The notes under the pieces were generated by a model. That model did no database searches. It was not told where the DNA came from and saw only the letters and a program-made list of their open reading frames with translations. From contig JAUCBJ010005626.1 of NCBI GenBank assembly GCA_032718475.1, forward strand, positions 27,387-91,386: a stretch of DNA of 64,000 bases, given 5' to 3'. This document shows positions 1 through 64,000 of the stretch, in pieces. The stretch is from Nemertoderma westbladi. Taxonomy: Eukaryota; Animalia; Xenacoelomorpha. Each line of letters starts with the position of its first letter. Positions within the stretch are counted from its first letter, which is position 1. Made by a program: the position numbers and the translations under genes.

Positions 1-1295
1 TGCAGTTTCTATCACTTATAATGTATATGTACAATCATTTCGTAATGTTTCAATTTTGTAATAAAACTACATACATACTTGTTGCAAAGTACTTTGCAGT
101 GTTCTGATCCTCGTGGCTTTATTTTCACTCACTCACCAACGTTCGTTCGTGTAACAAAGCCACTCGGATCATCAAACTCAAAACGTAAAGTGCTACTTTA
201 CACATAAGTATGCAACTAATTTTTTTCAAAAGTTCTAGAACAAAAAATGTTTGTTCTAGGACATTAATTTTTACAAAAATGAATAGATGATATGTTCTAG
301 ATCATTTTTTAAAAAAAGTAAGAAAACTAGCTTTGATAACAACAAAAAAACGAATTAATGAATTAATGAATTGTGTTCAAGAACAACAATTATTTGTTCT
401 AGAACAAAATTAATAAAAAAATTAATAGACAGTATGTTCTAGAACATAAAAAAAAGTATCAAAAACTAGCTATCTTAAAAAATTGGGGGGGGGGGGGGGG
501 GGGGGGATTATGCACAAAACACAGTAGTACCCAAAAATTTAAGATGTAACAAGTCAAAAATTTGTTCTAGTGTAAAGGTTTTGGATGTTGCCTTTATTAT
601 GATGAAAATATTATAGTTTTAGTTCTGCTTTTTAATGTCTATCTTTCAACTTATTATTACGGTCTCCAAATATAACTTTACCGGTAATTAAATCTATTCT
701 CTTTCTCCCTCTCCCCCTAATGAAAGTTACATGCAGTATTTAAGCAGGCTAGTGCTAGTGGTTTCTTGCAGCAGACTAATGTCACTCTGATAAATATCTG
801 TTTAATTGGCATCTACTTTATAAGGGCTATTATTGAGACTACATCTGTTTTGCACATGAAATCGACATGCTGTATCTTAAGTAAATAAATAAGGTCTTTT
901 ACTTTGTAGAAAGATAGGTAAAATGTCTCAATGACTAACTAACAATTTTATGAAAAGACTAAATTTCATTTTGTGATTAAATTATTTCTAAGCTTCCTTG
1001 ACTACATATTCAGCATGCACATCAGAACATAAATCAATAGCCAAAAACAGTTTAAATTAATAAAAATAATTTTGGAAAATTTTTTTTAAGCTTATTTAAA
1101 CGTATAGGCCCCTAGTAATATCCCTAGAATATTTACTGAGTCAAGTGGTACTGCAGCTACCTAGCTAGTAATTTTTACTAGCTGGTGTTTTTTTAAATAT
1201 TTTTTTGTTAATTTAATTTATAAGTTCTCTATGGATATATATATAATAGCATGAATTTGAATTAAGAAAGTGAGTTAGTATCAATTAAATCCTAT

Positions 1296-1600
1296 GGAAA
1301 AAACAAACTTCTAAAAACACTAGCTACCATAAAAAAAACTAGCTACCATACAAAAAAAATACTCTCATCTTATTGTCAGAAGGTCAAATTTTTGTTCTAG
1401 AACAAAGGTCTTCACGATAATAGTCATTTTCACATGAAAAAAATTGGAAAAAACACACTTCTAAAAACACTAGCTAAAGCTACTATAAAAAACACTAGCT
1501 ATCATACAAAAAAAAAATACTCACATCTTGTTGTCAGAAGGTGTTCTAGAACAAAAAACGTCATGATAATAGTCATTTTCACATGAAAAAATTTGGAGAA
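1296..1600. repeat. Two ~150-bp tandem copies within a GTTCTAGAAC/ACTAGCT-rich repeat
   Basis: CTTCTAAAAACACTAGCT...ATAATAGTCATTTTCACATGAAAA occurs twice. Confidence 0.75.
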
Positions 1601-2288
1601 AAAAGTGGGCACCAAGGCCACACTAATGCCCCGAGTGCAAAATATAATATCATGTTGATAGAAGGATATCAGAACTTTGATAAAAATTAAATGATTAATT
1701 TGCTTGGATATGAAATAGTTTTTTACTTTCCGGTAACCTTGAGATGTATATTTTATCGAGATCATTATATTATATTCGTAAGGGGATCATAAGGGAGTAG
1801 AGAAAATACGTAATTTTACTCACAACAATTAACTGTTTGCAGCTTAATAATCCGATTATTTTCCTGAAAATTAAATAAACGGCATCGGATCCATTTGTAG
1901 ATGACTTTCAAAGACCTACATGTACCAAACAATTGGCCATGGTAACTTTGATATGTATGTTAACAAGACACTTGCAAAAATTAATAAAAGTAGAACTGAA
2001 ACTATTTCTTTTTGGGAACTGGAACTTAGATAAATTGGTTTATTAAAATTGAAACTGAAATTATTATTTTAATGGGAGCTGGAACTGAAACTTGAAACTG
2101 AAATGAAGGTGTTTATTCGAATTGAAACCGAAACTAGTCAAATTGTGTTTCAGTTCATAGCCCTATCCTAGACATGTATATATATTAATATTATACTATT
2201 GTTATATTATTTAGTTAACCAATTGTTGCTTTAGTCTGCTGTCAATACTACAGAGTGATGTAACCAACCTTGGACTAAAATATATACT

Positions 2289-2322
2289 ATGGAATGTGAA
2301 ATAAATATCAACCCACCTAAAG
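2289..2322 (+). CDS. ATRX: ATRX-like putative first coding exon (MECEININPPK)
   Basis: Acceptor tttag at 2234, in-frame TGA at 2256, ATG at 2289, donor AAG|GTATGT. Phase 1 matches the acceptor at 3156. Confidence 0.6.
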
Positions 2323-3155
2323 GTATGTAAAAATGTATGTATGTAATGTGTTTGTTTATAGACTTTTGTTTTACTTGGGGTATGAATTAACTCTTAGATA
2401 TAGTAACATAGCAGTAAGAAAGGGTGATAAGCTAGATATAGTAACATAGCAGTAAGAAAGGGTGATAAAGCTATCTTCATAGCAAATTTAGTAACATTCA
2501 TTCAATTTTGAAAATAATAGGAGAGGAGGGGGGGGGGGGGGGGGGGTTGTGGGAACTAGGGTAAGTTGTTAAAGAAGTTGTTACATTAAGGGTTATAATG
2601 CCTCTCAAAACTATTGCCAAAATCTTGGAACATTGTTAAGTAGGGATAAATTGGATCTCACTTTTTATATATGATCGGATTGGATATTTGAAAGGAGTAC
2701 CATAGTACAATAACATAGTGATTATGTAAAAAATTGGATGGACATGGTTCTATGTTAAGGACACAGATGTTGAATATAAGGCTTCAGAGAGATGCTTGAG
2801 CCTTAGCTTAGTTTTCACCATTAAAGTCTAACTGTCTCTCACTATTGTGTACTGTCTTTTTGAAAATTTTAACATAAATAACTCAGACAATCCTTGATGC
2901 AATATAGTAAAACTTGGTATACATAGAGTTTGTCAAAAATGTATCCCATTTTATTGTAACACTCGATCTGAAACCTGCAGTTATGTACTTGTAATTCTAT
3001 AAGCAGACAAAATGCTGCATTGTTGAGATGATGCTGACCCATCTGCAATTCTCTAGTCTGTAGCTAGAGGATGATAATATAATATCTTGTAATTGTCATG
3101 ACTCGTTTACGGTACATAAGGTTAATTAATTATTATAATTTTTTGTCATTATTAG

Positions 3156-4891
3156 TGCCAAGATCTCCATACTTTCCAGGCCTTGAGGCCATTCGAATAC
3201 CAATGGGGTGGACTTTTGACCCATATCTCAACATATGGAGTCATAGCAAACTAATACCTTGCATAGAAGTAAGTAAAAGCTTAAATGATAATGCCATTGA
3301 CGATATACCTGATCTATCAGAGTGGGATCACCATATACAAGTGCCTACTGATGATGCAATACCTTCCACAATTTCAAGTCTAGAAGTTATTGATGATATA
3401 AGTTATGGAGAACCACTGCTGGGCTTACCTTCTTCTGGGGTACCTCTCACAGGATTGGACAAACCCAAAGAACCAGTTAAAGCATTACAGCTATCTGACA
3501 ATTTGATAACAATAAAGCCCAACCAACAAGTAGGGGTAGAATCAACAATACAAAATAGTTCAAATAAGTCCACATCTAGATTTGGGGGCTTACAACTCGT
3601 ATCTGCTAAGTCATCCAATGGCTTAGAGACATCAACAACAATTAAAAAATGTCAGGATCAAGTGAAAGCATCAAAGGCCTTTGGTGCAACATCATCGGAC
3701 AACTCCGGGGATCAAATAAAATCATCCCGTGTATTACCAGTAATTTATGAAGATAGTGGTACTGATGCAGATTGTCTAGCAAAAATCAACAAACCATCAA
3801 ACCAACCATCACAGGAAAAAGAAAAGGCATCTTTGACACTACTTAGATTTATCAAGGAACATGATCGACAAAGACTAATGGGAATCAGTAATGGACATTT
3901 AGCATCCTCATATAACATCCTTCCAGTTTTGAATACTCACCAGGTTTCTGTATTTACTTCACCTAATCATGCACGTGATGATAACAATTCCATTGCTGAA
4001 GAAAACAATTCAAACAGGATTCCTGTAACAATAAGTACATCCGACTTAGGACAAATATTCCCATTACCTCTACAACCGTCATTGAAACTATTAGTACTGC
4101 CATTACACATCCCATCATCACAAATGTTTAATACAAATTCTTCATCATCTATGCATCTCTCAAATATTGATCAGGTAGTACCATTACAAATATCTGGGCA
4201 GAACAGTACATTGCAGGTTACAACTGAAACCCAGATTCCAGTACCTATTTCCATAAGTGCAAATATTTCAAAAGAAGATTCTTCAAAATGTGTCAGTGTG
4301 CTAAATAGTAAACATGATAATTTGTCTAATGACATATTTCAATTTAATATCCCAATGATTAATAATGGACTGCCATTAGTTTTAAGCGAATCATCTAGAA
4401 CTGAAACCGAAAAACCTATAGGTGATATAAGTATAGATTCTGCATACTATCCTAAACCACAATATTCTCAACTTGAAACTCCATCACTTATTCAATCTCA
4501 GACATCGATACCCGAAACATCCCCAAGTATTGGTCCACTGTCTTCATCAGATGTGAGTATAGCCACAATTCCAGCTTGTGATGAATCTACTTTATCAGAT
4601 GATGAAAATCCAATTGAGGAAAGGAAAACAAATAACCAAAAAATGAGGCCACGCCCAAAAGTTGTGATTAATAAACTATTTATTGGTTCATATTCCTACA
4701 AACCATATAACATTAGTGAAGAAATAGAAAGATTAAATGTAGAACCCAGCATCAAGAAAATATTAGTAGATCGAGAACCTATCATATCTTTGGAACTTTG
4801 TGAAGGGGAAAACCGGCTAACTGCTATTCGAAGAATGAAACGCCGCAATTATATATCATCAAGTTCAGATGAAGATGACATACCATTAAAG
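3156..4891 (+). CDS. ATRX: ATRX-like exon 2, long Ser/Pro/Ile-rich, probably disordered N-terminal region
   Basis: 1.7 kb open frame in AT-rich DNA. Acceptor ttattag|TG, donor AAG|GTAAGG. Ends in SSSSDEDDIPLK and joins exon 3 in phase 0. Confidence 0.75.
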
Positions 4892-5872
4892 GTAAGGTAT
4901 ATAATATGTATATGTTTATATATACATTTTATAACTTGTTATTAAAATTAGAGGTCATGTACAGTACATGACATAATATTGTAAATGATAAGTGTAAAAA
5001 TGTAAAAAGACATTGGGTATGTGTAGATATGTGTAGATGATGTGTTTCAGTACATTAAATAGCGCAATTCTCACCTGGTACTACTATGTGGCCATACTCC
5101 ACACCATAGCAAAATAGTTATCACAATTCTGAGCCCATTTTGAAGATAATTTTGTGTTTTCTATATAACCAATTGATGGGACCATATCATCTCCTATAAC
5201 GAAGCTGTTGCCGAGAATGTAACACCAACTCCGAAAAAACATAAAAATGTAGATCGTGAACTCAATTTTCGAGGTGCTATAAATTTGGTAACATTGATGT
5301 GTTTATTTTGAGTCACCACTATTTTAAATACTTCCAAGGTACTCATCGACTATTTGTTCCAGGCCGAGCCTAAAATCAGTCAACTTTGGATAAGCTTTTA
5401 GACTGTGGAAAATGTAGACTTTGGATAAATTCACAGAAACATCGCCCAAGATCTACAAAATGTATATCCAAAGTCTAAAATTCAGTTCTATTTCGGAATA
5501 CATTTTATTCAAAGTCTACAACAACGTATTCCTTTCATATGACTTTTCAAGCTCTACAAAACGATTGAATTCTTTTGGGGGTAATTTTCAATTTTGTTAT
5601 TGTGCACATGCACTACTGGCTAACTGCAGTGTTGACAGCAGTGCATTGAGAGGATTGTGAAATACCTAAAGTCATCTGTGAACTATGAACAACTAAATTA
5701 ATTTTAATATAACTTTTTCTTTCTAATATTTTGCAGTGTGATATAATGTGATAAAAAGATGCCAAATGCACATTTCGTGAAATTAAAAATTAAATTCAAA
5801 CTTGCAATCCCGATCCCGATCACAATCCCAGAAATCCGGGAAATTGTGATCCTGTTTAAACACTAATATATT

Positions 5873-6280
5873 TAGTGTTTAAATGGGATCCCGATCCTGA
5901 AAAACCGGGATCCCAGCAAAAAATGCAATCCCAGGCCCGATCCTGACATTTTTATGTACTGGGATCCCGAAGAGTTAAGTAAATTTGTTAAATATCTTAT
6001 AAATAGTTCCAGCAGAACGGAAATGTTTTGATTATATATATTGAATTTTTATTTCAGTAAAAAATCCAGTATTCAATTCAAAATAATTTTAATAAACTTA
6101 ATCTTACTAATAATTCAGAAGTGTTGATACCCAAAACTCCACATTCACAAATAACTTGAAGGAATTTAAACCAAAATTGCAATCCTGATCCTGATCCCGA
6201 TCTCAAAAATCAGGATCCCGAGAGTGATAATCCTGATCCCGATCCCAGAAATCCCGCAGTCTGATCCCGTTTAAACACTA
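5873..6280. mobile_element. MITE with TIR TAGTGTTTAAA(T/C)GGGATC and internal GATCCC repeats; the 3' end of a second copy lies just upstream
   Basis: TAGTGTTTAAATGGGATC ... GATCCCGTTTAAACACTA. Confidence 0.7.
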
Positions 6281-7085
6281 ATATATATACAGACAAAGCA
6301 AACACAGTTAATGTAAAAGTTGAAAAAATGTAGTAAGGATCAAGTGGGGAAACCAATTTTTACCAACTTAAAAAATTTTACTATCACTTAAAAAGTGAAA
6401 TTTGCAATGATGTTTCTCGAGTTTGGTGGCATTTGTTTCGAGGAACACAGCAATACAAAGCCAGAACTGATCTTGCTGCAGGACTTGTTGCTGGCCTAAT
6501 AATGTTTTTGGATTTATTTCACAGAAAACTATACTATAAACTTAGACAATGAAATACACATGGCGCACTTTTTCTTTTAAGAATGTTTCCTGAAAGGTTT
6601 GTTTGTATTTTTTCAATCTATAATGATAACTGGAACAAAACTGAACACTGTGGATGGATTAATAACATTGTTTCTTAAATTGATACTTTTTCGTCCGAAA
6701 ATACCCAAAAATCTGATGAAAAAGGAGTACTTTTTTCTTTAGGGAAAAAAGGAGTACTTTTTTCTTTAGGGAAAAAAGTATCGGATTACATTTATAGGAT
6801 TGCATTGATTTTACTTTTTCCCAGCGAAATTATTACATTTTATTATATCATATAATAAAATGTAAGTAATGTAAGTGTAAGTAACAAAATGTAATGTTGA
6901 AAGACCTTCGAAGTAGAATAGGTTTGTACATAATTTGAGAAAAATTCATCCACATACTCAAAAGTGTCACTCTGGTGTCTGTGGGGTGTATTCCAAAACA
7001 GAACTCATTAATATCAAATATTCTGGTTTGTTTGATAGGAATCGCTGTAATTACTAAAATACTGCAGTTTGTTCAATTTATTTTG

Positions 7086-10000
7086 TATTATTATTATTAT
7101 ATTAACGTCAAGGCGGCTCAATAGGGATCAATAACCATAAAATAAGCACTTAATTCACATCACAGCTTGACTGAATAAAAAGTTCTTTACAATATAATGC
7201 ATGCACAATAAATGTTAAAATTATAAAAATCTATAATTCATAGTCGAAAGTGATTATAAAATTATGAACTTTCAGAATCAGCATTGAAGTTCCTAACCTC
7301 ATTACAATTATAAAAATATTCAGATAGGCTAGAGGTGTTTGTCAGAGAAGGCTGCTCGTCTCTGCGTGATGATCACACAGTGAAAAATATAATGTTCTTC
7401 ACCTTCTATTGTATTGATACCAATGAGTTTGCAGTGAGGAAAGACACGCTGATCTCGTGGTATTTGCTTCCACCGACCAGCTAAGTTGTATGATCCTACA
7501 TGGAAGCGAGTGATCACTTTATCAGTTAGTGATCCTGTTTGATACTCGGATGGTGTTCTGGCTGGGTTAATTTTCAAGTACGTTTCGAATTTTGAGCGAC
7601 CACATTGAGCTTGTTCATATATATAATCTTTAACCTATCGAGTCATAGCCGCATGTGTTACATCAGACGCACCATAGTACTGCGAAATGTGAATATAATG
7701 TTTCATGAAATTTGTATCGTTACAGGTCTCAATAACTCGATGGTAAATTGATCCAGAGTCCTTTGCCATAAGTCGCTTCCATAAACCAAGTTGTCTAGAA
7801 ATCACCATTGCTTCAAGGGGTTTACAACCAGTTTCTGTAAGAATTATACAGTTTGGAATTGTTCTTCTCATTTGCATTGCCTTTAGCAGTTTATAATATG
7901 TTTCCCGACACTGGATTCTTTGACCATTTTAATGTTCCATGTCCATCACTCTTAGTGGAACAGATTGAGGTGTTGAATGGTCCCCATGTTTCACAGTTGT
8001 GTAAAAAACTAATAAACTTGTTGAAACATAAGCGTCCAGTACATGAGATTTAATGATCAAAGGGGTGAATTTCGTTCTCCCGCAGAAAATTGTAGAATTT
8101 ATTTACACTGGGTTTTAGCTTACGGCCTTACGCAGATCTTTATTAAGATCTTTATTGAAGGTGCCATTGCTTATATGATGACTACCGAGGTAAACAACAG
8201 ATTGTTTTGGTTTTATGAGGCCAACATCTAACTTAATGCCGTCCCCATCTTGGGAATTTTTTGAATTGACGATTATAAGTCCGCACTTGGAATATTCTAG
8301 AACAATACTATTCGTCGTATAGTACCTTTCAACCCATTGTAATTTTTCCTGCATAATATCTCGAGATGTCTCTAATATCACACAGTCATCAGCATGGATG
8401 ATTGTGTGAAGTTCATGTAGAAAGCCATCTTGTCTGAACTTAGTCTTATTAGTTTTATGAAGTCATTTATGTAGCCAATGTAGAGAATTGCACTAAGTGG
8501 GGAACCATGTCTAATACCACATAGAGTCATAAAATCGGGGGAAAAAGTTGAATCGAAATATACCACATTTATAGTTACCAAGTAGATAGCGAGTAACATC
8601 GTTAGATATGTTGCACCACAGCCTATAGACTATAGACAGCCTATAGCTTAGTAAACAACATTTTATGCGATACCTTATCAAACACGCCTTGAAAATCTAG
8701 GAAACAAATATATAGGCTTTTCTTTGTTTTCTTAGCATATGAAATTAAACATTTCAATATAAAAACTTGTTCAAAACAACTTCTTCCTTTTTGATATGCA
8801 GATTGTAATTCTTCAAATGAGAAGAAGTTAATTAATCTATTAAATAGAACTATGTCAATAATTTTTGCCAATGTCGCAACAAGTGAGATGGGTCTGTAGT
8901 TCTTTGTCTCATTCATTTCCCCCCTTTTGTAAATTTCTGCAATAAAAGAAAAAGCGAGAAGCAAATATTTAAGATTACTAATATAAATGGCAAAATCTGA
9001 GGGCTGGTGTTTTTAAGCATTCCCGATGTTATACCATCACTGGATGACCTACCATCTTTGAGTTTAATTGTTGCCTGTTTCCATTCATCCAAAGTAATCG
9101 AGATATCTAATTCTGGGACGAACATTTCATAAGCATCCAATTCATTTCCATCTAATAACTCAGTACCTGGAGGTCGGTCGGCACTTGGCTTCGAGCGCAT
9201 CTGCAAAATTATCAACATGGGGAACTTCGCGGGCTTTAGGTATTGTCTCATTTTTTGCTTTCCAATCGATTTTATTCAACAGTGCTTTGGAATCTTTTTT
9301 GTTTAATATATTACTCCATTCATCTTATTGCCTCTTGCAGTTTTGAGACATAACTGATGTGTTTGATTGTGCGGTAAAGTGAGTTACAAGAACTGAACAC
9401 TGATGCTGAACTCGTGTCTCATTAACACAATTCTTTGAACTGTTATATAAAATTTGAGACAGTCTAAGGATTTGTGTGTTTACTTCATCCATCAAAATGG
9501 CACTACTTGCCCAGTTTGCAATGAGCTTATCCAAATTAACAGACATTTCATCAATTTGAGGTGCAGTTATAATTTTATACATTTGCCAGTTTATTTTCCA
9601 ACTGTCCATAGTTTTTGGTATGCAAATTTCTCTTTTTTCATTACGGTGTATCAGCATATCAGAAATGCATGATATAAGAATTTTATTTAAAGATAAGAGT
9701 ATCCGGAATAATATTTAGTTGAAGCATTTTGTGGTCAGAAGGATTTATACTGAGATTCAGAACTTCCATTTTGTTAAGATATTTTAAGCAGTGTTCGTTA
9801 ATAAGAATTATATCATTCTCAGATTTCCGCCCACCACGCTGAAACCAGGGCTCCCACTACTGCGTTATTGTAACGCATCGCACTATTTCCAAAATATATA
9901 AAATTAATTAATTAATAATAAAAATTATATATTCGACTATTATTGAGCAAAAAGCAGGAAAATTGTGTTATTTCTTGATTTTCCATTAAAAAACGTAATG

Positions 10001-10780
10001 AAATTTATAAACTTTGTAAGTTGTAACTGCAATTATATTGGTGGCGATATATCAAAATTGTATAAATAAAGTTGGACCTGTTCCTTATGAAGGGAACTTT
10101 TAGTTTGAGATTTACTTTGATTTTCAATCTTTGATTTGGACCCACCCCTCCCCAATTCCAAGACGAGGATTGATATTATAATTTTACATTTAAAAACTTT
10201 AAAATTTCAATAGAACTACATTATTTCAGTTACTGTACCTTGAACAATTTTTAATTCTATTCATTGCCACATCCATTGCCTATGAGCAATTTTGACTGAA
10301 ATAGACCTGGGGCTATTTTATACACAATACAGCCCAGTGGCAATTGTAATCTAGTGCATTCATCAAAAAGACTCATTACTTGCACAAAAAGTTCATCATC
10401 ATTAAAATTGGAATTGTCTTCGTTTGGAGGTATATAAAGTCCAGCTATAACCCATCAACTGAGAATGAGAATCTACAAATGATCATATCCTTTATATTTT
10501 CAATATTTTTAACATATTAATAAATATCATTATTTATCAAGACCGAAACGCCTCCTCTTGGATGTTCAGCATCTGGTTGAGAATAAGGGTTATGGTGTGA
10601 ATAGAAATTAGCAATATCAAAATGTTGTCCAATAGCCATTTTTGTCTCAGATAAAAAAACAATTTTATTTTTACATAACCAACTATGATATAAATATATG
10701 TGGTGTGTGGCGCTGTTTATATTATAAAAACATAATTTTAATATAATATTATTAGTTTTATTACTCCGCAATTGAGCCAT
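7086..10780 (-). mobile_element. Decayed LINE ORF2 (L2/CR1 group: APE endonuclease plus RT), in ATRX intron 2
   Basis: Endonuclease motifs FYNINS, FLSET, RGGVSVLI and SDHKML. RT motifs NYRPISL, QSAYQKGRSC, CFLDFQGVFDKV and GIRHGSPLS. C-terminal RFHVGSYNL..EGEEHYIFHC and a (TAA)n tail near 7090. Many frameshifts. Confidence 0.9.
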
Positions 10781-11658
10781 TTACTGAGATTTACTTGGAG
10801 AATTATGGTTGTTGGTAGGACTTTACCAGTCTATGAATGATGTCTAACATTCTCATATTCCACTCCAACTATTTTCAGAATCTCACGACGAGAATATAAG
10901 TTTCATGTCTCTCCTCTCTTTATATATACATTAAGGAGATATCGAGTTTGTTTCGTAATTAAATCCGATATCCGAATTAATTAAATCCGAATAATCTGCT
11001 TTGAGATATTATATTATTACTTCACTCACGCTTTCCAACTATAATGTAGACAGAGAATTACTGTAGTAACTAACTGTGGAATATAACTTTGACATAAGTT
11101 TTGTAGACTTTTACTCGATTTTATATCCATAGTCTACATCAAGTATTGCATTTTTTTTTTTTTTTTCTAATTTAGTTTATTGTTCTAGAATAAAAATTAT
11201 TTATTAAACAAAAAAACAAAAAACAAAAAATATTAATTCTACAACATTTATAAAGAGTTAGGATTTATAACAACAATGATTATATCAGTTCAGTATTATT
11301 AGTTTATAAATATATTTGATTATAATAATTAATTGACTTAGCTTTAATATCAAGCAAATGTTGAAATTTGAAAACATTTGAATTTCTGGAATATACATAT
11401 TTAATCACAAATTTCATGATAACTGCAAAAATATGAAACCAAATTTGTTTGTAAAACTGAAAGATTGCAAAAAACTATGAAACGCAAAATATAGTTATAT
11501 ACTATATTTAAAATATTTTCAGGAAATAAATTTCACAATGAAAATGTAAAACTTGTTCTCTCAAAATGAGTATCTGTTTTATGTATGTTTTTAATATATT
11601 TTTATTTTTCTCCCAGATATATATGCCTTAAATTTTGTGATAAATTTAATTGATTTAG

Positions 11659-11818
11659 ATTTCAAAACGGGCACCAACTGCTTTCATTTCTAAAAGTCAA
11701 AAAAGAAAAGATATACGAAGAATAATTGATGAGAATCTGAAAACAGAAACCAACAATGCTGGTAAAGAAGAGGTTGTACATCTAATGCATTTAGAAACAA
11801 CTAGGAAAGCCAGATTAG
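11659..11818 (+). CDS. ATRX: ATRX-like exon 3 (ISKRAPT...KRKDIRRIIDENLKTETNNAGKEE...)
   Basis: tttag acceptor, G|GTAAGT donor. Resembles the ATRX pre-helicase segment RKKIRKILKDDKLRTETQNALKEE. Confidence 0.85.
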
Positions 11819-12664
11819 GTAAGTTTATAGTGAATATATCATAATTCCATTAAATCAATAAGCATGTTACTGCTAGAAATTTAATTTAATATTCAATTCA
11901 ATTATTTTTGACTTTGAAAACTTCATGCATGCAGTGATGTTTAGGAATTTGATTTAATGTATCGTTATAATATTGTTTAGTACTATATAATAATATTTTA
12001 ACTATTTCTTGTACAGGAATAAAATATGCTTTATTTACTGTTTGTCCTGAGATCTGTTTTTGAGATTGAGAGGCGAAAATATTAATAACGTGTTATATTT
12101 ATCATACAATATGTAATTTTATTATTAAAATCATTCTTATTATTATTATTATAATTATTTAAATATATTATTGTTTAATAAGTAATTATATAGTTGATAC
12201 CAATGGAAAGGTGTCATTGTAAGGATTCCAAATTTATAAATAACTATTAATGTCATTGAGAAATAGCTGAGATATGGGCATTCAAATAGTGCTGGTATTT
12301 TTGCATCTGTTACAGCCTGCAGGGCAGGGCATTTATAATTTTTAATAAATAAACAATGTTCTGGAACATATGATTTATTTGAAGACTATTAATTTATTAC
12401 TTAATCTCATTTTACTAGTCGTAGCTTCTCATTAAATAAATAAAATGCCACAGAATAGTATTTATTACAGTACAAAGTTGACTGATTGAAGAGCAATAAT
12501 TCCCATTTATGTAGATAAATAATACAAATCTCATTTACCACCACCCCATTGCCATTGACTGAGCTGTAAATAATGTAAATTTTAACAATAAAATATATTT
12601 CAGCTGTATAATAATTTATTATTTAATAATTATATTATTTATTATATTTTTTAAATTTTGTTAG

Positions 12665-12745
12665 GAATATACCATTCGCTGGGAATTCAAAGAGCTTTAT
12701 ATTCAGAAAGGACTAAAGATAAAGAAAATTTATGCCCTTATGAAG
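12665..12745 (+). CDS. ATRX: ATRX-like exon 4 (GIYHSLGIQRALYSERTKDKENLCPYE)
   Basis: 81-nt open phase 1-1 exon with ttttgttag acceptor and AG|GTGAGT donor. No recognisable motif. Confidence 0.6.
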
Positions 12746-13959
12746 GTGAGTTATATCTATAGCATTAGCATTGTTACTGTTATACTTTTGTTATAAAACA
12801 AAGTCATTACCTATAATTAAATTGCAAATAGTTAAGTTAGTACTTTTGCTAAGATATAATATTAATATAATGACTTCGAAAATAGATATATAGTGAGGGA
12901 CCATTCCACGATCTAGTATGTGAGATTCACACCCACTTCTTTCTGGTAAACTTACTGATATCTTAAGTATTTATGAGCAAAACAATCTCAAATACTGCTG
13001 TTTTATGACACTATTTATTTGACTATAAAAAAACATAATAAAACTATACATTGGTATATTAAACCATAAAATTTGGGGCATTTACTTTTGAGCTAGTTAT
13101 TCTAGTAAATAAATCGCAAAACATCTGTAAAAATTAGGGTAAAGTTCTATAACATATTTCTCTGAATTGTGATTGTTTTGAATATATACAGGTATTTTTT
13201 TAGAAACCTATCTCATACATAAACATAACCCAATAATTAAAATCCTCGACGGGTTAACTGAATCACTGATATAGTGGGTATGAAAAAAAGTGGGCAATCT
13301 AGTTACCAATATATATGTAACATGCCTCGGGTATTGCCTGCTAGTATATATATATATATATATATATGAATTTTATCTACAGTTTTCATATATAGGCCCT
13401 CAATATATCAGACAATATTTTTGATTTAATATGTAATATTTTAGCCACCAATTGTTGTAACAAACAGGGAATTTTATTCACAAATATTGTAGTCTAATAC
13501 ATTTTACAGAATATATAAGTATTTTGGATTAATTATACAGTAATAAGAAGTTTGTTTCTCATTTCAAACCATTAGTTTTTAGAAATTCTAAACTATTCAG
13601 ATTTTACTATTTAAAATACAATAGTAACAATATTATTGAAAAAGTATTGGAATTGGGATCTACTATGTGACATTTCCAGATTTTTATGTTTACACTTTAC
13701 ATGCAGTTTTTTCCCCACAAAATCAAATCTATATAGTGTTCAATCTAATAATATCGTATCTACGGTGATAATATAATAGGCCTACTATATTTTCATTTAT
13801 CATCACTAATATCATCACCATCAAAGTAGGCCTAATAACGATCAATGGACAATAATTGATATTAATCATAGTTAGCATGTTTCTCACTACAATGTCTGGA
13901 TTTTATTAGAATTAATATTAGTGACTAGTAAGTAAGCCACCCCAGTATGAATCTACCTC

Positions 13960-15110
13960 CGGAACCTTATATATCCCTCTTCTCTTAATGATTGGAGCTT
14001 CAATTTTCGACACAACATCAGCCCACAAAAGGAAGTGAAGGTCTGGTCATTTTGTAAACTCCCAAGAAAGACGAAGTTGTAACCTCACCTGGGAATACTT
14101 GACCTTCACATTGAATATCTATGAAATCTCCAGATTCGAAAAGATGTTCTGAAAAGGTAGTTTCGGCCACTTCTGGAACAGGACGATGGATGATTAACTG
14201 TTAGATTAAATTCACTGTTGCTAATCGGTTCTCCTGCAGAAGTTTTTTTTAATAACATTTCATCATTCTGTGCATTATATCTCATTTCGTGGATACCAGA
14301 AATGTGATATGTCAAAGACCAATCACACTTAATAATATCTGCACTATCTGGGTAGGACACTTTAACTTTTGGATATGCCAAATGCGTCTGAAGCTGCTTT
14401 CTGAAATTCTTTATCTACACCATCTTTGCTCATGGTCTTTAATCGAAATCACACTCTTGGCACTTCTACCAATTCCGTCTACTGTTCCTTTTCCATGCGT
14501 GGTGCGGAATATTACCAAACAATGTCAACCATAACCAAACAACCAAAACCAAAACGTCAACCAAACAAATGTCAGCCATAAAGCAATTCTTGAACTCCGA
14601 CGAAGGACCATCACTCCAAAAAATAAGTGAACTTTTCGGACAATCTGATCGCTGCATGATATCAGCTAAGATAATATCAAGGAAGTGAGCAACTTGATCT
14701 TTTATTTATCTTTTATATTAGAACAAATCAAATATGACTGGCTGTATTTACCACCAGCAAAATAGGAACATGTAAACAGGGTTACTGACTGTCTCATCCA
14801 TAGCACCGACTGAACTTTATTCTGATACTCGCATGAGTAATTCATTTTGAAATCGAACTGGAGAACATAATTTGAATCACAATCTTTACGAAACCTCCTT
14901 TGCTTATTGGCGTTTCACAAGAACATGATGCTGAAACACACCAAGTTCAGCCATAACCATTCACATCCTTTTTCCATTGTCTCCAACTGGCTTCAGCAGT
15001 GAAATTTCTATCGAAAATAAGAAGCTTCCCATTCTGGCAGATGTTGCATGTCCCTCTCCAGCAATCTGATTCTAGTTGTTGTTCGATAACTCATTCAAAC
15101 AAGCTGGTCT
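13960..15110 (-). mobile_element. Decayed DDE DNA transposase, Sola2-like (superfamily call tentative)
   Basis: Fragments VLQFDFKMNYSCEYQNKVQS.LW, IFWSDGPSSEFKN and THGKGTVDGIG lie in shifted frames. Confidence 0.7.
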
Positions 15111-15793
15111 AAGTGATTTAAGTTAAGAAGTCCTAAGAAAAACAACTCTATAATAGCTAATGTAGCAAAGAATGAAGCAAATAAGTTGAGGAAGCCTCTA
15201 TGGTCAGTATATGAAAGTTAATTGAATGTGATTTTATAACATATGAAGATATGAATGTTTACTTGGAGACACTGATGGCCAATTCATTTTTTACTGCATT
15301 TGTTATCAAATTATTCATGTTCAACCTAAGTCCTGTTTAAATTTTTTTTATTTTATAGTTTTTACATTCTATTTATATTAAAACATAAAAACCATTCAAT
15401 TTGTAATGGTGCTGGTAAGTTTTAATTAATCAAGAATATACATACATTATTGATTAAATTTCTGCAATTGAATTGGATTTGAAATCCGTTTTTAGTGTTT
15501 GATTCAGCATAAAAATGTGTATATGAATCATTAAAAAATTTGTAACCAACCATAGGTCAATTTCTTGATCAAACCTCACATATAGAGAAATATAATTATT
15601 ATATACTAATAAGAATTTATTTAAATGCTATATAAATTAAGATGTTAATTGTAGATCTGAAATTTTTTGTTAATCCATACCATGTATATATACCCATCCA
15701 ATTTTCTTTATATGTTGGTTATCTACAACATGTATGTTAGAGGGTAGTAAAAAAATTAAATTTTTAAAAAGGAAACTTATACATTTTTTATAG

Positions 15794-16047
15794 GCAGTGA
15801 ACAGGCACCAACCACAAAATCCAGAGTAATTTTAGAATGGGAAGATGCATCTATGCTACCTCTAGTGGAAGTCGATTCTCAACTTGTTCGTCACTTAAAA
15901 CCACATCAAATAGATGGAGTGGAGTTTATGTGGGATTGCCTTATAGGTAGATCAAGTAATATTCAACCTGTCAGCCAATCTAGATATCAGAATCAAGGAA
16001 CTGGGTGTATACTCGCCCATTGTATGGGATTAGGAAAGACTCTGCAG
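15794..16047 (+). CDS. ATRX: ATRX-like exon 5, SNF2 Q-motif and Walker A
   Basis: PLVEVDSQLVRHLKPHQIDGVEFMWDC...GCILAHCMGLGKTLQ, followed by CAG|GTTAGT donor. Confidence 0.93.
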
Positions 16048-16156
16048 GTTAGTATATTATATAAATTATAGTGCATTTTAAACCTATAACACCTAATAAT
16101 ATTTAAATAGGAAAGAAGTCAAAATGATGCCGTTCGTGGCGTATCCATAATTATAA

Positions 16157-17619
16157 CTTCAGGGATAATGACTGCAGAAAGGGTCTAATGCCACGGTTAA
16201 CAAAAACAGTTTCTATTTATATGGCCATTTCATCCTCATGGACGTCTTCAGTAAATAAATTAAAATAACATTAAAACACAATTTATAAACCTAAACCATA
16301 ATATTAAATTTAACGTACGGTACAACTAATTATTATGCCACCAAATTCCGATATAGACAGTATGATAGGATGTATTAGATTAACATATTTAGATTTATCG
16401 CAATACTGTATGTAGGCCTAGAGATAGAATTGTAGGCTACATGTGTTGTTGTACTGTTAAAAATTAAAAAAAAATAAATAAAAAATTTAAAAAATAAAAA
16501 ACAAAAAGGGGTGCTAAATATATTGTTGGCACGGTAAAAATAGGTAACAGCAAAAATTACTGTAGGCCTACATATTTTAAAAAAAGGGGGGTAACGTTAA
16601 AACCAATAAATGATTAAAAATTGTTGGTTCCAATATTAAGTCGTTGAATTACAAATTTACAAATAAAAGTGAGGCTGGTAAAAGGGTAAAAAAAAAATTT
16701 ATAAAAAAATGTTGGTTCTGAATTAAAAAATCATTAAAATATATAATTTAAAGGAAAGGAAAAGAATACCTAAGCCATGAGTTGCATAAAATTGAGGGGG
16801 AAAAAAAGTCAGCCAGCTGTACTGTACGTACTATAGCCAAACATATTAGTATTCAATAGGAAATACCAAAACAAAAGCTTTTTTTTAAAATTGTAATATG
16901 TAATCTTGTAGGGAATCCTTTTATTTAGTAACAGTAATATGTGTCTTTCTATCCCCCTCAATTTTATGCAACTCATGGCTTAGGTATTCCTTTTCTTTCC
17001 TTTAAATTATATATTTTAATGATTTTTTAATTCAGAACCAACATTTTTTTTATAAATTTTTTTTTACCCTTTCACCAGCCTCACTTTTATTTGTAAATTT
17101 GTAATTCAACGACTTAATATTGGAACCAACAATTTTTAATCATTTATTGGTTTTAACGTTACCCCCCTTTTTTTAAAATACGTAGGCCTACACAGTAATT
17201 TTTGCTGTTACCTATTTTTACCGAGCCAACAATATATTTAGCACCCCTTTTTATTTTTATTTTTTATTTTTTAAATTTTTTATTTATTTTTTTTTAATTT
17301 TTAACAGTTGAACGTCTAATACCTTAACAACACATGTAGCCTACAATTCTATCTCTAGGCCTACATACAGTATTACGATAAATCTAAATATGTTAATCTA
17401 ATACATCCTATCATACTGTCTATATCGGTATTTGGTGGCATAATAATTAGTTGTACCGTACGTTAAATTTAATATTATGGTTTACGTTTATAAATTGTGT
17501 TTTAATGTTATTTTAATTTATTTACTGAACACGTTCGTGAGGATGAAATGGCCATATAAATAGAAACTGTTTTTGTTAACAGTGGCTTTAGACCCTTTCT
17601 GCAGTCATTATCCCTGAAG
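16157..17619. mobile_element. 1.46-kb foldback (arms 16157-16801 and 16952-17619) carrying hammerhead motifs; probable Penelope-derived inverted pLTR
   Basis: The arms are near-perfect reverse complements around a 150-bp spacer, and each has a hammerhead-like motif. Confidence 0.8.
16214..16257 (-). ncRNA. Minimal type-I hammerhead-like motif
   Basis: UAUUUA CUGAAGA C GUCC AUGA GGAU GAAA UGGCCA UA^UAAAUA: 6-bp stem I, stem II, palindromic stem III, AUA triplet. Confidence 0.7.
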
Positions 17620-17660
17620 ACCTAATAATATATTATATGATGAAATTAGGTTATGTGGGA

Positions 17661-17763
17661 GATTCCTCATCTGAAAACCGTTCTAAACTTCACCAAAAAC
17701 TGCCAAAGATAATATCTCTGGCAATTTATGGTGAAATTTAAAACGGTTTTCAGATTCGGAATC
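17661..17763. repeat. Imperfect ~100-bp palindrome (MITE-like)
   Basis: GATTCC..ATCTGAAAACCGTT...TGCCA / TGGCA...AACGGTTTTCAGAT..GGAATC. Confidence 0.7.
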
Positions 17764-19724
17764 TGCAGATGAAGGCGTTTCTCATAATATATTACATTCA
17801 AAAGATTAAAAATTAACCCAACAGAGATGGTTAAATATTGCCAAATAGACGATTTTCAACAACATGGTGTATCGAAATAGCTCAGCAATTGAAAAATCCG
17901 GCTATGCCAGCAGTAAGAAAAGATGCCGAACTATCATCATACCAAAGTAGCATATGATTATGTTTGAAAAAAAATATAATTTACGCAATTGCAGTTATAA
18001 CAATAAAGATGTTTAAGATAATCTTTCATATATTATGGATTTACAAACTTTTATACTTTAACAATATTCAATTATGATTAATACTTAATATGTATTCTAG
18101 CATTACTATTTCTAAAATAATTATAACACTTAATATTTGTGTGGTTGTAAACCTTTACAGCATAATTATTATTTTATTTATTTCAAACCAGAAGGTTCAT
18201 AGACTAGAAAATAGCACAATTTTACATAAGATAAGTAAAAATATAAATATAATTTATATACACATTTGCATTCAGTATTGCTCAAAAAATATCATTTAAA
18301 TTTGTGGTAGTTTTGTACTTATCAAAAATAACAGAATCCGTGTGACAAGCTGATCTCACAGTACAAATTATAATATTATTGGATTTAAGGTTAGAGCACT
18401 TATTAAATCGATGGATTAACATACTAGAAACGCATTTCCTAAAGGAAATAACCACAAAGCTAAGAAAAATTAAACAAAGGTTTATTCTTTAGTCTGTTGC
18501 TTAGACTTATTTAATATAGTCATATATTAGTACTTAGTCATATATTATTGCAAAGTCGATGTCCAAATGACCCAATTTCTATCAAGGTCTGTTTGCAGTG
18601 GTTGTCATGGAAACTATCCGGAAACTGGAAAAAATAGAAAAATGGAATTCGGATGCAAAACAAGTATTATAGTGGGGTAGGGGTTGCTCCCAAGTCGTAA
18701 TACTTTGACCTTATGCTTAAAATTATCATTTTATAAATATGAAAATCTGTTTAGACTGGTTGCCATGGTAACTAGATTTTCTAATTAACATAATTTTGGT
18801 CATGTATGACCTATATAATTTATTTAAAAAAAACCAATATGGTTTTGCTACAAATAGAGTTATTTGCATAGACTTGAAACGTGAATGATATTGACTTTAA
18901 TAAACTTATGTTACCATGGTATCTAAATATTTCTGGAATGTTTTGAGTTTTACAAAAACTCAGCTATGGAAAGTCTTTCTTAGCGAAAGTGGTTGTTTTC
19001 CTTAGCTTCATGGATTAGCTCGACCATAGGAAGCTCTTGTTTGGCCAGCTATGTCAAGGTTGTCACAAAATTCAGAACTGATACCGGTAATAATAATGGC
19101 GTAAGTATTTAAATTTAGAAACTACTTCAATAATTTCCCCATACAAATAAATATGTCCGACTTTAATCAGAAATGTGATACATTAAATAGAATAATGATG
19201 TGTATTTCGGATAATCTTGACATCTGGTACTTTATTAGATTATAATGCATAGCATTTCTTCTTGTTAATAGCAATGGTCCGGTATGTAAAACAAAAACAT
19301 TTCAGCTTTAGGCAGGAACTGCAGAACGGGACACAATAGCTTTAGTGTTATTCATCCAAAGCCCATTATGAATTACATACTCAAACTTAATTAACAGGTG
19401 TCTTATAAAACACAACTCATATATTATATTAATCTATATATATATATATATATAATCTATATTATATTAATTTTATTGACATTTATAATTTTATTCCCAT
19501 GGGAATGCTTTTCAAAAAGCCTGCTATTTCATATTGTAGGAACAATTATCAAGATTAGCTTTATATGATTAAAAGGCATATATAGTATACTGTAGTTTCT
19601 ATGTATGTTATGGGAATCACCCATCTCGTTATATAATTTTATAATATTATATTAATTATGTCGATTTTTGAATAAAATATAATTATTTTCTTTGAAGTTT
19701 AGTTGATAATTATTATTTTAACAG

Positions 19725-19906
19725 GTGATAACATTATTACATACAGTTTTGAGTAATCTGTGTGGCATACGGCTGTGTCTCTGCATCGTTCCTTATAACA
19801 CAGTTATGAACTGGAAACAAGAATTTACCAAATGGCTGCCAAAAGATAGTCCTATTAGGATAACTGATACAATAGGGATTATTGACCATAAACAACGGTT
19901 AGATAG
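19725..19906 (+). CDS. ATRX: ATRX-like exon 6, motif Ia region
   Basis: VITLLHTVL...IVPYNTVMNWKQEFTKW; ttaacag acceptor and AG|GTAAGT donor. Confidence 0.92.
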
Positions 19907-20614
19907 GTAAGTGAAAGTTTTTTTTTATTTTGATATGGAGTTTTTTTACTTTTTTACTCTTTTAAGAAATACGTTTTCCTTGTCTTGTTTTCGTATAATA
20001 TTTTATCCATAAATTGTTACTTTTTTGCTCGATATAGGCCTACCCTAAAATCAGGAGAAAACGTTCCAATTTTATTCCCAGGGAAAAAAAGTAACCCATA
20101 GGATTTAACTCGCTGACGCTCGGTAAATGAAGTGCCTTGAGAATAGTGAAAAAAGTTCTACTTACTTCCCATGTAATAAATAATTATATTTTCGATTTTT
20201 TACCATCATATGCATTTATCAATCAAGCCATTATTGAGAGAAATCACCTTTTGTTCTGGTTTCGTAGATTATTATTATTAGGATACATGCATATTATATG
20301 CTAATATTAAATTGGAACGAACCCAAGAGCTTCGGCTCATAACTTTTTATTCCACGTTTTAGTACTGCACGTGGTCAAATTCTTATTCAGTATATGGGAC
20401 CACACATTTGTAATTCTACTGTATCTCTCAATATATCAACCCAGAAACGGAATTATGATTTAGTTCTTTCGGTTTTTTAGTCTTATAGACGGTATTCTTA
20501 TAGCCAGCTTGCTGGCTTTCTAGTTATAAATCTAATATGTAGGCCTTAACCGTACTCAATGCAGCATGGAATACAGTATTGCTGCTGGAAATACTCAGGG
20601 CCGGATTTAGACCA

Positions 20615-20895
20615 CTAACTACTAACAGTACTACCTACTACAGTACTATCGGCATGATGCATTACAGTTTCATTATATATAATAATTATATATTGAGAAT
20701 GCTCTGCCAGCTTGTCAACAGAATTCCGCCGCCACAACTCCTCATCTAGTCAAAATATTTACTAGATCATCCGCATATTCAAGGCCAGTGTCCTTTAAGA
20801 TGCGTCTCAAGAAAGTCATGGGCTGCCCATGTCCACTCCATGAGGCCGCCAAAGCACAAGATTTATGCACTAGCTGGTCCTCATGGCGAAATCTC
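20615..20895 (-). mobile_element. 5'-truncated copy of the RTE LINE 3' end
   Basis: Matches 50880-51123 (GCCAGTGTCCTTTAAGATGCGTCTCAAGAAAGTCATGG). Flanked by TAGACCA at 20608-20614 and 20896-20902. Confidence 0.85.
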
Positions 20896-22066
20896 TAGAC
20901 CAACTTGGCCCATGAGGCACAAGAAAACTTTGGACTCCATTACCAAAGAGCAACACAAATGGAAATTTGAAAAATTTTGTCACCGTCTAGCAGCGATAAG
21001 TCACTTAATATTTATCTAAATATTTTGAAACAAACTTTTTTGGACTCAGCACAGTCAAATCTACTAAACTCTCCAGCAGATTTATTGAATATCAATTTTG
21101 AATTAAATTAATTAATTTTAATTTATTAAGGGGGGGGGGGGGGGGGGGGGGGGTCACCGAGAAGGGTAAAATTTTGACGTTTTTTCTTTTTAATTTTATC
21201 TAATACAGAAATTTACGGTGATATTAATGGTAAAATCTGCATTTTGTTTTTTGGTGCAATTAATAGACCCTCAAACAAAGACATAAAACAATTCAAAATT
21301 TTTTTAGGTTCCAGGTGTGTCTCGATAACCATAGAACCAGCGTAATGGGTACATATGTTAATAGTAAAATGTTTGGGGATACTGTAGCCTGGGGTACCAT
21401 CTCGATCAAAATATAACACTTAGCCATATATTAATGTTTGTTCATTCACCACAATCGAATCCTTGAAACATTAAATCTGATTCATCTCCATCAGCTTCAT
21501 TTTGTACAACTCATATAACTAGCTGGATGTGCTTGCGCATCGCGAAAGAAGCTCTCTAGCTTCAGACGACTGTTAAACTGTCCACGTCTTCGTTCAAGTT
21601 ACACTCAAAATAATGTATATACAGTACATCAATAATGTATGTAATGTATATCACATATGACCTGTAAGAGTTAATGAACAGACATAATTATTGACCTTTC
21701 AATAAGTTTACTATATTATTAGAAGTTCGTTAGGACTTCTTACTGTAAAAGTAATCACTATGTATCTATCTATATCGGGTGAACTCCTCCGAAGCTAAAG
21801 ACGCAGCTCAACCCCAGGATGTGGAAAAAAAGTTTCGAAAAAAATTATTAAAGTGTCTTCTTTTATTTCGTAAAATACCCCCATACCACGAAAATTGCCA
21901 TAGACGGAATGATAGAAACACCAGCTGCTGGTGCTCATGAGGGCCTATCAATAGAACTACTATTGATTGAATGGATAGGCCCAAACTGCACAGAAGTATA
22001 TTACTTGCCAAGTTTATCACTCTCTCACTCTATCCCAGACACGTTATCAAATATCAACTGGTTTGT

Positions 22067-25000
22067 AATGTGGGGCGAGCCACGAAGTGAGTGAGCCTTA
22101 GCGTAGTGGTACCATTAATCAACCTGTCGTTCTGTCGCGTTCAATTTTAAACGTTAATAACTCGGCCAATCTTTGATGAAATCTATCCAAACTTGGTACA
22201 CATGTTGTTTGGCAAAAGTTTAGAAATTTTCCAAGTAGAATTTCCGTGTGGCCTTCGAGAAGCTAAGATAATAGCAGTTCATTAGTTAATTAAGTTGATT
22301 ACTGTAAAAACACCATTTTCAACCTGCCTTTTAAAGGAAATTAATTGTTTTACAGTATAAGATTTAAATAATTATACTTAAAAATTATACAGATGTAATC
22401 CACATACGCCATTCTATTATAGTTTTTAATTAGTTCAAGTGATTTGCTTTAATAATTGTGTCTTTAATTGATCTAAAGTAATTAAAACGGCGTAAAAAAT
22501 TGATTCTCATTAAATACTGCTCATTTATTGGCCAACATGCTGGTACATAGATGGAAGGATGTGTCTTAAGCCAGCCAGTTGCTGGGAATGATTATTGGTC
22601 AAGTCTCTGCTGGTGTGGAGCTAGCTGGGAGTTGTGGCTGTAGACTAACCAGAGAGGAATTGTAATAGGCAACCAGTATTGCTATTCCAGCCCAGACAGC
22701 ATTCTTTAAATCCAACATCCCAACACGTTCGTGGGGCCTTCGCGCAGCACGAGGCCCAGTTATGATATACAAATTAAAACTGAGCGACTGTATCACAAAA
22801 TCAGTATTTGAGAAATTTACCCACACCACCAATCAATTAAAGAAAGGGGTACAGTACGTGTTCAGCCCTTTTAATCTGCACCCCCCCACCCCCACCCTTC
22901 CCACCCGCCAATACATAACCGCGACATCTACCACCCATTGAAGGGTATTATAAGCCTCGTTGTGCTCGTCCTGTTTTGTATTTAAATATAATTCCTAAAC
23001 GCAGATAGAAATGATTATATATACAATATATTACTTAAATTGAATAATATAGATAGCGAAAAAAAGAAATTAATTATACGATTAAAATAAATTATTGCAT
23101 AAGAAGGGTTGTTGCGCGACAAAATTGTTGAGCAATTTAAAGCAATATAACAACTGAATAAGGGGTAACAAGGTGCCCTGAATCGAGTAACGGGATGTGT
23201 TTTTTGTGTAAACACGAGGAAACGGTCGAAATTGGGGGTTTAAGTAAGCATGGGAAGCCAATTTTGAAAACTGGCTGTAATTGGCTGCTACATGTTTGAC
23301 GTCACTACAAAGTGCTCTGATAATATATTATCTTGGTTTGTATGGACAGTGATTTTCAAACCATTCAAATAAATATTAAATCTCAATCATTTCACATGTG
23401 GCTTATTATTATATCTATTAAAAGTGGAGAATCTAGCGCGTCTTATGACCTACATTGACTAAATTAATGACGAGGAACGTTGATAAAATGCTGTTTCCAA
23501 CAGTATTTCCAGCAGCAATACAGCATTTTATCAATCTTCATCATCGATCATCATCATACATTTAATTAATTAATTGTTAATTAATCTTCACTTTCAATTG
23601 ATACAAGCTACGTGTCAAATGATTGATATTAAATGTGTATAAATGAATCTAAGAAAAGATCTAAAATCACCCTCCATTGAAAGCAATATAAGAAATTATC
23701 AGCGCACTGCGTAGTGAGGTCAAATCTGTAGTTCTAATTACAGCCGATTTTCAAAATTGTATTTCCGGGCTTACTTAAACCCGCCATTTAGACTGTTACC
23801 TTGTGTTTTTATGTACAATACTCTCGTAACGCATCAAAAGTAATCACTAACTTAATAACAATATACTTGAGTATTCCCCATTAATGATAGCAATTATTGT
23901 TACGTAACGTACAGTTGTTACAATAACTGCAATTCATTGGATAATAATTATATGAATTTCATTAATATTCCTAAAAAATAAAATATTAAAGCTAATAGTT
24001 AAGCATTAAAAAGCGCATTTTAGGTTATGATACATGTCCACACAATCATGACCGTGTGGCTGCGGGTAATGCAGCTGGGGACCATGTGGCAGCGGAAAAC
24101 GACGCCGGGGGCCATGATAACACTGGTGACGCAGCTGGGGTCTGTATAGGCGCTGGCAGTTTCGTAGTCAATAAATTGTCAATCAACTCCAACTTCGATT
24201 TAAAACTCTGTTTGAGTAATTTCTACGTTGTTTAGCCGTGTTTCAAGAACAGTCCGCATGGCATTCATGGCGACGGTTTGTGCTTCGCTTTCATTTTTTT
24301 TATATTTATTTATTGCCATACTTAAATACAATATTGTATATAAGGCAGTTTAGAGGCAAGCCTCTTTAACTGATAATAACTGACCTCTTAAGGAGGTCAG
24401 CTGGCACTCTATCCTAATAAGTAAGTACTAAATATAAATATAAAATGCATGCAGTAAATAATAAACCTATGAACGAAATGGTTACACAATATTTCCATGC
24501 AGAAGAGCAATATATTTATCTAGTAAATTAATTGTACGGTACTGTACTTATATTACAGGAAACTACAGTACCGCTTTCAAATAACGTCGTATTGGTTCCT
24601 AATAGGATCCTAACAGGATCCAAGTCACTGATTCATCAACCAGATGGTGGAGTAGCGAAGCTAACTGTCTTTCAAGTTTGCTGTTTTCAAATTGTAGACG
24701 AGTATTGTCAGCTTCCAGACTTTCAATCTTTACTGCCGCGCACACCCCGCAGAGGAAGTTTTGGTTTGAGAGATCAAAGCCATCGGCAATTGGTGTTTCA
24801 ATTTCGGTCCAGGAACTCTGACAATGGGAGCATTCAATCTTAGCTGTGGTCCATTCCCGTGGTTTTGGCTTCCTTTTCTTCGTCCCAAATGACAGATTCT
24901 TCTGAAGACGTTCGATTCGCTTTCAGTTTATTGTTGGCGTTTGTGTTTTGAAGTTGTATTCGAGTGGACAGTCGCGCCGGTTTCGAGGTAACCATACCGA

Positions 25001-27668
25001 CCTGTGATAAGCGTTGGTTTTGTTGAGTGCCGGTATTCATCTTCTCTCACCTCTTCAATGTCAGATGTTGCAAATACGAATAACGGTATATATTTCAATA
25101 CTTGTCAATAGTAATATAGATAATTTAGATAATTTAGATAACTATTTTATATCTGTACTGTTGAGCAAACTCTACATAAATTCCAACCTGTGTATCGCCG
25201 GTAGGGCTGTTGCTGTGCAAGTGCTAGTTGCCACCGGTCAGCCGGTACCGGTAGTAGGGTGGTACCATGGCCTACTACACACAGGCCATGACAAGGACTT
25301 TGCTGTGAAATTAGCGTAGGATTTTCCATGAATGTAGGGTCCATATTTAAAAGAAGATGACTAGATTTTCGTAAAGAATTTAATTGAAACAGTATTTAAT
25401 AATAAATAAATTAATTATCGCTCGAGTTCCTGCAGCTTTTATTCGTGGCAGGAATGTTTGAACGCTAATAAGTCGGTCAATCATGGATGAAATGGAACCA
25501 AACTTGGTACACTTGTAGTCTTTAAAAAAATTTAGAAATTCTACACACAGACAGACTTCTACAGTTCCCCGGTCTGCCGCTAGGGGGCGAATTAACAGAA
25601 ACGTAAAAATAGCTGTAATTATAGAACCAACGATCAGATTCATCTGAAATTTAGTAGTAGTTACCTAAGAGCATTGCTTAATTAGAAATTCTACATAGAC
25701 TTTTACAGTTCCTGTCTGCCGCTAGTGGGGAATTGTTAGAGCTCCAGTTCAACGTGCTTAGCACGGTTTAATAAACAATCAATTAATTATTTTATTCAAT
25801 ACAGTAATTATAACAGTAAAATGCAATGTATTCTATTTTTTAGTGAAATCAAGAGATAGGAGGGGGGTGGGACTGGACGCAAATCCCATCTTGGCGAATT
25901 AATATCCCGCCTCAATATTAATTTCTAAATTTTGGGAAAGGAGCAGGTTACAGTGGCACGTTATTTTAACCAAAACAATAAAGTAAACACAATAGAACAG
26001 GTTACAGTTTTATTTTTGAGAGTAATCAGCTGTTGTTATTTGCGTCCAATTTCCCCTGGAGAGGGATGAATTTTTATTGCGTCCAGTCCCCCCCCCCCCC
26101 CCCCCCCCCTATCTTGAAATCAAATACCAAAAATATATTTATTATATGAACAATCTATTTGGAAATTGTAAGTTCGGCCTATCTCTTTACCATAAGCTCA
26201 GTATCTTTATCTGGTGTGTTTTTATTATTTTACCAATTATTTAATATGTTTGATAGAATTTAACAACACCGCCCAACACAACCAACTCTCTATCCGCCTC
26301 GAGCATCGAGAATACGAGAAACTCGATCGAAATACCTGCTTATCCCAGTAGTATCCGTCCATAGTCACCGGACCGCTGCGGTTTACTCCCGTAGAACAGT
26401 AGAATTCCCGCAGCTTCCGACCCAATTCGACAACGAATTCGCTTCACACTTTCGCGACACAGAGAACGTAATCCAGTGCGATAACGTCTGCCCAACGGTC
26501 AACCATTTCCCCCAGGCGATCCCAGGATCCGCACCGCCGCTAAACCCAGATCGCAATCCTCGTCGATTCGTCCAGTCGTCGACGTAAGTCAGTAAGTGGG
26601 ACTCTTCCCACCGCACTCCAAGGTGGGTGACCGGAGTGAGGCATGATGAACTTGGCAGTGGCCCGCATTACGATCTGACCGACCGCCGTATTCCCAGTGT
26701 CTGAGTGTAGTAAATACCCAAATAGAATCGTACTGACAAACAAGCAATTCCGTAGTATTCCCCCGTTAATCACCTCTTGAAGCAACTCGGCTGCTCGGGT
26801 CCAGATACATCGGACTGTCGGGAGCGTTTCAGACAGTAATGGAGCGGCATTTGCGAATATTTCCAATTTTATAATAAATAAGGGGATTCAACAGTTCAAT
26901 GCTAAAACAAATGGATTATTCCTAACCCCACCCCAATACAGCAATATACCTAACAGTATATAGCTTAGGTACCACAGTCTGACAGTACCATAATCAGCAC
27001 AGTCAGCCTACGCATGGGTGGTACCTACGGTGCACACTACAACGGCAGTACAGCAATACGGTGTACCGTGCCAATGACTGAATGATTAGCGGTAACTACT
27101 GAACTATCTAAACTATTATATTATTATTACCGGTACTAGGCTAATTAGGCCTAAACTATAATCACCGCAAGGGTTTCCGGGGCCATGTTTAATTAGATTA
27201 CATGATATGGCATGTCTGCAGTGTATGGTACCGGCTGACCTGTATTGCAGTATTGACTGATTGCAGAATTCTCGATTCAGGAATTGAGTACAGCCTGACA
27301 GTACCGGTACAAATGGTACATGCAGATTGGCAGACAGCCCCTATGTTTTGCAAAATTTGTCAGAAAACCAGCTGATTTATCCTACAGTAATAATAATTTA
27401 ACGCATGTTAATTTTGGATAAATAAATATATTATAACTACAATAACAGTTACACTGATGCTGCACAAAGGCCCCACGCAAATTCTACTTGGAAAATTTTC
27501 AAACTTTTGCCAAACAACATGTGTACCAAGTTTGGATAGATTTCATCAAGGATTGGCCGAGTTATTAACGTTTAAAATAAAATACTGAAAAAAAACGCGA
27601 CAGAACGACAGGTTGATTAATGGTACCCCTACGCTAAGGCTCACTCACTTCGTGGCTCGCCCCACATT
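22067..27668. repeat. Inverted pair of ~190-bp dispersed repeats (22067-22255 and 27468-27668)
   Basis: AATGTGGGGCGAGCCACGAAGTGAGTGAGCC... and its reverse complement. The GTGGCTCGCCCCAC end motif recurs at about 29461, 38607 and 39219. Confidence 0.8.
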
Positions 27669-28600
27669 GACTCTACTATAAGTGTTGTATTGCTATCTCA
27701 GGTAAATGACAGATATAATAACATAAATACCATCCATGGCATGGCTGTTGTAGGCTTCTGAAATAGTTTATTCCACAATGTATGTCTGGTTATTTTTTAA
27801 TTGAATTTTTGCAAAGTAGTAAAATTAATGTTCTTAAAAAATAATATTATTATTTTATATGTAACCTAGGAAATTAGCTACATTTTTTCGCTGCAGCTTT
27901 AAGAGTGTACATTGATTTAATATTATTTCAATACCCATATTACTACATCGGCATAAGATGCGTTGGCGTTGTATCACACATCTCCACATATCACACATCT
28001 CCACATGGATGTATCAACAGTTACTCGCACAGTTTCGAAACTTCGCATAGTTATAACTGTATAAAGATCGTCAGTCTGCGTTTAGGAAAAATATTTTATG
28101 ACAAAACAGGACAAGCGACGAGCGCAACGAGGCATATAATGAAGACGAGTACTGCGTTGACTAAATTATTATATAAACCACCTGGCTTCACATATTGATC
28201 GCATCCCTAGTTATTATTATTATAAAGATCGTCCTAGCCTGCGTTTAAGAAATATATTTAAATACAAAACAGGACGAACGCAAAGAGGCTTATAATGAAA
28301 ACGAGTACTGCGTTTATTATATTCCTATAAACCACCTGGCTTTGCATATTTAACGTGCGATTGGAAATAAGTTCGTGCTACCCTTCCGTGGGTGGTAGAT
28401 GTCGCGGTTATGTATTGGTGGTTGGGAAGGGTGGGGGGGGGGGGGAGATTAAAAGGGGTAAACACGTACTGTCCCCCTTTCTTTGATTGATTGGTGGTGT
28501 GGGTAAATTTCTCAAAACCTGATTTTGTGATACAGTCGCTCAATTTTAATTTGTATCTAATAACTGGGCCTCGTGCTGCGCGAAGGCCCCACGAACGTGT
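22723..28600. repeat. Second inverted pair of dispersed repeats (~22723-23000 and ~28240-28600)
   Basis: CACGTTCGTGGGGCCTTCGCGCAGCACGAGGCCCAGTTAT... is present in both orientations. Confidence 0.8.
23236..23781. mobile_element. Palindromic MITE (~545 bp); related half copy at 29811-30086
   Basis: Long imperfect TIRs GGGTTTAAGTAAGC...GCTTACTTAAACCC with internal GACGTCACTAC. Confidence 0.7.
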
Positions 28601-30186
28601 ATTATCCCGCCAGCTGAATAGCTCTTCCCAGTGCGCCAACTAATAGTATATTTATTGTAGTATAATGGTAATAATATGTTATTGTAGCTCAAGCCAAAGC
28701 TAAATTCCAGAACACGTTTTTTTTCTTTTTCTTTCTTCATGTCCGAAAATCAGCGGTAAAATGGAGACAGGAAAGAAGCTAAGAGCTTCTTAACAACGAA
28801 TCCGGCTTTAGACAGGGTAGTTTTTGACTAAAGCTGAGGCCGGCAAAAACACGATGGATGTTCGTTTGTATGTATGTTTGTATAAACACCAAATGGCTTC
28901 AAACCACTTGCATGTATTGGAAAATTGTAAACGCGACTATTTATCAAATAGTATCTACTGTAGTTGTTGAATAATAAAGCTGGGAACGATTCGATGTGCG
29001 ATATTCGAAATATTAGCATATTATCAACATTATGGAACGCGAAATTAAATACCTACAACTACACTTTGACAGCGGAACAACATTTTACTACTTATTGTCA
29101 ATTGGAGTTACGTATATTAATGATATGGTTAATTATTGTTCATCTTTATTCAATCGGTTAGTGTAATGACAAGCAGTACATAATTTATATTATCATATCA
29201 AAAAGGCCTATTGTCATCGTTCTCAATTGTAATGTAAAGGTTTAGTAGGTTTTGTATATCTGGCACGTTTACAACAGCTGTTAATTAAACTAACAAAACC
29301 AGAAAACTGAACCACGGAACGGGAACCAACAGCTATTTTAGTAGTAGACTCAATGAATCATTATTCATTTCACCAATTATAATAGGAGGCTTGTACGTAC
29401 ATTGGTTGCTTCCGATGTTTTTATTAGGCTAACTGAGAATGTATTAGGTATAAATAATTAGTGGCTCGCCCCACACCAAATGATGTGGAGTATTCCTCCC
29501 CAATAAACGGCTTTAGTTTATAGCTGAATTAAATACCGTAAGGCCTAATTAATTAATACTTAGATGATATTTAAGATTGCAGGATGTACCTTACGGTTGA
29601 ATAAGGTAAAAAACAAGCATTAAGGCAGTAATGCATGGCCTACTTTTCACTTTTTAAAAATTCACCTTTCAACTTTTTCGATTTCCTAAACAAAATTGTG
29701 ATTTTCTAAATTTTTTTCTGACCGTTTAGAATCTTTTCACAGTGAATATTATTTAAAAAAACCATGCCTGGGGCACATGCCTCACTGGCCTCATTGTAAA
29801 TCTGGGCGTGGAAATACTGCTGGAAATGCATTTTATTTATCAATCCTCCTCATCATGAATATAATTAATTGTAGTGTCAAAAGACGCGCAAAGACTCTCC
29901 GCTTTCAATTGATATAAGCCACGTCTGAAATGATTGAGATTTAATAAGTATTTTAATGAATCTAAAATCACCCCGCATAGAAAAACCAATATAAGAAATT
30001 ATCAGAGACACTGCGTAGTGACGTCAAATATGTAGCAGCCAATCACAGCCGATTTTCAAAATTGGCCTCCCGCGCTTACTTAAACCCATTTTCTACTGTA
30101 TATTACTATATACAAATCTAATTTAAAAAGTAGATTCAATTAAATAGCCAGCACTTTTGGACCTTCACACTTACTACAGTACAGCT

Positions 30187-30846
30187 TTAAGTGACGTTGT
30201 TACTGGGAAGCATAGCACGATAAATAATAATGTCTCTTTCAAAATCCTGATGTACCTGCTTGACTTGAAAAAATGCCTCCAATGTTTGAATAAATCTGAG
30301 ATCCTTATCATACCTCAGTTTACAAGATAAATATACAACGGTTTCCAAAGAGGACATTGCTTTGAGAGTATCTAACAAATCATTAAATGTATCTTCAATA
30401 TAAATAATATCTGCGCCCAAGATAACATCATATTGAACGATGTTATTATCCAGTTTTTTTCCCCAAACTAATAAATCAGCTGAAAGACTTCCGTGTGTAA
30501 TAGGAATATCATTGTTTAACCGGATATTTTCTTGTATCAGCGGTATTGCTAAACTGCGATCAGTTGCCGTGACCCGTGCAGCAAACCGAGAGGCAACAAT
30601 GGCCACCATACCGGTACCAGATCCCAGCTCCAACACACTCTTTCCTCCTACAATCGAAGGGTGGTCAATGATATAGGCTGCTAGCACGATTGCGGCATCC
30701 CACACAACCCCGGCCACTCCCAAAGACTGCCACTCCTGTTTAATGCTCACCGATAAATCTTTTTTCATTTTAATATTTCGGATAGGTTTATGGAATAGGG
30801 ACATTTCGTCGAATTCTTTATAAACAATAACCGCTTGAGACTCCAT
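30187..30846 (-). CDS. METTL21A: Protein-lysine N-methyltransferase METTL21A (HSPA-KMT) homolog, intronless, 219 aa
   Basis: QEWQSLGVAGVVWDAAIVL, SAM-binding VLELGSGTG, ATDR, ILGADIIY and CKLRYDKD are collinear with METTL21A. The likely start is MESQ at 30846; the ORF extends upstream to 30957. Confidence 0.92.
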   Translation of the reverse strand: MESQAVIVYKEFDEMSLFHKPIRNIKMKKDLSVSIKQEWQSLGVAGVVWDAAIVLAAYIIDHPSIVGGKSVLELGSGTGMVAIVASRFAARVTATDRSLAIPLIQENIRLNNDIPITHGSLSADLLVWGKKLDNNIVQYDVILGADIIYIEDTFNDLLDTLKAMSSLETVVYLSCKLRYDKDLRFIQTLEAFFQVKQVHQDFERDIIIYRAMLPSNNVT

Positions 30847-31429
30847 TGTATCGTGGCAACTACCAGTAGTAGTAACGGTACCGGTACAAAAAATATTTAC
30901 AGCATTGGAAAACGATATCATAAACAAAATATCTGTCAAATATATATGGCAATCCATTAAGTAGGCCTACCGTAGTAGAAACTAGAAGGAAAGTAGGTAC
31001 ACGCGTACACCGACCCACGGCCGACTACTATTCTTTCTGTAATCCTAGGCCTACTACTGTACTACTACAGTACAGCAGAACTAATCTGCTAATCTCTGAA
31101 TCTGCTAAAAGTATAACATGGTGCACATAACAGTAGGCCTATAATAGCAGGACAGGGTAGAGATAGGCCTACAATCTCCGCAATATGTCTGCTCTGCACT
31201 GATGCATGCAGGCATCTGTATGTAGAGGCTAGTATAATAGCAAGATAGGGCGCCATTCATGCCTAAAGTCAATGAGTTTCTCTGTGGGAGTTCTCAGAGA
31301 TTTTCTGGCCGCGTTAGCATTCACCTTTGAACAGCGCCGCATAGTGAAATAGTACATTTACAGAGTTGCGATTTACATTAATTGAAACGCCAAATTCATA
31401 CAACGATTTACACAATCTGTTTCAGACAA

Positions 31430-31860
31430 CTACTGTATATGCAAACATGGTGGTCTTCCATAGCAGCTTCACCTAAGGGTAATCTCTATTCCAAACACCA
31501 ATTCAAGAAAGAAAAATGTATTATTGCTCTAGCAGACAAACCTAATGCACGGAAGGCATTTTCCCGCTTCCGCTGTGGCTCTCACGATTTAAGAATTGAA
31601 TCAGGGAGGTGGTATAATGAACCTCGGGAAGAAAGATTGTGTGTTTTATGTGGCACAAATGAGATTGAAGACGAGATGCACTTCTTATTAAAATGCAATT
31701 GTTTTCATGACCTTCGAATTCAATTTATAAATAGTAGATACCACCAGAGACCAACACTGGCCAAATTTAGTGAATTAATGCAAGGCCTATCTCAGCGCGA
31801 TTTAATTATTAAAAATCTAGCATTGTTTGTCTTTTTGGCGATGAAAAGACGACATACGTT
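31430..31860 (+). mobile_element. LINE ORF2 C-terminal remnant
   Basis: RKAFSRFRCGSHDLRIESGRW..EERLCVLCGTNEIEDEMHFLLKC, the typical L2/CR1-group C-terminal Zn-knuckle region. Confidence 0.85.
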
Positions 31861-32829
31861 TTTCAGTCAGTGCGTTATAAAAACGCATGGAAAAGCCCAC
31901 AATAATTGGTATAGGCGAAAGAATGGAATTGAAAATTTGAAAATATTAAAAATAAATTTATATAATTTGATGTTGGTCAGTATTATAATTAAATAATTCG
32001 TAATTTATTAATAATATATGCTACTCGTCCCGTTTATGTGCAATTTCAAAATGTATATTTGCATGGTATATATCTACAGTATTTCTTAAGAAAGTTAGTT
32101 TAAATAGTTATACATTTTGTATACTACCGGTAATGGGTCAATGGGTGTGTTCTTATAACCGTTCTTCTTATAAAATATGTCAATATCGTAAACATGTGCT
32201 TGTACAATTTTATATATAAATATATTTTTTTTGGCGCTGGGCTCTGCTAACTTTATTTAACTAACTGAATTATTATGTAGAGTAATATTATACGTGAGTG
32301 GTGGTGGTAGTAAAACTACTAGAGACAGGTCAATTAATTGGTTATGTAACGTTACCGTACCGTAAATTTTGTTACTGTCAACAATAGCCAAATGTAGCTT
32401 GTTGGTAAATTAAATAATAATTATAATAATTAATAATAACAGATTTACAGAGATCGTTTGTGCCGGAACTAAAGGAAAACTCGGTCCGAGTTCGAAATAG
32501 GAGTAGTTTCAAGTACGAGTTCTCAGTTCGAGTTGGTAAACATTGCAAAAATTTTAAATTCACGGAAGTTTAATAAAGACTCTACGACAGAGAGAGTAAG
32601 GAGAGTACACCCTCTGTAAAAATGTAAAAATTTTTATTGCTTCTAGAGCCAAATTTAATGGGGATTTCAAATCTGAAAACCCCTTAGAGAGATCTCTTTT
32701 AGTTCTCGTGTTATCGTGAAATATCTGTCTTCTGTCCGCCATTTCTTAACTATTTGAATATTAATATTGCTGCCCTGCCCCTGCCCATCACTCGCACCTC
32801 ATACAGTAAGTAGTACCATTATTTTGCAG

Positions 32830-32994
32830 GATATTAAAATGGTCGGTACAAGGAGGGGTACTGCTGTTGTCATATACCCTATTCCGGATGGTACTTCGAT
32901 CTAAGATGTATCATTCATATAGGAAACAGTACTGGCGTCTATTGGCCAATCCGGGGCCGGACATAGTTGTATGTGATGAAGGTCACATAATGAG
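32830..32994 (+). CDS. ATRX: ATRX-like exon 7, Walker B (DEGH)
   Basis: W..QGGVLLLSY...LANPGPDIVVCDEGHIM; ttttgcag acceptor and AG|GTTGGT donor. Confidence 0.92.
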
Positions 32995-33013
32995 GTTGGT
33001 AATCTTTTACGGT

Positions 33014-33711
33014 AATATACACCATGTCCCAGAACATACACCATGTCCCAGAATATACACCATGTCCCAGAATATACACCATGTCCCAGAATATACACCA
33101 TGTCCCAGAACATACTGTAGTGTCGTAATTCAGGGACACCCCCCCCCCCCCCCCCCCTAATTTTTCTACAAATCTTAATGAGATTGCATGAAATTTGAAA
33201 CAGAGATAGTTTTACCTCCCGACCCGGCCACTGACTGGGTGAGCCAGAATTTTTGTTTTTGCTTTCGATCTTTAGCTACAAGCGTTTAAAAAAGTGTATA
33301 TGGCGATATTACACCAATCCCACCGCATTTGGTATTCTACCTAATACTGTACAATAGCTGTTTGTTGGTACGAATAGAAAGCTGTCCATGCAAGGATACC
33401 AAATATGTAACACAATTTGAATTTCGTTGAAAAATAGCTGAGATATGAGTGTTCAAATGTGGCATAGTAATGCACCTTCGCGAGGCTATTTCATTCTATT
33501 CAATAAATACTCAATATTCTGGAACATTTTTTTGAATGTAAGAATAGGCTACGTACGAGCTTTGTTGCTCAGCTATGAATTTGGATAAACAAAATATTCC
33601 AGAATAATATAATGCATTTATTAAATAGAATAAAATAGCCTTGCGCAGTCACTGAATCAGTCTGGAGTCAATGTCACTGAATTACGACACTATATTCTGG
33701 GACATGGTGTA
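33014..33711. mobile_element. Tc1/mariner-type MITE whose left TIR is amplified as about five 19-bp tandem units
   Basis: TA-CACCATGTCCCAGAA five times (33014-33115), and TTCTGGGACATGGTG-TA at 33695-33711. Related copies at about 48790-49209 and 12200-12460. Confidence 0.75.
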
Positions 33712-34402
33712 TGGTTGGATAACTACTTATAATAAAATAATGTAATAAATTTAATAATAAAATAAAATACAATATATTGCCTTCATTTCCGTGGTTACGT
33801 GTTCAACAGAGGTAACAAAGATGGGAGCGCTTTCGAGTGCCTCAGATGTTTCGTATTTAACATAGTAAATGTTTTAATATATAATATAATTATAGTGCAA
33901 TATGCAATATAATAACGCTCTTCATGGCATAATTAAGCAATTTTGTGCTTCTCTATTCGCTATATAGTTTAATTATTAACTGCTTTGGCATTGTATAGCA
34001 CTTTATTGCATTCTGATGTAATTTCACGAGCCTAACGAGCAAGGATAATAATAGAACGAGGATGGGAATGCAATAAAGTAGCCATAACTATTGATAATGC
34101 AATATACTGTATGTAATTTTAATTGCATTCATTTTCGTTTATTTTCTATCAATAAACTTGCTTCCAACTAGAATCTAACAGTAAATTGAACAGTAATTAA
34201 CAGTTGTAGGGTATACTGTACATCTTTTTATACTTAACAATGTGATGTGTTTTACATTTTGTCTTTTGACTTTGACTTTTACTCTTTAGTGTGAACGCGA
34301 CATTGTTATTATTTTAAAAATTCTAGAACATGTTTATTTATTCTAGATATTTTTCAAAAGAAAATATTATTCTAATTTCTGATTTACACTTTCGATTCTC
34401 AG

Positions 34403-34500
34403 GAACGAAAAAAGTGCTATAACCAAAGCTCTTAACACGATAAAGACAAGAAGACGGCTTGTGCTAACTGGAACGCCATTGCAGAACAATTTGGGAGAAT
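34403..34500 (+). CDS. ATRX: ATRX-like exon 8, motif III
   Basis: NEKSAITKALNTIKTRRRLVLTGTPLQNNLGE; ttctcag acceptor and T|GTGAGT donor. Confidence 0.93.
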
Positions 34501-35309
34501 GTGAGTTAAGTTAATTGTGATTTATTGAAGTGGGTTTGTGAAATGAACTGAACTACGTTGCGGGTTTGATGTGTTGGCTACTATACTGACACTAATACAC
34601 ACAGTGTACAACACATTGAATAAACATATAAATATAACGTATTATTATATCCCATAGATTGTATTGAATTATGCTAGGGTTTGCTACTGTATATGTGTTT
34701 CGAGTGCTGAGCAAATCAAACGCACAAAAATAGTTCTTAATTTTAGTATAGTTATTAATACTGTATACTGTACCAATACTGTATCAATATGATTACCACG
34801 GTGACGAGAGCGCGATAATTCCTTCTTAAATTATCAGAAATATACTTTTTCATTTTTATTCATGCAATAATATATAATTACAGGCACGTTATTAATATTC
34901 AAGTAAAACTGTACAGGTGTAAACTTACAGTATGTTTGGTGATGAAGTTAGTTTTTAAATACATAGATTTGATTTAGCACATCATTGGTAGACTGGAGAC
35001 TCCGCCACTGACCATGATACCACTAAGAGCCCTTGATGTATCATCGACACCACGTAGCTACTTTTGCCACTGCTTATCTGTCTTTGTCTATTGTATGATA
35101 TAATTCATACAAAGTCATGGGGCCCCATATTCACTTATTCACATACTGTACATACTTAGATTTGAATTTTTGAATAAAATTATATATAATTTATAAATTA
35201 AGGACCGCCATCAAAATTTATAACAAACCCCACAACCAACATTCAATAATTCAATATAATGATCGTGACATAAAGTACCCAATAACGTCACAAGAACCCT
35301 CATTGCGGT

Positions 35310-35452
35310 TTAACCAGCGAGTTTACTACATGTATTACAGCTGGTCTGGCAGAAGCTGTACATCCACAATGTCTCCACAGGGTCGTCACACAATCCCATA
35401 GACGCCTTTACTGGGCAATCTCCATCCGCGTCTGGGTTATTAACGCAGTCAA
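35310..35452 (-). CDS. ShKT gene B terminal exon (ShKT 6)
   Basis: DCVNNPDADGDCPVKASMGLCDDPVETLWMYSFCQTSCNTCSKLAG then TAA; ttttttag acceptor. Confidence 0.88.
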
Positions 35453-35535
35453 CTAAAAAATAAATCAACTTATAAAATACACAACCCCCACATAATTACA
35501 TTTAATCACGTTAGTTCTTCGGTTCAATACGTATA

Positions 35536-37068
35536 TTCCCTGCCTTCCCCTTGGTTACCCTTCCTCCCCTGGGTTTCCCTTCCTTCCCCTTGGTTACCCT
35601 TGCTCCCCAGGGTTTCCCTTCCTTCCCCTGGGTTACCCTTCCTCCACTGGGTTTCCCTTCCTTCCCCTTGGTTACCCTCCCTCCCCTGGGTTTCCCTTCC
35701 TCCCCTGGGTTTCCCTTCCTCCCCTGGGTTACCCTTCCTCCCCTGGGTTTACCTTCCTTCCCCTGGGTTTCCTTTCCTCCCCTGGGTTTCCCATCCTCCC
35801 CTGGGTTTACCTTCCTTCCCCTTGGTTACCCTTCCTCTCCTGGGTTTACCTTCCTTCCCCTGGGTTACCCTTCCTCCCCTGGGTTTCCTTTCCTCCCCTG
35901 GGTTTCCTTTCCTCCCCTGGGTTTCCCTTCATCCCCTGGGTTTCCCTTCCTCCCCTGGGTTTCCCTTCCTCCCCTGGGTTTCCCTTCCTCCCCTGGGTTT
36001 CCCTTCCTCCCCTGGGTTTCCTTTCCTCCCCTGGGTTACCCTTCCTCCCCTGGGTTTCCCTTCCTCCCCTGGGATTCCCTTCCTCCCCTGGGTTTCCCTT
36101 CCTTCCCCTTGGTTACCCTCCCTCCCCTGGGTTTCCCTTCCTCCCCTGGGTTTCCCTTCCTTCCCCTTGGTTACCCTCCCTCCCCTGGGTTTCCCTTCCT
36201 CCCCTGGGTTTCCCTTCCTCCCCTGGGTTACCCTTCCTCCCCTGGGTTTACCTTCCTTCCCCTGGGTTTCCTTTCCTCCCCTGGGTTTCCCATCCTCCCC
36301 TGGGTTTACCTTCCTTCCCCTTGGTTACCCTTCCTCTCCTGGGTTTACCTTCCTTCCCCTGGGTTACCCTTCCTCCCCTGGGTTTCCTTTCCTCCCCTGG
36401 GTTTCCTTTCCTCCCCTGGGTTTCCCTTCATCCCCTGGGTTTCCCTTCCTCCCCTGGGTTTCCCTTCCTCCCCTGGGTTTCCCTTCCTCCCCTGGGTTTC
36501 CCTTCCTCCCCTGGGTTTCCTTTCCTCCCCTGGGTTACCCTTCCTCCCCTGGGTTTCCCTTCCTCCCCTGGGATTCCCTTCCTCCCCTGGGTTTCCCTTC
36601 CTTCCCCTTGGTTACCCTTCCTCCCCTGGGTTTCCCTTCCTTCCCCTGGGTTACCTTTCCTCCCCTGGGTTTCCCTTCCTACCCCTGGGTTTCCCTTCCT
36701 CCCCTGGGTTTCCCTTCCTCCCCTGGGTTTCCCTTCCTCCCCCTGGGTTACCCTTCCTCCCCAGGGTTTCCCTTCCTCCCCTGGGTTTCCCTTCTTTCCC
36801 CTTGGTTACCCATCCTCCCCTGGGTTTCCCTTCCTTCCCCTGGGTTACCCTTCCTCCCCTGGGTTTCCCCTTCCTACCCCTGGGTTTCCCTTCCGCCCCT
36901 GGGTTTCCCTTCCTCCCCTGGGTTTCCCTTCCTTCCCCTGGGTTACCCTTCCTCCCCTGGGTTTCCCTTCCTTCCCCTTGGTTTCCCTTCCTCCCCTGGG
37001 TTTCCCTTCCTTCCCCTTGGTTACCCTTCCTCCCCTGGGTTTCCCTTCCTTCCCCTGGGTTACCCTTC
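35536..37068. repeat. 19/20-bp C-rich minisatellite (TTCCTCCCCTGGGTTTCCC), about 79 units
   Basis: Seen directly. Diagnostic variants recur at 499-bp spacing (35793/36292 and 36074/36573). Confidence 0.97.
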
Positions 37069-37444
37069 TTTTTCAGGTGATCAAAGTAATATTATAGTCA
37101 AATATTTCAACCAATGTATATTATAATGATATTATATATACTAAACAGGTCTTCATCAGTGGCGGTTCAGAATCGATCTCCTGACTAAGAAACTAATAAC
37201 TAAGAACTACTAGCACAGGAGTAAGTACAAAAATGAAATTTTTTTTTATTTCATCCATTGAAAATGGAGATTTTTCATTTTTGTACTTTCTCCTGTGCTA
37301 GTAGTTCTTAGTTATTAGTTTCTTAGTCAGGAGATCGATTCTGAACCGCCACTGATGAAGACCTGTTTAGTATATATAATATCATTATAATATACATTGG
37401 TTGGAATATTTGACTATAATATTACTTTGATCACCTGAAAAAGA
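37067..37444. repeat. 378-bp near-perfect palindrome (172-bp arms, 34-bp spacer) with a degenerate hammerhead-like core
   Basis: Arms 37067-37238 and 37273-37444 differ at about 2 positions and contain CTGATGAAGACC...GGTTG(A/G)AATAT. Confidence 0.9.
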
Positions 37445-37471
37445 TCGCAACCACCCCCCCCCCCCCCCCCT

Positions 37472-40400
37472 AACTTAATATATCTAAAAAATATTCCATT
37501 CCGGATCTAGTGTCTTACATGTTGCTAAGTCCAGACAATTACTTCCCTACCATTCAAGTTTGCCTCTGTTGCCATTGCTTATTTTTCTTATTTTTTTATT
37601 TAGAAGGCAATAATTTTCTTGATTTGAAAATTACATATCTGGGGTATATCATAGCTATTATTAAAATGGAAATGATTACTCATAACCATAGCAACGGGAG
37701 ATTTCCCTCTTATTCTCTAATTGCTAGGTGGAATTTATCCAAATTTACCGATGGTCATATAAAGTGTTTGGTGCGAACTCTAGATACTGATGTACTGGTT
37801 ATTATAATCGGGAAGTTTTATCACCTGGCAGATTTGGATCGAAGAGTTAATCTTTGGGTAGCATTTGTCACAGGCAAGCACTTCAATTATTATAACATCA
37901 ATAGTGCGTTTGATACCTTAGGTCCTGAAAAGTCACTCGCCTTGCCTGTGTTCCATAGCTTCCCATGCAACATAAAGCGGGCTGCCTACCAGATAGGAAT
38001 ATGGTGTACCAGCGATAAGAGTGACCATCGTGTAAGAGCGCCAGGTAGCTTTGGATTGTCATGAATGATGACACTCACTCTTGGAATCCTGTCTGGAATA
38101 TACTTCCAATTGCTTCCAAAGCATGCAAGTGCTTCCAAGAGAAAGAAAGGGTGTGGCACAAGATGTGCTTGCAAAATTGAAGATTGGAAGTGTACAGAAC
38201 TTTGCAAATGTCAATGCGAAAACTTTAATAGATCTATTAATTGTTATCTAGCTATATAAACACTACGTTGCTTTGATAAATTCCCAATATCTCTACCAAT
38301 TTCGACATAGCAGCGCAAAATTCGTCGTAGCGATGCAAACATTGTTGTTGCTAAATATATATTGCATACACTCTAAGACTCTGTAACACTCTAAGATGAA
38401 AACTTGCTATGGTAAATTCTTCGTTGATATGTAAAACTTACAGTTGCTATGCAAAACCCGCCGTTGCTATATACTGATGCAGGAAACTTGTTTTTGCTGA
38501 GACTAGAGAGCCAGCAAGCTGGCTGGAAGGAGCCCGGGGGGAAGAATCCTAGCCAATACTAAACTAAACAATTGTCTAAATGGTGTGATGATACATAGCT
38601 GACTTTGTGGCTTGCCCCACATAATAAAAAATGAAACTTTGCTGCCACTAACAACCGAATATTTATAAGAAAATGCCCATGATTCACAACCAGATAAATA
38701 ACAAGTTAGATTTACCAGTACAGGTACGGTTACCTTTCTTTTTGAAAACCATTAGATTTAACAATTAATAGAAGTCTAGGTCGCGGCGAAAAATAATAAC
38801 GCAAATTAAACAACCATACAATCGGCCTACACACTTTTTTATTATTCGAAATAAATTCGCTAACAGAAAATATCTAAACTAATTTATTTATTTACTAATT
38901 AATCTAAACGAGAAGGTGAACAATTGTTTCTACACAATTAATTATGACGACTTTTATGGGATATGTAATATTTACTGTTCAATAATAATTTACAATCTCC
39001 CATTCCAACACATTCCCAGAGAGTAATAATATCATCAATATAACAAACTAAGTGGATTATAATTCGATTTCTTCAGCCAAGTCCGATAGCTATTTTTCTG
39101 AAATTTATATTGCTAATTTAATTATTTGACATATTCTGTTTGTGGCGCAGACTATAATAATAATAACATTGTTGACATACAGTCTTTGAACCTTTCAGTC
39201 TTTCTCAGCAGTACTTTGTGGCTCGTCCCACATAATAAAAACTGAAACTTTGCTATGACAACACACCCGGTTCTTTTAAATTTGCGTGATTTGATTTATG
39301 CTCGCACCAATATTTGTAAGAAATATTAAAACTTATCTTACAGTATGCCAATGTAGTAATGGTATTAAAATATAATTAAATTAATTTACACTATTAATGC
39401 TTCAGCTAAAAAATCGTTTCAGCTAAAAAATCGTATGTAATAAAAAAAATAAGAATATTTTTAATATGTGTATATGTAATATAGGTATTACTGCTAAGTT
39501 AGGCAGTAGGCCAGAGCGGGCTCCTTAAATACATGCAACTACTGTATTATAGTGTAGGTCAACTATAAAACATTTTGCAATCCACAGTGAGTATCGACTG
39601 CAATAGGACACAACACACTGCTTTGTGTAACTAAAATTCATTCTCCTGATCCACCCCCTAACATAGCAGAGTGAGTAACCTTATTGTAGATATACCCTTA
39701 GGAAGCACTGGGAGAGCAATCAGCTTATGGGGTAATACATTAGAAACCAACAGCTTATGTGTGAGTAAACATTGCCTTTCCTTATAGCCTACTAGTAAAA
39801 CTTGGCAACCAACACGTTTTTCTATGACTGTGTATAACATATTAAGCCATATTTCATCATGAACACCAGCTGTTATTTTACCATTGCTTTTAATTTCGCG
39901 ACAAAACAATGTCAAAAAACTAAATATATCGAATACCACACATAGAATCGATCTGAAATTTTGTAACGCGATTATGAACCTCAAAAGCAATGTACTTGCA
40001 AAATTTCATCAAAATCGCCAGGCAGGAAGTGCCTTAACCTAGATAATTATCAGTCAGTATGTCAGTCAGTGTAATGTATCCTGAAGATTCTTACAGTAAG
40101 TATCCCGCTGTCAAGCGGGCTCCTAAATACAGTGAAAAACGTTGGTTGCTATGGAAAGCCTTTGTTGCTATGCAAGTATGGTAAGTAAACATAAATTACT
40201 ATTTAAATTTTTGTTCATAATATGTTTCTATATACTTCAGTGTTCATATTTCATAAAATTTGGAGAAATTCCACCTATCAATTAGTGTATAAGAGGGAAT
40301 TCTCCCGTTGCTATGGTCATGAGTAATTATTTCCATTTAAAAAATAGCTATAATAGACCCCGGATATATATTTTTCAATTTTATAAAATTATTACCTTCT

Positions 40401-40720
40401 AAATATGAAAATATGAAAAAATAAGAAAGCGCAAGAAACATAAATAATGAAACATACCCGTTGCTATGGTAACTATATTGACTGTGCTACAGGTCATAGA
40501 CCTCTACTATGTAATGAGGAACTAAGGTACGTGAATACGATTAAAGTTGAAGTTAACGGAAGATGTTTTTTTCAATATTTTCTCCACATTTCAAATGTTA
40601 TCGGTTTCCATGGCAACTGAAGCAAACTTGAATGGTCGGAAAGTAATTGTCTGGACTTAGCTACATGTAAGACACTAGATCCAGAATGGAATTTTTAGAT
40701 AGTTCGGAAATATATTAAAT
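37472..40720 (+). mobile_element. Internally deleted Academ(X)-like DNA transposon
   Basis: ~95-bp TIRs (37481-37576 and 40610-40701, TAGTGTCTTACATG..GCTAAGTCCAGACAATT). XPG/PIN-like remnant VRTLDTDVLVI..LWVAFVTGK..ALPVFHSF..HIKRAAYQ and a Cys-rich tail CGTRCACK..KCTELCKCQCEN. Confidence 0.72.
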
Positions 40721-40886
40721 TTGGCAGAATATATTTAGTGACTTGTGACCAACGTTGAATTATGATTCCTGCAATAAATATAAAATTAACAACATAGATA
40801 AATGAAAAAATTCCAGTGTTGTTATTAAACTGTTTTTGTTGTTGCCACGTTACACTACACGGTACAATTAATTAGTATAGACTTAC

Positions 40887-41021
40887 GGTAGCCATTACTG
40901 CATCGATTGCAAGAGCTCTGACACGTAACGTACATATACATGGGGTTACCATTACACTCTCCAATGGCAGCCAACCCTCCGCAAGTAGGTTCGTGATCAG
41001 CATTCTCTGTACAGAGCTGGC
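40887..41021 (-). CDS. ShKT gene B exon 6 (ShKT 5)
   Basis: CTENADHEPTCGGLAAIGECNGNPMYMYVTCQSSCNRC; atacag acceptor and C|GTAAGT donor. Confidence 0.9.
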
Positions 41022-41116
41022 CTGTATTATAATAATAAAAGATCAATGATCAGTTCATTATATCGTAATAGAGCCACAATGATTAAGAAGAATATTGAAA
41101 TAAATTTTACATTTAA

Positions 41117-43346
41117 ACTTACAAATATTGCATTTGCACTAACAAATATTGCATTTACACATACAAATATTGCATTTGCACTAACAAATATTGCATTTGC
41201 ACTTACAAATATTGCATTTCACTTACAAATATTGCATTTGCACTTACAAATATTGCATTTACACTTACTAATATTGGACTTGTACTTACAAATATTGCAT
41301 CTACACTTACTACTAATATTGGACTTGTACTTACAAATATTGCATTTGCACTTACAAATATTGCATTTGCACTTACAAATATTGCATTTACACTTACTAA
41401 TATTGGACTTGTACTTAAAAATATTGCATTTGCACTTACAAATATTGCATTTGCACTTACAAATATTGCATTTACACTTACTACTAATATTGGACTTGTA
41501 CTTACAAATATTGCATTTCACTTACAAATATTGCATTTGCACTTACAAATATTGCATTTACACTTACTAATATTGGACTTGTACTTAAAAATATTGCATT
41601 TGCACTTACAAATATTGCATTTGCACTTACAAATATTGCATTTGCACTTACAAATATTGCATCTACACTTACTACTAATATTGGACTTGTACTTACAAAT
41701 ATTGCATTTGCACTTACAAATATTTCATTTACACTTACAAATATTGGACTTGTACTTACAAATATTGCATTTGCACTTACAAATATTTCATTTACACTTA
41801 CTAATATTGGACTTGTACTTAAAAATATTGCATTTTCACTTACAAATATTGTATTTGCACTTACAAATATTGCATTTACACTTACTACTAATATTGGACT
41901 TGTACTTACTAATATTGAATTTGCACTTACAAATATTGCATCTACACTTACTACTAATATTGGACTTGTACTTACAAATATTTCATTTACACTTACTAAT
42001 ATTGGACTTGTACTTACAAATATTGCATTTCACTTACAAATATTGCATTTGCACTTACAAATATTGCATTTACACTTACTAATATTGGACTTGTACTTAC
42101 AAATATTGCATTTACACTTACAAATATTGGACTTGTACTTACAAATATTGCATTTACACTTACTAATATTGGACTTGTACTTACAAATATTGTATTTGCA
42201 CTTACAAATATTGCATTTGCACTTACAAATATTGCATTTACACTTACTAATATTGGACTAGTACTTAAAAATATTGCATTTGCACTTACAAATATTGCAT
42301 TTGCACTTACAAATATTGCATCTACACTTACTACTAATATTGGACTTTTACTTGCAAATATTGCATTTCACTTACAAATATTGCATTTGCACTTACAAAT
42401 ATTTCATTTACACTTACTAATATTGGACTTGTACTTAAAAATATTGCATTTGCACTTACAAATATTGCATTTGCACTTACAAATATTGCATTTATAACTT
42501 ACAAATATTGCATTTACACATACAAATATTGAATTTCACTTACAAAATTTGCATTTGCACTTACAATTATTTCATTTACACTTACTAATATTGGAATTGT
42601 ACTTACAAATATTGAATTTGCACTTACAAATATTGCATTTGCACTTACTAATATTGCATTTCACTTACAAATATTGCATTTTACTTACAAATATATACAA
42701 ATATTGCATTTACACATACAAATATTCCATTTACGCTTACAAATATTGCATTTGCACTTACAAATATTGCATTTACACATACAAATATTCCATTTACGCT
42801 TACATATATGGCATTTCACTTACAAATATTGCATTTGCACTTACTAATATTGGACTTGTACTTACAAATATTGCATTTGCACTTACAAATATTTCATTTA
42901 CACTTACTAATATTGGACTTGTACTTACCAATATTGTATTTATAACTTACAAATATTGCATTTACACTTACAAATATTGCATTTCACTTACAAATATTGC
43001 ATTTGCACTTACAAATATTGCATTTATAACTTACAAATATTGCATTTCACTTACAAATATTGCATTTGCACTACAAATATTGCATTTACACACACCATTT
43101 CACTTACAAATATTGAATTTCACTTACAAATATTGCATTTACACATAAAATATTGAATTTCACTTACAAATATTGCATTTACACATACAAATATTGAATT
43201 TCACTTACAATATTTCATTTACACATACAAATATTGAATTTCACTTACAAATATTTCATTTACACATACAAATATTGAATTTCACTTACAAATATTTCAT
43301 TTACACATACAAATATTGAATTTACACTTACAAATATTAAACTTAC
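41117..43346. repeat. ~21-bp minisatellite (CACTTACAAATATTGCATTTG), about 105 units
   Basis: Seen directly, with 19-24-bp variants. Fills ShKT-B intron 5. Confidence 0.97.
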
Positions 43347-43472
43347 CGTGTTGTTGGCACCTATTGCAGCTGCTCTGACAGTAGGTGTACATGCTGCCCG
43401 GGTTTATGGTGCATTCGTTAGCTGCTGCCCACCCAGGGCAATTACCATCAGCGTCATCTAGTTCAATGCAAC
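43347..43472 (-). CDS. ShKT gene B exon 5 (ShKT 4)
   Basis: CIELDDADGNCPGWAAANECTINPGSMYTYCQSSCNRC; ttacag acceptor and G|GTAAGT donor. Confidence 0.9.
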
Positions 43473-43490
43473 CTGTAAATATTTGGCAGG

Positions 43491-46029
43491 TACAGTACTA
43501 CAGTACTACTAGGATCGGCATGCTGCATTGTACTACAGTACTACTAGGATCGGCATGCTGCATTGGACTACAGTACTACTAGGATCGGCATGCTGCATTG
43601 TACGACAGTACTACTAGGATCGGCAGTCTGCATTGTACTACATTACTACTAGGATCGGCATACTGCATTGTACTACAGTACTACTAGGATCTGCATGCTG
43701 CATTGTACTACAGTACTACTAGGATCGGCATGCTACATTGTACTACAATACTACTAGGATCGGCATGCTACATTGTACTACAGTACTACTGGGATCGGCA
43801 TGCTGCATTGTACTACAGTACTACTAGGATCGGCATGCTGCATTGTACTACAGTACTACTAGGATCGGCATGCTGCATTGTACTAAAGTACTACTAGGAT
43901 CGACATGCTGCATTGTACGACAGTACTACTAGGATTGGCATGCTGCATTGTACGACAGTACTACTAGGATCGGCATGCTGCATTGTACGACAGTACTACT
44001 AGGATCGGCATGCTGCATTGTACGACAGTACTACTAGGATCATCATGCTGCATTGTACTACAGTACTACTAGGATCGGCATGCTGCATTGTACGACAGTA
44101 CTACTAGGATCGGCATGCTGCATTGTACTACAGTACTATTAGGATCGGCATGCTGCATTGTACGACAGTACTACTAGGATCGGCATGTTGCATTGAACTA
44201 CAGTACTACTAGGATCGGCATGCTGCATTGTACTACAGTACTACTAGGATCGGCAGTCTGCATTGTACTACAGTACTACTAGGATCGGCATGCTGCATTG
44301 TACTACAGTACTACTAGGATCGGCATGCTGCATTGTACGACAGTACTACTAGGATCGGCATGCTGCATTGTACGACAGTACTACTGGGATCGGCATGTTG
44401 CATTGAACTACAGTACTACTAGGATCGGCATGCTGCATTGTACTACAGTACTACTAGGATCGGCAGTCTGCATTGTACTACAGTACTACTAGGATCGGCA
44501 TGCTGCATTGTACTACAGTACTACTAGGATCGGCATGCTGCATTGTACGACGGTACTACTGGGATCGGCATGCTGCATTGTACTACAGTACTACTAGGAT
44601 CGGCAGTCTGCATTGTACTACAGTACTACTAGGATCGGCATGCTGCATTGTACTACAGTACTACTAGAGTCGGCATTCTGCATTGTACTACAGTACTACT
44701 AGGATCGGCATGCTGCATTGTACGACAGTACTACTAGGATCGGCAGTCTGCATTGTACTACAGTACTACTAGGATCGGCATGCTGCATTGTACTACAGTA
44801 CTACTAGGATCGGCATGCTGCATTGTACTACAGTACTACTAGGATCGGCATGCTGCATTGTACGACAGTACTACTAGGATCGGTATGCTGCATTGTACGA
44901 CAGTACTACTAGGATCAGCATGCTGCATTGTACTACAGTACTACTAGGATCGGCATGCTGCATTGTACGACAGTACTACTAGGATCGGCATGCTGCATTG
45001 TACTACAGTACTATTAGGATCGGCATGCTGCATTGTACGACAGTACTACTAGGATCGGCATGTTGCATTGAACTACAGTACTACTAGGATCGGCATGCTG
45101 CATTGTACTACAGTACTACTAGGATCGGCAGTCTGCATTGTACTACAGTACTACTAGGATCGGCATGCTGCATTGTACTACAGTACTACTAGGATCGGCA
45201 TGCTGCATTGTACGACAGTACTACTGGGATCGGCATGCTGCATTGTACTACAGTACTACTAGGATCGGCAGTCTGCATTGTACTACAGTACTACTAGGAT
45301 CGGCATGCTGCATTGTACTACAGTACTACTAGAGTCGGCATTCTGCATTGTACTACAGTAATACTAGTATCGGCATGCTGCATTGTACGACAGTTCTACT
45401 AGGATCCGCAGTCTGCATTGTACTACAGTACTACTAGGATCGGCATGCTGCATTGTACTACAGTACTACTAGGATCGGCATGCTGCATTGAACTACAATA
45501 CTACTAGGATCGGCATGCTGCATTGTACTACAGTACTACTAGGATCGGCGGTCTGCATTGTACTACAGTTCTACTAGGATCGGCATGCTGCATTGTACTA
45601 CAGTACTACTAGGATCGGCATGCTGCATTGTACGACAGTACTACTGGGATCGGCATGCTGCATTGTACTACAGTACTACTAGGATCGGCAGTCTGCATTG
45701 TACTACAGTACTACTAGGATCGGCATGCTGCATTGTACTACAGTACTACTAGAGTCGGCATTCTGCATTGTACTACAGTACTACTAGGATCGGCATGCTG
45801 CATTGTACGACAGTACTACTAGGATCGGCAGTCTGCATTGTACTACAGTACTACTAGGATCGGCATGCTGCATTGTACTACAGTACTACTAGGATCGGCA
45901 TGCTGCATTGTACTACAGTACTACTAGGATCGGCATGCTGCATTGTACGACAGTACTGCTAGGATCGGCAGTCTGCATTGTACTACAGTACTACTAGGAT
46001 CGGCATGCTGCATTGTACTACATTACTAA
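43491..46029. repeat. 35-bp minisatellite (CTACAGTACTACTAGGATCGGCATGCTGCATTGTA), about 72 units
   Basis: Seen directly. Homogeneous, with recurring variant blocks. Confidence 0.98.
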
Positions 46030-47050
46030 CAGTAGTCAGTCACTATTCCAATACTTCCATGATAGGGTAAATCTTTTCGACCTACGCGTAGCTACGCGTA
46101 GTTTGTAACATCCATTCCTGTCATTTACCTGTAGGGCCAGACTTACTGCCTTTTTAACAACTACTGTACGCGTAGGTGTTTTAAAAATACGCGTAGATTT
46201 TTTGAAACTACGTGTATGTATTTTGAAACTACGCGTACCACATCGCGTAGGTGCTACGAGTAGCTACGCATAGCCGTCCTGATAACAAAGATTTTTCATC
46301 ACAGGTCCGGTGTAGGCCGCTAACAGAGAATTTTCACTCCACATGCAAAGTCACTCCCCGGTTAAAATTCCCTAGAGTATTTATTCTCACTCCCGGGGTG
46401 TATTTTCCCTAGTTAACCCCCTCCAGTGAAAACTCACCCGGCTGCATTTATCAATTTTCCCCCTGTGCAAATCCATCCCCGGTTAAATTTCCCTAGTGTA
46501 CTCCCGGTGTATTTTTGGGGAAATTTCGACCCAAGAAAAATGTTATCTTCTTCATGAGAAAATCATCGATGCAATGGTCGGCTGTATACATCAAATCACA
46601 AACTTAATTATATTGTGTACCGGTATGTGTATAGCCAACCATTGAGAAGTGGGTGGGTCGAAGGATTCGGAAAGATCTGCAAAGTCTGTTCGATTTTAGT
46701 ATATATAAACTTGTGTGAATTAAATTATAAAATGTTGAAAAAAATTAAACGCGATGCGGGGACTTGCGTACATCAAATATTACATCTTTCCTGTTTCCAT
46801 TAGGGTTAGGGTTAAAATAGGTTCTGTCTGGTGTGAAACAACCACCCCATCACAGATTACATGGGTCATGGGTCGCTCGACACTTTTGGATACCCTAGCT
46901 AACAGGAAATAAATATAACTTGTTTGATCTTGGTACTTCAGTGCCCGCGGGCGCTAATGTCTAAGTACCTTTAGTTGTCGGCGTGATTTAAGTGGGAGTG
47001 TCACAGGCACTAATCTCACCCAATCCATGATTGATAAACTAATATCTTAC

Positions 47051-47182
47051 CATCTATTCCATTCCCACACCTATCGCAGCTCTTCTGGCAATAGGAATAC
47101 ATGTAGAGGGGATCATCCAGGCAGTTGCCTGCTGCTGCCCAGCCACCACAATGTGCTTCTCTATCGTCATTATCCGTGCAAC
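47051..47182 (-). CDS. ShKT gene B exon 4 (ShKT 3)
   Basis: CTDNDDREAHCGGWAAAGNCLDDPLYMYSYCQKSCDRC; caacag acceptor and G|GTAAGA donor. Confidence 0.9.
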
Positions 47183-47207
47183 CTGTTGAAGAGACGTCAT
47201 ATATTGT

Positions 47208-47889
47208 GATTCCGACTCAATGGGTACATCGAGTCAAAGAGTACAACAGGTCAAAGAGTACAAAAATTGAAAAAAAGGTTACACCCGGACATAGTGAACA
47301 ACAACAGCCATGTCAAAGTGCACGTCAAAGGTACAACAGGTCAAAATGAACAATTTTAGCGGAATTTCTGACATTATTGCCATATAGGCCCGAAGGGCTG
47401 TTAATAACCAACTAACCCTAACCAAAATAATAAACGAACTAAACTACACTACACTAACTAAACTCGTTTTCTTTATACCCTTTGGTGACAGTTTTAATTA
47501 GGGTTGAGGCCGGTTTCATACAGTATACAAATCCATGTTGTTAACTTCGACCTGTTGTGCCCTTTTTTCCATTTTTGTACTCTTTGACCTGTTGTACCCT
47601 TTTTTCAATTTTTGTACTCTTTGACCTGTTGTACCCTTTTTTCCATTTTTGTACTCTTTGACCTGTTGTACCCTTTTTTCCATTTTTGTACTCTTTGACC
47701 TGTTGTACCCTTTTTTCCATTTTTGTACTCTTTGACCTGTTGTACCCTTTTTTCCATTTTTGTACTCTTTGACCTGTTGTACCCTTTTTTCCATTTTTGT
47801 ACTCTTTGACCTGTTGTACCCTTTTTTCCATTTTTGTACTCTTTGACCTGTTGTACTCTTTGAATCGATGTAAACATTGACTCGGAATC
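47208..47889. mobile_element. TIR element with an internal 37-bp tandem array (47550-47860, about 8 units)
   Basis: Termini GATTCCGACTCAATG and CATTGACTCGGAATC. The subterminal GTACAACAGGTCAAAGAGTAC motif is amplified on the right side. Confidence 0.75.
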
Positions 47890-49271
47890 GAAGCGAAGTC
47901 CTTAGTTCCAATGGATATTAGTTCTAACCCCAAACGTCATATGTTCTAATAAGGAACGTCTCTTTACGTTCGTTCAATTAACGTTGAGACTTTAGTTCTA
48001 AATTTAAATAACAGATTGTTTTAACAATATACAGTACCAGTCGAGCTCCTTGACAACTGTTTTAGAGAAATAAAACTTTCTCCTCAAGTCATCAACATTG
48101 GTGGAGGCCATGTTGAGAAGTGCGCAGGATTGGGACTGGTTTTTTTTAACCATCAGATACCGGTACATTTAATGTTAATAGATGTTATAATGTTATATAG
48201 AATAGAATATTATATGTTTATGCTTTGATTAGAAAAATAAATAAATTGGTTTAACACAAATTACTTTCCACATTTAAGTAAATAGTTAGTACACACTTTT
48301 CCATTTTATAGTATTACATTACCAATATAAAATGTTTAGCTTTAAAATGGGACATAAATTGTTAATTTATGTTATCCGTTCAAAAGTTATTAACATTTCA
48401 AACATGGATAAATTTTGTGGCTATGTATGATACGTAGAAAATCTTTCCCCATTAACTAACATAGGCAAATTTGATGTTGCGTGAGAGAATATTACATATT
48501 TATACACTAGTTAATTTTTAGTCAATAAACAATCATACATCTTTATATTAAACACTCGAATAAATTTTAAAAAACTAAAAGCTTGGTGAGAATGGGACAC
48601 GGCGAATCGACCTGTGCTATTTTTATATAGCGTGAGCTTAATTTTACCCCCTTAAATGATTAATAACCCAAATAAGAACCCCAATATTCGATACATTTCT
48701 TTGTATAGTTGACCAAGTAGAGCACGTAAACTTCCAAGCCAATATCAATGTGCACAAACATACATACAGACAAACGTCGTTATTAAGGTACACACCCCCT
48801 CCCCCTCACATTTATGTACAAATCTTAATGAGAATACATGGAATTTGAAACAGTTTCACCTGGGTGAGCCAGAATTTTTATTTTTGCTTTCAATCTTAAG
48901 CTACAAGTGTTTGAAAAAGGTGTCTCCAGTGATATTTCACTAGTTACAGCTCAGTTATTCTTCAAACTTATAGTGGGTTGGTACCAATGGAAAGCTGGCC
49001 GTTCTAGAATTCCAAAAATGTCAAAATATTTGAATTTGGTTGATAAATAACTGAGATTGGGCATTCGAAAGTTGCATGTATTTGCTTCCTATGCAGGCCA
49101 TTTATTATATTTAATATATACACCTTTTCTGAAACATTTTGTTTATCCCATCCCATACGTGGCTGGGCAGGTACCTGAATAACGACAATATATTCCAGGA
49201 CATGGTGTATCCACCATAGCAACCGTAAGTTAGCTTACCACCTATAGCAAATCAATCGGAAAGATGCAGGA

Positions 49272-49343
49272 GCCTCCGTGGTTTAGAGGTTAGCATACCT
49301 GGACGTTTATCGGGAGACACAGGTTCGATCCCCGCTGGTGGCG
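49272..49343 (+). mobile_element. tRNA-derived SINE head / pseudo-tRNA enclosed by inverted repeats
   Basis: A box TGGTTTAGAGG, B box GGTTCGATCCC, imperfect cloverleaf stems. Flanked by CTATAGCAAAT (49242) and ATTTGCTATAG (49362-49372). Confidence 0.75.
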
Positions 49344-49520
49344 AATTCATTTTTCCTCTCCATTTGCTATAGAGTTGGTTCAACTCAGTCCTGTTTAAAT
49401 TACTTAATAATTTATACAATCTATGGATGTTAAAACATATAAACAATAATATACCAGATCTATCTTTGCTTTTGTAACTACATAGATTTGCATTATTTAT
49501 TTAATTGTCCGGTTACTCAC

Positions 49521-49649
49521 CGAGATTTTCCCCGCATACATTACAGCTGGTAGCGCAGTGGGAGTACATGTAGTTTGGATCAGATATACAGTCCCCTCTC
49601 ATAGTTAAACCTCCACACAAATCGTCCAAATCAGGTATTTGATTGCACC
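49521..49649 (-). CDS. ShKT gene B exon 3 (ShKT 2)
   Basis: CNQIPDLDDLCGGLTMRGDCISDPNYMYSHCATSCNVC; ctgtag acceptor and G|GTGAGT donor. Confidence 0.9.
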
Positions 49650-49937
49650 CTACAGGAATCAACATAGACAATGCAGTATGTTTAGCTAACATTACTGTAT
49701 ACCGGCAAAAAGTACTGGTTAAAAAGTTCCTAGTAAAAATCCGACCCAATGAATTTAATAACTTTATTTTGGACAAAAGATAAGAAGATTTACAATAAAC
49801 AATTAAGTAAAAAATAGCGCAATATGTGTATTGGAATATCGTCGAATTAAATATTAACATTAAGCGATGTGACAATATAGTAATTTTATTTTATTTATAT
49901 TTAGCAAATTTTTTTGTCTGACAATGGTTGTACTAAC

Positions 49938-50066
49938 CTCCATCTCCACACATGTTGCAACTGGTCTGACAATGGTTATACATGTAAGCAGGGTTTTCAA
50001 AACACTGACCGGCCGCCATCCAGCCACTGCAAGATACCGGATCGTCATCGGGACTTTCCACACAAA
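49938..50066 (-). CDS. ShKT gene B exon 2 (ShKT 1)
   Basis: CVESPDDDPVSCSGWMAAGQCFENPAYMYNHCQTSCNMC; tttcag acceptor and G|GTTAGT donor. Confidence 0.9.
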
Positions 50067-50242
50067 CTGAAACAAAACAGTCGAAATCTATTAGCAGTTT
50101 TCTTGACGCTTTGGTGTAAAATCTCACAAAAACTATGGAACTAATTACTAGAACACAATGTGGCCAGAGGATCAAGTTTTATAATTATATTCATTTATTT
50201 TTTGCCTTATGTGCACATTAGTATATATGAATATTGTATACA

Positions 50243-50276
<34 letters not shown>

Positions 50277-50874
50277 AATTGAGACTTTCAAATATATAGA
50301 GTCAAATAATAATAAAGCACGCAAAGATTGCACAAAATTCATAAAAAACATCCTTAAATGAGAAAAAGAATACTAATAATGTTAATTAATATTTTGGATA
50401 ATGTATATAAGTATTAAGTGTGTCTACATTTAAAAGGTAAAAAATGCATACAGTCTATGAAGCGTTAATCTAATAAGCGTTAATAGTTATCATACTTTAC
50501 AATATATAAATATTAGGTGTCCAGTTTGTCATTAAGAACATAATATTGTCGATATTTGAAATGAGAAAATAATACTAATGTAATGTTAATAATAAGTATA
50601 ATATAAATAAATATTAGGTGTCTAGTTTGAATTTGCATATATTTGTAATAGATATATGTAGTAAATCATTCGACCTTTAAATTAGAAAATAATAACCAAT
50701 TCTATACTAATAATAATGTTGTTAATTCCCATAATGTGTACATAAATTAGGTGTACAGTATAGTTTGTCATTAAATAAATATATATAATAAATCATGTGG
50801 AACTTTAAATGAGGATATATATACGAAACCTATTCTAAGAACTTTCATAGTTAGCATAATGTACATAATGATAA

Positions 50875-53165
50875 ATAATACTACTACTAGGGTCGGCATG
50901 CTGCATTGCAGCTGCATTTTTAAGAATGCTGTGCCGGCTTGCCAACAATATTGCACCGCCACAACTCCCTATCACCCATGACATTTGCTAGATCATCCGC
51001 ATCTTTAAGGCCAGTGTCCTTTAAGATGCGTCTCAAGAAAGTCATGGGATGTCCTCCATGCTTATTCACTACATGAGGCTGCCAAAGTACAAGATTATGC
51101 ACTGGCTGGTCCTCACGGCGAAAGCAATGTCCTGCAAAGCGGAGGCGATTTTGTTCTAGTGTCAAGCTTGGGGGAACCAATGAGACACCTCCAATGTTAT
51201 ATAGTGTCTGGTTGGAGATGTGTTCATTGTACTTGACACAATAAACCCGGCGTAGCATTCTTGTGAATGTGCCATCCAGAGATTTGGTGTCCTCAGCAGT
51301 TAGAGCCCAGCATGGACTCCCGCAGAGGAGTACTGGAACTACTGCTGCTCTAAATAATCGGACCTTAAGTTTCCGATTAATTCTCGGTGACTTCCAAATC
51401 CTGGAAAGCCTATTCAAGGCTGCCCATGCCTTTCCCTTACGTATTCGAAGGTCCTCACCTGACTTCCGGATCCATGATCCCAGGTAACAGAAGTCGTCCA
51501 CATGCTCAAGCATACCATCCTTTGAGCTTATGCTCATCCGATCAGAGACTTGCTGAGGACTTTCAAAGTTAACTGTCAAAATTTTGGTCTTTCTGGAGTT
51601 AATAAAAAGACCAACACTAGAAGCAGCATGTTCTAATGAGCTGAGGAGCCGTTGGGCCCCCTCTAATGATTCTGAGAGTACTCCTAAGTCATCAGCAAAG
51701 TCTAGATCAGTTAGGTACTTGGCAGGATTTCCTCGACTTCTGGAGCCAGTAGGTGGAGTTATCATCACCCCATCATCATTATGATGATCTAAGGACATGC
51801 GTAGAACATAGTCAACCACAATAATGAACAAGAATGGTGCAAGTGTGTCTCCTTGGAGGACGCCCCATAACACTTCAAATGGTTCTGTATCACCGTCAAC
51901 AGTAGACACAAATGTTGTCGAACCATCGTATACTGATCTGATTGCTGCAATAATTTCACCAGGAATCCCATATAATGAAAGTATGCTGAACATACGTGAG
52001 CGAGAGACTGAATCAAAGGCCTTGAAGAAGTCAACAAAGATAACAGCCAGATGCCTGTCTTTCTTTTTTGATAATTCTTCAATTATCCTCCTAAGTGCCA
52101 AAATGGGCTCCATGGTCCCACGACCTTTACGGAACCCATTCTGATTTCCACGGAGCAGTCTCTCAATGGGATCCCTGATGCGATTTAATAGAATCCTATT
52201 GTATAGCTTTGCAGCAATCGAAATCAATGAGATTCCCCGAAAAGAACCATAGAGTGTTAGGTTGCCCTTCTTGGGAACTGGTTTGTTTTCATTTCTTGTG
52301 GGACTCTTGTTGTTCGGTACATGTCTACTATGATGGGATAGATGAGCTTTAAACACTCAGGTATTTTAAAGACCTCAGGGGGAACACCATCTACTCCACT
52401 GGCACGATTGGTCTTAATGCTCTTTGCAGCAGCCTTCACTTCTGCAAAGGAGATATTGCCAATGGGAATATCTGGGAGTACAGACTCAGACACTTTTACT
52501 TCTATAAAGTTATCAGGCAATACCCTGTCATTATTGAGGAGCTTTTCAAAGTGGGCTTTCCAACCATTGAGGCGATCGGCTGGTGATTCAGCCTTAACCT
52601 TGGTGGTTGGTTGGCTTTTCCGCCCAGTAAGCAACTTGATCGATTTCCATGCTTGGGATGATTGCCTGCTGTCGTCAGCATCATTGATGGCATCAACCTG
52701 TTGGTTTATTAGCTCCTGTAGATTAACAGAGTACTGCCTGTTCAGGGACCTAGATGCAGCCTTAAATGCATTCTTGGCCGCTGTAGTCTGTTTGAGTCGG
52801 GACTCTTTCTGCGCCTTATGAAGGTCATTTCGGCACTTCTGAATTTTGTTGTCAGTCCAGGGGGCCCTTTTCCTGTTTCGAGGGTATACAGGAACTGTTT
52901 CTGCAGCTGCTAACTTAACTGCTTCTGTAAAGGCAGTATAGCCCTCACAGTTATCTGCCGCCTCAGAGGCAAGAACTTCATACCTGTTGCTCAGCTGTAG
53001 TGTGAAGCTGGATCTCACACTTGGCTGTTGCAACAGAGAGGACCAGTGATGCCGCGGCAAGGCAGATTTCGTTGTTCTGCTAGCACGCAGACTAAGTCTT
53101 ACCTTGGCCACAATAAGGCGGTGATCACTGGAGAAGGGTCGAAGTGTAAATGCATTACAGTCTTG
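50875..53165 (-). mobile_element. RTE-clade LINE, 5'-truncated, one frameshift near 52300
   Basis: Endonuclease end SDHRLIVAKVRLSLR. RT motifs PKKGNL..FRGISL, QNGFRKGR, FVDFFKAFDSV, GVLQGDTLAPFLF, DLDFADDL and FCYLGS. C-terminal RLRFAGHCFR and a (TAG)n tail. Confidence 0.95.
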
Positions 53166-53299
53166 TGAGGTGTGTATATAATAAGGTGTATAGTTTGTCA
53201 TTAAATAAGTAATAATAAATTAATATTGTCCATATTTTGATGTCAAAATCTTTTTTCGCAATGAACTAAATAGTATAGGGGCTATGTCGGTGGCATTAA

Positions 53300-53760
53300 A
53301 TAATCAAGGCGCTGGTGGGTTAGCCTGGCAAGGTTTTTTGCGATGTTGAATGAGTTTGTTGACGAGGGTTGTTGCTCCCGATGTTGCAAAGATTGTGTTG
53401 CTCACCACCTCAAATAAAAAGATCGCTTTCGGAGCTGTAATCTGGACAATTGAGGAGAAAGTGATAAACGTTGATCTCTGGGGGGCGGGGCAAGTACACT
53501 TCCTTTCTCGATAACTCATGCGGAATCGTGAAAAGGCTATGCCGCGAAATGTCTGCCGATGAGTACATTTTTGCGTACGCGGAGGGTCTTGATAGTGTTG
53601 AGTTAATGGAAAGATAAGTACATTATTTTGTCTTGCCCTTGATTGGAGGGCGTCCCTTTCCATCGATTTTGGGTCTGATAAAATGCTGCAGGATTTTAAA
53701 TAAGTTATTAACCTAGAGTTGTCGTGTGGCTTTTCTATAAGGGAGAGCGGCGGGTCTGTC
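53300..53760 (-). mobile_element. Decayed LINE 3' end
   Basis: IAFSRFRMSYRERKCTC-like remnant. Confidence 0.5.
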
Positions 53761-54189
53761 ATATCGTATTCTTCTTGTTGATGATTCGCTTCACTATCGT
53801 CGAGGTACGTGCTTTGATAATAACAGCTAAGCTATAGGAGGCCTACCAATCTCGATGTATACGAACTCATTGGCTGTCGTTGTTTTTAGGCCTAGCATAG
53901 TTTTTTATAGTTTTCTATAAAATAATGGTCAATATGGATCAATAATGGTGTTCGAGTTTGTTGAAGGTAACATTACCCCAGGCCTCACAATTATTTGTAT
54001 AAAATACAATAACTATATATATATATTTATATTCATTTATATATATATTCAGATATATTTATATATATCTATATTCTTCTATAACTTTTTCTTTGACTTT
54101 TTAAGGAGCAGACATATTCTCTCTTAAAAACGCATAATATTTTATGTGTTTTTATACGATCCACTTCCTTGTCATTTACGTACAATTTA

Positions 54190-55590
54190 TTGTAGCGAAT
54201 CTCAGTAAGTGAACAACCGCTTTTACTCTTCTTGGTCGCGCTTTGTGAGATCTGCCTTGATACTTATATGCTTCAAATTAGGAAGTAATTTCAGCTTGTC
54301 TGAATTTATTCTGACCATGTTTCTGTCCGACCAGAACGAAAGGTAACATTAAGACATCGGGGGTGTTTATCTGTGCCAAGATCTATAGTGCACACGCGAC
54401 GACATCGCTCGAAATGGATATCTCTACATCCGATAGCAATGAGCACTTTGCGTAGAACTTCTTTATCAGGGTCGTCGGAAGCTAGCTCTGGAATTCCACA
54501 AAAGATCAAATTCTTAAGACGTTCATCTTTATCATGTAAGGGAACTCCTCCAGTAAAGGTCACTAGGGGATATCTTTCGTCAGGTGTGTGAGATAATCAG
54601 GTGATTCCCTAGTATAATGCCTTACCTCCCTTCCCACTTGACTTCCGGTTTCGCTCAGGGAACCTGCTGTCGGACAGCCAGTGGCCTGTCGAGGATATGC
54701 GGTAGACCCCGGAATCAGTGTAACAAATAAGAGGGTTCAACAATATAATACTAATAAACATTAGAGAAGAGGTGACATTTAATATAAGAATGCACCTAAG
54801 AATGAAGTTCTGCCCCGAAATCATAACATTATATACACCGCAATATAATCAATAATCGTTACTAAACATCTGATTAATCGCACTATTAACACCTTCACCT
54901 GTTAACGCCTAAAATGTTATCTATCTCTCAGCCGTGTGTAGTTCCTGGTAACCCCCCCCCCCCCCCCCCCCCCCCAATCTATTAATAGTCCCTTTCATTG
55001 TTATAAACAACCGGTTACATTGTCCTTACTGTATTATAAATCCTACGTACTTTATTGCAGCATTATTGTTCGGTTTGTCGATAGGCAATTTCTAAGGCTG
55101 TGTTTGGCCTCACTATGCGTTCACACCTCATCTTCACGACTCTATCCACTGTTATTACCCTTCTAATTATATCGTTCATTGATATGGGATTACTCACTAA
55201 CATATCATTGCGAGCATTTATATTTTGCTGATCCAAAATGTCTCGTTTTCAACGGTTGTGCATCTCGTTATTGGACCTTTTTTTTTCTAACGCAACGATT
55301 ATTTTCTCCTGATCGTTGTATTTTTGGCTCTGGCTATCTAGTTTGTCGTTGATGGGTGTCAGTTTCGCGTCGAGCATTTTATGTGGTTTTATCCAGAAAT
55401 CATCATTTGTAGCTACTGCATCAGCGACGGATACATCGGGAGCTGACGACGACTGGTTTGCTGTGGATTGTCCACTTGCTGTTTCCTCGTTTCTACAGGC
55501 TTCACATATCCCTGAAAGCTGTAAATTTCCCTAACTTTGGTAGAGTTATTTTCGAATCTCCGCAAAGTTTGCAGTCAGGCATTTCTACAT
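54190..55590 (-). mobile_element. Interrupted LINE ORF1 remnants
   Basis: ERLKNLIFCGIPE...PRCLNVTFRS...ISIKADLT (ORF1 RRM/CTD-like) at 54190-54560, and a Cys-pair N-terminus MPDCKLCG...CEAC followed by coiled-coil-like sequence near 55300-55590. Confidence 0.55.
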
Positions 55591-55934
55591 TATTTTTATT
55601 TAGGGTTCAAAGAAGTGATTACTATTGCTGTTGTGATTGCTATCAATATTGTTGTAATAAGTTCGCACCTATGCAGGGCAGCCTAATAACGAAAAACGAA
55701 ACATTTGGCAATATTATAGTATAGTATATAGTATACTATAGTATATAGTATTATACATTTATTATAGGAAGGGATCTAGGGGTCTTAACCTCGAATGATA
55801 AGTTTATTTTACCAATCTTTTATTGGCGCAATTGTAGGACTAATCCCATCACATCCGTACTTTTTAACCGGGTAGTGTACAAATTTAGGAATCGCGTAAT
55901 TTTTCTTGAAATTAATATCTCATATCTCTCCAAA

Positions 55935-55975
55935 CCACGTACGCGTTTCGACCTTACTGGGTCTCATCAGCGTGG
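55935..55975 (-). ncRNA. Minimal type-I hammerhead ribozyme
   Basis: Minus strand reads CCACG CUGAUGA GACC CAGUAA GGUC GAAA CGCG UA^CGUGG. It has an intact catalytic core, stem I CCACG/CGUGG, stem II GACC/GGUC, palindromic stem III ACGCGU and a GUA cleavage triplet. Confidence 0.9.
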
Positions 55976-56040
55976 TGTCGGAATCGAATCTGGGACCTCG
56001 AGGTGGAAGCCGAGACTACAACCACTAGGCCACAGGTTCT
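55976..56040 (-). promoter_or_regulatory. tRNA-derived Pol III internal promoter (A and B boxes) directly upstream of the hammerhead
   Basis: A box TGGCCTAGTGG (56032-56022), anticodon-like arm CTCGG-CTTCCAC-CTCGAG, B-box-like GATTCGATTCC (55990-55980). Confidence 0.75.
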
Positions 56041-56386
56041 TGAGATATGGAGTATTAATTTCAAAGCCAGCTGCCATTTTATTAGCCCCTGATTTTTATT
56101 ATTGATAGTAACAATGTGTTGGCAAGCTGTATTTTTCGTGGTATTTGTTATTATACATTTATTATAGGAAGGGATCTAGGGGTCTTAACCTCGAATGATA
56201 AGTTTATTTTACCAATAATAACTCATCTTTTATTGGCGCAATTGTAGGACTAATCCCATCACATGCGTACTTTTTAACCGGGTATTGTACAAATTTTAAA
56301 TAACATATAAATACAAATATTATACAAATATTATAATAACAAATACCTCGAAAAATACAGCTTGCCAACACATTGTTACTATCAAT

Positions 56387-57731
56387 AGTATAGTATAGTA
56401 TAGTATAGTATAGTATAGTATAGTATAGTATAGTATAGTATAGTATAGTATAGTATAGTATAGTATAGTATAGTATAGTATAGTATAGTATAGTATAGTA
56501 TAGTATAGTATAGTATAGTATAGTATAGTATAGTATAGTATAGTATAGTATAGTATAGTATAGTATAGTATAGTATAGTATAGTATAGTATAGTATAGTA
56601 TAGTATAGTATAGTATAGTATAGTATAGTATAGTATAGTATAGTATAGTATAGTATAGTATAGTATAGTATAGTATAGTATAGTATAGTATAGTATAGTA
56701 TAGTATAGTATAGTATAGTATAGTATAGTATAGTATAGTATAGTATAGTATAGTATAGTATAGTATAGTATAGTATAGTATAGTATAGTATAGTATAGTA
56801 TAGTATAGTATAGTATAGTATAGAGTATATAGTATATAGTATATAGTATATAGTATAGAGTATAGAGTATAGAGTATAGAGTATAGAGTATATAGTATAG
56901 AGTATATAGTATAGAGTATATAGTATAGAGTATATAGTATAGAGTATATAGTATAGAGTATATAGTATAGAGTATATAGTATATAGTATATAGTATAGAG
57001 TATATAGTATAGAGTATATAGTATAGAGTATATAGTATAGAGTATATAGTATAGAGTATATAGTATATAGTATATAGTATATAGTATATAGTATATAGTA
57101 TATAGTATATAGTATATAGTATATAGTATATAGTATATAGTATATAGTATATAGTATATAGTATATAGTATATAGTATATAGTATATAGTATATAGTATA
57201 TAGTATATAGTATATAGTATATAGTATATAGTATATAGTATATAGTATATAGTATATAGTATATAGTATATAGTATATAGTATATAGTATATAGTATATA
57301 GTATATAGTATATAGTATATAGTATATAGTATATAGTATATAGTATATAGTATATAGTATATAGTATATAGTATATAGTATATAGTATATAGTATATAGT
57401 ATATAGTATATAGTATATAGTATATAGTATATAGTATATAGTATATAGTATATAGTATATAGTATATAGTATATAGTATATAGTATATAGTATATAGTAT
57501 ATAGTATATAGTATATAGTATATAGTATATAGTATATAGTATATAGTATATAGTATATAGTATATAGTATATAGTATATAGTATATAGTATATAGTATAT
57601 AGTATATAGTATATAGTATATAGTATATAGTATATAGTATATAGTATATAGTATATAGTATATAGTATATAGTATATAGTATATAGTATATAGTATATAG
57701 TATATAGTATATAGTATATAGTATATAGTAT
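56387..57731. repeat. Compound microsatellite: (TAGTA)n, then mixed TATAGAG/TATATAG, then (TATATAG)n
   Basis: Seen directly. Confidence 0.98.
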
Positions 57732-58197
57732 CTTGTATGTTGTAAAAAAAAATTCTGTTTGTAGGTATTGAATCTTCTCCTACAATTTTCAACGAAATAA
57801 AGCGAAATTTTGCAGAAAGCATGTCTAATAAATGCTCCCTATGGGGTGTCGACAGAATTTTAATTGAGTGAATTCTACGATTATGATCGGTCATTCTAGA
57901 ATTAATTTCACTGTTGCTAGGCAACCAACAGGTCCCTCGCAACCAAAACCTTGCATACACAACTAGGTCCGATAATGAACCTAATCTATCATCAACGTTT
58001 CATCCAATTCCATCAACATAGTGCAAGAAGTTGTCTGTACAAACAAACACACACACAAACAAACACGCGTGAGAAATAAGGACATCCAGTTCTGCTGGAT
58101 CCGTCAAATTATTAGGAACCGAGAGGGACTTAGAGCTCGTGAAAATTGATAAAGTCTGATAGTATACAATATACAGCAATTATCGTTATCAACTTAC

Positions 58198-58291
58198 CAT
58201 AACCTGCGCTCTCCGCGGTCGTTTGTAGCACAGTTCCAATAAGAATACAGATTACCTTAAATATACCTGCCGTAGTAAGTTTAGCAATCAT
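58198..58291 (-). CDS. ShKT gene B exon 1, signal peptide (MIAKLTTAGIFKVICILIGTVLQTTAESAGY)
   Basis: ACAATG start, basic residue followed by a hydrophobic core and small residues, G|GTAAGT donor in phase 1. Confidence 0.72.
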
Positions 58292-59236
58292 TGTGAGCCT
58301 TTTATATTTACAGTTTCAACATAGAATTTTCTAAACGTTTAACAATTATTTTTTCAACGTTGTACGATATTCATACGGGTTTACAATATTCGGTAATATA
58401 TCAGCTATTGTAATCTGTAATGTATTAATACCATTAACGGTGCAGCTGTGACTAATCTGTGTATCTGTATGAATGCGTAATTTACGGTCATTAAATAAAT
58501 TACTGATTTTGTACTAGGGCGATACAAACTAAATAGTGTTATTATTCAATGTCCCGTTGGGTTGTGAAGGATTTGACTGCTTATCAAATGTATTCCTCTC
58601 TCATAACACATTGCTGTCGTAACATGGCGTTTTCCTTTTGTGCCATTTCATTATTGTCTTGCGGTAATAGTAATGTATTATTCCACCATGTTTGACATGA
58701 GCATGTCAATAACAGGCAGGTTTTTTTTTTTGGTGCCACTGATTCACCGCTGACCGACGTATCAATTTGATATCAGTGTTTTTACCTCTTCGTCCTCGAG
58801 TTCTTGAAAATGCAACCAAATAAATATGGAAGTTTATTTACTTAGTTAATAGGGAGTGTACACTGTACATGCGGATGACTGTCGAATGCTGCCTTACATA
58901 AATATATTCCGTTTATGGAATATCATAAAAATCATAATGTAAAATTAAATTACTATCCCTAAACGGCTTGTAAAGCTTTGAATATTGATGAGTAAAACAT
59001 CATTTACCCATAATATGGCTTTACCTCTGATTGTTAAGTTTATTACCACTGGGGAAATAAATTCTGACATTTAGGAATAACCAACCATTAAGTAGCAATT
59101 CTACCAAAATGATTCGTATGAGACTATAATTGGTAGTACAATATAAGATACCAGCAAAATCAGCGATTGTGTCAGAGAATATAGAAATAAGATAGCAGAT
59201 ATATTGATTATCATTTTGCTTTTTTTTAATAAAACT

Positions 59237-60370
59237 ATGGCTAATAAAAATATGTATCCCAACATTGCTGATGAGGAGTTTGATGAGTTGAATAATTACT
59301 TTGAATACCTAAAGACAGAGTTGTTCACTCCAGGTACTACCACTGGTAACCTAACGGTGATCTTTGTTTGCTTCTACGCCGTCATCGGCATTATCGGTCA
59401 CGTGCTCACCATCGTCGTTGTTAAGCTCGAGCCAAGTTTCCAGTCCATCTTCTACAAGTTGCTCGCTCTTGGCGCGGTCTTCGAAATTCTCGCTCTCATT
59501 GGCAAGGTCCTTCATATCCTCGCCAACCAGCTCTACTTTTGCCCGGGAGAGGTGCGGAACTTCGTACAAAACGATGTTTGGATTACCATGTGGCAGGATT
59601 GTCCCTCGGTGGTGGCTGCCGGTGTCCAGGGCTACTGGAAACTATTCGTCAGTCCACTACTCGCTCTCTCTGGTTGGGCAGTCGTCTTCATATCGATCGA
59701 CCGCTTTTGCGCGGTGTTTCTTGCTATCCGTTACTCTCTCGTCCACGAGAACCAGAAGAAGATTCTGCTCGGTGCTTTCATCTTTCAGGTTCTTGTGTTT
59801 ATCATTCCCGTCTGGCCGGAGTTTCTAGTTAATACTATCGAAGACCAAGGACCAAAGACCACTTTTATTGTCACGAATAATTCGACATTATACGAAGATT
59901 ACATCTCAAATGTCTCTGGTTTCTACCGGCCCATCGAGAATTGGCTTCAAGTAGGCCTTCTTTTTATCTTCAGCGCTGCCGTTCTATTTAAAGTGAAGGT
60001 GATGGCCAAACTACGCGGAAGTACAGGGGAGTCAGACAGAGATAAGCGCGACCGGAGTCTCATCAACCTTATGCTCATCACCATGGCAACAAAGGGGTCG
60101 CAGTTGGCCTTCAACGGTATCCAATGGATGTACATAAATCTTTATCGCGATAGTTTGGAGCAGTCCGTTCCGCCCAACGCCCATATTGTGGGTATCGCGG
60201 AGGTGCGCGCCTACTACCACGCATTCAATGTTAGCAATATCCTTATCGTTGTCAACTACTACGTCTGCGTCGCCTACGCTGTTAACTTTTACCTCATGCT
60301 AACGATTCGATCATTCAGCGATGCGTTTAAACGGCAAATTGTGGCTCCAATATCTAAAAAATTCAAATAG
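59237..60370 (+). CDS. Intronless rhodopsin-type (class A) 7TM GPCR, divergent; FMRFamide-receptor/Srw-like group (tentative)
   Basis: 377 aa from ATG 59237 with about seven hydrophobic segments: TM1 GIIGH, TM3 ISIDRFCAV, TM7 AVNFYLM, then an F..AFK helix 8. AATAAA at about 60384. Confidence 0.85.
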   Translation: MANKNMYPNIADEEFDELNNYFEYLKTELFTPGTTTGNLTVIFVCFYAVIGIIGHVLTIVVVKLEPSFQSIFYKLLALGAVFEILALIGKVLHILANQLYFCPGEVRNFVQNDVWITMWQDCPSVVAAGVQGYWKLFVSPLLALSGWAVVFISIDRFCAVFLAIRYSLVHENQKKILLGAFIFQVLVFIIPVWPEFLVNTIEDQGPKTTFIVTNNSTLYEDYISNVSGFYRPIENWLQVGLLFIFSAAVLFKVKVMAKLRGSTGESDRDKRDRSLINLMLITMATKGSQLAFNGIQWMYINLYRDSLEQSVPPNAHIVGIAEVRAYYHAFNVSNILIVVNYYVCVAYAVNFYLMLTIRSFSDAFKRQIVAPISKKFK

Positions 60371-61956
60371 AAACAGTTTTATTAATAAACTCCTTTTTCA
60401 GTTAATGTTGTCGATTTTGTGTATTTTGCAGTTAGCCTCATTGGTATTGTCAGCTAATTGTAAATCTATAATCTTTTAATAGCTAAGGGACCCTAATAGT
60501 TCTGTTACAGAGGCAGTCCAACACTGTCAACACGCAACTACTGTCATTCTACAGCAGTGATTACAGAAGTATACGACTGTTTCGGGGGTAAATATATTTT
60601 TAAGGATTGCTACCCTCTCATATCCTTTACTCATTGAAGTGAATGGAAATTCAAAAGACGAAAGTCTAAAAGATAAGAACCTAAAATACTTTGTAACATC
60701 TTCACCTACTGATTGGTACAAATATTACTTTTATTTTGGTCTATTATATTGTTGTTTTACTTTGAACGCCGCCTTAACCTCAGTTTGGACCCTTTGCTTT
60801 TAATTTTGTAATTGTTTATTTTATGGACTTGTATTGGCGCTTGCTTGCTCCGGTTCGACTGTTTTATTTATCATGTTTAAACTTTTTATTTGACTTTATT
60901 TTATCTATTTCGGACATCAAACTGTTCCCATCTCGTTTGTGTCTTTCATCCCTTTGACTTAACTCAATGTATATTAACCGATATTAACCGCTATTAACCG
61001 CTATTATTTATTTATGCGAGTGTTTTTCCAATATCTTCTATCGTTTAATACTCACCCGCCGTAATCATATTTTTGTCAAATAAATTTTATATAACATCGT
61101 ATTTTCCAGCACTTCTACTATACATACTGTATATTAGTAGTCTATATAGGCATACTGCACTGGTAAGGAAGTAACTGTTTGAAACCGCGGATAATGGGAA
61201 CCCCTGAGACGACCAATTTTTTTCATTTTGTAAATTATTAATGGCGATTAAAGTTGCTATTGGAAAAACATAGTGCTCGTTTACATGGTAGCAAAAATAG
61301 TAATGGTTGATCTCAAGCAAGGGTTACCATTAAATGTGGTTTGTGCCATCATAGACTTCATGATAGTATGGGCGATGGATAACGGTAATCTTACTGTGGG
61401 CCAATATTATATTGTGTAGAAAGATATATGTGCAATGTTTATTTAACCTAATAATTTAAGTTAGTTTAAGTCAGTTTCCAGTTTATATATCAGTTTAGAA
61501 TATAGTTATGAGGGACCGCACTGGGAATAAGTGCCAATCCCCTGGCTTAACGATCTAAGGAAACAATAAATTTTGCTTTTATCTTTTTATTCCATGCTGT
61601 ATAAATTAATGTAATCATGGTATGACTGATGTCAGACTTGAATATACTGTACTTGTTTCAAGTGCTGAAAACCAACTGTTTATAAATAAAACAGCGGCGG
61701 TTTCTTATATATTCAAGTAATATATCTTCCTACAATAATTTATGAGATATAATATATATATATATACCCTTAATTGTTCGGTGCACTAAATAACTACTTC
61801 TTTTGTCTCAACGATTGTTAACCCTTTATTAAATATGTTTAGATGTTTTTTATATTCAACAAAGGTCTGGAACAAATATGATACGAATCACCCTCCACCT
61901 TTTCCTTAGTTACAATAATTATTATACCCATGACCACATACACGGTCACAAATGAA

Positions 61957-62114
61957 TTATACACCGTACTTTAAGATAAGTTTGTTGCACGTGTTGCACG
62001 ACGTCTGACAGTAGCTGTAATTCCATAGAAACTGCACGGGATCATCGCACAGGCCTGAAGCTAGTCTCTCAGCGCAATCTGAGTGGGGTTGATCTGGGGC
62101 GTTCACACAGTCAA
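61957..62114 (-). CDS. ShKT gene A terminal exon
   Basis: DCVNAPDQPHSDCAERLASGLCDDPVQFLWNYSYCQTSCNTCNKLILKYGV then TAA, homologous to the gene B terminal exon. AATAAA at 61830-61825. Confidence 0.88.
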
Positions 62115-62216
62115 CTGTAACGATTTAACACGGTTACATTATATTTAACCTAATATTTACTAATTATTACCTTTATTTATATCATATATCTTATTATTAT
62201 GTTAAGAATAACTTAC

Positions 62217-62342
62217 ATCGACCGTCCCCGCAACGATCACAAGCTTTATTGCACTTAATGTACAAGAAGAGGGGGTTTTCGCACTGTCCTAATGCAGCAA
62301 GTCCTCCGCATATTGGATCCTCATCGGGATTCTCTTGACATA
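62217..62342 (-). CDS. ShKT gene A penultimate exon
   Basis: CQENPDEDPICGGLAALGQCENPLFLYIKCNKACDRC, homologous to gene B exon 6; phase 1-1. Confidence 0.88.
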
Positions 62343-62488
62343 CTGCGGATATATAATGGCAACAATAGTCTTTCTCATCTTGATATCTAAAGCAGTAGCA
62401 GCGGTAACAAACATTTTGGTTTTTCTTTTATTTTTTTATCCATTCCATAAAGTGAAAAAGTAAAGCTTTCTTCGGCCGTTAGGACAGG

Positions 62489-62572
62489 GATTACACACAA
62501 AGTGACAACTTATTTCCAGTGCCCTAAGAGGTCTTAGGGCACTGGAAATAAGTTGTCACTTTGTGTGTAATC
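62489..62572. repeat. Perfect 41-bp-arm palindrome with a 2-nt loop, intronic in ShKT gene A
   Basis: GATTACACACAAAGTG...GCCCTAAGA-GG-TCTTAGGGC...CACTTTGTGTGTAATC. Confidence 0.95.
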
Positions 62573-62839
62573 AAATGGTTTGATGGTTTGACTTTGATGC
62601 CCCCCCCCCCAGAATTATTCTCCCCCAGAGGAAACTGATTCCCATTTATCTAACACTTAAGGATGCGACAGCGATGCTCAAAGTAATGGAATGATCTAAA
62701 TCTGCAACTAGGATTACCGCCCGAACTTCATTACATATCTCCCGGATTGGTTCTCTAAGAGAAATCTGTAGAAATTTGAAATTCCAAATTGTCACATTTT
62801 ATAATTAAATACAGTTTATTACATTGCACAATAACTTAC

Positions 62840-62893
62840 ATACATTCTCCCTGCACTTGTTGCACGACCTCTGGCAATAGGTGTACATATAAC
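62840..62893 (-). CDS. ShKT gene A: C-half of the split ShKT domain
   Basis: GYMYTYCQRSCNKCRENV; poly-T ttattag acceptor and T|GTAAGT donor. Confidence 0.85.
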
Positions 62894-63568
62894 CTAATAA
62901 GAAAAAAAAACGATATATATTACATTAAATTGGATTTACTTCCCAAATTACGCCATGCTCATTCCTCATTGGACTGTAGGCTACTGCTGGCTGGTGATGT
63001 GAAAATATTTCAATGTTATTCCTGTAATTACCTATATTAGATGGCAAAAAGCTAATATACATTGTGAAGTAAATCTCTCTAAATTCAGTACAAACTAATT
63101 ATCATTGTGAAAATAAACAGAATATATTCGCCTGATTTCTGCGATTAGTTGAGGCTGGCTTTTGGGACCCGAAAATGTTCCCTATTTTTTATTGGCTGGC
63201 AAGCTATTTTTAAAATAATTCTTTTACAGCTATTTCCCGGTGGATTTAAAGTTTTCTCGGTTTATTTAGCAAAACCACTCATTTTCGAGTAAATTAAGCC
63301 TTTTGATTCTTATTACTTGAGACTATGAAATGAAAATGATATATAATTCCAGTAAATAAGAAGCGATAATAAAGTATGCGACTGACCTTAGATTTAGGCT
63401 TTAGACCTGAAAATTTGAAAAATTGCTAGAACCGTTTTGAATTTGATCATCCAATTAAACAATCCTCACTCACAGAACACATCATTGTGAGAGGAAGCTA
63501 TCTGCTGTTCCTAATTATCTCCCCACATAAATGAGTTTGTTATTATACATAAGTTGGGTTGTATTTAC

Positions 63569-63643
63569 CTGAATTGTAGATACAATCTCCGGCTGCCCCC
63601 CACCCAGGGCAATCTTCATGTAAGTCTTCGACAACAACACACC
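63569..63643 (-). CDS. ShKT gene A (paralog, 5' part beyond window): N-half of a ShKT domain
   Basis: CVVVEDLHEDCPGWGAAGDCIYNSG; catctag acceptor and CAG|GTAAAT donor. Confidence 0.85.
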
Positions 63644-64000
63644 CTAGATGTAAATTGTCTTAATATTTAAATGAAAATGAAAAATTGTACAACCGGATAC
63701 GAAATGCGAAAAGGGTGGAAACTGGACACCTAAACAAAAACTGAAGTTACATTTTCCCTTGGAGAGAGGTTATTTTGATCAATCTCAAGTCACCTACAGT
63801 ACCTCCCAATCTGTAGCCTAAAAACGTCCCCATCCTCTATTTTGTATAGCCGCATGGAAAGAATTCTAATAATATTCTTCTGAAACATTCACCTTTTAAT
63901 TTAATTTTAATCGTGATGTATTTGTTTCGGAGTATTTCAGTACATAACATGCTGACTCATGGTTTTGCAGCCCTATACAAATATGTTACTAACCGTCTCA

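What the first reader, a model, noticed from the sequence alone, without database searches (positions are those of the whole stretch)
55751..56386. tRNA-promoter plus hammerhead ribozyme cassette with Penelope/retrozyme architecture
Seen: on the minus strand, a tRNA-like A box (TGGCCTAGTGG) and B box (GATTCGATTCC) run straight into a perfect minimal type-I hammerhead (CCACG CUGAUGA GACC-CAGUAA-GGUC GAAA CGCG UA^CGUGG). The CCA at the tRNA-like 3' end doubles as stem I. The module lies in a 400-bp monomer present as about 1.35 tandem copies plus a 55-bp inverted fragment, and the whole block splits a TAGTA microsatellite. Known: minimal hammerheads with a palindromic stem III mark Penelope-like pLTRs and non-LTR retrozymes and cleave as dimers; schistosome Sm-alpha combines a Pol III promoter with a hammerhead. 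Inference: this is a self-transcribing, self-cleaving, non-coding retroelement (a SINE-retrozyme hybrid) mobilised by a Penelope RT, possibly through ~400-nt circular RNA.
Basis: partly seen in the sequence, partly recalled or inferred. Interest (0 to 1): 0.85.

Follow-up and report, generated by a model that had tools for sequence, protein, structure and literature searches.

The report
tRNA-headed self-cutting repeat, Penelope-style insertion
This is one slightly decayed copy of a very abundant, protein-free 411-base repeat of an animal that joins a tRNA-like promoter motif to a predicted self-cutting hammerhead RNA, a design already known from blood flukes, and its insertion ends suggest that a Penelope-type enzyme likely copied it from a multi-unit or circular RNA.

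Summary
On the minus strand an A box (56032-56022), a B box (55990-55980) and a type I hammerhead (55976-55934) sit in 1.35 tandem units plus an inverted 55-nt piece, beside a TATAG array. Three corrections: the hammerhead is canonical type I, not 'minimal'; the family unit is 411 nt; and this copy's B box has lost the invariant G that over 99.9% of family depth keeps. Public runs show a very abundant family, joined head to tail, with one closed 411-nt cycle. Family 3' ends pile up at two sites about 55 nt apart, and they match this copy's two ends, like the Penelope 'tail'. A diverged family keeps both boxes, the ribozyme and the end region while the sequence between the boxes drifts. An unrelated contig has a tRNA end fused to a similar hammerhead in exact register. 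Best reading: a tRNA-headed non-LTR retrozyme of the Schistosoma Sm-alpha design, likely Pol III-transcribed and Penelope-mobilised. Transcription, cleavage, circles and the partner enzyme are untested. This copy is probably a dead end. The scan already reported what appears to be this family elsewhere in this genome. New member of a known kind.

The parts
56332..56386 (+). Inverted, 5'-truncated piece: a copy of unit 56101-56155 (the tail region) in opposite orientation; the outer boundary blends into the microsatellite (56386-56390)
   Evidence: 54 of 55 identical; shares with the direct copy a minority letter at 56143/56344 that only about 1-3% of family depth has
56297..56331 (.). 35-nt AT-rich filler between the inverted piece and the direct copies, made of short repeats of the neighbouring sequence
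   Evidence: sequence; TRF period 11 at 56283-56335; lower family depth
56151..56296 (-). 5'-truncated upstream partial unit (3' part of the body)
   Evidence: direct repeat of 55751-55886
56097..56150 (-). AC-rich 54-nt 'tail' between the two family 3' end sites; predicted reverse-transcription start region
   Evidence: loose ends pile at 56097/56098 and 56151-56160 in two studies; region partly kept in a diverged family
56068..56129 (-). Predicted 8-9 bp stem joining the tail (56129-56120) to the leader (56076-56068)
   Evidence: pair probabilities 0.91-0.98; duplex -14.6 kcal/mol; prediction only
56042..56065 (-). 5' arm of a long helix predicted to enclose the tRNA part and the ribozyme
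   Evidence: inverted match 20 of 23 with 55906-55928; pair probabilities mostly above 0.9; -24.0 kcal/mol
55972..56039 (-). tRNA-derived head (cloverleaf decayed), predicted internal Pol III promoter
   Evidence: A and B boxes at tRNA spacing; ARAGORN tRNA-?(Gly|Trp) at 70% threshold only; no Rfam tRNA match
56022..56032 (-). A box
   Evidence: three changes in the diverged family fall at degenerate positions 2, 4 and 9
55980..55990 (-). B box, with two private changes in this copy (55989 at the invariant G, and 55983)
55934..55976 (-). Canonical type I hammerhead: stem I 6 bp (its 5' strand includes ACCA), stem II 4 bp with 6-nt loop, palindromic ACGCGT stem III, predicted cut between 55940 and 55939; a 4-bp extension of stem I reaches 55981/55930
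55905..55928 (-). 3' arm of the long enclosing helix
55751..55904 (-). Body of the downstream unit, ending at the family's first 3' end site (equivalent to 56151); carries a private 10-nt deletion near 55814
56385..57738 (.). TATAG / TATAGTA microsatellite array at the element's 5' side (likely target)
55711..55751 (.). 40-bp remnant of similar microsatellite at the element's 3' side

Best explanation
This is a 1.35-unit insertion, with an inverted 5' piece, of an abundant head-to-tail 411-nt non-coding repeat that joins tRNA-type A and B boxes to a type I hammerhead motif, and it is likely a Pol III-transcribed retrozyme copied into the genome by a Penelope-type reverse transcriptase. Shown: the motifs, their linkage in the family, the abundance, head-to-tail joining, two preferred 3' ends, and that this copy runs unbroken across both the predicted cut site and the predicted Pol III start. 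That last point means its template was a multi-unit or circular RNA, not a cut linear monomer and not a transcript begun at this copy's own tRNA head. Inferred: (1) in tandem arrays Pol III starts at the tRNA head and reads on through later units, which hold no run of four T; (2) the hammerheads cut after GUA, probably helped by pairing of two palindromic stems III, and release 411-nt monomers with the promoter at their 3' end; (3) stem I and the long helix would hold the monomer ends together for ligation into a circle by a host ligase; (4) a Penelope RT/endonuclease nicks AT-rich DNA and starts reverse transcription inside the RNA at either end of the AC-rich tail, about 200 or 250 nt downstream of the cut site, which gives partial tandems and inverted 5' pieces. 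This copy has one ribozyme and a damaged B box, so it is probably a dead-end daughter.
For: Motifs beyond chance. 3801 contigs laid in run X1 and 1560 in X2, summed depth up to 7.1e5 on the element against 26.4 on the unique flank in X1 (the tool says this is no copy number). One 441-nt contig in run X4 covers 55757-56186 with identical first and last 30 nt in the window, i.e. a closed 411-nt cycle that holds tRNA head and ribozyme together. Head-to-tail joints and junction letters in X2 (tables 5 and 5c). Loose ends: X1 56097 (9 contigs), 56098 (9), 56151 (9); X2 56098 (10), 56153 (7), 56160 (5), with low flank agreement of 0.44-0.51; 10 at one place against a mean under 1 has corrected P below 1e-4. 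Penelope RT starts at two internal sites downstream of the hammerhead, and these define the tail (PMC11167929). Partial tandem, inverted 5' copy, tail and microsatellite bias are PLE marks (PMC8557442). Diverged family in X7: at most 1 change in the 43-nt ribozyme against 7 in the 31 nt between the boxes, Fisher P 0.008; canonical B box in 3 of 3 contigs; same order of tail region and ribozyme in one contig. L029: tRNA 3' half with ACCA in exact register, pairing with TGGT as stem I of a similar hammerhead. Unit folds better than shuffles (z -2.49; 0 of 60 shuffles as stable).
Against: No transcription, cleavage or circle was shown; the closed cycle in X4 fits tandem DNA as well as circular RNA, and that run's RNA label is a guess. 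Lack of T4 runs is weak: 22-23% of shuffles of the unit also lack them, as do 21 of 264 background strands. The tail is 54-55 nt, longer than the 30-40 bp in the papers. No PLE protein was found in 71 of the window's reading frames scanned against Pfam, and no genome is held, so no partner is identified. The tail region alone does not fold better than shuffles. Only 1 of 9 predicted Xenopus retrozyme dimers cut in vitro, and the anole PLE hammerhead was dispensable for insertion in vitro. Most loose-end rows were hidden (563 and 213). The X7 comparison rests on 3 contigs.
Confidence: 0.66

Rival explanations
1. The unit is the terminal repeat (pLTR) of an autonomous, protein-coding Penelope element that captured a tRNA promoter; short copies such as this one are its 5'-truncated insertions.
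For: All insertion marks are those of PLEs. Xenopus retrozymes are related to pLTRs. Earlier scan notes report tRNA-headed pLTRs of coding PLEs in other genomes (unchecked AI notes).
Against: The unit closes on itself as a 411-nt cycle. Listed loose ends have heterogeneous flanks, not one shared continuation. The ATG in the hammerhead core, which starts the ORF in the anole element, is closed after 15 codons here. The hammerhead is canonical, while metazoan PLEs were described with min-HHRs.
Confidence: 0.12
2. Same RNA element, but mobilised mainly by a LINE enzyme (SINE-like) and not by a Penelope enzyme.
For: LINE-type RTs are in the window (RVT_1 at 50920-52356 and 8641-9012). 5' inversions also occur in LINE insertions (recalled). 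Nematostella repeats had 15-bp target duplications.
Against: No poly(A) or LINE 3' tail at this copy's 3' end. Two internal end sites 55 nt apart and a partial tandem fit the PLE pattern. Self-BLAST found no match between the unit and the window's LINE.
Confidence: 0.1
3. It is mobilised as RNA, but the tRNA part or the ribozyme is a passenger: transcription comes from Pol II read-through, or cleavage is not needed.
For: Newt satellite transcripts appear to be Pol II products. PAc hammerhead mutants still insert in vitro. The T4 test is weak. The family is young, so conservation within it says little.
Against: Boxes and ribozyme are kept while the sequence between the boxes drifts in a diverged family, and a separate contig repeats the tRNA-hammerhead fusion.
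Confidence: 0.09
4. It is satellite DNA spread by DNA-level amplification, with chance or fossil motifs.
For: Tandem joining and high depth are also properties of satellites.
Against: Dispersed insertion ends at two fixed sites, an inverted 5' piece from the same template, motif conservation, and 0 of 300 shuffles with the joint motif.
Confidence: 0.03

Closest known systems
Schistosoma Sm-alpha / Sj-alpha SINE-like hammerhead repeats (Ferbeyre 1998 and Laha 2000, not read; known here through PMC6765202 passages, PMC2770079 passages and PMC4918200 section 10)
   Same: tRNA-derived promoter followed by a type I hammerhead; tandem repeats; promoter left at the 3' end of a cut monomer, so single copies cannot propagate; very high copy number.
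   Different: Host is not a known schistosome (nearest METTL21A relatives are brachiopod, mollusc and leech proteins at 37-46%). [quoted passage not shown] Penelope-type ends are seen here; I found none described for Sm-alpha in what I read. Sequence homology to Sm-alpha was not tested.
Metazoan non-LTR retrozymes (PMC7229834; bioRxiv 10.64898/2026.07.22.740005)
   Same: 150-450 bp tandem unit, under 50% GC, canonical type I hammerhead, no ORF, no LTR, self-paired fold, PLE proposed as partner.
   Different: Carries a tRNA-type promoter, which neither paper's main text discusses. This copy has one hammerhead, so it fails the 'active' definition of two consecutive units. Circles not shown.
Penelope-like elements, e.g. 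PAc of Anolis (PMC11167929) and the PLE structure summary (PMC8557442)
   Same: Partial tandem, inverted 5'-truncated copy, tail between two end sites, AC-rich start region downstream of a hammerhead, AT-rich or microsatellite target.
   Different: No ORF; tail 54-55 nt against 30-40; canonical and not minimal hammerhead; tRNA head.
tRNA-derived SINEs
   Same: Internal A and B boxes in a decayed tRNA; non-coding; very abundant.
   Different: Tandem unit with the promoter in the middle of the insertion, a ribozyme, no A-tail and no LINE-like 3' end seen.

Membership tests
Metazoan non-LTR retrozyme | Type I hammerhead with intact core | tested here: met
   no core variant at 3% or more in X2
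Metazoan non-LTR retrozyme | Tandem unit of 150-450 bp, low GC, non-coding | tested here: met
   411-nt cycle, joints, GC 39%, no ORF from the core ATG and no Pfam match for the one long frame
Metazoan non-LTR retrozyme | Two or more consecutive units with hammerheads at a locus | tested here: not met
   This copy has one hammerhead. The family is joined head to tail elsewhere, but no long array was read here.
Metazoan non-LTR retrozyme | Stable self-paired monomer | tested here: met
   z -2.49, 1 of 100 shuffles as stable; 0 of 60; large parts stay unpaired
Metazoan non-LTR retrozyme | Self-cleavage and circular RNA in vivo | not testable with these tools
   contigs only; the X4 cycle cannot separate circle from tandem DNA
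Sm-alpha-like SINE/hammerhead repeat | tRNA-derived A and B boxes directly upstream of the hammerhead | tested here: met
Sm-alpha-like SINE/hammerhead repeat | Pol III transcription | tested here: inconclusive
   boxes conserved in a diverged family; no T4 in the unit but P about 0.22; no RNA data
Sm-alpha-like SINE/hammerhead repeat | Sequence homology to Sm-alpha / Sj-alpha | not tested
   no Sm-alpha sequence was available from the tools
Penelope-like element (autonomous) | RT plus GIY-YIG ORF between pLTRs | tested here: not met
   none in this copy or among 71 frames scanned; genome not held
Penelope-like element (insertion pattern) | Partial tandem, inverted 5' copy, tail between two end sites, microsatellite target | tested here: met
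   tail longer than published
PLE min-HHR (Cervera 2014) | Helix II 7-8 bp, helix I 4-5 bp, extra base before stem II, no helix III | tested here: not met
   helix I 6 bp, helix II 4 bp, short palindromic helix III
Classical LINE-dependent tRNA SINE | Promoter at the 5' end, A-rich or LINE-like 3' tail, target duplication | tested here: not met
   promoter is internal to the insertion and no such tail is seen; a target duplication cannot be read inside the microsatellite

The most novel reading that the evidence does not exclude
A SINE-equivalent for Penelope elements: an RNA that supplies its own Pol III promoter, uses the tRNA's ACCA end as stem I of its ribozyme, becomes a 411-nt circle, and carries a separate conserved AC-rich module where a Penelope RT starts. 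Its two fixed insertion ends would be a direct genomic footprint of PLE mobilisation of a retrozyme, so far argued from co-occurrence and pLTR homology. The fusion to a mature tRNA end may have arisen in, or spread to, several invertebrate lineages.
Probability: 0.5. Interest if true: 0.6.

Novelty: new member of a known kind. Interest (0 to 1): 0.4.

Why it matters
Animal retrozymes lack a known promoter in most species, and their mobilising enzyme is inferred. This family offers both in a testable 411-nt unit: an internal Pol III promoter, and two mapped end sites that predict where a Penelope RT should start. It extends the Sm-alpha design beyond flukes. It is also a compact natural cassette for making circular RNA, if cleavage and ligation are confirmed. 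The design itself is known, so the gain is mechanistic testability, not a new class.

Tried and rejected
No genome is held, so copy number, array lengths, target duplications and the partner PLE could not be counted. No RNA holder was listed with certainty; this says nothing on expression. Runs X9 and X11 laid nothing, which is no proof of absence. Rfam found no tRNA match. Pattern scans: viral contigs gave 2 chance hits without stems, then 0, then 4 phage-type hammerheads with the same loop II but no tRNA, one confirmed as type III, so shared loop II letters do not prove common ancestry with L029; prokaryote genomes gave 0; metagenomes gave 30 hits, of which 29 lacked the stems and 1 (L029) was real. 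The T-run asymmetry (0 T4 against 7 A4 runs) was tested and is not significant. A stable stem-loop in the tail alone was not found. A link to the LINE at 50920-53219 was rejected: 2.5 kb away, no shared sequence. One X5 contig of 1831 nt carries a copy with broken core letters, so decayed derivatives exist. The Lunse 2017 paper on dimers was not held. Look-ups of earlier findings by sequence and near this place returned nothing. Paper searches for a description of this family or of a PLE-mobilised tRNA-headed retrozyme found only the schistosome precedent; Repbase and Dfam could not be searched, and paper supplements were not read.

Full report
Observation. The A box is at 56032-56022, the B box at 55990-55980, the hammerhead core CTGATGA at 55970-55964, stem II GACC/GGTC with a 6-nt loop, GAAA from 55949, the palindrome ACGCGT, and the triplet GUA with the predicted cut after 55940. 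It is the only hammerhead descriptor hit in the window. In 300 shuffles the descriptor gave 0.013 hits per window and never fell within 40 nt of an A+B pair. Rfam matches Hammerhead_HH9 at 28.1 bits, below its gathering score of 52. By the definitions in PMC4209133 (passages) this is the canonical metazoan type I form, not the min-HHR of PLEs. The tRNA part is weak as a structure: no Rfam match, no ARAGORN call at default or 80-95%, and tRNA-?(Gly|Trp) at 70%.

Host. No genome is held. The window has an intronless METTL21A-like frame whose best relatives are brachiopod, mollusc and leech proteins at 37-46% identity, with vertebrates close behind, plus LINE RT fragments and a GPCR-like frame. 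It is an animal, probably a lophotrochozoan (inference).

Family. Seven runs hold the stretch or part of it. Laid on 55500-56400, X1 gave 3801 contigs and X2 1560; summed depth in X1 reached 7.1e5 on the element against 26.4 on the unique flank. The tool warns that this is no copy number, but the family is plainly very abundant. Majority letters differ from this copy at a few places. At 55989 and 55983 over 99.9% of depth gives the canonical B box GGTTCGAATCC, so this copy has lost the invariant G. In X4 one 441-nt contig covers 55757-56186 with 11 inserted letters; the first and last 30 window letters of that span are identical. That is how a closed 411-nt cycle appears in a 31-mer graph (inference from the method). 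It holds the tRNA head and ribozyme together. It fits tandem DNA or circular RNA equally, and X4's RNA label is a guess. X2 contigs also join the unit's end to its start. No variant at 3% or more was listed in the hammerhead for X2; one X5 contig has a broken core.

Ends. Contigs leave the element for unrelated flanks at two sites: 56097/56098 (X1 9 and 9 contigs; X2 10; X5 1) and 56151-56160 (X1 9; X2 7 and 5), with flank agreement of 0.44-0.51 (563 and 213 further rows were hidden). Ten ends at one place against a mean of 0.5-0.9 has a corrected P below 1e-4; the pile of 7 is weaker (0.0005-0.04) and the pile of 5 is not significant alone. This copy uses both sites: the direct part ends at the equivalent of 56151, and the inverted piece at 56097-56101. 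The two pieces share a letter that only 1-3% of family depth has, so they came from one template. PMC8557442 (passages) lists partial tandems, an inverted 5'-truncated copy, a 30-40 bp tail at one end and microsatellite bias as PLE marks. PMC11167929 (parts 1-2 of 4) shows that a Penelope RT starts at two internal sites in an AC-rich region downstream of the hammerhead, and that these define the tail. The segment between our two sites is AC-rich and 54-55 nt long, longer than published, and does not fold well alone.

Template logic. The direct part runs 546 nt without a break across the predicted cut site and 257 nt beyond the predicted Pol III start. A cut linear monomer would have stopped the copy about 190-200 nt in, and a transcript begun at this tRNA head would have stopped it at about 290 nt. 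The template was therefore a multimer or a circle (inference from sequence). The two overlapping copies differ by one indel and two substitutions, similar to this copy's drift from the majority, so circle and multimer cannot be told apart.

Relatives. Run X7 holds a diverged family in 3 contigs. One matches 55917-55996 with 3 differences, two of them this copy's private B-box letters, and also matches 56132-56172 in tandem order at similar spacing. Two match 55967-56062 with 14-15 differences. Changes number at most 1 in the 43-nt ribozyme and 7 per contig in the 31 nt between the boxes (Fisher P 0.008). The three A-box changes fall at degenerate positions. A metagenome scan gave 30 hits, one real: L029 has a tRNA 3' half whose discriminator and CCA lie in exact register and run straight into a type I hammerhead (Rfam Hammerhead_1, 29.9 bits, E 4.6e-5). 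Both elements pair ACCA with TGGT in stem I. Eukaryotic nuclear tRNA genes do not encode CCA (established knowledge), so that fusion likely used a mature tRNA. Phage hammerheads share the same loop II, so common ancestry with L029 is open.

Structure. A helix of about 23 bp (56064-56042 with 55906-55928; -24.0 kcal/mol) is predicted to enclose the tRNA part and ribozyme. Its 5' arm lies upstream of the predicted start, so it can form only in read-through or circular RNA, where it would hold a monomer's ends together (inference). Closing stem III in a monomer costs about 5 kcal/mol, while two ACGCGU strands pair at -7.5; this favours dimer cleavage, though coral and mussel canonical hammerheads cut as single cloned units (PMC7229834 parts 2 and 4 and section 14). 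The unit has no T4 on the sense strand against 7 A4 runs, but 22-23% of shuffles also lack T4, so this is weak. The first T run downstream of this copy is at 55696.

Comparison. A Pol III promoter followed by a hammerhead in tandem repeats is described for Sm-alpha, including the point that single copies cannot propagate (PMC6765202 passages; PMC2770079 passages; PMC4918200 passages and section 10). Animal retrozymes and their proposed PLE partner are described in PMC7229834 and in bioRxiv 10.64898/2026.07.22.740005 (parts 1 and 3 of 5 and term search), where only 1 of 9 dimers cut in vitro. PMC10886601 (passages) added nothing. Searches for this family or for PLE-type ends on a tRNA-headed retrozyme found nothing further; supplements, Repbase and Dfam were not seen. 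Earlier notes of this scan describe 411-412-bp units of the same design elsewhere in this genome, and tRNA-headed pLTRs of coding PLEs in other genomes; these are unchecked, and I did not compare sequences. The pLTR rival was tested as far as possible: closed cycle, heterogeneous flanks, core ATG closed after 15 codons, and no PLE domain in 71 frames (9, 62). A rare autonomous master is not excluded.

Verdict. Real, and a new member of a known kind: it works like Sm-alpha and like a non-LTR retrozyme. This copy fails the two-hammerhead criterion and is probably inert. The added value is the two mapped end sites and three conserved modules, which make PLE mobilisation of a retrozyme directly testable. 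Interest 0.4.

Noticed in passing
window 49271-49343 (+): A second tRNA-like A/B box pair; ARAGORN calls tRNA-Asn(gtt) at a 95% threshold but not at default. Likely a SINE head or tRNA pseudogene; no hammerhead follows it.
   Followed up: partly
window about 55624-55716: Another repeat just beyond the element's 3' end, with summed depth up to 6000 in X1 against 26 on the flank. A 12-nt stretch at 55637 resembles the element's tail end. Identity unknown.
   Followed up: no
window 55000-55600 (-): Broken reading frame that looks by eye like a LINE ORF1 (coiled-coil-like stretch); single-copy depth over 55500-55623, no Pfam match.
   Followed up: partly
window 50920-53219 (-): LINE reverse transcriptase in two overlapping frames (RVT_1, E 6e-29); looks RTE-like by recall; a second decayed LINE lies at about 8100-9700.
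   Followed up: partly
window 30187-30966 (-): Intronless METTL21A-like lysine methyltransferase frame; could be a retrocopy or a single-exon gene.
   Followed up: partly
window 59147-60370 (+): Single-frame 407-aa GPCR-like protein with weak 7TM matches.
   Followed up: no
window 35536-37068, 41102-43338, 43495-46028, 47545-47861: Large minisatellite arrays with periods 19, 21, 35 and 37.
   Followed up: no
window 15760-16068 (+) and 49936-50178 (-): Exon-sized matches to SNF2-related (E 1.5e-6) and ShK-like (E 7.7e-5) domains.
   Followed up: no
L036 992-1044 and 1324-1376 (-): A phage contig with two type III hammerheads in a 97-nt repeat, each just upstream of a small gene; L033-L035 have similar cores.
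   Followed up: partly
L029 1-81 (+): tRNA 3' half with CCA in exact register fused to a type I hammerhead in an AT-rich, repeat-rich contig; the contig starts inside the tRNA, so its unit length and A box are unseen.
   Followed up: yes
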